A DNA stretch of 32,000 nucleotides, taken from Nostoc sp. PCC 7120 = FACHB-418 (lineage in GTDB: Bacteria > Cyanobacteriota > Cyanobacteriia > Cyanobacteriales > Nostocaceae). This document shows, one piece after another, positions 1 through 32,000 of the stretch. Position 1 is the first letter of the stretch, and each line of letters begins with the position of its first letter. Made by a program: the position numbers and the translations under genes. The stretch covers positions 660,001-692,000 of the forward strand of contig NC_003272.1 of the NCBI RefSeq assembly GCF_000009705.1. The letters run 5' to 3'. The notes under the pieces were generated by a model. The model did no database searches, was not told the DNA's origin, and worked only from the letters and a program-made list of their open reading frames with translations.

Positions 1-1
1 C

Positions 2-109
2 GCATTAGCAATTAACGCATTTCTACTAGTTAATGCTCGAATTTATGAACACATTACTGGTGTTTTGCAAAGAGGGGTATTACCCCCTATTTTAGCCAAT
101 AATCTTTAA
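2..109 (+). CDS. 3' end of a CDS entering from upstream of the window; product unknown
   Basis: Frame 2 is open from the window edge for 35 codons (ALAINAFLLVNARIYEHITGVLQRGVLPPILANNL) and ends at TAA 107-109. The tail is hydrophobic and I recognise no family. Confidence 0.3.
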   Translation, partial: ALAINAFLLVNARIYEHITGVLQRGVLPPILANNL

Positions 110-533
110 TCAGGTGTCATCAGATAAGGATCACAGAAACTATTATGACTCTTTTTGAAATCGCTCAAAACGGAGCAGGTGACAAAAGTCAAAAAATCAT
201 GAGTTTCATCAAAGAATTTTGCAAGCATTTAACTGCATTTTCTAGATGATAAATACTAGAAATGGGTGAATAGTGAACCATCATCAATTTGGCTCACTCA
301 AATCTGGATTATTAATAAATGTTTCAGCAGTTAAACTTTTCAGGAAAACTCACAGATTATTTTCAGTGAATTTCCACCTGTTAATGAATTTGCGTTGCAA
401 AGGATTTTTGTAGACAAGTCAATCAATTCGCGGTTTTTGGCAGACAACAGGCTGCATAAAGCCAAAATCGTCTACCTATGAACTGAGTGAAGGGAATCGA
501 ACCCAATAACTCACATCCAAGGGAAACAAAACC

Positions 534-1172
534 ATGAGAACGCAAATATTAATGAGCCTAGCCTGTTCTCTTTCTTTTTTAGGTTCACTAACATTACCTG
601 TTGCAGCACAACTTCCTACCCAGCCAACACAAACAGAGGCAGCTACTCTAGAAGTTAGTATTCCACAAGATACAGCAATTGTCGTTTCTTTTCCCGCACC
701 CATTACAGTAGATGTAGGGCAAAAAAAGGATTATCCTCTGACTGTATCTTTGGCAAGTGCCATTAAAGATGCTCAAGGTAATACTATAGCGGCGGAAAAT
801 ACGCCTGTAACCATAGTTCTCAAACCAACAGAGGGCGGTGCCAGAATTGTGGCACAGTCTTTAGTAATCAATGGGCGCATTGTTGCAATCAAAGCATCCA
901 GTCAAACAATACCTGGTACTACGATTACCCATAAAGGAGCTAATGACGTAGCAGTGGAGAGTGCATCTATTTGGAGTAAGATTGGGGGCAGCACCCTGGG
1001 TTTCTTAAGCAACGGTAATCCTGAGCAATTTGATCGAGGCACAATGTTAGGTGGTGCTATGGGTTTGCTTTCGGGTTTACGTTCCGCAGAAAACACCCGT
1101 GTTGTCCAAATTCCCCAGAGTAGTATTTATGTTTTATCCCTGGAAGCTCCTATCACTTTCTCTTCACGCTAG
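534..1172 (+). CDS. secreted hypothetical protein (212 aa) with N-terminal signal peptide
   Basis: ORF track. The N-terminus MRTQILMSLACSLSFLGSLTLPVAAQ looks like a Sec signal peptide with an A-x-A-type cleavage site. The rest is Thr/Ser/Gly/Ala-rich with no recognised family. Confidence 0.6.
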   Translation: MRTQILMSLACSLSFLGSLTLPVAAQLPTQPTQTEAATLEVSIPQDTAIVVSFPAPITVDVGQKKDYPLTVSLASAIKDAQGNTIAAENTPVTIVLKPTEGGARIVAQSLVINGRIVAIKASSQTIPGTTITHKGANDVAVESASIWSKIGGSTLGFLSNGNPEQFDRGTMLGGAMGLLSGLRSAENTRVVQIPQSSIYVLSLEAPITFSSR

Positions 1173-1197
1173 TGTCAGGAGCCAGAGGGAAAGTCAA

Positions 1198-2190
1198 CTA
1201 TTGACTAATGACTATTGACTCATCACTAGGGTGGAGTATTGTTAAATGAAAGTTATGCCTATTTTCGGCTTTGAGGTACTGCTCTTGTAAAGGTTGCCAC
1301 TGTTGCCACCACTGGTAGCGATTTTCTGCTAGTAGATTAGCAAGTGTTGGTAATTGATTGTGGATATCTGACTTGAATACATCTACCAGCCACTCACCCA
1401 TGACTACACTGTCTTGAATGTTACCTAAAATATCTTGGATACTTTTGACCTTTGTAATGTAGGCGGCATAAGAATCACCATATAACTCAGTAAATAATTC
1501 CATTTGATAGCGCAGGCGTTTGGCTTGTTTTCTTAAGCTATGAATTGTTTCGCCTTTTGTGGTCAGTTGTTGTTCTATCTTGTCGGCTGGCCAATCAGTG
1601 ATAATTTTAACTTCACAATCTACAATATCGGTTCCTACTAACAACCCAGGATGCAGCAAGAAACTGCTTACTTCAGGTAACAATAAATCTGGTAATACTT
1701 GCTTTATTGGTAGAGAGGCTAATGGTTGATAACTAGGTTTTTCTAACCATTCCTCTAATGAATGTTTTAAGGACTTATAAGACTCATCTTTCAATGTTTC
1801 TTGGGTTTTATCAAGTACACTTACTCGTTGTTTAGTTAAAGCATCAAAAGCTTTTTGCAAAGTTTTTTGCTCTTTTTCTGGTAAATGTGGTTGATAAAGG
1901 GTTTCTAAGGTTTGTTTTAATACGTCTAAGTCTCTGAGATTACCCAGCTTACGGGCAATTTTACCAATATTTTTATCACTGGCGGGCTTTGATAAATTTA
2001 ATGCTATGTCAAATCTACTAATAGCTGTACGTAAGCGTCTCATGCCTACTCGCATTTGGTGTAATGCTTCTGGATCTTCATCTTTCTTAACAGCTTTTTC
2101 CCACTTCAAGGTTTTCTTAAAATGTTTTTGGATAGCTTCGTAAGCGTAATTTCCTAGAGTTTTGACTGTTGTTTCTGTAGCTAATGTCAT
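1198..2190 (-). CDS. CHAD domain-containing protein (stand-alone, no CYTH domain)
   Basis: The 330-aa protein appears all-helical. It has the duplicated His/Arg-rich CHAD-type motifs HQMRVGMRRLRTAISRF and HSLRKQAKRLRYQMELF. Confidence 0.75.
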   Translation of the reverse strand: MTLATETTVKTLGNYAYEAIQKHFKKTLKWEKAVKKDEDPEALHQMRVGMRRLRTAISRFDIALNLSKPASDKNIGKIARKLGNLRDLDVLKQTLETLYQPHLPEKEQKTLQKAFDALTKQRVSVLDKTQETLKDESYKSLKHSLEEWLEKPSYQPLASLPIKQVLPDLLLPEVSSFLLHPGLLVGTDIVDCEVKIITDWPADKIEQQLTTKGETIHSLRKQAKRLRYQMELFTELYGDSYAAYITKVKSIQDILGNIQDSVVMGEWLVDVFKSDIHNQLPTLANLLAENRYQWWQQWQPLQEQYLKAENRHNFHLTILHPSDESIVISQ

Positions 2191-2505
2191 CGCTGATAGT
2201 AATTCTTTACTTATTTAAACAGATTATTGAATGATAGCAAATGATAGGATTTGTGAAAAATTTATATCTAACCTTTGATATGTCTTTTTAAGAAAGTTAT
2301 TTCTTTGTGAGTATTATTGTGCTTCCTTATAGATGTAAAGGTAGAGATATTAAAGATTCAGAGTTAAGAAAGAGGGGTTTTTACATAGTTTGTGTATAAA
2401 ATCCATGAATTGCCGGATGGATAAAATTACACTGCATATTGACTGGAATCCAAGCAAAATAGGGAAAATATTTTGGAACTTGTTTCTTGCTGTGTATGGA
2501 ATCAG

Positions 2506-2533
2506 TCCGGAAAATAACTTATTAACTTATCCT
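2506..2533 (+). promoter_or_regulatory. possible DIF1-type (TCCGGA) heterocyst-responsive promoter upstream of the 2555 CDS
   Basis: TCCGGA at 2506-2511 is followed after 16 nt by TATCCT (2528-2533). GGAG lies at 2541-2544 and the ATG at 2555. This is a hexamer match only. Confidence 0.2.
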
Positions 2534-2554
2534 TAACCTGGGAGGCTAGGCGAC

Positions 2555-3622
2555 ATGGTAAACTTCCATCTGCTTCAACAAATCAGTCTGACATTTGATA
2601 AAACTTTTCAGCAACACAGGGAAGATATTTCAGCTATATTACTTACTCAAGAAAAGCATTTATGGCTGGGGTCGGATGAAACTGCCACCATTGAGCGTTT
2701 ATATTTGGTTGATGGCAATAAATTTAGTGATCACAAACAATTTCGGGTAGCTGAATTTATTGATTTACCAGCACCAGAAGATGAAGAAATTGATATTGAA
2801 GGATTAGCTTATGCTGATAATTACCTGTGGTTTACAGGTTCTCATAGCTATAAGCGTAAAAATATTAAATCAGACAATACGGATGAAAAAAATATTTCTC
2901 GATTAGCCAAAGTTACATCGGAAGATAATCGCTACATCTTAGGAAGAATTCCCCTTGTAAATGGTAAATTATTGCAGTCTTGCCCTGATCCGCAAGATGC
3001 AAATAAGCAGTTAGTTGCTGCAAAATTAGAGTTAATCAAGCAAGGAAATGTTTTGATGTCAGCTTTGGCTGATGATCCGCACTTAGGTTTCTTTGTCAAA
3101 GCTGCAATACCTGGTAAAGATAATGGCTTTGATGTTGAAGGTTTAGCTGTGTACGAAAACAAAATTTTCTTGGGTTTACGTGGCCCTGTGTTGCGAGGTT
3201 GGGCGATTATTTTGGAAATTGAGCTACAAGATTCCCAGCCAGGTTTGATGAGACTATGGGAGTCTGGAAAAGGTGGAAAGACGTACAAAAAACATTTTGT
3301 TTGGTTGAATGGCTTAGGAATTCGTGATTTATGTCTGGCTGGAAAAGACTTGTTAATTTTAGCTGGGCCAACGATGGATTTAGATGGGCCTGTACAAGTT
3401 TATCGAATAGAAAATGGTGTAAATTTACAAGAAAATATTCTCAACAGACCAGAATTAGTCCAAAAAATTCCCTATGGCGATCGCAATGATCATGCTGAAG
3501 GTATAACATTATTTGAGGATGTATCCGGTGTACCTTCCATATTGGTAGTGTATGACTCTCCAGCCAAGAGTAGACTGGTGGGTAATGATAGCGTTATCGC
3601 TGATGTGTTCCCACTAGGTTAA
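2555..3622 (+). CDS. beta-propeller-like hypothetical protein (DUF3616-like by recollection)
   Basis: 355-aa ORF with recurring D-[IV]-EG-[LI]-[AT] blades: IDIEGLAYADNYLWFTGSHS, FDVEGLAVYENKIFLGLRGP and HAEGITLFED. The family name is from memory and unverified. Confidence 0.6.
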   Translation: MVNFHLLQQISLTFDKTFQQHREDISAILLTQEKHLWLGSDETATIERLYLVDGNKFSDHKQFRVAEFIDLPAPEDEEIDIEGLAYADNYLWFTGSHSYKRKNIKSDNTDEKNISRLAKVTSEDNRYILGRIPLVNGKLLQSCPDPQDANKQLVAAKLELIKQGNVLMSALADDPHLGFFVKAAIPGKDNGFDVEGLAVYENKIFLGLRGPVLRGWAIILEIELQDSQPGLMRLWESGKGGKTYKKHFVWLNGLGIRDLCLAGKDLLILAGPTMDLDGPVQVYRIENGVNLQENILNRPELVQKIPYGDRNDHAEGITLFEDVSGVPSILVVYDSPAKSRLVGNDSVIADVFPLG

Positions 3623-4023
3623 AGATTCGTAGATATTGCTTGTACAGGACAAGTAGGAATACACTGCTCACAGACAATGCAGCGCGATCGCGTGAATGTT
3701 AGTTTATATGTTTCTGGGTGCAAGGTCAGGGCTTCTGTAGGACAAACCCCAGTGCATAAACCACAGTGGACACATACATCTTCATCAACGACAATTTCCC
3801 CTAGAGTTAGGGAAACATTAATATGGCGCGATCGCATCCATTCAATAGCTGCATCTAACTGATCAATATCCCCCGATAGTTCTACTACCAGTTTGCCAAT
3901 TTGATTAGGCGCAACTTGAGCGCGGATGATATTCGCAGCCACATTGAACTCTTTCGCCAGCACATAAGTCACAGGCATTTGTATAGCACGTTTAGGGAAA
4001 GTCAGGGTAACTCGTTTTTTCAC
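3619..4023 (-). CDS. NIL-domain / 2x[4Fe-4S] ferredoxin fusion protein
   Basis: The N-terminal ~75 aa resemble the NIL domain of the MetN C-terminus (VTYVLAKEFNVAANIIRAQV...GKLVVELSGD). The C-terminal half has two CxxCxxCxxxCP motifs, CVHCGLCTGVCP and CIVCEQCIPTCP. Confidence 0.8.
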   Translation of the reverse strand: MKKRVTLTFPKRAIQMPVTYVLAKEFNVAANIIRAQVAPNQIGKLVVELSGDIDQLDAAIEWMRSRHINVSLTLGEIVVDEDVCVHCGLCTGVCPTEALTLHPETYKLTFTRSRCIVCEQCIPTCPVQAISTNL

Positions 4024-4069
4024 AGATTTAGCAGAGTCTTTTCTTGTTCTGTTCTAGCGTAAGAAATTA

Positions 4070-4138
4070 GGGGTGTAAGGGGGTAAGGCTGTAGGGGGAA
4101 CATCATCATCAGTCCATAATCAACAGTCAACAGTCAGT
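4070..4138. repeat. STRR-type short tandem repeats in spacer
   Basis: GGGGTGTAAGGGGGTAAGGCTGTAGGGGG is followed by CATCATCATC and heptamer-like CAGTCCA/TAATCAA/CAGTCAA/CAGTCAG units. Confidence 0.7.
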
Positions 4139-4183
4139 TACACTAAAAATGAGATTACTTAATAAGATTTAATAAATTGTGTT

Positions 4184-4762
4184 ATGAGTACTGATTCACC
4201 AATTAAGCCGGAAACTACTGCGGGAGAGAGGTTGAGAAACTTTTTAGTTGCAATTGTAGCGATCGCTCTTACTGTTGCCTTAGTCTTAGGACTGCGGACA
4301 GAAACGGCTGCTGTATCTCTGGATAAATTATATGCAGCTTCCACTCCTTTAGAAGTGGCTATCAGCAACGGTAAGCCTTCAATGGTGGAATTTTACGCTA
4401 ACTGGTGTACTGTCTGTCAAAAAATGGCTCCAGATATTGCCGAATTTGAACAACAGTATGCTGACAAGATGAATTTTGTCATGCTCAATGTAGATAATAC
4501 CAAGTGGTTGCCGGAAATGCTGAAATATCGGGTAGACGGTATTCCTCACTTTGTATTTTTAAACAAAACTGGGGAAAGTCTAGCCCAGGCGATCGGCGAT
4601 CAACCCCATACAATTATGGCAAGTAATTTAGAAGCCTTGGTGACTGGTTCCGCTTTACCCCATGCTCAAACTAGTGGACAAGTTTCTCAAGTCTCTACAC
4701 CAGTTGCACCTATCGGTAGTCAAGACGATCCTCGCAGTCATGGTAGTCAAGTGGTGAATTAG
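4184..4762 (+). CDS. txlA: membrane-anchored thioredoxin-like protein (TxlA-like)
   Basis: One N-terminal TM helix (FLVAIVAIALTVALVLGL) is followed by a thioredoxin fold with a WCTVCQ (CxxC) active site and a GIPHFVFL motif. Size and architecture match cyanobacterial TxlA. Confidence 0.75.
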   Translation: MSTDSPIKPETTAGERLRNFLVAIVAIALTVALVLGLRTETAAVSLDKLYAASTPLEVAISNGKPSMVEFYANWCTVCQKMAPDIAEFEQQYADKMNFVMLNVDNTKWLPEMLKYRVDGIPHFVFLNKTGESLAQAIGDQPHTIMASNLEALVTGSALPHAQTSGQVSQVSTPVAPIGSQDDPRSHGSQVVN

Positions 4763-4867
4763 GATACGGGGAGTAAGGTATAGGGGAAAGAGATGCTTTG
4801 ATCTGGAATTGATTCTTCCCTAACCCCTATTTAATCTGTCTTAATGGGCGTAGCTGATGATGGCTAG

Positions 4868-5749
4868 TTAAACAGCCGCAGAAATAATTGCAGAACCAAC
4901 TGGTACAGAAGCATCCACCGCAGCACCATTAGTTAAAATAGGCTGGCGAGTTTTCAGATCAAATTTGTAGCCATGTGGCAAAATGTGTAGTTTTGCGCCA
5001 CAAATTGCTAAAGCTTCATCCCTGAGGATTTTATCCATATTGTTGTATGTAGACTCTGATTCATCCACAATTGTGACTGAACCTTGGCCAATGATTTCAA
5101 TTTGGCTGTCAGTCACGACCATAGCAGTATTCTCATCAATCCCAAATCCTAGTACGGCTGGTTCTCTAATCAAAGCTGTAATTAAGCGTCCCAAGCGTCC
5201 GCGTTCAGAAAAATGCTGGTCAATGACTACCCCAGGGAGAAAACCTAAACCTGGCCCCATTTCTACAATCTCTAAACGAGGATTGGTTTCTGAGTCACCT
5301 TCCACAATCATTTTATCTGGCATGACTGCCGCACCGGCACTTGTGCCACCAACAACGATACCTTCAGAGAAGCGTTTGTGAATTGCTGCATCAATTTCGG
5401 TGTCTTTGATGATGCTGGTAATCCTGGCTTGGTCTCCCCCAGTAAAAAATATACCAGTCGCTTTGGCGATCGCTTCCAGTGCAGTTGATGAAGACGCATC
5501 TTCACGGGTTTCTGTATCAATTATGCGAACATTTTCCGCACCCAAACGTTCAAACACTCTAATATAATTCTCTCCCACATCTCTGGGTAGTTCTGTCGCT
5601 GCCGTCATAATTACAATGTAGGCTTTTGTACCACCAGAACGCCGCACAAATTCCCGCAATATTTGCGAATCACCATCTTTATCTTCTGCACCACCAATAA
5701 TTACCAACTGCCGTTTGTCTTCACTTGCAGCCATAATATCTCCTACCAT
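4868..5749 (-). CDS. cphB2: cyanophycinase (peptidase S51), cph2-cluster copy
   Basis: Motifs seen are IIGGAEDK, FFTGGDQ, GGTSAGAAVM (Ser nucleophile context) and VIDQHFSERGRLGRL. An alternative and probably better start is ATG 5734, which has AGGAG at 5744-5740 with 5-nt spacing. Confidence 0.9.
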   Translation of the reverse strand: MVGDIMAASEDKRQLVIIGGAEDKDGDSQILREFVRRSGGTKAYIVIMTAATELPRDVGENYIRVFERLGAENVRIIDTETREDASSSTALEAIAKATGIFFTGGDQARITSIIKDTEIDAAIHKRFSEGIVVGGTSAGAAVMPDKMIVEGDSETNPRLEIVEMGPGLGFLPGVVIDQHFSERGRLGRLITALIREPAVLGFGIDENTAMVVTDSQIEIIGQGSVTIVDESESTYNNMDKILRDEALAICGAKLHILPHGYKFDLKTRQPILTNGAAVDASVPVGSAIISAAV

Positions 5750-5931
5750 AGATTTATTTATGTAATATCAATAAAGCATGACATTCGTATGTATAAAATC
5801 GCCCATAAGACTGATTAAAGTACTTTAAAAAATAACTTAATTATCTCTTAGGAACTATTACTAAAATCATCATTATTAATGGATAATATTTCCTATTATG
5901 TAAGAATTTAAATCTAAGTGAGAAGCTAAAT

Positions 5932-5974
5932 ATGCAACATCCCCAACTCATTATAGAACTTGGGGATGTTGTAT
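5932..5974. terminator. strong GC-cored hairpin in AT-rich spacer (terminator/insulator-like)
   Basis: CAACATCCCCAA (5935-5946) pairs perfectly with TTGGGGATGTTG (5960-5971) around a 13-nt loop. The stem extends by about 3 bp. There is no clear U-tract on either strand. Confidence 0.35.
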
Positions 5975-6083
5975 ATCTGAATAGTTGTTTAGTAATGAGA
6001 TTTTACTAAAGTTTTTTATTGGGTTAAAACTCTGTCAACAATGATTTAAAATTTGCACAAAGTGCTTATTTAATTAAAGACTT

Positions 6084-6311
6084 TTAGTGAATACGATTCC
6101 TGTAGAGTAAGTTTGCTAGAAACAGCCTTGCTTGTTCTAATGGCAAATGTCTGGGTTTACCTTGATAGACAATTTGATACTCTTCAATATCTGGCCCGTC
6201 TCCATGTCCAGAAATCAGTTTTAGGTGAAAAGCTTCCTCTGCAAGTTGTCTAACTTCGTCCCTTAGATCAGCTTGTGTGCTATTCATATCTTGATTGTCT
6301 CGCGTAACCAT
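6084..6311 (-). CDS. small hypothetical protein (75 aa) between cphB2 and cphA2
   Basis: The ORF is non-overlapping, acidic at the N-terminus and has no recognised family. Coding status is not proven. Confidence 0.45.
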   Translation of the reverse strand: MVTRDNQDMNSTQADLRDEVRQLAEEAFHLKLISGHGDGPDIEEYQIVYQGKPRHLPLEQARLFLANLLYRNRIH

Positions 6312-6662
6312 CCCTTCCTTTTTACAAATTTTTCGATGATATTACACCCTTCAAAAGTTATATTTTTTATGAGTAATAGGTATTTTTTCATGCTTGGTCA
6401 GCCAATAGCTAATCACCCATTACTCATTACTTAACTCTACTATTTATAAATCACATAGAACGGCTATATACTGAGATAAGTCTTAATTTAAATATGCCTT
6501 GGGATAGTTGTAAATGCTTATAAGTAGAGTTAAATTCAGCCAGAGCAACTGTAGCTTTAAATTATTCAAGATTTTTATGTAAGATAATCTTAAATTGTTA
6601 AGACTCCTTACTGGAAATTAAACGTTACATTTATTAGGTGTTTAGCCAGAGGTTTAGCATCA

Positions 6663-8573
6663 ATGGTTCAGGAAACAAGCACCGATTTAGTCCGCATTAA
6701 TGCCAGAAAGACAGATGTATTTGATCTCTTCAACTGTCTGTATTATGTTGGTTCAAATCCCTATCTAGATACAGGGGCGCTAGTCTTTGATTTTGCTGTG
6801 GTGGAAGATAGAAAGCTTTTGCCTATTGAAGATTATATTACTAGAGTAGGCGATCGCTATCCCCATCTACGGGAGCAAAACTACGAATCCTATGCCCATT
6901 TATTTGCCCAAACTGTGTCAGAAGTGGGTAAACTAGACATGAATTTACACTTCCATCGCTGGAGTGTAAAACCGTACAGCAAATATACAAAAATTGCTGT
7001 TCAATCACTGCACGAACGCACAATCAGATCAGTTGTTTACCTAGTATGGGACTGGTTTGAAGCCATTAACCAAGATGATGACTTTTTCTGGGATGACCAG
7101 CTTGTCACCTTGCAAAATCGGTTTCGCCAATCTGTATACGGAGGCCCCACAGTTTACGCCTTATTGCGAACAGCCTACGAAAAAGGTATTCCCACCTTTT
7201 ATCTGTGGGACGAAGGATTAATGCAATACGGCTGGGGAAAAAAACATATCCGGGGTGTAGCCACAACCTTTAATTGCGACAGCCATATTGATTCTGATTT
7301 CACCACTCGTAAAGATGACTGCAAAGCCTTTCTCCACACTTTGGGTTTTCCAGTACCACAAGGTGAAATCGTCTATTCGCCAAAAGAAGCTCGACAAGTA
7401 GCCAAAGACATCGGCTATCCAGTAGCAGTTAAGCCAGTGGTAGGTCACAAAGGAATTGGTGTCACCGCAGATGTCAAAGATGTAGACGAACTTGAAGTTG
7501 CTTATGATAGAGCATTAGAAGCGATTCCTGAAAATGAACCCGCACGCATAATTGTTGAAAAAAGCATCAAAGGCAAAGATTTTCGCTTGCTATGTGTTAA
7601 TGGTCGATTTGTCGCCGCCACAGAACGTCATCCCGCATCGGTAGTTGGTGATGGTGACTCAACAATTTGGGAATTAATTCAGAAAGAAAACCGCAAAGCA
7701 GTGCGTTTAGACACTCCAACTTCACCGATGAGTAAGATTATCGTTGATGACGCAATGGAACACTATCTAGAAGAACAGCGCTTGTCATTAAAAACAGTAC
7801 TTGACAAAGGTGAAACTGTTCACTTACGGAAAGTTGCTAATCTTTCAGCCGGAGGGATGAGCATCAATGCTACTCATGCTATCCATGATGACAACATTAT
7901 CTTGGCGCAAGATATTGCTCAATATTTCCGTTTGACTTGTCTGGGAATTGATGTCATAGCTGAAGACCTTTCTGAGTCTTGGAAAGTTGGTAACTTTGCC
8001 ATCATCGAAATCAACGCTGCACCAGGTGTAATGATGCACCTTAACCCAGCAGTAGGTGAAAGTGTTGACGTACCTTCCCACATTTTAGAAACATTTTTTG
8101 AGTCTGGTTTAGATGCCAGAATCCCGATTATGACCTTTAATAAAATCTCTGTGGAGGAATTGCAAACCACAATAGACCACATTTTGTTGCAACATCCAGA
8201 ATGGACAATAGGGGCTGTTTGTCGTGATGCCGTTTTTGTCAACCGATCGCAAAAGGTACTGCGTGACGATTACAATAGCAACATCCAAAGTTTGCTACGT
8301 AATCCCAAGCTCGATTTATTAATTGCCGAATATCCAGAAGATACCCTAGAAGAAGACGGAATGTTTTATCAAGGGAGTAATTTGGTAGTTTTAGATAATC
8401 CCAGCGAAACAGAAATGATGTTGGCGCGGGATGTGTTCGATGGTTCTACCATCGTCATTAAAAAAGAAAAAGATGTTTCCATTCGGCGCAAAGGCCTAAT
8501 AGAAGACTACACATTAGGTGAAGATGAACCATTCACACGGGTTTATCTCAAAGAAATTGGCACCATCCTATAA
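6663..8573 (+). CDS. cphA2: truncated cyanophycin synthetase (CphA2-type, beta-Asp-Arg dipeptide polymerase)
   Basis: 636 aa. A CphA-like N-domain is followed by an ATP-grasp domain (YPVAVKPVVGHKGIGV, FRLLCVNGRFVAA, AIIEINAAPG). Where CphA1 carries the Mur-ligase P-loop, this protein reads RIPIMTFNKIS, and it ends about 250 aa short of CphA1 length. Confidence 0.88.
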   Translation: MVQETSTDLVRINARKTDVFDLFNCLYYVGSNPYLDTGALVFDFAVVEDRKLLPIEDYITRVGDRYPHLREQNYESYAHLFAQTVSEVGKLDMNLHFHRWSVKPYSKYTKIAVQSLHERTIRSVVYLVWDWFEAINQDDDFFWDDQLVTLQNRFRQSVYGGPTVYALLRTAYEKGIPTFYLWDEGLMQYGWGKKHIRGVATTFNCDSHIDSDFTTRKDDCKAFLHTLGFPVPQGEIVYSPKEARQVAKDIGYPVAVKPVVGHKGIGVTADVKDVDELEVAYDRALEAIPENEPARIIVEKSIKGKDFRLLCVNGRFVAATERHPASVVGDGDSTIWELIQKENRKAVRLDTPTSPMSKIIVDDAMEHYLEEQRLSLKTVLDKGETVHLRKVANLSAGGMSINATHAIHDDNIILAQDIAQYFRLTCLGIDVIAEDLSESWKVGNFAIIEINAAPGVMMHLNPAVGESVDVPSHILETFFESGLDARIPIMTFNKISVEELQTTIDHILLQHPEWTIGAVCRDAVFVNRSQKVLRDDYNSNIQSLLRNPKLDLLIAEYPEDTLEEDGMFYQGSNLVVLDNPSETEMMLARDVFDGSTIVIKKEKDVSIRRKGLIEDYTLGEDEPFTRVYLKEIGTIL

Positions 8574-8583
8574 AACCATCGTA

Positions 8584-8606
8584 GAGACGTTGCATTGCAA
8601 CGTCTC
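8584..8606. terminator. bidirectional hairpin terminator between convergent cphA2 and DAHP synthase genes
   Basis: GAGACGTTGCA / TGCAACGTCTC is a near-perfect palindrome. It lies 11 nt after the cphA2 stop and 13 nt after the DAHP synthase stop. Confidence 0.6.
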
Positions 8607-8618
8607 CCAAAAATTACA

Positions 8619-9662
8619 TCAATTAAGTTTTTCGTAAGCAGCCAAGATAATTTTTTCCGTTTGCTCCCAACCGATACAGGGGTCAGTTACAGAAACCCCA
8701 TATTTCAATTCTTCCCGTTTGCAGTTAATGGGTTGATTACCTTCATATAAATTTGATTCCAGCATCATCCCCACAATCGATGTATTACCATCAACTATTT
8801 GTTGTACAACGTTTTCTAAAACATCAGATTGCAACCTGTAATTCTTATTAGTATTACCATGACTACAATCAATGACAATTCTCGGAGGTAACTGAGCCTG
8901 TTTTAATTTTTCTTCTACTTGTTTAACACTTGCAACATCAAAATTAGGTTGATTTCCCCCACGCAAAATCACATGACCGTAAGCATTACCTTTCGTTTCA
9001 AATACACTGACCTGTCCCTCAGGATTAATGCCCAAAAAATTATGAGTCATTCTGGCAGAATGTAAAGCATTTAAAGCTACTTGAATATTACCATCAGTGC
9101 CATTTTTAAAGCCCACGGGCATAGACAGACCACTAGCCATTTCCCTGTGAGTCTGGGATTCTGTTGTGCGTGCGCCGATCGCCGCCCATGTGATCAATTC
9201 ACCAATATATTGGGGTACGATAGGGTCTAGAGCTTCTGTAGCGGTGGGTAGCCCTAACTCTGTTAGCTTGATCAGTAAATCTCTGGCTAGCAATAAACCA
9301 TTTTCCACATGAAAAGAATCATCCATTTCTGGATCATTAATTAATCCTTTCCAGCCTACAGTTGTGCGGGGCTTTTCAAAATACACCCGCATAATCAACA
9401 GTAGTTTATCCTGGACACGTTCAGCTAATTTTTTTAACTTATGGGCGTATTCCAATGCTGCATTAGGGTCATGAATGGAACAAGGCCCAACTACTATAAA
9501 TTTGCGTCTATCTTGAAAATCTAAGATTTTCTCTATTTCACATCTAAACTGTAAAACTATTTCTGCCGCAGTTTCTGTTAACGGTAATTTTTCTTTTACT
9601 GCGTTTGGAGTTAAGAGAACGTGATAATTTTCAATATTTGCGTTAGTTAATTTATTGTGCAT
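8619..9662 (-). CDS. aroG: 3-deoxy-7-phosphoheptulonate (DAHP) synthase, class I
   Basis: Motifs seen are KPRTTVGWKGLINDP, GARTTESQTHRE and IDCSHGN. I place the start at the internal ATG 9662 (MHNKLTN...), because the 29 extra upstream codons of the track ORF (to 9749) look non-native. The isozyme letter is arbitrary. Confidence 0.88.
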   Translation of the reverse strand: MHNKLTNANIENYHVLLTPNAVKEKLPLTETAAEIVLQFRCEIEKILDFQDRRKFIVVGPCSIHDPNAALEYAHKLKKLAERVQDKLLLIMRVYFEKPRTTVGWKGLINDPEMDDSFHVENGLLLARDLLIKLTELGLPTATEALDPIVPQYIGELITWAAIGARTTESQTHREMASGLSMPVGFKNGTDGNIQVALNALHSARMTHNFLGINPEGQVSVFETKGNAYGHVILRGGNQPNFDVASVKQVEEKLKQAQLPPRIVIDCSHGNTNKNYRLQSDVLENVVQQIVDGNTSIVGMMLESNLYEGNQPINCKREELKYGVSVTDPCIGWEQTEKIILAAYEKLN

Positions 9663-9828
9663 GGAGGATTGCTCTGAATTGTCTGGGTAGGATTTTAGGC
9701 AGATTGGGTATACATATTGTAGATGAAATGTACAACACAAATTCATCATTTATGCTAGTAAAGTCAAAAATACTAGACATAATATAATGTCTGCTTAGTT
9801 GCTTATTTCTAGCTCTGTGGGGCAATTG

Positions 9829-10143
9829 CTAGTTATGGAGAAATTTCCGTACTTGATACTCCCCAGATTCCACTAATTCATAATTATCCCCCACAGCTTG
9901 CCTAAACCTTTGTTCAATAGCCTCTAAATCTGCTGCTGGCATGGTTTTCCAGTGTTCTTTAGTTTCCCAACGAATGATGAAAATAACTTCTGTGGATTCT
10001 AGGGGATTAATCCAAACTTCTTTACCCAAAAATCCTGGATACTTGGCCAATGCTGCTGTCCAAATCTCTGCATCCTTTTGGATATAACTCTCTCGCAGGC
10101 TAGCTTCAACTTTAAACCTCAGAAATTCTATAACCACACCCAT
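9829..10143 (-). CDS. small ABM/Dabb-fold-like protein (cyanobacterial conserved hypothetical)
   Basis: 104 aa reading MGVVIEFLRFKVEASLRESYIQKDAEIWTAALAKYPGFLGKEVWINP. It resembles the antibiotic-biosynthesis-monooxygenase-like fold family. The assignment is from memory. Confidence 0.55.
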   Translation of the reverse strand: MGVVIEFLRFKVEASLRESYIQKDAEIWTAALAKYPGFLGKEVWINPLESTEVIFIIRWETKEHWKTMPAADLEAIEQRFRQAVGDNYELVESGEYQVRKFLHN

Positions 10144-10274
10144 TTATCCCTTGTGTTTGCCAATCTGCCAAAATAGAACTGTAGGCTAGAATAACTACGC
10201 TTCCAGCATAGCTTGATTGCATACACTCAGGAGCAAGGGTCGGCTGGTTTGAAATAAGGAATAAGGTAAAGAGT

Positions 10275-10598
10275 ATGGACAGCAACAATTGGTTGCAACA
10301 AATAATGATGCTTGGTATTGGTACAACTTCTTTGGTGGCGGAAAAACTCAAGGAGGTTAGTGATGAATTGGTCAAAGACGGTAAGCTTAATCCAGAGCAA
10401 GCCAAAGCTGTCATGGATGACATTGTACAGCAGTTAAAGACTGAGCAGGGAACATGGGATGCCCAAATGCAACGACAAATGCGAAATATGATGCAGGATT
10501 TAGGCGTGGCGCGTCAGTCGGAAGTGGATGAATTACGGGGGAGAATTGACCGTTTAGAACGTCAAGTGCGCGATTTAGAAAATAAGCTTTGGCGTTAG
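10275..10598 (+). CDS. phasin-like coiled-coil protein (COG3937-like)
   Basis: 107 aa. The helical N-terminal part (LGIGTTSLVAEKLKEVSDELVKDGK) and the C-terminal coiled coil (EVDELRGRIDRLERQVRDLENKL) are typical of phasin-like regulators. Unverified. Confidence 0.55.
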   Translation: MDSNNWLQQIMMLGIGTTSLVAEKLKEVSDELVKDGKLNPEQAKAVMDDIVQQLKTEQGTWDAQMQRQMRNMMQDLGVARQSEVDELRGRIDRLERQVRDLENKLWR

Positions 10599-10631
10599 GA
10601 TGTGCTTCTGATTTAAACTAATTGTGTCCTA

Positions 10632-11204
10632 TTGGTAATTTTCATTGCCAAACTACCTCAGTGGGGAGGGCTAATTTTGAAAGCAATTTTACTCAGCATA
10701 GGTTTGATGCTGGCCTGTGTTGTGGTTTTGGTATTGGCACAAGTGGGGAATAAACAGGACTCTGCTATTGCTGCTAATTTACCTCAAACTCCACTAGCCA
10801 CCATTAGCGTTACTGAAAACAATACTCCAATCAAGAAAAATATCATGTCTGAAGCCTCTAAGCCGCCTGTTACTACCGATTCTGGACTCAAATATGTGGA
10901 AATAGAAGAGGGAACTGGCGCGACTCCTAAAAGTGGACAAACCGTCGTAGTTCACTACACAGGTACTCTAGAAGATGGTACCAAGTTTGATAGCTCACGC
11001 GATCGCAATCGTCCCTTCAGCTTTACCATCGGCGTTGGACAAGTAATTAAAGGTTGGGATGAAGGACTTAGCACTATGAAAGTAGGTGGTCGTCGTCAAT
11101 TAATCATCCCTTCAGAATTGGGTTATGGCGCTCGTGGTGCTGGTGGGGTGATTCCACCTTACGCAACCCTGCTGTTTGATGTGGAATTGTTGGAAGTGAA
11201 GTAG
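10632..11204 (+). CDS. FKBP-type peptidyl-prolyl cis-trans isomerase with N-terminal membrane/signal segment
   Basis: Canonical FKBP core: VVVHYTGTLEDGTKFDSSRDRNRPFSFTIGVGQVIKGWDEGLSTMKVGGRRQLIIPSELGYG...LLFDVELLEV. The TTG start at 10632 is uncertain, and ATG 10707 is possible. Confidence 0.85.
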   Translation: MVIFIAKLPQWGGLILKAILLSIGLMLACVVVLVLAQVGNKQDSAIAANLPQTPLATISVTENNTPIKKNIMSEASKPPVTTDSGLKYVEIEEGTGATPKSGQTVVVHYTGTLEDGTKFDSSRDRNRPFSFTIGVGQVIKGWDEGLSTMKVGGRRQLIIPSELGYGARGAGGVIPPYATLLFDVELLEVK

Positions 11205-11210
11205 GGGAAT

Positions 11211-11272
11211 AGTCCATAGTCAATAGTCCACAGTCAAAGGTAAAAACTCATGACTGTTGACTGTTGACTGTC
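11211..11272. repeat. STRR heptamer repeats forming a long imperfect hairpin between convergent FKBP and dnaB genes
   Basis: The left arm AGTCCATAGTCAATAGTCCACAGTCAA pairs with the right arm TGACTGTTGACTGTTGACTGTC, about 18 of 22 positions including G-U pairs. It probably acts as a bidirectional terminator. Confidence 0.6.
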
Positions 11273-11283
11273 TTAATCATCAT

Positions 11284-13923
11284 TTAATAGCCTGATCTGG
11301 CTAAGTTTTTAAATTTGGTAAACTGTGGGTCAAATAGGAGTTTTACTGTACCTGTTGGGCCGTTGCGGTGTTTCGCTACAATGACTTCTGCCAGGCCGCG
11401 ATCTGGTGTATCACTGTTATAGTAATCGTCACGGTATAACATAATAACTAAATCCGCATCCTGCTCAATGGAGTTGTGAACAACAATGTTATTAGCAATA
11501 AAATTATGTAGCCCAGGAACTGTCAAATCAAACACTTCTTCCTCGCCACTATATTCAATTGAAACTATTTCATCCCAATAAACATCACTCTTGGCAAGAG
11601 TAAGCAATTCACTAGATTGAACAACTTCAGCAACTTTCAAAGCTCTTTCTCGACTCAAATTTGCTTTGTAAAGCGCCAAGCCACAATAAGATGTGCCAAT
11701 GTTTGAATGCAATTCTCTTGTTGTTAATTGCACAGATTGCATTGCAGGTACAACAATTTTTTTCCAAACATCTTTGGGGATTATATCTCTATTAGTATTG
11801 TGAATGCAATTTTCTAGATATTCAAAAATTTGTTGTAGTGAATTTAGTTTGTATTCTCCTACTGCTCCAACCTTTTTAATAAATAAATCAAGGTCAGGCT
11901 TACCAGTTATTTTTACATGATACTGATTTCTCCCCTTCCCCACTTGAGGCACTAGCTTGAGTGTCGCATTAATACCAAGCTTTAACAAAAGAGTTTGTAC
12001 ATCAACAGCTAATCTGTAACTACTAGTTGCATAATATGCAATAGGTCTTGGTTTTTTCCCTCCGACTAATTTAATTGAACCATCTGTACTCCACAGATGT
12101 CTAAGAAAGCAAGATATTAACTCTATTGGTTGTGAGAACAATTCTTGAGGGACAAATTTTTCGTAAGACCTTAAACCAAAAACACCAAGAGAGTCTAGCC
12201 ATTTTGCTACAGGATTTCTGAGATTACGAGTTAAGCGTTGTGTTGCAGACAAATAAACTTGATACCAGCTGCGTTCAGGGGAAATTCTTGGAGTAATTGC
12301 ATCCCCAAAAACTTCTTTTGCTAAGAAAAAAACATTCTCAGCTAAATCTATCTCTCTGGTAGTGTACTGTATGGCATGACGTGGCAATGTACAACCATCA
12401 CCAATTAAATGCCCTAATAATGCCACTTCAGCATAAGTCATGGTTTGTTTATCAAAACTGGGTATATGCCGTGGTAAACATAGATGTTGTCTAATACTTA
12501 ACTCATCTAATCTACGCCAGCCATGAATTGTCAGGAATTTGTGATTAGCTGTAGCACGAATTTTGCACCCCTTACGAGTTGTTAATGTAAATACAGGCTT
12601 TACACCTGTAGAAAAGGCATTGCTGACTATTGCTTTTTCTAATTTTAATGTTGCTTGATTTAAAGCCCAAATAGCAAAACCAGACTTACCGACTAACTCC
12701 CTAATTGGTATCTGTAAACCGCCCGGCGCTAAAGTTACTAAACTATCACCAGTTAGACAACCTGATTCTCTTAAGTCAGACAACATAGGACGCTTGTTGG
12801 TACGCGCTTCTACGCCACGACTCAGCTGAGATAGAGCTATTACAGGTACAGATAATTCTCTAGCTAAACCTTTGAGAGAACGGGTAATTTTAGATAACTC
12901 CTGTACGCGGTTATCTCCGCCTCCTTCCATTAATTGCAGATAATCTATCACTATCAAGCCTAGTTCTACACCCTGTTCGGCTTGTAATCTTCTAGCTTGA
13001 GAGCGCATTTGGGTGACGGTAATATTCGGCGTGTCATCAATAAAAATGGGCATTTCGGACAGCATACTAATCGCCCGGCTTAATGGTTCCCATTGTGTTT
13101 GACTGAGGCGACCACTCCGCAGATAGCCGCTTTCAATTTGGGCTTCACTAGCAAGTAAACGTTGTACCAGTTGCTCTTTGGACATTTCTAAACTGAAAAC
13201 AGCAACAGGTAGCTTCATCGTAGCCGCGATATTATTAGCTAGGTTTAGGCAAAATGCGGTTTTTCCCATTGACGGTCTTCCAGCGACGATGATTAAATCA
13301 GAACGCTGAAATCCACTAGTCATAGCGTCTAAATCATAAAAGCCGCAGGGAATACCAGGCAAGGCAATACCTTGATTGCGCTCCTCAATTTCTTGGAAGT
13401 TGTTAATTAAGGTGTCTGCAATGTGAACTAAACCTGATTGGGGACGTTCTTGAGTAACGCCAAAAACTTTCTGTTCTGCTTGGTCTAGTACTATGGGTAA
13501 TTCTTTTTCTGTCTCGTAACCGAGATGGACAATTTCATTGCCAGCTTTAATTAATTGCCGTCGCAGGTATTTTTCCATCACCAACCCTGCTAAGGCATCG
13601 ATATTCACAGCTGAGACTGTACGGTCTACCAAGGTGGCTAATTTGTTTCTACCACCAATGCGGGTCAGCAACTCATTATCAGTTAGCCAACTTGTGACTG
13701 ACAGCAAATCTGTAGGTTTACCTTGGGCGTGGAGACGCAGCGCAGCTTGATAGATATCTCTGTGGGCGCTAATATAAAAAGCTTCTGTAATAAGGACTTC
13801 GCTTACTCGACCAATCGCTTCTGGATCTAGTAGAATACCCCCCAAAATTGCTTCTTCTGCCTCGATATTTTGGGGTGGGAGGCGATTACTACCGTCGCCT
13901 TGAAAACTCAATTCTTCAGCCAT
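11284..13923 (-). CDS. dnaB: replicative DNA helicase DnaB, intein-containing precursor (879 aa)
   Basis: Has the DnaB N-domain, Walker A GRPSMGKT, Walker B IVIDYLQLM and the C-terminal motif KHRNGPTG. The extein total of 450 aa is interrupted after RESG. Confidence 0.95.
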   Translation of the reverse strand: MAEELSFQGDGSNRLPPQNIEAEEAILGGILLDPEAIGRVSEVLITEAFYISAHRDIYQAALRLHAQGKPTDLLSVTSWLTDNELLTRIGGRNKLATLVDRTVSAVNIDALAGLVMEKYLRRQLIKAGNEIVHLGYETEKELPIVLDQAEQKVFGVTQERPQSGLVHIADTLINNFQEIEERNQGIALPGIPCGFYDLDAMTSGFQRSDLIIVAGRPSMGKTAFCLNLANNIAATMKLPVAVFSLEMSKEQLVQRLLASEAQIESGYLRSGRLSQTQWEPLSRAISMLSEMPIFIDDTPNITVTQMRSQARRLQAEQGVELGLIVIDYLQLMEGGGDNRVQELSKITRSLKGLARELSVPVIALSQLSRGVEARTNKRPMLSDLRESGCLTGDSLVTLAPGGLQIPIRELVGKSGFAIWALNQATLKLEKAIVSNAFSTGVKPVFTLTTRKGCKIRATANHKFLTIHGWRRLDELSIRQHLCLPRHIPSFDKQTMTYAEVALLGHLIGDGCTLPRHAIQYTTREIDLAENVFFLAKEVFGDAITPRISPERSWYQVYLSATQRLTRNLRNPVAKWLDSLGVFGLRSYEKFVPQELFSQPIELISCFLRHLWSTDGSIKLVGGKKPRPIAYYATSSYRLAVDVQTLLLKLGINATLKLVPQVGKGRNQYHVKITGKPDLDLFIKKVGAVGEYKLNSLQQIFEYLENCIHNTNRDIIPKDVWKKIVVPAMQSVQLTTRELHSNIGTSYCGLALYKANLSRERALKVAEVVQSSELLTLAKSDVYWDEIVSIEYSGEEEVFDLTVPGLHNFIANNIVVHNSIEQDADLVIMLYRDDYYNSDTPDRGLAEVIVAKHRNGPTGTVKLLFDPQFTKFKNLARSGY
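11473..12759 (-). mobile_element. DnaB intein (429 aa, residues 389-817) with LAGLIDADG homing-endonuclease domain
   Basis: Splice junctions are RESG|CLTGDSLVTL (TGT at 12759-12757) and NNIVVHN|SIEQDAD (AAC at 11475-11473). Block B is ATANHKFLT. The two LAGLIDADG motifs are LLGHLIGDGC and FLRHLWSTDGS. Confidence 0.92.
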
Positions 13924-13981
13924 AAGGGTGGGGAGTCTCAGGGTGTAGGTTTTTTACACTTTGAGCAGAAAAACCAGGCTT

Positions 13982-14055
13982 GGGGTGTAGGGGTGTAGGG
14001 GTGTAGTAAGTTTAAGTCTCCTCTGCTCCTCTGCTCCCCTGCTCCCCTGCTTCCT
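13982..14055. repeat. two blocks of octamer tandem repeats in the rplI-dnaB spacer
   Basis: GGGGTGTA occurs 3 times (13982-14005). CTCCTCTG x2 plus CTCCCCTG x2 follow at about 14019-14050. Confidence 0.8.
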
Positions 14056-14514
14056 TTAGCTAGCTACAACTTCAATATCAATTTGTGCTGTAACGTCTGA
14101 GAATAGCTTGATTTCGGCTTTGTAAGTACCTAGTTTGCCAATGTCGGGAATAGTAATACCACGGCGGTCTACTTCTTGACTAGTAGCTGCTTGGATAGCA
14201 TCTGCAACATCTTGGCTGGTCACTGTACCAAAAATCGCTTCGTTTTCACCAACTTGCTTGGCAATTTTCAAGCTGCCAACTTTTTCTAAAGACTCTTTCT
14301 GCTCTAATGCTTGTTGTCTGAGTTCTAATTGACGCTGCCGTTCTTGTTCGCGGCGGCGTTCTACTTGCTTGAGAATACCAGGGGTGGCATGAGTTGCCAA
14401 ACTCTGAGGAATTAAATAATTCCGAGCATAACCAGGAGCTACGTCTACTAAGTCGCCGGATCTGCCTAGCTTGCTGACATCCTTAGTTAAAACTAATTGT
14501 ACGCGTTTCACCAT
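14056..14514 (-). CDS. rplI: 50S ribosomal protein L9
   Basis: [40 protein letters not shown] is the canonical L9 N-domain. The length is 152 aa, and the conserved rplI-dnaB order is present. Confidence 0.95.
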
Positions 14515-14710
14515 GTTTTCTATTTTTCCTGTAAAATCTCATTAACTTGGGTTGCAGCAGGAGCGCTCACGTTAGTGTAGCTTTATTCCCAGCATTTCCA
14601 TACCCTAAAGCTTACAGATCCTAGCGAACTGCCGGGGGCGATCGCAACTCTTTACTATAAATTTTTTAGCCGGACTGGGGATTGGGGAAGCAGAGGAGAA
14701 AAACTTTTAA

Positions 14711-14747
14711 CCAATTACCCATTACCAATTACCCATTACCAATTACT
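14711..14747. repeat. heptamer STRR (CCAATTA/CCCATTA alternating)
   Basis: CCAATTACCCATTACCAATTACCCATTACCAATTAC abuts and overlaps the gloB stop codon. Confidence 0.8.
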
Positions 14748-15519
14748 AAAACTTATCCTTTAATCCTCGAATGCGGGCAAAGGTTTGCACGGGGTCATTA
14801 CTATTAACTGCTAACTGTAATGAGGGTTGCTCCCAACGGAGGAAGGGATTGGTCAGCTTTTCTACTCCCAACAACGAAGGGACTGTGGCTATTCCTTGAC
14901 TGCGCTTTGTCTTAACTTCGTCAAGGCGTTTTTGCAATTCGGTGTTCTTACTATCTACACTAAGTGCAAATTGTAAATTTTTTAAAGTGTATTCGTGAGC
15001 GCACCAGACACGGGTATTTTCTGGTAAAGAACGCAGCTTAGTTAAAGATTCCACCATTTGTGCGGGTGTGCCTTCAAATAAACGACCACAACCACCAGCA
15101 AACAGGGTATCGCCACAGAATAATTCTCCTGGTGTATCGTCTGTTTGGGGAGGAAAGTAGTAAGCAATGTGAGCGCGGGTGTGTCCGGGTACAAAGATAA
15201 CTTCAGCTACTCTATCAGCAAATTGCACGCGATCGCCTGGTTGTAAAAATACCTGTTGTCCAGGGATTCTGCCTTGATCCTTAGCGCCACCATAAACTTT
15301 CACTTGGGGAAACTTCTGGATTAATTTCTGGTTGCCACCTACATGATCATTGTGGTGGTGTGTGTTAAAAATTGCCACTAATTCTGCTTTTAGCTGTGCA
15401 AGTTGCTTAAGTACTGGCTCGGCTTCTGCGGGGTCAACAACGGCGGCGATATTTTTGTGGCTGTCGTGTAATAAGAAGATGTAATTGTCTGAAAGTGCTG
15501 CCAAGCGAATCACCTGCAT
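14746..15519 (-). CDS. gloB: hydroxyacylglutathione hydrolase (glyoxalase II)
   Basis: Has the metallo-beta-lactamase HxHxDH motif ([10 protein letters not shown]), plus [12 protein letters not shown] and [16 protein letters not shown]. The length of 257 aa is typical of GloB. Confidence 0.9.
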
Positions 15520-15942
15520 AATCGTTATCTCCCTAGCCAGTCAATATTTTTAGTCTATTAGCGATCGCCAATTCTGGTCATTAACTTCAGCTTGAGAAAA
15601 GCTATATAAAGTACCAAGATTTTATTTTTGCTGTTTCACTGTCTAGAAACCATGATATTATACAACCGTAATTACACTGGAAATGTATTTAAAAATTACA
15701 AATATACTTATTATTGATCAGTGATAATTCTCTGGGAGGAAGTATAACTGTAAAGTTAGATTAAATGTGTTCTTTTTTGCTCGTAAAATGCCGAAAATCT
15801 ATAAATATACAGATATTAACTTCTATCTTTAACTATAAATTTTATAAGTTTTGATAAAGTTGCAATATTTTCTACGTATCTACTTCCTAGCCAGAGGAGT
15901 AGAGTCTCATTTCTACCTCAGACCACCACGATAGGAGAATAT

Positions 15943-16173
15943 ATGACTACTCACTACAGATACACTTACACCAGTGTTTATCGTCAAACAGAAACTACAG
16001 TTAAGCAAATCGTAGATAGGATCCTCCGTTCTGGCAAAATGAGTCCTCAAGACCATGCTTTGCTAACATCTGCCGTTTTTAATCATCATGATATTGATGA
16101 ACAAGAACGTCGCCAAATTAATCGGATTTTTGACCATATTCAGACAGGGCAATTAAAGCTGATTAACTGGTAG
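15943..16173 (+). CDS. small hypothetical protein (76 aa) with Thr/Tyr-rich N-terminus
   Basis: AGGAG at 15933-15937 lies 5 nt before the ATG. The N-terminus reads MTTHYRYTYTSVYRQTETT, and the helical C-terminal part reads DEQERRQINRIFDHIQTGQLKLI. Confidence 0.6.
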   Translation: MTTHYRYTYTSVYRQTETTVKQIVDRILRSGKMSPQDHALLTSAVFNHHDIDEQERRQINRIFDHIQTGQLKLINW

Positions 16174-16180
16174 TATAAAA

Positions 16181-16196
16181 ATTTATTAGTAGTATC
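16181..16196 (+). promoter_or_regulatory. direct repeat copy 1 (ATTTATTAGTAGTATC) upstream of the glycosyltransferase operon
   Basis: Matches 16299-16314 at 15 of 16 positions. A third GTAGTAT core lies at 16170-16176. Confidence 0.3.
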
Positions 16197-16298
16197 TTCA
16201 TCAGGTGAGGCGATGTTTTCCCATATCATTGTTTTTATGGCTATTGCCCAGCCCACCCTAGATATATTTCAAAAATAAAGCATAAATACCACATCAAG

Positions 16299-16314
16299 AT
16301 TTATCAGTAGTATC
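16299..16314 (+). promoter_or_regulatory. direct repeat copy 2 (ATTTATCAGTAGTATC), 35 nt upstream of the GT4 start
   Basis: Matches 16181-16196 at 15 of 16 positions. Confidence 0.3.
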
Positions 16315-16348
16315 AGGCTTAGTTAAATTATCACAACAAAATTGAATC

Positions 16349-17545
16349 GTGAATCTACAGGCTAACAAATCCAGGCTAAAAGTTTCCATAGTTGTCAGCG
16401 ATTTATCCAGTGCTGGAGCAGGAAGATGGGGAGGCGGTTCTGTACGTTCCTTTCTGTTAGCTCAAGCACTGCAAAGGCTAAACTATCAAGTCGAAATTTT
16501 AGGATTTGTCTTTGGTGAAGCAGCAGTGTTTCCCCAATCAGAAATTCAGATAAATCAATTCATCGGTTATAATTATCCAAAATTTTTAGTTTCAGCCAAT
16601 CAACTCTTAAAAAGAATTGATGGTGATATTATTTATGCAATGCGGCCTAAACCTACAACCTTAGGTCTATCTTTATGGAAAAAAATCAGTACTCGTCAGC
16701 CAGTAATTTTAGATATAGATGATTGGGAACTAGGTTGGCATGGTGGAGAAAACTGGCAATATCGCCCTTCATTAAAACAACTTTATCGAGATATTTTCAA
16801 GCCGGATGGAGCATTACGCAATCCGGATCATCCTTTGTATTTAAAATTTCTAGAAGGAATTGCGCCAAAAGCTAATGTAGTTACGATTCATACTAAATTT
16901 TTACAAGAACGCTTTGGTGGTGTATACATACCTAATGGTAAAGATACGGATTTATTTAATCCTATTAACTACGATGCAGAAGAAAGCCGAGCTTGTTATG
17001 GGTTATCCGACTACAGAATTTTAATGTTTCCTGGCGCACCCAGACCATATAAAGGTGTGGAAGATGTGTTAATGGCGTTAGATATTCTCAATCAGCCTGA
17101 TTTGAGACTAGTGATTGTTGGCGGTAGCCCTTATGATGACTATGATGCTCAACTTAGAGAAAAATGGGGACGTTGGATTATCCAGTTACCAAAATCTCCA
17201 CCAACGGAAATGCCCAAAATTGTGGCAGCTGCTCACATTATCGTTGTTCCCCAAAGGAATACACCAGCAGCTTTGGCACAGTTCCCCTTGAAACTAACAG
17301 ATGGGATGGCGATGGCCAAGCCAATTCTAGCCACAAGAGTGGGGGATATTCCCGAAATCGTTGGAGAAACGGCTTATTTAGTTGAGCCGGCTTGTCCTGA
17401 TGAAATAGCCAGGCAAATTAAGTTGATATTTGCAGATTTGGATGGAGCGAGCGATCGCGGTCGCCAAGCTAGAATAAGATGTATAGAAAAGTACAGTATA
17501 TCGGCTATGGCGACTACCCTACAGTCAGTTATTGCTAATTTGTAA
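16349..17545 (+). CDS. glycosyltransferase, GT-B fold (family 4-like)
   Basis: 398 aa. It starts like a GT4 N-domain (KVSIVVSDLSSAGAGRWGG). The C-terminal domain reads FPGAPRPYKGVEDVL...VIVGG...PLKLTDGMAMAKPILATRVGDIPEIVGE. The start codon is GTG. Confidence 0.8.
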   Translation: MNLQANKSRLKVSIVVSDLSSAGAGRWGGGSVRSFLLAQALQRLNYQVEILGFVFGEAAVFPQSEIQINQFIGYNYPKFLVSANQLLKRIDGDIIYAMRPKPTTLGLSLWKKISTRQPVILDIDDWELGWHGGENWQYRPSLKQLYRDIFKPDGALRNPDHPLYLKFLEGIAPKANVVTIHTKFLQERFGGVYIPNGKDTDLFNPINYDAEESRACYGLSDYRILMFPGAPRPYKGVEDVLMALDILNQPDLRLVIVGGSPYDDYDAQLREKWGRWIIQLPKSPPTEMPKIVAAAHIIVVPQRNTPAALAQFPLKLTDGMAMAKPILATRVGDIPEIVGETAYLVEPACPDEIARQIKLIFADLDGASDRGRQARIRCIEKYSISAMATTLQSVIANL

Positions 17546-17652
17546 GTATAAATAGATAAAAGAGGATAATTGCTAGCAAATATAATGAGAAATTAATGAA
17601 TACCTTGATACTTTATGTTAAAAATGACTCTAGTGTTACCCTCATAAACTAA

Positions 17653-19893
17653 ATGCTTACCAGACGCATCTTACTAAAATTTGCGAAACCCTATCCAGGA
17701 TTAATTCTACTGACGATAATATTAGGATTCTCTGGAGCTTTATTTAATGGGATTAGTACAGCACTGATTGTACCAGTAATTTTAAGAATAGTAGGACAAC
17801 CAGTAGACTTAAAAGGCGCTCCGGGGTTGCTCAAAGCCATTATGACCCCATTCGATAATGTGCCAGAAAATTATCGGATTGCCGCAATGGCAGGAGCAAT
17901 CATCCTGACAATTGCCTTAAAAAACTTAGCCACATATACCAGCACGCTATCATCAAGTTCTCTAACTCGCAGACTTACTGCGGATATGCGAGAGGCAGGC
18001 ATCGATTTATTACTAAATATTGATATAGATTATTATGCCAAAACCAAAGTTGGTGATTTAATCAATCGTTTGGGAGGTGAAATTGGCCGTGCCGCTAGTT
18101 ATGTAGGCAATATCATCAGATTAGTTATTGTCAGCGTTACAATTTCCGTTTTTGTCTGTCTATTACTATCAATTTCTTGGCAATTAACTATCATGGCGAC
18201 AATCTTGCTGTCGCTAGTAACATTAGTCAATCAATTTGCAATTAGTCGTTCTCGTCAGTTTGGCAAGATATTGAGTGAAATGTCGAAAGCCTACTCCATA
18301 GCTGTGCTAGAAACTCTCAATGGCATTCGTCTTGTCAAGACTACAGCGAACGAAAGGAAAGAATTTAATAGAATTAAACGACTAATTCGTGAGCGCGAAT
18401 CCGCAGATTTTAAAGCTCAGATGAACTCCAACGCCATCACTCCCTTAAGTGAATTTTTGGGAGTTACATCTTTGTTAATAATTGTGCTGTTAAGTAAAAC
18501 TTTTTTCGCTGATCAAATTAGTACACTTTCGGCTGTTCTGTTAACATATTTACTAATATTATTACGTCTACTACCCCTAGTTTCTCAACTCAATAGTCTC
18601 CGTAGTAGCTTTGCTAGCATGAATGCTAGTGTAGACTCGGTAACTGAACTACTCAGATTAGATGATAAACCATTCTTAATAAATGGAAAAATTGCCTACA
18701 ACGGCTTAAAAACAGGGATTACGTTTAAATCTGTTTCCTTCACTTACCCTGGTCATGATAAACAAGTACTCAAAGATGTAACTTTAAAACTACCCCGTGG
18801 CACAACATTAGCATTGGTAGGAGGCTCAGGAGCAGGTAAATCTACCTTGGCAGACTTATTACCCAGATTTTATGACCCAACTGGTGGCTGTATTATTTTA
18901 GATGATACCGATTTGCGTGAGTTTGATATCACCTCTATCCGTAAGTGTATGGGTATCGTTAGCCAGGATACTTTTCTCTTCAATAATTCAGTGCGGAATA
19001 ATATTGCCTATGGTAAACAAGAAGCCACAGAAGAAGAGGTTGTAGCAGCTGCTAAACGGGCAAATGCCTACGAATTTATTAGTAAACTGCCCCAACAATT
19101 TGATACTATGATTGGCGATCGCGGTGTCATGTTATCGGGAGGACAAAGACAAAGATTAGCGATCGCTCGCGCTCTCTTACAAAACCCTGATATTCTGATT
19201 CTCGACGAAGCAACTAGCGCTTTAGACACCGTTTCGGAACGTTTGGTACAAGGAGCGCTAGAAGAACTCAGCCGCGACAGGACAACTCTAGTTATTGCTC
19301 ACCGTCTGTCTACAGTCCGCAAAGCCGACCAAATCGCTGTCTTGGAGCAAGGAAAAGTCGTAGAGGTGGGAACCCATGAAGAGCTATTACAAAAGGGTGG
19401 TTACTACTCACGCCTTTATGGAATGCAGTTTAGCAATAATGCTGAAACCACAAATAGAACCAATCAAAGCTTATTGCGAATTTCCCATGAAATCCGTACA
19501 CGCCTCCACTCCATGATTGGTGTCTTACGGCTGTTATTGGATGATGTTACAAACAATAACCAAGAACACCAAGAATTGATTGAAGACTCATACAAGTCAG
19601 CATTTAAAATTATCAATACTCTAGACATTTTTGAAGATAGTCTACAACAGCAAGTCTATTATTTATCTACGTCACTATTGGAGGATAATCAAAATAACAA
19701 TACCCTACTCGAACACCTGAAAAATATCAATGAATTTCGGATACAGTTCAACAATATATTAGTCTCTCTGCGGTCATTGACTGATAGCACAGGAGAGTTA
19801 GAACAAAGTGAGTATTTATTGTTAAAAGAATCTCTAAATGTATCGATGAATTTACTCGATTGTTTAGAAAATGTTGAAACAGGCATCTTCTAA
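17653..19893 (+). CDS. ABC exporter half-transporter (TMD-NBD, MsbA-like) with C-terminal HisKA/DHp-like extension
   Basis: Has a six-helix TMD, Walker A GGSGAGKST, signature LSGGQRQ, Walker B ILILDEATSALD and the H-loop IAHRLST. An extra ~150 aa follow the NBD. Confidence 0.9.
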   Translation: MLTRRILLKFAKPYPGLILLTIILGFSGALFNGISTALIVPVILRIVGQPVDLKGAPGLLKAIMTPFDNVPENYRIAAMAGAIILTIALKNLATYTSTLSSSSLTRRLTADMREAGIDLLLNIDIDYYAKTKVGDLINRLGGEIGRAASYVGNIIRLVIVSVTISVFVCLLLSISWQLTIMATILLSLVTLVNQFAISRSRQFGKILSEMSKAYSIAVLETLNGIRLVKTTANERKEFNRIKRLIRERESADFKAQMNSNAITPLSEFLGVTSLLIIVLLSKTFFADQISTLSAVLLTYLLILLRLLPLVSQLNSLRSSFASMNASVDSVTELLRLDDKPFLINGKIAYNGLKTGITFKSVSFTYPGHDKQVLKDVTLKLPRGTTLALVGGSGAGKSTLADLLPRFYDPTGGCIILDDTDLREFDITSIRKCMGIVSQDTFLFNNSVRNNIAYGKQEATEEEVVAAAKRANAYEFISKLPQQFDTMIGDRGVMLSGGQRQRLAIARALLQNPDILILDEATSALDTVSERLVQGALEELSRDRTTLVIAHRLSTVRKADQIAVLEQGKVVEVGTHEELLQKGGYYSRLYGMQFSNNAETTNRTNQSLLRISHEIRTRLHSMIGVLRLLLDDVTNNNQEHQELIEDSYKSAFKIINTLDIFEDSLQQQVYYLSTSLLEDNQNNNTLLEHLKNINEFRIQFNNILVSLRSLTDSTGELEQSEYLLLKESLNVSMNLLDCLENVETGIF
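19432..19893 (+). other. HisKA (DHp)-like domain appended to the ABC exporter; no HATPase_c domain
   Basis: LLRISHEIRTRLHSMIGVLRLLLDD...QELIEDSYKSAFKIINTLDIFEDSLQ parallels the histidine-kinase H-box consensus xSHELRTPLxxIxGxxxLL. The His codon is at 19486-19488. No N/G1/G2 boxes follow. Confidence 0.6.
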
Positions 19894-19927
19894 AATGCTC
19901 ACAGAATTATTTGCCCTAAAGTAAACA

Positions 19928-21130
19928 ATGAAAAATAAATATATTTTCTATAGCAGAATCATTTCCCAGAAACCAGATACAGCTCACGAAATTCATGACG
20001 TTCTTTGTGCTAACGGCGCAGCTAATTTAGGATATGCCTCTGTTTTAGTATATCCAGAAACTAAACGAGGTTCTGGGAATACATTAGATTTACTTTACCC
20101 TTTCCAACCGAAACAGCCAGATCAGAGTTTTGTAGATTTTTACGATGTGCAAGATAAGCTAAAAGTGGCATCTTTACCAATGCCCTGGCCGATTGATTGT
20201 GTAGGGGGTAAGTTTACAGCATCTAGTACAGTTGTAACCCGATATTATCTACCATTCCATCTCCTAAAATATACAAAAATTGTTCACACTAGAGACTGGA
20301 ATTTTGTCCAAGCAGCAATCAAAAACTGCATTCCTACTATCTACGAACGCCACTATTTTCAAAAGGAAAAAGTTCCCAAAGCCATTGCTGAAAGTCCATT
20401 TCTACAAGTTGCTGTCACCCAATCAGAAATTATAAGACAAAGTTTGATTGAACAGGGATTTCCCCCAGAAAAAGTTGTTTGGGTACATAACGGATTTGAT
20501 CAATCATTTTTATTACGACAATCGGAACAAGCTACAGCATGGCGCAAAGAATTACTCAAAGATGAACTTCAGTCGCTAGTAGTTTATTCTGGTGCTTTAT
20601 ACCCCTTTAAGGGCATTGATGTTTTAATTGATGCAGCCAAAGAATTACCACAAGTTCAGTTTGCCATTACAGGGGGTAAGACAGAACAAGTAACAGCTTA
20701 TCAACAATTGGCTAAAGATAAACAAGTAGAAAATGTCAAGTTTCTAGGTTGGATATTGCCACGCCAACGCTTAGTCAGCCTATTTCAAGCTGCTGATATT
20801 TTGGTTCATCCCCACTGCTCTGGCAAGTCTGCTAATTTCACTAATCCTGTGAAATTCTTCCAATATATGGCTTCTGGAACTCCCATAGTGATTACAGAAA
20901 TTCCTCCGTTAATGCCTTTTAAAGATATGCCTTTAGCTGCTGTATGGTGTGAACCGGATAATCCTTACCAACTGGCTAAAGCACTGAAGCAAGCATTAGA
21001 AATTTATCCGAGAAAAATAGAAGGTTACACAAATAATGTTGAATTGGCGAAGCCATTTTCTTGGGAAAATAGAGCCGAAAAAATTCTCAGTTACGTTGAT
21101 GAATCTTTCCGTCCACAACTCATAACTTAA
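19928..21130 (+). CDS. glycosyltransferase, GT-B fold (family 4-like)
   Basis: 400 aa. The C-terminal domain reads VVYSGALYPFKGIDVLIDAAKELPQVQFAITGG...FLGW...ADILVHP...PVKFFQYMASGTPIVITEIP. Confidence 0.75.
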   Translation: MKNKYIFYSRIISQKPDTAHEIHDVLCANGAANLGYASVLVYPETKRGSGNTLDLLYPFQPKQPDQSFVDFYDVQDKLKVASLPMPWPIDCVGGKFTASSTVVTRYYLPFHLLKYTKIVHTRDWNFVQAAIKNCIPTIYERHYFQKEKVPKAIAESPFLQVAVTQSEIIRQSLIEQGFPPEKVVWVHNGFDQSFLLRQSEQATAWRKELLKDELQSLVVYSGALYPFKGIDVLIDAAKELPQVQFAITGGKTEQVTAYQQLAKDKQVENVKFLGWILPRQRLVSLFQAADILVHPHCSGKSANFTNPVKFFQYMASGTPIVITEIPPLMPFKDMPLAAVWCEPDNPYQLAKALKQALEIYPRKIEGYTNNVELAKPFSWENRAEKILSYVDESFRPQLIT

Positions 21131-21152
21131 ATTTAAAATTAAATTATAAATA

Positions 21153-22127
21153 ATGAATATTGGCTCTATGGATATACAGAAAATTGGCATGATTACCAGC
21201 TACCGCAATCTGGCAAAAAGAGCAGATTGGTTGTGGCAACAAACACCCCAACAATTTGGTATTTGGCAAAATATTCAGATACAAGCACTGTCAGGAAAAC
21301 CAGATTTTCTGTTAATGTATCAATTTGATTTTCCTAAAGATAATCAGCAAACATCTTTGATAGATAAGCTAAGGCAAAAACTACAAAATCCACAAGTCAA
21401 TGTTGAATCCCTACTCAGAGATGTTCCCAAAGAAAAAATTATTTATCTATTACGTGAACCTCCCCTAGATGAGATTGTAGAGAAAAATAAACGCTATTAT
21501 CAAGAAGCAAAAAAGTATTGCGGTTATATTTCTGGCCCTGATGATTTTGCCCCTAAGCCTGATTATATGCCGGCAATTTGGTATCACAACAACTCATTTC
21601 GGGAACTAAATGAAATGCCTGTTCCCGAAAAAGTCTTTCCTTGCAGTTGGATAACTTCTGGTATTAGCCGGACTGTTAACCATCGTCGCCGATTAAAATT
21701 TGTGGAATTAATACAAGCTAGCGAAGTTAAGTGTGATGTATATGGACGCGACTTACCTATATGGGCAAAATCATTAGGAGAACTGGGTAACAAGTGGTAT
21801 GGAATGGCTCCATATTATTACAACTTATCAATTGAAAATTATGCCGACAATGATTGGTATGTGAGTGAAAAATTATGGGATGCTCTGTTGGCGTGGTGTT
21901 TGCCGATTTATTATGGTGGGCCAGCCGCAGATAAGCTATTACCCCCAGGCAGTTTTTTACGTTTACCCAGTTTGGATGAAAAAGGTATTGCTTACATTCA
22001 AGAAGTGACGGCTACCCCTGATGCTTGGTATGCTGCCAAGGATGCGATCGCCGAAGCTAGACAACTTATCTTACACAAGTTAAATTTACTCAACTGGTTG
22101 TCAGAATTCGTTACTCAATTTTCCTAG
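21153..22127 (+). CDS. GT10-like glycosyltransferase (alpha-1,3/4-fucosyltransferase-type motif)
   Basis: YNLSIENYADNDWYVSEKLWDALLAWCLPIYYGGPAADKLLPPGSFLRL aligns with the GT10 signature FxLSFENSxxxxYVTEKxxDAxxxxxIPIYWGxP...P.SF. The start is uncertain (ATG at 21153, 21168 or 21189). Confidence 0.7.
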   Translation: MNIGSMDIQKIGMITSYRNLAKRADWLWQQTPQQFGIWQNIQIQALSGKPDFLLMYQFDFPKDNQQTSLIDKLRQKLQNPQVNVESLLRDVPKEKIIYLLREPPLDEIVEKNKRYYQEAKKYCGYISGPDDFAPKPDYMPAIWYHNNSFRELNEMPVPEKVFPCSWITSGISRTVNHRRRLKFVELIQASEVKCDVYGRDLPIWAKSLGELGNKWYGMAPYYYNLSIENYADNDWYVSEKLWDALLAWCLPIYYGGPAADKLLPPGSFLRLPSLDEKGIAYIQEVTATPDAWYAAKDAIAEARQLILHKLNLLNWLSEFVTQFS

Positions 22128-22168
22128 ACAGTGTTTGATAAATCTTATTAATCAATGGTGAGTAATAT

Positions 22169-23164
22169 ATGGATGGTATTTGTACCCTTGCAAATGATCG
22201 AGTTTACGACCAGTTAATTGCTCTACTTAATAGTATTGAAGCAATTTACGGGACGCAAATGCCTGTTTGCATTTATCCCTATGACGACGAGACAACAGAA
22301 ATTGCTGCGGAAATTGCCCGTCGTCCTAATGTACAGCTTTATGATCATCAAGATTCAATCAAGCAATGGGATGAATTTGTTTGTCGTGTTTGGGATACTC
22401 ATCCTACAGCTAAAGCACATTGGCAGAAAATTAGTGAGGAAAAATATTTTCGAGTTGGTACTCATCGCCGTTTCTGTGCCTTTGATGGGCCTTTTGATCG
22501 CTTTGTCTATATGGATGCAGACACATTATTAATGAGTCCCTTAGATGCGATTTTTCAGCAATTAAATCACTATGATTGGGTAGTTCATGACTTCCAATAT
22601 AAGGATTTATCTCATGTTTATAATGTTAATTCTCCCAAATTAAAAGAGTTATTTACCAAAGAAAAATTACAAACAGAGATATTTTGTTCGGGATTTTACG
22701 CTGCTAAAAAAGATTTATTCACTGCTAAAAATCGAGAAACTATTATAAATAAACTGGGTCAGGGAGAGGCTGAGGTTCTTTATGATATGGCTCCTGACCA
22801 AACTGTACTTAATTATATGGTTATGCGGTTAGGCATTTCTAATTATAATTTCGCTCGCAGTTTATCCCATCAAGAAAAAACTGGTTGTTGTGTAACTTCT
22901 CCCCATTTTGAAGTGCGAGATAACATTTTATATGACAAAGGTAATCGACTCACATATATTCATTATATTGGGCTAAGATCAGCTTTATTTAGACAAGTTT
23001 GTGCTGGAGAAAATATTGACTTTCCTTATCGGGATGTGTTTTTGTATTACCGCTATCTGCATGAACCAAACCAATGCCCACAGTTCACAACAAAGCCAAA
23101 AGTTATCGAGACTTATCCGAGTCTAGGTAAAAGAATTTTAAAAAAATTAGGTTTAACAGTATGA
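22169..23164 (+). CDS. putative GT-A fold (GT8-like) glycosyltransferase, paralogue 1
   Basis: The N-terminus reads ICTLANDRVYDQLIALLNSI, and the DxD motif sits in FVYMDADTLL. It is clearly paralogous to the next ORF. Confidence 0.6.
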   Translation: MDGICTLANDRVYDQLIALLNSIEAIYGTQMPVCIYPYDDETTEIAAEIARRPNVQLYDHQDSIKQWDEFVCRVWDTHPTAKAHWQKISEEKYFRVGTHRRFCAFDGPFDRFVYMDADTLLMSPLDAIFQQLNHYDWVVHDFQYKDLSHVYNVNSPKLKELFTKEKLQTEIFCSGFYAAKKDLFTAKNRETIINKLGQGEAEVLYDMAPDQTVLNYMVMRLGISNYNFARSLSHQEKTGCCVTSPHFEVRDNILYDKGNRLTYIHYIGLRSALFRQVCAGENIDFPYRDVFLYYRYLHEPNQCPQFTTKPKVIETYPSLGKRILKKLGLTV

Positions 23165-23165
23165 G

Positions 23166-24101
23166 GTGAAAGATATGAGTCGGGGAATATATATTATAGC
23201 CAATGATAAAGTTATTGATCAGGCGATCGCACTACTAAATAGTATCCGATTACATGACGCAGATACGCCAGTTGTGATGATTCCCTATGATGATAATTAT
23301 CACAAGATAGCAGACATCCTTAAGCTAAACTATGGAGTTCAACTTTATGATGATTTAGCTTTTATAGACCAACTTTCTCAAAGATTACACGAAACTTTCG
23401 GTGGGCGCTTTTTTGCCCGTCCCAATCAATTTCGTAAGCAAGCCTGTTGGTTTGGACCTTTCGACGAATTTTTATATATTGATACTGATATTGTTGTCTT
23501 TGAAAAAATCATTGATAATCTCAACTACCTTGCAGAAGCAGATTTTATTTGCTGCGATTATCAACATTCTGGCGGTATAAAAAACGTTTTTACTTCTAAA
23601 GTTCTAGAGGATAAAGTTTTTACTGAGGCAGAAGTTAAAGATATATTTAATGGCGGTTTTTGGGGTTCTAAGAAAAACTTAATCTCGGCAGATGATTTAT
23701 TTGCCACTTTTAGCGAGTGTGCAGCACATCCCGAATATTTTGACTTTTCAGAAAAGACTTCTGATCAACCAATCATTAATTATATGTTGCTCAAGCGCAT
23801 TCAGCGCCGCTTCAATATTGTGCGCCGGGAAGGTAAAGCACCAGGTAATTGGGCTGGTTCTTCTCATTTCCAAACTCAGGGTAACTTAGTATTTGATCCT
23901 CATATTAATCAACCCCTGCAATATCTGCATTGGGCTGGTATTCGCATTCAACCAGGCTGTCCCTATTGGGAAATATGGGAACATTATCGAAATCTGAATC
24001 CCCATTTACCTGCATTAACAATACCTATACCAGCAAAACAAAGCCAGTGGGAAAAAACCTTAAACCGCATCAAAACTCAATTACGACAGCTTACAAAGTA
24101 G
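23166..24101 (+). CDS. putative GT-A fold (GT8-like) glycosyltransferase, paralogue 2
   Basis: The N-terminus reads IYIIANDKVIDQAIALLNSI, and the DxD motif sits in FLYIDTDIVV. GTG 23166 abuts the upstream stop (TGA 23162-23164). ATG 23175, with GAGG at 23163-23166, is the more likely start. Confidence 0.6.
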   Translation: MKDMSRGIYIIANDKVIDQAIALLNSIRLHDADTPVVMIPYDDNYHKIADILKLNYGVQLYDDLAFIDQLSQRLHETFGGRFFARPNQFRKQACWFGPFDEFLYIDTDIVVFEKIIDNLNYLAEADFICCDYQHSGGIKNVFTSKVLEDKVFTEAEVKDIFNGGFWGSKKNLISADDLFATFSECAAHPEYFDFSEKTSDQPIINYMLLKRIQRRFNIVRREGKAPGNWAGSSHFQTQGNLVFDPHINQPLQYLHWAGIRIQPGCPYWEIWEHYRNLNPHLPALTIPIPAKQSQWEKTLNRIKTQLRQLTK

Positions 24102-24389
24102 TTGAAATTAAAGCCAAAAATCCTGATTTTAGAGGCTTTCTGGCTTTAACAATCTATGACAATTGATAAACACCGAACTCTTTTCTAATAGATGAATTGA
24201 AACAATCATGACATGAGTTGGTGAAAAATGCCGGGCATACATCAACCCTTTAATGATTTTTTTCCTTTATCTTGCCTTTGTTGAAGGATATTACGAGCAG
24301 GTATGGGAAAGTCAACTTCAACATAGTTAACATGAGGATGGTTAAACTTTATATCCGGCTTTTCATGGCAAACAACAACTACTCTAAAG

Positions 24390-24718
24390 TTAACGTGAGT
24401 TCGACGAATCAAAAAACAGCAGGAGGTAGAGCAGTTAAGCCTTGGGCATAAATATCGAGAGATGATTTATGAGGTAAATTAAGTATAAGCAGCCAAATCA
24501 GGCATCAAGTTTACCAAAAAGTTGAAAACACTTCGATGTCTAGAATGTTCAATTTTACACAGGTTTTTGAGATGGTCATTAACTGACTCAATCACGGCAC
24601 GTTTGCGTGAAAGAATTTTATCAATCAGTTTTATCATCAACCTGTCGAACTCCTAAGAAAACAGAATAGTTTCTTTCGCCCTTCCCACAGGTGCGCCGCC
24701 GTTGGAGACTCACGTTAA
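24390..24718 (-). mobile_element. internally deleted, MITE-like remnant of an IS982-family element
   Basis: The terminal repeat TTAACGTGAGTTCGACG lies at 24390-24406. The opposite end, CTCACGTTAA, lies at 24709-24718. The interior keeps only the 3' end of the transposase gene. Confidence 0.7.
24407..24637 (-). pseudogene. IS982-family transposase C-terminal fragment
   Basis: The reverse strand reads [52 protein letters not shown]. This is near-identical to residues from about 128 of the 25900-26505 transposase. A premature TAA lies at 24481-24479. Confidence 0.7.
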
Positions 24719-24720
24719 AG

Positions 24721-25728
24721 TTACTTAGGTAGTATTGAGTTGATTATTTTAAACATACGCTGACTCTTTAGTCTAATATATCTTCTGATAAATAATGCAG
24801 TTTTTTGAATCTCAGTCATTCCTAACCAATTTTCATATTCAGGAAAAACATAGTTGTTAAAAAAGTTAATCCAGTGCTGAGTAACTTTTGCTTCACTAAA
24901 TTCTTGTCCTCGTTCTTTTCCATTTTGAACCATTGACAAATATATTTCTGAATTACTTTTTAATTGCTTTACAGCCTCAATTATTTCACTCAATGAATTT
25001 ACGCTCAAAAAATCTAATTCTGACTTTTTGATAGCCACAAAAGCGGATTCTGGTGCTAAAATACCTACAACTCCAGCATTCCAACAGTTTACTAACTTGC
25101 TGGCTGGCTTGTGTGTGTGAGTCTGTTTATCAAAACTACGCACTGCAATAATAATATCTATACTGCTATAGTCATTCCATTTGCTTTGATCAAAAATTGG
25201 ATACCATTGACAGTCTAATTCCTCTATTACCTTAATCCATTGGTCAGAGTTGAATTCATGTGCCAAGTTACTTCTTGAACCCATAAAAGCAATATTTTTT
25301 ACAGTAGAACCTCGCTCTTTTGACCTTGGGATTAAACCTATTTGGGGCCAATGAGGAATATAATAAGGATTCCAAAGTTTGTTTTGCTGATCTTGAAATC
25401 GAACAGGATTATGAACAATATGTAAATATGCTGATGGATGAAATTCTCGATCCCCCTGTGCGCAAATTAACATTGTTTTACCCAAATAGGGATATTTATT
25501 ACTGAGAGTATCTCTATCAGCAATTAATATTCCTCCTTCTGGTACATAGTCTATCAGTTCACAAGAAAAACCACTTCTCTTAAGCTGAAGATACGTCGTT
25601 AAAATCCAAGACGTAAAATTACCAGATAATAATTTCCGAGCTACTGAAATTTGATCCCAGCATAGGTCATTTTGTAATTTTAACTGTTTCAAACTTCCTT
25701 TGGGAGCATAAAAGTAAATGGTTTTCAT
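24721..25728 (-). CDS. orphan hypothetical protein (335 aa), possibly glycosyltransferase-like
   Basis: An intact, visibly AT-rich ORF bracketed by the two IS remnants. The segment HKPASKLVNCWNAGVVGILAPESAF is reminiscent of a GT-B C-domain nucleotide-sugar site. I recognise no family. Confidence 0.6.
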   Translation of the reverse strand: MKTIYFYAPKGSLKQLKLQNDLCWDQISVARKLLSGNFTSWILTTYLQLKRSGFSCELIDYVPEGGILIADRDTLSNKYPYLGKTMLICAQGDREFHPSAYLHIVHNPVRFQDQQNKLWNPYYIPHWPQIGLIPRSKERGSTVKNIAFMGSRSNLAHEFNSDQWIKVIEELDCQWYPIFDQSKWNDYSSIDIIIAVRSFDKQTHTHKPASKLVNCWNAGVVGILAPESAFVAIKKSELDFLSVNSLSEIIEAVKQLKSNSEIYLSMVQNGKERGQEFSEAKVTQHWINFFNNYVFPEYENWLGMTEIQKTALFIRRYIRLKSQRMFKIINSILPK

Positions 25729-25827
25729 AGTTGTTAAATATTGTTATAGCTAGTCAAAACTAAATTTCAAGAAATCCCGATCTTCAATAGTAGATATTCA
25801 GTTTATTTTCAAAACTTCAGTTAGAGG

Positions 25828-26524
25828 TTAACGTGAGTTCGACGGGTTAATTTAGGTGAAGAAAAAAGCTGAGACTGAAATAAGAAGAAAAATTAAAGGA
25901 TGTCTCAGCTATGTCCTACACGTACAGGAGAAATTACAGGCATAAGCTTCATCGATTCTACGCCAATCGAAGTTTGTCATAGATGTAGCGCCCACGCAAA
26001 TAAGGTATTTAAAGGATTAGTGGAATGGGGGAAGAATTCTGTAGGGTGGCACTATGGATTTAAACTGCATTTAGTTATTAATGACAAAGGAGAATTACTG
26101 GCATTCAAACTAACGAGTGCAAATACCGATGACCGAAAACCAGTTCCAGATATGACTCAAGATTTGATTGGTAAACTGTTTGGTGACAGAGGATATATTT
26201 CACAAAAACTTTTTGAGGAGTTATATGAGCGGGGGTTAGAGTTAGTTACCAAATCTAAAAAGAACATGAAAAACCGCTTGGTTAAACTCATTGATAAAAT
26301 TCTGTTACGCAAGCGTGCAGTCATTGAGTCGGTTAATGACCACCTGAAAAACCTGTGTCAAATTGAACATTCTCGCCATCGCAGCGTTTTCAACTTTTTG
26401 GTCAACTTAATGGCTGGTTTAGCTGCCTACACTTATTTGCCTCAGAAACCCTCGCTTGATATTTATCCCAAAGGCTTACCTGCTCTACTTACTGCTGTTT
26501 TTTAGTTCGTCGAACTCACGTTAA
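25828..26524 (+). mobile_element. defective IS982-family insertion sequence (~0.7 kb, 5'-deleted transposase)
   Basis: The inverted termini are TTAACGTGAGTTCGACG (25828-25844) and CGTCGAACTCACGTTAA (26508-26524). The element is about 300 bp shorter than typical family members. Confidence 0.75.
25900..26505 (+). CDS. IS982-family DDE transposase, N-terminally truncated (201 aa)
   Basis: Motifs seen are GISFIDSTPIEVC (D1), GWHYGFKLHLVINDKGELLAF, FGDRGYIS (D2) and [28 protein letters not shown] (E). It lacks the ~90 N-terminal residues of full-length family members, so it is likely non-functional. Confidence 0.75.
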   Translation: MSQLCPTRTGEITGISFIDSTPIEVCHRCSAHANKVFKGLVEWGKNSVGWHYGFKLHLVINDKGELLAFKLTSANTDDRKPVPDMTQDLIGKLFGDRGYISQKLFEELYERGLELVTKSKKNMKNRLVKLIDKILLRKRAVIESVNDHLKNLCQIEHSRHRSVFNFLVNLMAGLAAYTYLPQKPSLDIYPKGLPALLTAVF

Positions 26525-26900
26525 AGTTAGTATCAGTTTGTTCACAAATTGAGCGGAGGCATCTCTCAAATAGTTGAGAAACATTACTCCAGGATTTGGC
26601 AACTTGTTGGCTTTTTAGAGGAATTACAAATACAAGCATAAAATTGACTTGTAAGAAATATTACTTGCGAGGTACGGGAACCCAAAATAATTCACTAAAT
26701 AGAGAGATTCAAACAGTCACTTCGGTAATAAGTAATTTCCCTATTAAGTAGGTAGACTTAAAAAAATATAATGTGTTCTACCATTGAGTCCCGTAGATAA
26801 CGCAATTACATCTTACATTTAAATACGCATACTTACTTACGTATTACTAAATCTTCATCAATTTGTTAAGTACGGATGTTGATTTTTGCTAGTCGCCCCT

Positions 26901-27272
26901 TCAAGTATCTAAGTCTAGTGATTTCATTCCTTGGCGTTCTGCAAAAGTTAACATACTACCTAATTGCAACCAAACTAATAAGCAAGTCAGCAAACTGAGC
27001 GGTAAACCGATTCCTAAAGCTAGAGAATCAGGAAAGCCAAATATTTCTAAACCAGAAGATAAAAATAAACAAGTACCACTAGTTATTCCTAAAAAGGGTA
27101 CGGACAAAAGTTTCTTTAATGATGAACTAGCTTGAGAATTTTCGTCGCTATTGATTTGCCACTTCTGTACTACTAATTTTAGTGTCCCAGATAAGGCAAT
27201 GCCGGAGGTTACTGCTACAAATAGACCTAGAAGTAGCAAGAAATAGGGCGGTTGCAAAGGATAATAGTACAT
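26901..27272 (-). CDS. small integral membrane protein (123 aa, 3-4 TM helices)
   Basis: Hydrophobic segments are FLLLLGLFVAVTSGIALSG, LSVPFLGITSGTCLFLSSGLEIFG and LALGIGLPLSLLTCLLVWLQLG. It lies 57 nt downstream of the ABC1 kinase gene on the same strand. Confidence 0.55.
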   Translation of the reverse strand: MYYYPLQPPYFLLLLGLFVAVTSGIALSGTLKLVVQKWQINSDENSQASSSLKKLLSVPFLGITSGTCLFLSSGLEIFGFPDSLALGIGLPLSLLTCLLVWLQLGSMLTFAERQGMKSLDLDT

Positions 27273-27328
27273 GAAAACTCCCCATGAGAATTAATGAGAT
27301 TTTTTAAAAAGATGAGAAAAGTTGATTT

Positions 27329-29107
27329 TTAATTTTTTGCCTGGGATTCATCAAAAAATCCAAAAGATGTTGCTTGAGGTAAAATAGCGGCAACCCCTTC
27401 CCTAGATAAATCTGTCAGCAAACCGATCGCCACATTGAATATGCGATTTGGTTGGAGGTCATCTTTCACCAAAGACCACAAGCGTTGAACTTCTTCTGTG
27501 TGCAAGCGATCATCTTCTGTAAGCGCTAGCACCAACTGGCGGCGGAGAAATTGACCTTCATCAGACAAGAGAAATTGCAAACCCATTCTGGCTGTGGGTA
27601 ATACATCAAAATTGTTATCACTGCGAGCGATCGCAATCAAATTTTCCAAGCGTTGCCACTGAAATCTACCATCTTTGAACAGCACATTCAGCAACCGCCT
27701 TCTCAATTCCGGTGATTCTCCAGTTAGTAACCGTCTGGCTACGTAAGGATAACCCACATCCACAATTTTAAAATTGCGATTGAGACTCAGTGCAATCCCT
27801 TCTTGTGTCACCAGAGAACGAATAATTAAGGCAAACTTCGCCGGGACTCGAAATGGATACTCATACATCAGTTCCGAGAACTGATCTGTGATGGTTTTAA
27901 AGTTAAAATCGCTGACATTTTTACCAATGGCATTTCCTAGCACTGTTTCCAATGCCGGAATAATGGGGGCAATATTGGTATCGGCAGTCAGAAAGCCTAA
28001 ATTAACAAAATCTAAGGCTAAATCACTATAGTCTTTGTTGACTAGATGCACTAGTGCATCTACCAAACGTTCTTTACTGTTTTCTTCCAACTGATCCATC
28101 ATGCCAAAGTCGATGTAAGCCATACGACCGTCAGGCATGGCAAACAAATTACCTGGATGAGGATCGGCGTGGAAAAAGCCATATTCCAACAACTGCTGCA
28201 AGCCTGAGGTGACACCAATACTGATAATCGCTTCTGGGTCTAAACCAGCTTTGCGAATACTGTCAGTATCTGTGAGCTTAAAGCCGTTAATCCACTCTAG
28301 AGTTAGAACCCGACTACTGGTAAAACGCCAATAAATACTTGGGACTTTTACTTGGGTATCATTGCGGAAGTTGTGAGCAAATTTTTCCGCGTTACGACCT
28401 TCATTGAGGTAGTCAATCTCCTCAAATAACTTAGTGCCGAACTCATCCACAATCAAAGTTAAATCATGACCAAGATTGAGTGGTAGCCAAGGTGCTAACC
28501 AACTAGCAGTCCAACGCATGAGATAAAGATCAAGAGTGAGAGTGGGGCGCAGATGAGGGCGTTGCACCTTCACCGCCACTTCCTCACCACTAAGTAAGCG
28601 TCCTCGGTAGACTTGACCTAAACTAGCTGCTGCAACTGGAGTTGGGGAAAGCTCACTATATATATCTGATATGGGTCTATCCAACTCTGATTCAATAATG
28701 TGATAAGCGATCGCATTATCAAAAGCTGGCAATTGGTCTTGCAGCTTGATGAGTTCTTCTAGGAAGTCCTTACGTATTAGGTCTGGTCTAGTGGAGAGAG
28801 CCTGACCGACCTTAATAAATGTAGGGCCCAAACGGGTAAGTAGTTCTCGCAACTGGGTAGCTCGTTTTCCCTTGTTCTGCTCTACTTGATTTTGCCATTC
28901 ATCCCACTTCAAACCCAAAACAAACATGGCAAAAGACCAAGTTATTTTGAATAGCCGTCCCCATGCTAGCCAGGGACGAAAACGATAGTAACGAGCAATC
29001 GCATCGGGATTGTAGCGCTTTAGCTGACCAGGTTGATACTGACCCACGCCTTTGTCTGCCTCTTCTTCTGGGAAATTTACAGTGTCCTTTTGTGTGTTGA
29101 CCCGCAA
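27329..29107 (-). CDS. ABC1/UbiB-family atypical protein kinase
   Basis: Motifs seen are GPTFIKVGQALSTRPDL, PVAAASLGQVYRGRL, VAVKVQRP, FHADPHPGNL and AYIDFGMM. The start is uncertain: TTG 29107 in the track, with GTG 29050 possible. Confidence 0.88.
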   Translation of the reverse strand: MRVNTQKDTVNFPEEEADKGVGQYQPGQLKRYNPDAIARYYRFRPWLAWGRLFKITWSFAMFVLGLKWDEWQNQVEQNKGKRATQLRELLTRLGPTFIKVGQALSTRPDLIRKDFLEELIKLQDQLPAFDNAIAYHIIESELDRPISDIYSELSPTPVAAASLGQVYRGRLLSGEEVAVKVQRPHLRPTLTLDLYLMRWTASWLAPWLPLNLGHDLTLIVDEFGTKLFEEIDYLNEGRNAEKFAHNFRNDTQVKVPSIYWRFTSSRVLTLEWINGFKLTDTDSIRKAGLDPEAIISIGVTSGLQQLLEYGFFHADPHPGNLFAMPDGRMAYIDFGMMDQLEENSKERLVDALVHLVNKDYSDLALDFVNLGFLTADTNIAPIIPALETVLGNAIGKNVSDFNFKTITDQFSELMYEYPFRVPAKFALIIRSLVTQEGIALSLNRNFKIVDVGYPYVARRLLTGESPELRRRLLNVLFKDGRFQWQRLENLIAIARSDNNFDVLPTARMGLQFLLSDEGQFLRRQLVLALTEDDRLHTEEVQRLWSLVKDDLQPNRIFNVAIGLLTDLSREGVAAILPQATSFGFFDESQAKN

Positions 29108-29503
29108 TTTGTTTGCTAGTCGAAGCTAAGGGTAGTTTTCTGTGAAAAAAAACTATTAATCTTGATTTTTGGGCTTGTTCGCAGCTATGCTAGCTTATTG
29201 AACTGCCCAGATATTTCTATCTTTTTATTAATTATACTTTATAAAACTACAACTTCTTCACTGTTATTTACAACCTCAGTCTGGGAAGACTATCTTCAAG
29301 TTATATTTTTTACGCACTTCGCAGCAAAATTTCATCATGGGTGTGCAGATAAATCGCTAATTCTAACTTTCTAAATCAAGTTATGAATAGATAGCAATGT
29401 GTTAGCTAAAAAGTTAAAAAGGACGACTGTCACCTGAATTTTGATGCTTAGTGCGTAAGTTATAGCTTAGTTCCCTTGATCAACTTCTCTAGGCTAGATT
29501 CTG

Positions 29504-30595
29504 ATGAAATTGTTTTCCTTCTGGAAATACCGCAAGCATCAATTACGTGTATTTGCGGTAATAGTTAGTATTGGATTGACTATTATCTCTACAACTTCAG
29601 CTACTAATAGTCAAACAGTTACGAGAGATCCTTGGTTATGGCCATTTTCCACCACGTCAATTTGGAATATGCCCATAGGCTCAAACGCTAAATATATACC
29701 GGCAAATATTCAAAAGGCTGGTTGGTTTGGGCCGGATCGAGAGTATTTTTACAAGTTAAAAGCTAGTGATCCTTTACGCCCAGTCTATTCTCCTGGTAGC
29801 TGGACTAAAAGGTGTTCTGGTACCAACTATATGAACATATCTCTACCTGTTCCCAATAGTTTAATCATTCCCGATGCTACCTTAACTCCCTACAGTACGC
29901 CGAACAATGCCTCCGCTTTTTTGATGCCAGATGGTAAAACCTTAGTACAACTTGAGCCGTTAGCTCGTTGTCAAAAGGGTGGGCCAATTTACGGTTGGCG
30001 CTATTACCCTGATTTGAGTTTATCTGGTCAAGGCATAGGTGGAGCGCATTTCGGATCTGGACTTTCTTCTATTGGCGGTTCAATTCGTAGAGGCGAACTG
30101 ACTAATGATCAACCAATCCGCCACGCTATCAAGTTTGTCCTGTGGGGGAAAAAATACTTCTATTATTCCAGTAGTCTTCCTGGGTATCGCTGGCCAGCAG
30201 ACCGAGCTGACAACGCCGCCGCCACTAATTATGGTGGAAAAAACCCTGCTTTTGTACAAGGAACCCTACTAGCAATTCCACCATCTGTCACCGAGTCTAG
30301 TCTGCAATTACAAACTCCAGTTGGCAAGAAGCTTTTTCGTGCATTACAAAATTACGGTGCTTATGTTGTTGATGATGCTGGATGGGATGGTCACTATATA
30401 GCAGTAGAAAAAGGAGTTCCAGAAGAGTTTAAAACAAAATATGGTTATAGTTTTGAAGCTTCATCTGGTACTTTTTACAACGACATCATGAAGCTATATC
30501 AGGCAGTTTACATCGTGGATAACAACAGCCCAACTAGCATAGGTGGAGGTGGTGCTACAAGACGCGCACCTCTAGCTCCACCATTACCAAGCTAG
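29504..30595 (+). CDS. secreted/membrane-anchored hypothetical protein (363 aa)
   Basis: The N-terminal hydrophobic anchor or signal reads VFAVIVSIGLTIISTTSA. The mature part is rich in W/Y/G (WLWPFSTTSIWNMPIGS, GGAHFGSGLSSIGGSIRRGEL). I recognise no family. Confidence 0.6.
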   Translation: MKLFSFWKYRKHQLRVFAVIVSIGLTIISTTSATNSQTVTRDPWLWPFSTTSIWNMPIGSNAKYIPANIQKAGWFGPDREYFYKLKASDPLRPVYSPGSWTKRCSGTNYMNISLPVPNSLIIPDATLTPYSTPNNASAFLMPDGKTLVQLEPLARCQKGGPIYGWRYYPDLSLSGQGIGGAHFGSGLSSIGGSIRRGELTNDQPIRHAIKFVLWGKKYFYYSSSLPGYRWPADRADNAAATNYGGKNPAFVQGTLLAIPPSVTESSLQLQTPVGKKLFRALQNYGAYVVDDAGWDGHYIAVEKGVPEEFKTKYGYSFEASSGTFYNDIMKLYQAVYIVDNNSPTSIGGGGATRRAPLAPPLPS

Positions 30596-30618
30596 ATAAG
30601 CTATGACCCTTTTATGGT

Positions 30619-30662
30619 TTGTTGACTGCTGACTGTTAACTGTCAACTGTCAACAGCCAACA
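30619..30662. repeat. STRR heptamer repeats with dyad symmetry between convergent genes
   Basis: The heptamers TGTTGAC TGCTGAC TGTTAAC TGTCAAC TGTCAAC AGCCAAC run in tandem. The outer units are mutually complementary, giving a terminator-like hairpin. Confidence 0.65.
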
Positions 30663-30697
30663 CGAAAAAATGTGCAATTTAAACCAAAGACATCTGA

Positions 30698-32000
30698 TTA
30701 CTGTTTAACAGTCTGGGATTTAGCTTCTAGATTTTCTAGACGGCTTTTAAGTTCTTGGTTTTGTTGTTTGAGTTGGTCAAATTCCTCGCGTAATTTTCGT
30801 AAAGCGTTGTCTGTGCCGATGTTTTTCTGCACATTCGCCAGTTCTTCTTCGGCGAAACGGCGCACACGCCCATCGGCTGTTTGATCTGCGAGCGATCGCA
30901 ATACTCCCATTGCCTTTGGTGTCTCCATTTGCCCTAATGCGGCGACAACTGCCATCAGGGTTAAAAAGAAGTTTTCTTTAGATAGTTCGCCTAGCCGGGC
31001 AATAATCCGTTCTAAATTGACTGGGCTTTGACCAGGGGAAATTTTGCCTAATGCCCGAATTGCTGCCAAGCGTAATGGTTGGGGTACACCGAGTTTTGTA
31101 TACTCAAGTATCAAATCTAACGCTGCTTCCGAGGTTTTGAGTTCAGCTAAACCACCGATCGCCCCACTGCGAACTACTTCATTCCACCCAGCCCTTTCTT
31201 CTAAAACTGATTGCAGGAGCTTGATCGCTTTTTCTTCTTTGGATTTGTCATCGAAATTAATGGCGGCGATCGCTCCTAAGGCCAAACAAGCTGCCGACTC
31301 TACGTAGTAACTAGCATCACCATCTTTGACTACACCTTTGACAGCCTTATAACTAGCGAGGGTTTTAATTTTTGCTAGTGCTTGCACCACAGCCCGCCGT
31401 ACATAAGCATTTTTATCTGCTAAACCCTCAACTAATCCATCAAAAGCTTGGTCTAGCTTAATTTCTGCCAACTGTTTCGCCACTTCCACCCGCACACCCC
31501 AGAATGGTTCATTTTTCAGAGATGCTGCTAAGGCTTTAGTAGCTTCTAATCCGCCTTTTTTCGCCAAAGCTGCCGCCGCATATATACGCGAAATTGGATC
31601 TGGGTCAGATGCTAACTGTGCTTTTAACTCTGGGATGGGATATTCTAAAGACACAGTTTTCAGCCAATGATTACCCACATCAAAGCTGATAAAGTCTGGC
31701 TTCTCTGTGAGTGGGAAATAAAAACTTTGTTCCCGTTCATGTACCCGCACGGTGAAAGTTTGCAGTTTTGCTGCTGCTTCTGTTTGGTTATAGCCAAAAC
31801 CAATGGGGATTCTCAGGTCAAATACATCTTTATCCTTATCTGCGGGTACTTGAGTTTGGGTGACTGTTACCTTGGCTAACTTCGCTTCCCCGTCCCAAGA
31901 ATAAGCAACTTTAAAATCAGGATGACCACCGCGATAAACGTATTGGTCAAACAGGAAAGCGAGATTGCGTCCGGTAGCCTTTTCAATTGCCCGGAGTAAA
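30698..32000 (-). CDS. M1-family aminopeptidase (PepN-like), C-terminal part with HEAT repeats; 5' end beyond window
   Basis: The frame stays open upstream of the track Met to the window edge (...GRNLAFLFDQYVYRGGHPDFKVAYSWDGEAKLAKVTVTQTQ...RVHEREQ). The C-terminal half has HEAT-like repeats (ISRIYAAAALAK, WGVRVEVAKQLAE, AYVRRAVVQALAK) and a coiled-coil tail. Confidence 0.8.
   Translation of the reverse strand, partial: LLRAIEKATGRNLAFLFDQYVYRGGHPDFKVAYSWDGEAKLAKVTVTQTQVPADKDKDVFDLRIPIGFGYNQTEAAAKLQTFTVRVHEREQSFYFPLTEKPDFISFDVGNHWLKTVSLEYPIPELKAQLASDPDPISRIYAAAALAKKGGLEATKALAASLKNEPFWGVRVEVAKQLAEIKLDQAFDGLVEGLADKNAYVRRAVVQALAKIKTLASYKAVKGVVKDGDASYYVESAACLALGAIAAINFDDKSKEEKAIKLLQSVLEERAGWNEVVRSGAIGGLAELKTSEAALDLILEYTKLGVPQPLRLAAIRALGKISPGQSPVNLERIIARLGELSKENFFLTLMAVVAALGQMETPKAMGVLRSLADQTADGRVRRFAEEELANVQKNIGTDNALRKLREEFDQLKQQNQELKSRLENLEAKSQTVKQ

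Follow-up and report, generated by a model that had tools for sequence, protein, structure and literature searches.

The genes asr0581 to alr0587 of Anabaena/Nostoc sp. PCC 7120 constitute a genuine and conserved operon without an experimental record, for which we propose, with moderate confidence, a role in the stepwise assembly of a glycan on a membrane carrier followed by ABC-dependent export of a strain-variable surface glycan. The stretch of DNA analysed (the window, 32 kb) corresponds to chromosome positions 660001-692000, and positions are counted here from its first nucleotide. An earlier reading made from the sequence alone (the sequence-only reading) had described six ORFs, which we identified as alr0582-alr0587. 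Their coordinates, plus-strand orientation and gaps of 107, 34, 22, 41 and 1 nt were reproduced when recomputed from the sequence, and their family assignments were upheld by Pfam and NCBIfam HMM searches. While the reported content of glycosyltransferases (GTs) and an ABC exporter stood, the order had to be corrected to GT4-ABC-GT4-GT10-paralogue-paralogue, and a seventh ORF at the head of the cluster, asr0581 (15943-16173, plus strand), had been overlooked.

Published RNA-seq and transcription start site (TSS) mapping agreed with a single transcript, placing all genes, asr0581 included, on one 8.76-kb unit. This unit, TU00373 (asr0581-alr0582-alr0583-alr0584-alr0585-alr0586-alr0587; 15668-24424, plus strand, 8756 nt), is a transcript prediction that combines RNA-seq, dRNA-seq TSS data and terminator prediction, with a 5′UTR of 275 nt and a 3′UTR of 323 nt (PMC10287535). 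Its TSS on the plus strand (nTSS_675668f; position 15668, chromosome 675668) stands back-to-back with that of gloB (PMC10287535, Data Set S1), and a TATTAT −10 box upstream of it was read from the sequence at 15656-15661. Consensus promoter and terminator scans performed at or below chance (33 found versus 31.7 expected, and 2 versus 5.9, respectively), and Rfam and tRNA scans of the window gave no matches. A full-text literature search on alr0581-alr0587, all0580, all0581, all0588 and Npun_R2820-R2826 returned nothing beyond a table of 2007 in which alr0582 and alr0584 are listed as waaG homologues (PMC2211374), and a keyword search on HepA, MsbA and fucosyltransferase in cyanobacteria returned nothing relevant.

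Related loci were collected by a motif scan of 185,579 species genomes, limited to the motif, which yielded 383 confirmed loci, and the best 80 of these 383 were analysed. All 80 carry a cyanobacterial or uncultured label, and most are filamentous or have large genomes. Orthologues of all six proteins, with 65-97% identity, were present in 42-80 of the 80 loci, so alr0582-alr0587 are real genes and not chance ORFs. Synteny was strong: five core genes were colinear in 53 of the 80 loci and all six in 42, and the cluster adjoined gloB in 41. The core, composed of a GT4 enzyme, the ABC exporter, a GT10 enzyme and two GT8-like enzymes of the Npun_R2821 family, is conserved across Nostocales and some Oscillatoriales. 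Around it, accessory genes vary between relatives and include GT2, GT4, GT8-like and GT11 (alpha-1,2-FucT-like) enzymes, a pyruvyl transferase, a sulfotransferase and an epimerase/dehydratase; such variable insertions are characteristic of loci for surface glycans. Three prepilin-type genes sit immediately upstream in one Leptolyngbyaceae locus, recalling hps loci.

Two of the transferases, alr0582 (GT4a; 16349-17545) and alr0584 (GT4b; 19928-21130), both on the plus strand, belong to the GT4 family according to Pfam and NCBIfam, alr0582 being of the GT-B, retaining type. They matched Glycos_transf_1 with 64.6 and 66.7 bits, respectively, against a GA of 26.4, and their nearest solved relatives (MshA, BshA, PimB′ and Alr3699; E 1e-10 to 1e-5) give no specific assignment. 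An orthologue of alr0582 was found in 58 of the 80 loci, invariably immediately upstream of the ABC gene. The least conserved member of the cluster is alr0584 (45 of 80 loci), which in some relatives is replaced or accompanied by other GTs.

The product of alr0585 (21153-22127, plus strand) is a GT10-family, alpha-1,3/4-fucosyltransferase-like enzyme, whose C-terminal domain matched PF00852 with 39.2 bits (GA 23.9) and carries the nucleotide-binding motif …EN…Y(V/x)(S/T)EK. In alr0585 this motif reads NLSIEN…YVSEKLWDAL and aligns with plant FucTA (9s6a, E 1.5e-6) and Helicobacter pylori FucT (2nzw, E 9e-5); it was invariant across 24 orthologues. The AlphaFold model of alr0585, built from an alignment that held only sequences at least 72% identical, reached a pLDDT of 34. 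The enzyme probably adds alpha-linked fucose from GDP-fucose, the donor being assumed from family membership. The occurrence of GT10 together with GT11 enzymes in relatives also points to fucosylation.

The last two genes, alr0586 (22169-23164) and alr0587 (23166-24101), both on the plus strand, encode paralogues (31% identity) of the Npun_R2821/R2822 family. They matched NF045582 with 449.9 and 338.8 bits, respectively (cut-off 250 bits), and showed weak similarity to GT8 and Mannosyl_trans3; alr0586 reached 21.5 bits with Pfam Glyco_transf_8, below the threshold of 24.3, and alr0587 gave no match to it. The AlphaFold2 model of alr0586 (pLDDT 90.6) suggests a GT-A fold resembling that of retaining GT8 enzymes. 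Its top Foldseek matches were glycogenin, XXYLT1, LgtC and LARGE1 (all GT8), CmsA/Ktr4 and WbbM, with 10-16% identity and TM values of just 0.4-0.6, at which GT15 scored equal to GT8. In profile and sequence searches of PDB, the family matched the DxD region of glycogenin alone (E about 1). The DxD (D116, D118) and His265 of alr0586 are invariant, and alr0587, present in 77 of the 80 loci, retains a D-x-D (YIDTD) and the conserved His. Both proteins resemble the retaining GT8 enzymes LgtC, glycogenin and XXYLT1 in a predicted GT-A fold and a DxD plus distal His, but with such low identity and TM values, and below the Pfam GT8 threshold, they stand in a small family of their own, which comprises 600 clusters at 50% identity among 1.84 billion. 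The GT8-like proteins end in a basic tail (…KRILKKLGL), a feature also found in peripheral membrane GT8 enzymes such as LgtC.

The ABC gene, alr0583 (17653-19893, plus strand; orthologue in 59 of 80 loci), encodes a type IV (MsbA-fold) exporter half-transporter of 746 aa, in which an N-terminal six-helix ABC_membrane domain (TMD; PF00664, residues 71-304, 68.7 bits) is fused to a C-terminal ABC_tran NBD (PF00005, residues 373-522, 117.8 bits). In PDB, 255 sequences matched at E <= 1e-40; all 60 matches listed were ABCB-, ABCC- or MsbA-type exporters, and MsbA 9bd6 was the best-matching solved half-transporter (E 6e-96). The best curated match was HepA_fam NF045513, aligned end to end (residues 5-593) with 586 bits, below the equivalog cut-off of 725. 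Scores with the MsbA models were 451 bits for TIGR02203 (cut-off 602) and 381 bits for NF008381 (cut-off 867), the PglK/Wzk model NF050066 gave 227.6 bits (cut-off 1000), and the glucan exporters NdvA and ChvA gave 330 and 256 bits. On these comparisons, alr0583 is a predicted HepA paralogue belonging to a separate subfamily. That the curated families it matches best (HepA, MsbA and glucan exporter) export glycans or lipid-glycans supports a single glycan pathway, whereas its position below the HepA, MsbA and PglK cut-offs counts against it. When searched alone against PDB, the TMD matched MsbA 9bd6 (E 1.8e-9) and a TmrAB-type drug exporter (E 6e-10) alike; therefore, the substrate class is not readable from the sequence.

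The sequence-only reading had pointed out that the window holds no phosphoglycosyl transferase (PGT), Wzx, Wzy, outer-membrane exporter or nucleotide-sugar gene. HMM searches of the 32-kb window and of the neighbourhoods of the 80 related loci agreed with it: the window contained none of them, and none was recurrent around the related loci. Within the window, no synthase, no ABC-2 exporter and no further sugar-related gene beyond the operon were detected, and among 146 non-redundant neighbouring ORFs (25 families listed) none of the PGT, Wzx, Wzy, OPX or ABC-2 families was recurrent. For a Wzx/Wzy pathway, no PGT (Bac_transf or Glycos_transf_4), Wzx or Wzy was found in the window or among the annotated accessory genes of relatives; for a Wzm/Wzt pathway, an ABC2_membrane protein was absent from the window and not recurrent in the 80 loci; and for a synthase-dependent pathway, the operon has no GT2. 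The absence of an initiating enzyme holds for the 32-kb window, and the genome may encode one elsewhere. The further claim that the genes fit no standard scheme was overstated, because the MsbA/Waa, PglK/Wzk and HepA systems are precedents; the route thus has known parallels and current pathway schemes are not overturned by this operon.

The five GTs are cytoplasmic proteins in which no 19-residue window has a mean hydropathy above 1.6, and among the products of the operon alr0583 alone has hydrophobic segments that span the membrane. As had been suggested, this distribution is consistent with assembly in the cytoplasm and subsequent flipping or export by the ABC protein. We propose that five soluble or peripheral, nucleotide-sugar-dependent GTs (two GT4, one GT10 and two GT8-like retaining enzymes) would build a defined hetero-oligosaccharide or short repeat unit stepwise at the cytoplasmic membrane face. 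The acceptor would be a membrane-anchored carrier primed by a gene located elsewhere in the genome, most likely undecaprenyl (pyro)phosphate and less likely a glycerolipid or lipid A. Homodimeric, HepA/MsbA-fold alr0583 would then flip or export the finished glycan across the cytoplasmic membrane with ATP. The product would most likely be a surface-exposed, strain-variable envelope glycan, probably containing fucose and made in vegetative cells as well; this location and variability are suggested by the accessory transferases and decorating enzymes that differ between strains.

The operon can be compared with several known systems. In the same organism, HepA (alr2835) and the HEP island likewise present a GT-rich locus around a fused TMD-NBD ABC exporter. 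The HEP island includes an initiating transferase, hepC, and its induction in proheterocysts is hundreds-fold, whereas the alr0582-alr0587 operon lacks an initiating transferase, is nearly constitutive and occurs also in non-heterocystous cyanobacteria; in addition to scoring below the HepA cut-off, alr0583 differs from HepA by an extra HisKA-like C-terminal tandem of about 150 aa. The pathway of H. pylori Wzk and Campylobacter jejuni PglK relies on an ABC half-transporter, which flips the complete glycan linked to Und-PP and takes the place of Wzx/Wzy or Wzm/Wzt. Cytoplasmic GTs, among them fucosyltransferases of families GT10 and GT11, build this glycan, with the initiating WecA and the ligase encoded elsewhere, and since the O-antigen genes and WecA of H. 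pylori are scattered on the chromosome, Wzk, an MsbA-fold flippase, offers a precedent for an unlinked initiator (PMC2841628). Specifically to PglK, alr0583 matched only weakly (228 bits). MsbA with the waa transferases shows how GT4- and GT8-type enzymes act on a lipid acceptor without polyprenol initiation before an ABC half-transporter flips the product, but MsbA has no C-terminal extension, and alr0583 falls short of its cut-off, occurs in restricted taxa and has a TMD that resembles drug exporters as closely as it does MsbA. NdvA and ChvA are half-transporters sharing this fold, and the glycan that they export is made in the cytoplasm with no polyprenol carrier involved; there, one giant processive synthase makes the glycan, in contrast to the five small distinct GTs of the operon.

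A different division of labour is rather unlikely, namely that two separate modules share the transcript by chance, alr0582 and alr0583 (with or without alr0584) making and exporting one product while the ancient trio formed by the GT10 enzyme and the two R2821-family paralogues (R2821a and R2821b) would modify an acceptor that needs no dedicated exporter, for example one in the cytoplasm, a membrane lipid, or a glycan whose further handling falls to machinery encoded elsewhere. The trio stands alone with unrelated neighbours in Crocosphaera, Xenococcaceae, Coleofasciculus, Symplocastrum and others, and 13 loci carry it without an ABC gene in at least 5 kb (up to about 9 kb) of upstream sequence; therefore, the two halves of the operon need not serve one product. 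The constant attachment of GT4a to the ABC gene, and three reduced clusters (L031, L046 and L057) that keep the ABC gene and R2821a/b but have lost GT10, agree with such a separation, against which stand the colinearity and tight spacing of both modules in 53 of the 80 loci across several orders and their co-transcription in PCC 7120. It is quite unlikely that the product is a soluble oligo- or polysaccharide without a lipid link, exported directly by alr0583 in the way that NdvA/ChvA export cyclic beta-glucan and HepA is often assumed to export the heterocyst envelope polysaccharide. HepA is the closest curated family, NdvA/ChvA also match, and no lipid-priming enzyme was found among the annotated accessory genes or recurrent neighbours of the 80 loci, but neither a processive synthase nor a GT with a membrane domain is present, and five different GTs of non-processive type point to a heteroglycan of defined structure, for which an anchor is normally required. 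In an LPS core-type pathway, the GTs would add sugars straight onto lipid A in the manner of Waa enzymes, alr0583 would serve as the cyanobacterial lipid A-core flippase, and no polyprenol initiation would be required, which would explain why PGT, Wzx and Wzy are missing. Transferases of the outer core are classically GT4 and GT8-like enzymes, alr0582 and alr0584 have been listed as waaG homologues (PMC2211374), and MsbA is the solved half-transporter that alr0583 matches best. We nevertheless consider this pathway improbable: the MsbA cut-off was missed and HepA scored higher, the ABC gene is absent beside the trio in many taxa, and a distribution restricted to 383 confirmed loci in 185,579 species genomes, with the best 80 cyanobacterial or uncultured, and to 600 clusters of the R2821 family is not what is expected for an essential LPS step.

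The two readings that take the operon outside a general envelope pathway are less probable still. In the first, a differentiation-specific envelope pathway, the operon would serve heterocysts, akinetes or hormogonia as a second system of the HEP type, which we regard as very unlikely in spite of the relationship of alr0583 to HepA, a modest rise after nitrogen step-down and the hps-like neighbourhood of one Leptolyngbyaceae locus. Induction by nitrogen step-down, put forward in the sequence-only reading, was not borne out: the genes of the operon changed 1.2- to 6.7-fold while hepA rose from 0.00 to 18.84 RPKM. Expression of alr0583 was 1.2-, 1.6- and 1.4-fold at 6, 12 and 21 h, far from the strong proheterocyst-specific induction of HepA type, and alr0586 showed the maximum of 6.7-fold at 21 h; the housekeeping neighbours changed about 2-fold. 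No NtcA (GTAN8TAC) or DIF1 (TCCGGA) motif was seen by eye in the approximately 50 nt upstream of the TSS, where the −10 box was the only element read. Moreover, Microseira and Leptolyngbyaceae, which form no heterocysts, possess the full cluster, unicellular Crocosphaera possesses the trio, and the NCBIfam Hps models scored only 20-28 bits. The remaining reading, a glycosylated-peptide or -protein system in which asr0581 or another protein would be glycosylated and then exported by the ABC protein, as in glycocin-type loci, is hardly probable. A conserved small ORF of 76 aa does head the operon, its N-terminus in PCC 7120 is rich in Thr, Tyr and Ser, and ABC exporters of the same fold also move peptides, NHLP bacteriocin exporter models scoring about 300 bits against alr0583. 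Where an asr0581 HMM match was detected, in only 19 of the 80 loci, it lay at the cluster head on the cluster strand in 18, even with extra GT genes intervening before the GT4 gene; the exception was a weak match on the opposite strand, downstream of the trio (L055). However, asr0581 showed no Pfam or NCBIfam match and no leader, double-glycine motif, peptidase domain or Cys, and what is conserved among its orthologues is the helical C-terminal part alone, about 55 residues (…RRQINRIFDHIQTGQLKL…). Because the variable N-terminus does not keep its Thr, Tyr and Ser richness, we rated asr0581 low as a glycosylation substrate.

The preferred reading, carrier-linked assembly followed by ABC export, bears on several aspects of cyanobacterial biology. 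Although Anabaena PCC 7120 serves as the genetic model of multicellular cyanobacteria, the seven-gene operon, conserved beside housekeeping genes across Nostocales and extending in part into unicellular lineages, has stayed outside the experimental literature. A strain-variable, fucose-bearing envelope glycan is its probable product. Glycans of this kind govern the adsorption of phages and lectin-mediated recognition in symbioses with plants and in lichens, as well as the properties of sheaths and biofilms and the immunological activity of the LPS of cyanobacteria. The operon also offers a tractable case of glycan transport by HepA-type ABC exporters and of the role that a kinase-less HisKA-like domain may have on a transporter.

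This domain forms the C-terminal extension of alr0583 (about residues 600-746; 19450-19890, plus strand), in which an isolated HMM scan revealed two tandem degenerate HisKA/DHp-like helical hairpins, HisKA scoring 27.9 bits against a GA of 26.9. A doubtful further reading is that the alr0583 subfamily represents a new class of glycan exporters, in which the conserved, degenerate DHp (HisKA-like) tandem would dock a two-component partner or sense the state of the envelope and so gate export, and that, at the same time, the widely conserved trio would produce a glycolipid or glycoconjugate, fucosylated and so far undescribed, that many large-genome cyanobacteria share and that is kept even in the eroded genome of the Azolla symbiont. 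We rejected alr0583 as a true sensor histidine kinase, since Pfam searches found no HATPase_c or kinase ATPase domain and the H-box position is occupied by His in 24 of 60 sequences, by Tyr in 27 and by other residues in 9. More than 50 orthologues have an extension of conserved length, and a single hairpin is present in Microseira and in one further locus (L065).

ORF calling in the window defined six forward-strand genes, arranged in the order GT4-ABC-GT4-GT10-paralogue-paralogue and separated by 107, 34, 22, 41 and 1 nt. Profile searches identified a GT4 transferase (alr0582, 16349-17545), a fused TMD-NBD ABC exporter (alr0583, 17653-19893), a second GT4 (alr0584, 19928-21130), a protein with a GT10 C-terminal domain above the Pfam threshold (alr0585, 21153-22127) and two members of NCBIfam NF045582, the R2821 family (alr0586, 22169-23164; alr0587, 23166-24101). 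Positions and gaps coincided exactly with those of the earlier sequence-only reading, whose family guesses (two GT4, ABC exporter, GT10, two GT8-like paralogues) were borne out by Pfam and NCBIfam. Three proteins encoded in the window are identical in sequence to the Nostoc/Anabaena sp. PCC 7120 entries BAB72541, BAB72543 and BAB72544, and a 2007 comparative paper places Alr0582 at 676349-677545 and Alr0584 at 679928-681130 on the chromosome (PMC2211374); therefore, the window corresponds to chromosome positions 660001-692000 and the six genes to alr0582-alr0587. That paper names alr0582 and alr0584 merely as 'waaG homologues', the only mention found in a full-text literature search for these locus tags and their N. 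punctiforme counterparts. As had been noted from the sequence, profile searches of the 32-kb window detected no genes for sugar activation, initiation, flippase, polymerase or outer-membrane export.

A motif-seeded scan that covered 185,579 species, each represented by one genome, confirmed 383 loci encoding a relative of alr0586, and the best 80 of them, all labelled cyanobacterial or uncultured, were compared by tblastn and ORF clustering. All six genes were colinear in 42 of these 80 loci; the core five (all but the second GT4) occurred in 53, an ABC gene in 59, and the cluster adjoined gloB in 41. Its range covers the Nostocales throughout, plus Microseira and one Leptolyngbyaceae bin. The most dispensable member was the second GT4 (45/80), whereas the trio of GT10 and both R2821 genes was present in 72/80. 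In 13 loci whose available upstream sequence extends for 5 kb or more (Crocosphaera, Xenococcaceae, Coleofasciculus, Symplocastrum and others), the trio lay amid unrelated neighbours without any ABC gene. Genes inserted in relatives encode GT2, further GT4, GT8-like and GT11 (alpha-1,2-fucosyltransferase-like) enzymes, pyruvyl transferases and an epimerase/dehydratase, and sulfotransferase genes follow the trio in Coleofasciculus. Of the families listed for the 146 non-redundant ORFs lying up to 4 kb from the clusters, none that recurred was a PGT, Wzx, Wzy, OPX or ABC-2 family. Synteny was kept among the 80 loci and none of the operon ORFs matched a known initiating or polymerising enzyme in profile searches, both in line with the sequence-only reading.

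Several loci showed peculiarities of their own. In Coleofasciculus (L069, 4143-8876; L073, 291-5489; L077), a giant protein of 1577-1757 aa with N-terminal GT2, TPS (two-partner secretion) and C-terminal CHAT protease domains is encoded directly upstream of the trio. In the Leptolyngbyaceae bin (L065, 48-2598), three genes in a row that encode prepilin N-terminal methylation motifs immediately precede GT4-ABC, resembling the pseudopilin/glycosyltransferase layout of hormogonium polysaccharide (hps) loci. A protein of about 257 aa (ORF cluster c10), with no Pfam or NCBIfam match, is encoded just downstream of the second R2821 gene in 19 loci (e.g. L005, 13049-13822), including some trio-only loci (L069, L078), and is absent from PCC 7120. 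Locus L004, labelled Leptolyngbyaceae, has 84-95% protein identity to the Anabaena locus, flanking L9 and gloB included, and is probably a mis-binned Nostocaceae contig; in a similar way, a GT10 protein of 75% identity turned up in a 'Methylacidiphilales' MAG (P0196).

A published transcriptome map based on RNA-seq, dRNA-seq TSS data and terminator prediction reports a single transcription unit, TU00373, comprising asr0581-alr0582-alr0583-alr0584-alr0585-alr0586-alr0587 (chromosome 675668-684424, window 15668-24424; 8756 nt), with a 5'UTR of 275 nt and a 3'UTR of 323 nt (PMC10287535, Data Set S1). The six genes are thus co-transcribed as proposed, but a seventh had been overlooked, and the operon observed earlier is confirmed and enlarged to seven experimentally mapped genes. 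The first of them, asr0581 (15943-16173, +), recognised from the sequence and the map, encodes a protein of 76 aa for which neither Pfam nor NCBIfam gave a family match. HMM searches detected it in 19 of the 80 loci; 18 of these have it at the 5' end on the cluster strand, even where extra transferase genes intervene before the GT4 gene. It is possibly a regulator, chaperone or adaptor. A TATTAT box lies 7-12 nt upstream of the operon TSS, where no NtcA or DIF1 motif was seen by eye. Consensus promoter and terminator scans of the window performed no better than chance and were discarded.

Although the exporter Alr0583 matched HepA_fam (586 bits), MsbA (451 bits) and PglK (228 bits), these scores fall below the respective cut-offs of 725, 602 and 1000, and it is therefore a HepA paralogue outside every characterised equivalog; the glucan exporter model gave 330 bits, and the transmembrane domain alone matched MsbA and drug exporters equally weakly. 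Its distinctive feature is a C-terminal extension of about 150 residues (19450-19890, +) with two tandem degenerate HisKA/DHp-like hairpins, the first of which, scanned alone, barely exceeds the Pfam HisKA threshold. The extension is kept in more than 50 orthologues, with a single hairpin in Microseira. UniRef calls the protein 'histidine kinase'. We rejected a kinase function, since Alr0583 has no kinase ATPase domain and the H-box residue is not constant among orthologues (27 of 60 sequences have Tyr there, 24 have His and 9 some other residue); the extension is more plausibly a dimerisation, docking or regulatory module. In the diatom symbiont Calothrix rhizosoleniae SC01 (L050, 2707-4991), the exporter is divided into separate TMD and NBD-HisKA ORFs, either by a frameshift/pseudogene or as a genuine two-gene version.

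Of the six proteins, Alr0583 alone is integral to the membrane; no hydrophobic segment was found in any of the five transferases. The GT10 enzyme retains the family nucleotide-binding motif NLSIEN…YVSEK, which aligns with plant FucTA and H. pylori FucT and is invariant in its orthologues. Alr0586 and Alr0587 are paralogues (31% identity) with GT8/Mannosyl_trans3 similarity below threshold only, from a small family (600 clusters at 50% identity among 1.84 billion). The AlphaFold model of Alr0586 is a confident one (pLDDT 90.6) and, among solved structures, comes closest to the retaining GT-A enzymes glycogenin, XXYLT1, LgtC, LARGE1, CmsA/Ktr4 and WbbM (TM 0.4-0.6, 10-16% identity), and D116, D118 (DxD) and H265 are invariant, in the paralogue too. 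Alr0582 and Alr0584 match generic GT4 structures only.

We give an even chance to a pathway in which the five cytoplasmic Leloir transferases would build a defined heteroglycan on a membrane-anchored carrier, primed by the product of an unlinked gene, and an Alr0583 homodimer would flip or export the finished glycan. The acceptor, sugars and final destination of this glycan are what we infer. It is probably fucosylated, judging from the GT10 sequence here and GT11 in relatives, and the variation in accessory transferases and decorating enzymes speaks for a surface-exposed, strain-specific product. The earlier interpretation is thus supported in part: the locus is not of the Wzx/Wzy, synthase or Wzm/Wzt type, but the claim that it fits no described scheme fails, because MsbA-fold half-transporters moving cytoplasm-built glycans have well-documented precedents in MsbA with the Waa core transferases, in PglK, in H. 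pylori Wzk, whose pathway employs GT10/GT11 fucosyltransferases and has its WecA and WaaL genes at other loci (PMC2841628), and, within PCC 7120 itself, in HepA. The operon would work like these systems, whereas its exporter lies outside all curated exporter families; its additions are the unprecedented-looking HisKA-like tail and the uncharacterised GT8-like family. Rather than a new pathway category, the operon offers a tractable and worthwhile knock-out target, in a model organism.

Other explanations appear less probable. That the locus joins two independent modules is unlikely, and direct export of a soluble glycan somewhat more so. An LPS-core-type pathway on lipid A, as with MsbA and the Waa enzymes, is a little less probable again, because the cluster has a narrow distribution and its exporter stays below the MsbA cut-off. 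A differentiation-specific, HEP-like pathway is very unlikely: the taxonomy speaks against it, as does expression, since the six genes changed 1.2- to 6.7-fold 12-21 h after nitrogen step-down (Flaherty et al. RNA-seq, PMC3141674), the exporter by 1.2-1.6-fold and housekeeping neighbours by about 2-fold, while hepA rose from 0 to 18.8 RPKM. Expression of the operon is not that of a heterocyst-specific envelope locus, and nitrogen step-down, suggested earlier as inducing condition, brings mild changes. A glycopeptide system centred on asr0581 seems the most remote, as only the C-terminal ~55 residues of the protein are conserved among orthologues and the N-terminus is not.

The remaining window genes have housekeeping or unrelated functions: DAHP synthase, FKBP, DnaB, L9, GloB and a cyanophycinase-like peptidase beside an ATP-grasp enzyme upstream, and two hypothetical proteins, an IS982 remnant, an ABC1 kinase and a HEAT-repeat protein downstream. 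The replicative helicase gene dnaB (all0578, 11284-13923, -) is split by an intein bearing a LAGLIDADG homing-endonuclease domain. The truncated IS982-family transposase (25900-26505, +; 201 aa, model positions 63-241 of 243) sits between the operon and the ABC1-kinase gene, and, judging from the shorter flank there, appears to be missing from the closest relative (L001). The S51 peptidase (4868-5749, -) adjoins the 636-aa ATP-grasp protein (6663-8573, +), and both may form a cyanophycin-related pair.

Follow-up and report, generated by a model that had tools for sequence, protein, structure and literature searches.

The pseudokinase DivL of Caulobacter crescentus has a HisKA-type DHp domain in which Tyr550 replaces the His, and it has neither kinase nor phosphatase activity; it binds DivK~P through the response-regulator docking face of the DHp domain, for which Arg553 at position H+3 is required, the Y550H form binds DivK~P equally well, and its function is independent of phosphorylation, with His and Tyr interchangeable for partner binding (PMC4211667). 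The C-terminal tail of the ABC exporter analyzed here, alr0583 of Nostoc sp. PCC 7120, resembles DivL in having a HisKA-type DHp hairpin in which the His can be Tyr and the docking face, including the Arg at H+3, is kept. It differs in having no CA domain, in its tandem hairpins, in the alternation of His and Tyr between species, and in having no candidate partner gene in the neighborhoods inspected, whereas DivL forms a canonical homodimer, retains its CA domain as well as PAS domains, and has no transporter attached to it. The closest sequence relatives of the first hairpin of the tail are the DHp domains of hybrid kinases of the GacS/BarA/TorS/ArcB type (PDB 7n0e and 7z8n; RetS, 6dk7). In these autophosphorylating enzymes, HATPase_c comes after the DHp domain, and in most cases REC and Hpt domains do as well, whereas the tail has no catalytic domain and carries Arg or Gln instead of Pro at H+5 (H-box region ISHEIRTRLHSMIGVL in alr0583 versus MSHEIRTPLNGILGF in GacS).

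Exporters of the MsbA/PglK/HepA type, flippases of lipid-linked glycans or lipid A, share with alr0583 a TMD-NBD core with all ATPase motifs but end soon after the NBD, with no DHp-like tail. The usual description of ABC exporters that handle lipid-linked glycans is of machines without regulation, their output being set by gene expression. Importers of the MalK/MetN type have C-terminal regulatory domains after the NBD, and in BceAB-BceS an ABC transporter is physically coupled to two-component signaling through a separate, complete kinase; alr0583 is an ABC protein of another type, to which a fragment of a kinase is covalently fused. Elements located after the NBD, as the tail is, also occur as C-terminal helices in Atm1 and as "zipper helices" in TmrAB, where they touch the dimer counterpart and limit separation or regulate the ATPase (PMC8694623). 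The additional elements of Atm1, TmrAB, MalK, and MetN are single short helices or are β-rich and are unrelated to HisKA, whereas that of alr0583 is a predicted four-helix unit of 150 residues with a two-component origin.

The gene alr0583 occupies positions 17,653-19,893 on the + strand of the 32,000-nucleotide stretch of DNA that was analyzed (the window), to which all coordinates refer. It is an open reading frame of 746 codons for a half-size ABC exporter with a putative C-terminal pseudo-DHp tail; residue 594 begins at 19,432 and the TAA stop codon is at 19,891-19,893. Its product has the same sequence as BAB72541.1; the locus tag follows from the coordinates given in the literature for Alr0582 and Alr0584 (PMC2211374). 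The transmembrane domain (residues 1-340; 17,653-18,672, +) has the type IV/ABCB-like exporter fold, with a match to Pfam ABC_membrane at residues 71-304, and the nucleotide-binding domain (residues 341-593; 18,673-19,431, +) matches ABC_tran at residues 373-522 (E = 7e-34). Walker A, LSGGQ, Walker B-Glu, and the H-loop can all be read intact in the translation, which contains GGSGAGKST, LSGGQRQR, ILILDEATSALD, and AHRLST, motifs that are invariant across the family. ABC_membrane, ABC_tran, and the ATPase motifs together place the protein among the type IV (ABCB/MsbA-like) ABC exporters, and the closest solved homodimers to its TMD-NBD core are MsbA, the best bacterial match (E = 1e-93), and Sav1866 (E = 6e-90). 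The best NCBIfam model, HepA_fam_ABC, scores 586 bits over residues 5-593 and stops there, before the tail. The score is under the 725-bit cutoff of the HepA equivalog NF045513, and hepA lies at a separate locus, alr2835; therefore the identification of alr0583 as HepA itself was rejected and the protein is regarded as a HepA paralogue. It should also be noted that an origin of the tail in a gene-fusion or frameshift artifact was rejected, because the combination of exporter and tail is unbroken in 199 species genomes.

The exporter gene lies within a cluster of glycosyltransferase genes. The first gene of the cluster here, alr0582 (16,349-17,545, +), encodes a GT4-family enzyme (Pfam Glycos_transf_1 and Glyco_trans_1_4) and has the same position relative to the exporter in other genomes. 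On the other side, alr0584 to alr0587 (19,928-24,101, +; numbered by position) encode, from their Pfam matches, a GT4, a GT10-like, and two Mannosyl_trans3/GT8-like glycosyltransferases. The spacing between the cluster genes ranges from a 1-bp overlap to a gap of 41 bp, and the synteny is conserved in other genomes. There is no terminator-like site in the intergenic gaps of the cluster, the sole match on the + strand (21,887-21,907) being inside alr0585, and there is no response-regulator or kinase gene near the exporter in the window or in the corresponding neighborhoods of six other genomes. From its sequence and setting, alr0583 can be assigned with confidence to the half-size ABC exporters of the MsbA/HepA-like kind; it is catalytically intact and belongs to a conserved glycosyltransferase operon.

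A preliminary description of this DNA had proposed that a complete TMD-NBD exporter within a glycan gene cluster carries a HisKA tail with no ATPase domain, and the Pfam matches bear this out. HisKA (PF00512) aligns with residues 610-657 through positions 9-57 of its 66 profile positions; the match is marginal, since against a gathering score of 26.9 bits the full-length protein reaches 24.7 bits and the isolated tail (residues 594-746) 28.0 bits (E = 2.4e-6). The same Pfam comparison, even at E ≤ 10, finds no HATPase_c in alr0583 and no Hpt domain (PF01627) in its tail, and neither PAS nor CA domains are found by Pfam; the protein continues for 134 residues beyond His612. HisKA is matched individually by all 30 of 30 tails of the family at E ≤ 0.01, with a best value of E = 1.9e-15. 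When 1.84 billion proteins were searched exhaustively with HMMER, the best domain-checked matches outside the family were true kinases containing both HisKA and HATPase_c (P0141, E = 6.6e-7 library-wide), and the tail profile, when compared with the PDB, found the DHp domain of GacS (7n0e_A, E = 9e-5), the closest solved sequences being the DHp domains of GacS and RetS. The last ∼150 residues of alr0583 are descended from a DHp (HisKA) domain that belonged to a histidine kinase of the hybrid type; they have been tandemly duplicated and have no ATP-binding domain. Weak Pfam matches to CsgF (22.8 bits, under the cutoff) and to the helical families Med11, AATF, and PilB3_C were attributed to low complexity or helical noise and set aside. 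The literature search found no paper on alr0583 and no description of an ABC/HisKA fusion in heterocystous cyanobacteria. The architecture is conserved and, as far as found, uncharacterized; the preliminary description had likewise known of no characterized example.

The tail is joined to the NBD by a variable linker (residues 594-604; 19,432-19,464, +), which has a mean major-residue frequency of 0.57 versus 0.90 for the NBD and contains an insertion of ∼24 residues in some Nostoc. Hairpin 1 (residues 605-674; 19,465-19,674, +), within which the HisKA match lies, is a HisKA-like DHp hairpin with a full H-box face; it consists of antiparallel helices at residues 605-629 and 636-674, with pLDDT 86-95 in the model of the tail, and the conservation of its helix α-1 (0.88) is at the level of the transporter core. 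A short, poorly conserved connector (residues 675-679; 19,675-19,689, +) follows, around which pLDDT falls below 50 in the full-length model (residues 675-682) and conservation to 0.50 (region 669-688). Hairpin 2 (residues 680-746; 19,690-19,890, +) has predicted helices at residues 680-710 and 718-745 and a conservation of 0.67-0.70. In hhalign, the two hairpins align with a probability of 99.3% (E = 9e-21) over 62 gapless columns, and with 99.1% (E = 6e-19) when P0120 is left out. Pairwise BLAST gives only an out-of-register match of 18.9 bits, the repeat being clear only from profile-profile comparison. Hairpin 1 keeps the pattern R609-x-S611-[H/Y]612-E613-x-R615-T616-x-L618-N619-S620-M621-x-G623, of which hairpin 2 has the hydrophobic pattern only, the polar face of the H-box having been lost. 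At the level of profiles, hairpin 2 is established as a degenerate tandem duplicate of hairpin 1, which is a new point. The existence of a second helical hairpin had been recognized previously, and the predicted helices bear it out; rather than an unrelated hairpin, it is a copy of the first.

The model of the tail alone is a compact four-helix unit of confident prediction (pLDDT 87.1, pTM 0.80), obtained as a monomer only and from a shallow alignment of 30 sequences. In geometry it comes closest to 6egc, a designed hairpin homodimer converted into a single chain (TM 0.77/0.80), and in Foldseek comparisons with the PDB it matches generic or designed four-helix bundles, none at E ≤ 0.001; these matches therefore support the topology only and carry no information about function. 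Because the folds that match it best are four-helix bundles made by one chain, the tail looks like a pseudo-dimer, in which hairpins 1 and 2 are predicted to pack as a four-helix bundle within one chain. This predicted bundle is intramolecular, unlike the canonical bundle of a DHp homodimer, although the prediction is of a monomer only and a swapped dimer is possible. The full-length AlphaFold model is poor (pLDDT 60.6, pTM 0.41), too low in confidence to place the tail against the NBDs, and was therefore not used for the fold search.

The nominal phospho-acceptor position, His612, is encoded by CAT at 19,486-19,488 (+), where it had previously been located, within the sequence RISHEIRT. In alr0583 and its 119 close homologues, position 612 is His in 107 and Tyr in 13 of the 120 sequences; counted by species genome in Nostocales, it is His in 57, Tyr in 18, and Asn in one, with Gln in one more. 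Overall, Tyr is present in 13-18 of ∼76 Nostocales species and Tyr, Asn, or Gln in ∼25%. Parsimony gives His as the root state in Nostocales and at least 11 independent changes. Most relatives outside Nostocales have Tyr or Phe, Tyr being the commonest. The surrounding residues are nearly constant in the same 120 sequences (Arg609, 100%; Glu613, 100%; Arg615, 99%; Asn619, 98%, with His at this position in PCC 7120 itself), and Thr616, at H+4, is Thr, Asn, or Ser in all 120, with Thr in 95%. Hairpin 2 lacks the polar face in the same protein and therefore serves as an internal control for conservation that reflects structure only; the polar face around position 612 is under strong selection. 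His612 itself appears to be dispensable. The DivL-like combination of Tyr for His with a preserved docking face is found in about one-quarter of Nostocales species and in most other cyanobacterial relatives, whereas alr0583 has His. There is therefore no support for His612 as an obligate phospho-acceptor or phosphotransfer residue, a role that the preliminary description had made dependent on its conservation among orthologues, and since the residue is so often Tyr elsewhere, the most likely function of the tail is to dock a partner or to tether the pump, as opposed to relaying phosphate.

Outside Nostocales, the tail is found in single-hairpin, tandem, and ComFB-containing versions. Single-hairpin tails of ∼75-98 residues are present in Coleofasciculus, Trichocoleus, and FACHB-472, and in a sister clade (P0162 and P0191-P0199) a ComFB domain, a member of a family of c-di-NMP receptors (PMC12448109), is inserted after the NBD and ahead of the tail; ComFB is absent from the Nostocales proteins. 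The insertion fits a function of the C-terminal region as a site of regulatory input. In the genomes inspected, the tail always adjoins an ABC NBD and lies within glycosyltransferase clusters. Possible cases without an NBD are two database proteins, P0134, in which tandem hairpins stand alone, and P0150, of 249 residues with ComFB and tail; both may be fragments.

We tentatively favor, of the readings considered, a DivL-like one, in which the tail, as a pseudo-DHp, would use its H-box face to dock a partner and/or would tether the NBDs, the docking serving either to tune export in response to a two-component signal or to report the state of the pump. Such a tail would need no phosphorylation, in a manner comparable to the DHp domain of DivL, and its conserved, exposed H-box face, in which Arg615 at H+3 is the counterpart of DivL Arg553, would form the docking site. 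A receiver domain would be the most probable partner, perhaps with a preference for the phosphorylated state, and a kinase the alternative. Docking directly beneath the NBDs might favor or hinder their closure, so that glycan export would be tuned by the two-component signal or the state of the pump passed on to it; in the ancestral forms with one hairpin, this module might also tether the two half-transporters. Against docking of this kind, it was counted that the polar face could equally touch the NBD of the same protein, that no regulator or kinase gene is nearby in the neighborhoods inspected, that the bundle comes from a monomer-only model based on a shallow alignment, that the full-length model is too poor to position the tail relative to the NBDs, and that DivL, unlike alr0583, has CA and PAS domains. 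A more specific version, in which the bundle would be a receptor for a phosphorylated receiver protein or a heteromeric partner of a kinase DHp, switching the exporter or feeding back, with the ComFB sensor joining the switch in the sister clade, is considered rather doubtful.

The rival that survives best, although it too is on the unlikely side, is that the helical tail is a structural tether or clamp that merely keeps the NBDs of the homodimer close or stabilizes the protein, with no part in signaling. With one hairpin per half-transporter, the relatives outside Nostocales can build a four-helix bundle only across the ABC homodimer, which indirectly supports the idea of a clamp; there are also precedents in yeast Atm1 and in TmrAB, in which C-terminal helices set the separation of the NBDs and stabilize the dimer (PMC8694623), and both the lack of partner genes in the neighborhoods inspected and an apparently dispensable His612 fit this explanation. 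However, a tether leaves unexplained why the exposed polar H-box residues of hairpin 1 are 95-100% conserved when hairpin 2 has been free to drift (0.88 versus 0.67-0.70), a bundle that is predicted to have become intramolecular after the duplication would remove the connection between protomers, and a ComFB sensor domain is inserted at the same place in the sister clade.

It is improbable that the tail is an Hpt- or Spo0B-like phosphotransfer module, in which His612, in those species that keep it, would be phosphorylated in trans by a kinase or by back-transfer from a response regulator and pass the phosphoryl group on. The His, the adjacent Glu, and a complete H-box are present in alr0583 and in ∼75% of Nostocales species, His is the parsimonious state at the root of their tree, and the monomeric four-helix bundle is the architecture of Hpt, which the tail model fits with TM values up to 0.80, albeit in generic matches. 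Nevertheless, the replacements of His by Tyr, Gln, or Asn have arisen repeatedly in otherwise highly conserved orthologues, Tyr or Phe prevails among non-Nostocales relatives, the Hpt profile gives no match, the protein lacks a CA domain, and neither a kinase nor a response-regulator gene occurs in the neighborhoods inspected.

A role as a response-regulator phosphatase, in which the Thr or Asn at H+4 would dephosphorylate a receiver domain and the His would be unneeded, is very improbable. The phosphatase activity of histidine kinases usually depends also on the CA domain or nucleotide state, and alr0583 has no CA domain; no candidate partner gene lies in the neighborhoods inspected. In kinases of the HisKA group, this Thr or Asn is required for phosphatase activity (PMC3510030), and the residues at H+4 in the family, together with the invariant Glu at H+1, are consistent with such a function, but DivL has the same motif and is not a phosphatase, acting instead to stabilize DivK~P (PMC4211667). 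It is likewise very unlikely that the tail is an auto-regulatory or scaffold domain whose H-box face packs on its own NBD, mimicking a DHp-CA contact, or recruits the glycosyltransferases of the operon, an arrangement suggested by the constant position of the tail beside an ABC NBD inside glycosyltransferase clusters and, from kinase biology, by the contact of the DHp face with the CA domain, but weakened by P0134 and P0150 if these exist without an NBD and are not fragments.

The welding of a signaling-derived domain to a transport ATPase in ∼200 cyanobacterial species, in several modular versions, suggests that the export of envelope material or exopolysaccharide is controlled directly at the post-translational level. 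The tail is a natural experiment on a DHp domain freed from its kinase, and the toggling between His and Tyr, with the rest of the H-box frozen, is a parallel to DivL; if "reverse" signaling of the DivL kind operates here, its occurrence would extend beyond the alphaproteobacterial cell cycle. Docking of a receiver domain, if correct, would represent a new wiring of two-component and second-messenger signaling straight into an ABC exporter, and the presence of alr0583 in the genetically tractable model PCC 7120 makes the idea directly testable.

What is new here is the duplication of the hairpin, the predicted single-chain four-helix unit, and the non-conserved His612. A fusion of ComFB with an ABC ATPase in Limnothrix sp. 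P13C2 has been mentioned in one sentence, in which pseudo-DHp hairpins are not described (PMC12448109), and the ComFB-containing relatives of alr0583 appear to be proteins of the same kind.

The exporter gene lies on the forward strand at 17653-19893 (746 amino acids; stop codon TAA at 19891-19893), and its product is identical to BAB72541.1. Because the flanking open reading frames at 16349-17545 and 19928-21130 coincide with the published coordinates of Alr0582 (676349-677545) and Alr0584 (679928-681130) (PMC2211374), the gene is alr0583, of which no mention was found in the literature searched, and position 1 of the window corresponds to 660001 on the chromosome. Pfam assigns ABC_membrane to residues 71-304, ABC_tran to 373-522, and HisKA (PF00512) to 610-657. 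The transporter core forms a full type IV exporter; its nucleotide-binding domain (NBD) has Walker A (GGSGAGKST), the signature (LSGGQRQR), Walker B including the catalytic Glu (ILILDEATSALD), and the H-loop (AHRLST), all of them invariant across the family. Among bacterial homodimers of solved structure, the core is closest to MsbA (E = 1e-93) and Sav1866 (E = 6e-90). The top NCBIfam model, HepA_fam_ABC, stops at residue 593 and scores 586 bits against a cutoff of 725 bits, and identity with HepA was rejected on this equivalog test. The product of alr0583 is thus a HepA paralogue, and its core is typical of the MsbA/HepA-like exporters.

Residue 594, the first after the NBD, begins at 19432. 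The preliminary description of a HisKA domain behind a complete ABC exporter with no HATPase_c domain is borne out, since the tail alone matches HisKA with 28.0 bits (E = 2.4e-6; 24.7 bits within full-length alr0583) against a Pfam gathering score of 26.9, and Pfam gives no match to HATPase_c or Hpt in alr0583 even at E ≤ 10. HisKA is matched individually by all 30 of the 30 family tails examined (best E = 1.9e-15), and among 1.84 billion proteins scanned exhaustively with HMMER, the best-scoring matches outside the family whose domains were checked are genuine HisKA plus HATPase_c kinases, such as P0141 (E = 6.6e-7). The nearest solved sequences are the histidine-kinase dimerization (DHp) domains of GacS (7n0e_A, E = 9e-5; 7z8n) and RetS (6dk7), and in NCBIfam the tail comes closest to the DHp regions of TorS, HrmK, LuxQ, ArcB, and BarA, all hybrid kinases. 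These results rule out a coiled-coil accident, and by descent the tail belongs to the HisKA superfamily. It derives from a DHp that has been duplicated and has no kinase part, and it is termed a pseudo-DHp because two features that define a working DHp are missing, namely a phospho-acceptor that is conserved and a catalytic (CA) domain as partner; the automatic UniRef name "histidine kinase" on several orthologues is misleading. No description of an ABC exporter fused to a pseudo-DHp was found in the literature searched, and the fusion is an uncharacterized, widely conserved variant architecture.

Both AlphaFold runs predict four helices in the tail, at about residues 605-629, 636-674, 680-710, and 718-745, the first two constituting hairpin 1 and the last two hairpin 2. 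Profile-profile comparison of the two hairpins in 41 orthologues gives a probability of 99.3% (E = 9e-21) over 62 gapless columns, and still 99.1% (E = 6e-19) when P0120, a homologue with an intact second H-box, is omitted, so that hairpin 2 is a degenerate copy of hairpin 1. The single-chain model of the tail is confident (pLDDT 87.1, pTM 0.80), the pTM indicating that the four helices pack in a defined way. Foldseek retrieves solely single-chain up-down four-helix bundles, none at E ≤ 0.001; in geometry the best of them is 6egc, the single-chain rebuild of a designed hairpin homodimer (TM 0.77/0.80). In the monomer model, then, two DHp-like hairpins are predicted to form a pseudo-dimer within one chain; the full-length model is poor (pLDDT 60.6) and cannot place the tail under the NBDs.

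Over 100 clusters at the 90% identity level share the full-length architecture, and 199 GTDB species genomes encode it; the best 80 of these loci are essentially all from heterocystous cyanobacteria, and in every open reading frame recovered from them the tail is fused to the ABC NBD. Conservation, expressed as the mean frequency of the major residue in the query and 119 homologues, is 0.86 in the transmembrane domain (TMD), 0.90 in the NBD, 0.57 in the linker between NBD and tail, 0.88 and 0.81 in helices α1 and α2 of hairpin 1, 0.50 between the hairpins, and 0.67-0.70 in hairpin 2; hairpin 1 is under the same degree of constraint as the pump. Near-fixed in these 120 sequences are R609 and E613 (both 100%), S611 (96%), R615 (99%), T616 (95%, the remainder Asn or Ser), N619 and S620 (both 98%), and G623 (100%). 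The exposed H-box face is under strong purifying selection, and yet His612 (codon CAT at 19486-19488, within RISHEIRT), proposed in the preliminary description as the phospho-acceptor, is exchangeable with Tyr: position 612 is His in 107 and Tyr in 13 of the 120 sequences, and His in 57, Tyr in 18, and Asn in one of the 80 species loci (with Gln in one further locus, which the motif pattern had missed), with at least 11 changes by Fitch parsimony on a tree built from the TMD and NBD only. By the preliminary description's own test, this lack of conservation counts as a refutation of the phospho-acceptor reading, and the phosphorelay idea is weakened. Residue 619 (H+7; 19507-19509) is Asn (RLNSMIG) in 98% of homologues but His (RLHSMIG) in PCC 7120 and its closest relative, Nostoc parmelioides (L005). 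A subset of Nostoc orthologues, among them P0021, P0050, P0077, P0085, and P0103 (forms of 772-773 residues), carries, between the NBD and hairpin 1, a basic insert of about 24 residues (DRPNKNxxQxKIxKAxRLxSKKF). Three metagenome-assembled genomes (MAGs) labelled Leptolyngbyaceae, Acetobacteraceae, and Chroococcales (L008, L066, and L077) also have tails of the Nostocales type, 48-73% identical to that of the query; these are probably binning or labelling errors as opposed to true taxonomic spread.

Hairpin 2 keeps its helical and hydrophobic pattern but has lost the polar face; we infer that it is an internal control for structure-only conservation, by which the conservation of hairpin 1 is not explained by structure alone. 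In HisKA kinases proper, the H-box face is where the receiver and CA domains make contact. Functionally, the nearest precedent is DivL, which has Tyr550 in place of the His, has neither kinase nor phosphatase activity, and binds DivK~P through its response-regulator docking face; R553 (H+3) is needed for this binding, and the Y550H form binds as well as the Tyr550 form (PMC4211667). In alr0583 the H+3 residue is R615, and His and Tyr alternate freely. On these grounds, we tentatively favor a pseudo-DHp with a docking or regulatory role, through which a partner, most plausibly a receiver domain, would be coupled to NBD closure. In its proposed working the tail most resembles the DivL DHp or C-terminal NBD tethers, although it belongs to neither group. 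A purely structural NBD tether is a less probable alternative; the single-hairpin forms and the C-terminal helices of Atm1/TmrAB (PMC8694623) speak for it, and the conserved polar face of hairpin 1 and a bundle predicted to be intramolecular after the duplication speak against it. The main weakness of every signaling model, the docking pseudo-DHp included, is that no response regulator or histidine kinase gene was found in the 32-kb window or, in the other genomes inspected, within 10 kb of the exporter. True phosphotransfer in the His-bearing species is improbable, and a response-regulator phosphatase of the ExxT type slightly more so; Glu at H+1 and Thr/Asn at H+4 are kinase and phosphatase residues of HisKA (PMC3510030). 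That the tail regulates the exporter by contact with the adjoining NBD, or is a scaffold for glycosyltransferases, is as improbable as the phosphatase.

Beyond Nostocales, exporters of the same ABC subfamily bear the module in different arrangements. Exporters with one hairpin (P0249, P0261, P0266, P0269, P0272, P0274, P0285, and P0292; locus L086) are found in the non-heterocystous Coleofasciculus, Trichocoleus desertorum, and FACHB-472, with tails of about 75-98 residues and mostly Tyr, but also His and Phe, at the His position; at the profile level these tails match the two Nostocales hairpins at 99.8% (E = 2e-29) and 99.4% (E = 2.5e-21). Two intact hairpins are present in P0127, P0201, and P0227 (Tyr and Tyr), P0271 (Tyr and His), and P0120 and P0277 (His and His). 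P0291 (Synechococcales, 611 residues) is an exporter with no tail; together with the one-hairpin exporters it suggests a series from one hairpin through a tandem to a degenerate second copy. In a sister clade of marine cyanobacterial MAGs (P0162 and P0191-P0199; 851-959 residues), ComFB (PF10719) is inserted between the exporter and a pseudo-DHp hairpin with Tyr at the His position (H-box LSYEVRT or LSYEGR), followed by a degenerate hairpin. ComFB is a c-di-NMP receptor family, in a survey of which a single ComFB/ABC-ATPase fusion, from Limnothrix, is named in one passing sentence (PMC12448109), and the clade fits a C-terminal region that is a regulatory input site. The tandem pseudo-dimer, the His/Tyr toggling on a frozen H-box, and the ComFB-bearing modular relatives constitute an unusual anatomy that is testable in a model organism. 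One ComFB-bearing exporter (L085, 10001-12622) adjoins two GT2 genes and a CsgG-like gene, and the cluster of P0227 (L087, 15171-19055) includes sulfotransferases and a polysaccharide pyruvyl transferase, which hints at export of a sulfated or pyruvylated polysaccharide. P0134 (223 residues; two hairpins in tandem, Lys or Glu in place of the His, without an ABC part) and P0150 (249 residues; ComFB and tail) may represent the module on its own or be fragments of longer genes.

In PCC 7120, alr0583 lies within a same-strand run of glycosyltransferase genes, by Pfam alr0582 and alr0584 (GT4), alr0585 (GT10-like), and alr0586 and alr0587 (Mannosyl_trans3/GT8-like), the names alr0585-alr0587 being assigned by gene position without a source. 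Downstream of alr0583 the spacing between genes runs from an overlap of 1 bp up to 41 bp, and the gap on its 5' side measures 107 bp; no terminator-like site was found in any intergenic gap of the run, the sole plus-strand match (21887-21907) being inside alr0585. From this operon of glycosyltransferases, the most likely role of alr0583 is to export or flip a glycoconjugate. The gene order around it is kept in distant Nostocales, and the PCC 7120 operon is shorter, since its head holds only a 76-residue open reading frame without a family match (15943-16173, plus strand), whereas other Nostocales have one or two additional genes there (GT2, and GT4 or unannotated; L001, 6741-8638; L003, 6416-8559). 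A DDE transposase (DDE_Tnp_1_3; 25900-26505, plus strand), about 1.8 kb 3' of the cluster and separated from it by an unannotated minus-strand open reading frame (24721-25728), breaks the synteny of other Nostocales between the cluster and an ABC1-kinase gene (27329-29107). Upstream of the run are dnaB, rplI, and gloB; dnaB (11284-13923, minus strand) is split by an intein that bears a homing-endonuclease domain of the LAGLIDADG type (Pfam Intein_splicing, LAGLIDADG_3), and its orthologue in L001 is longer (1145 residues), with two matches each to Intein_splicing and DnaB_C. A cyanophycinase-like Peptidase_S51 gene (4868-5749, minus strand) lies near that of a 636-residue ATP-grasp protein (6663-8573, plus strand), which together we take to resemble a second, cphA2/cphB2-like cyanophycin gene pair.
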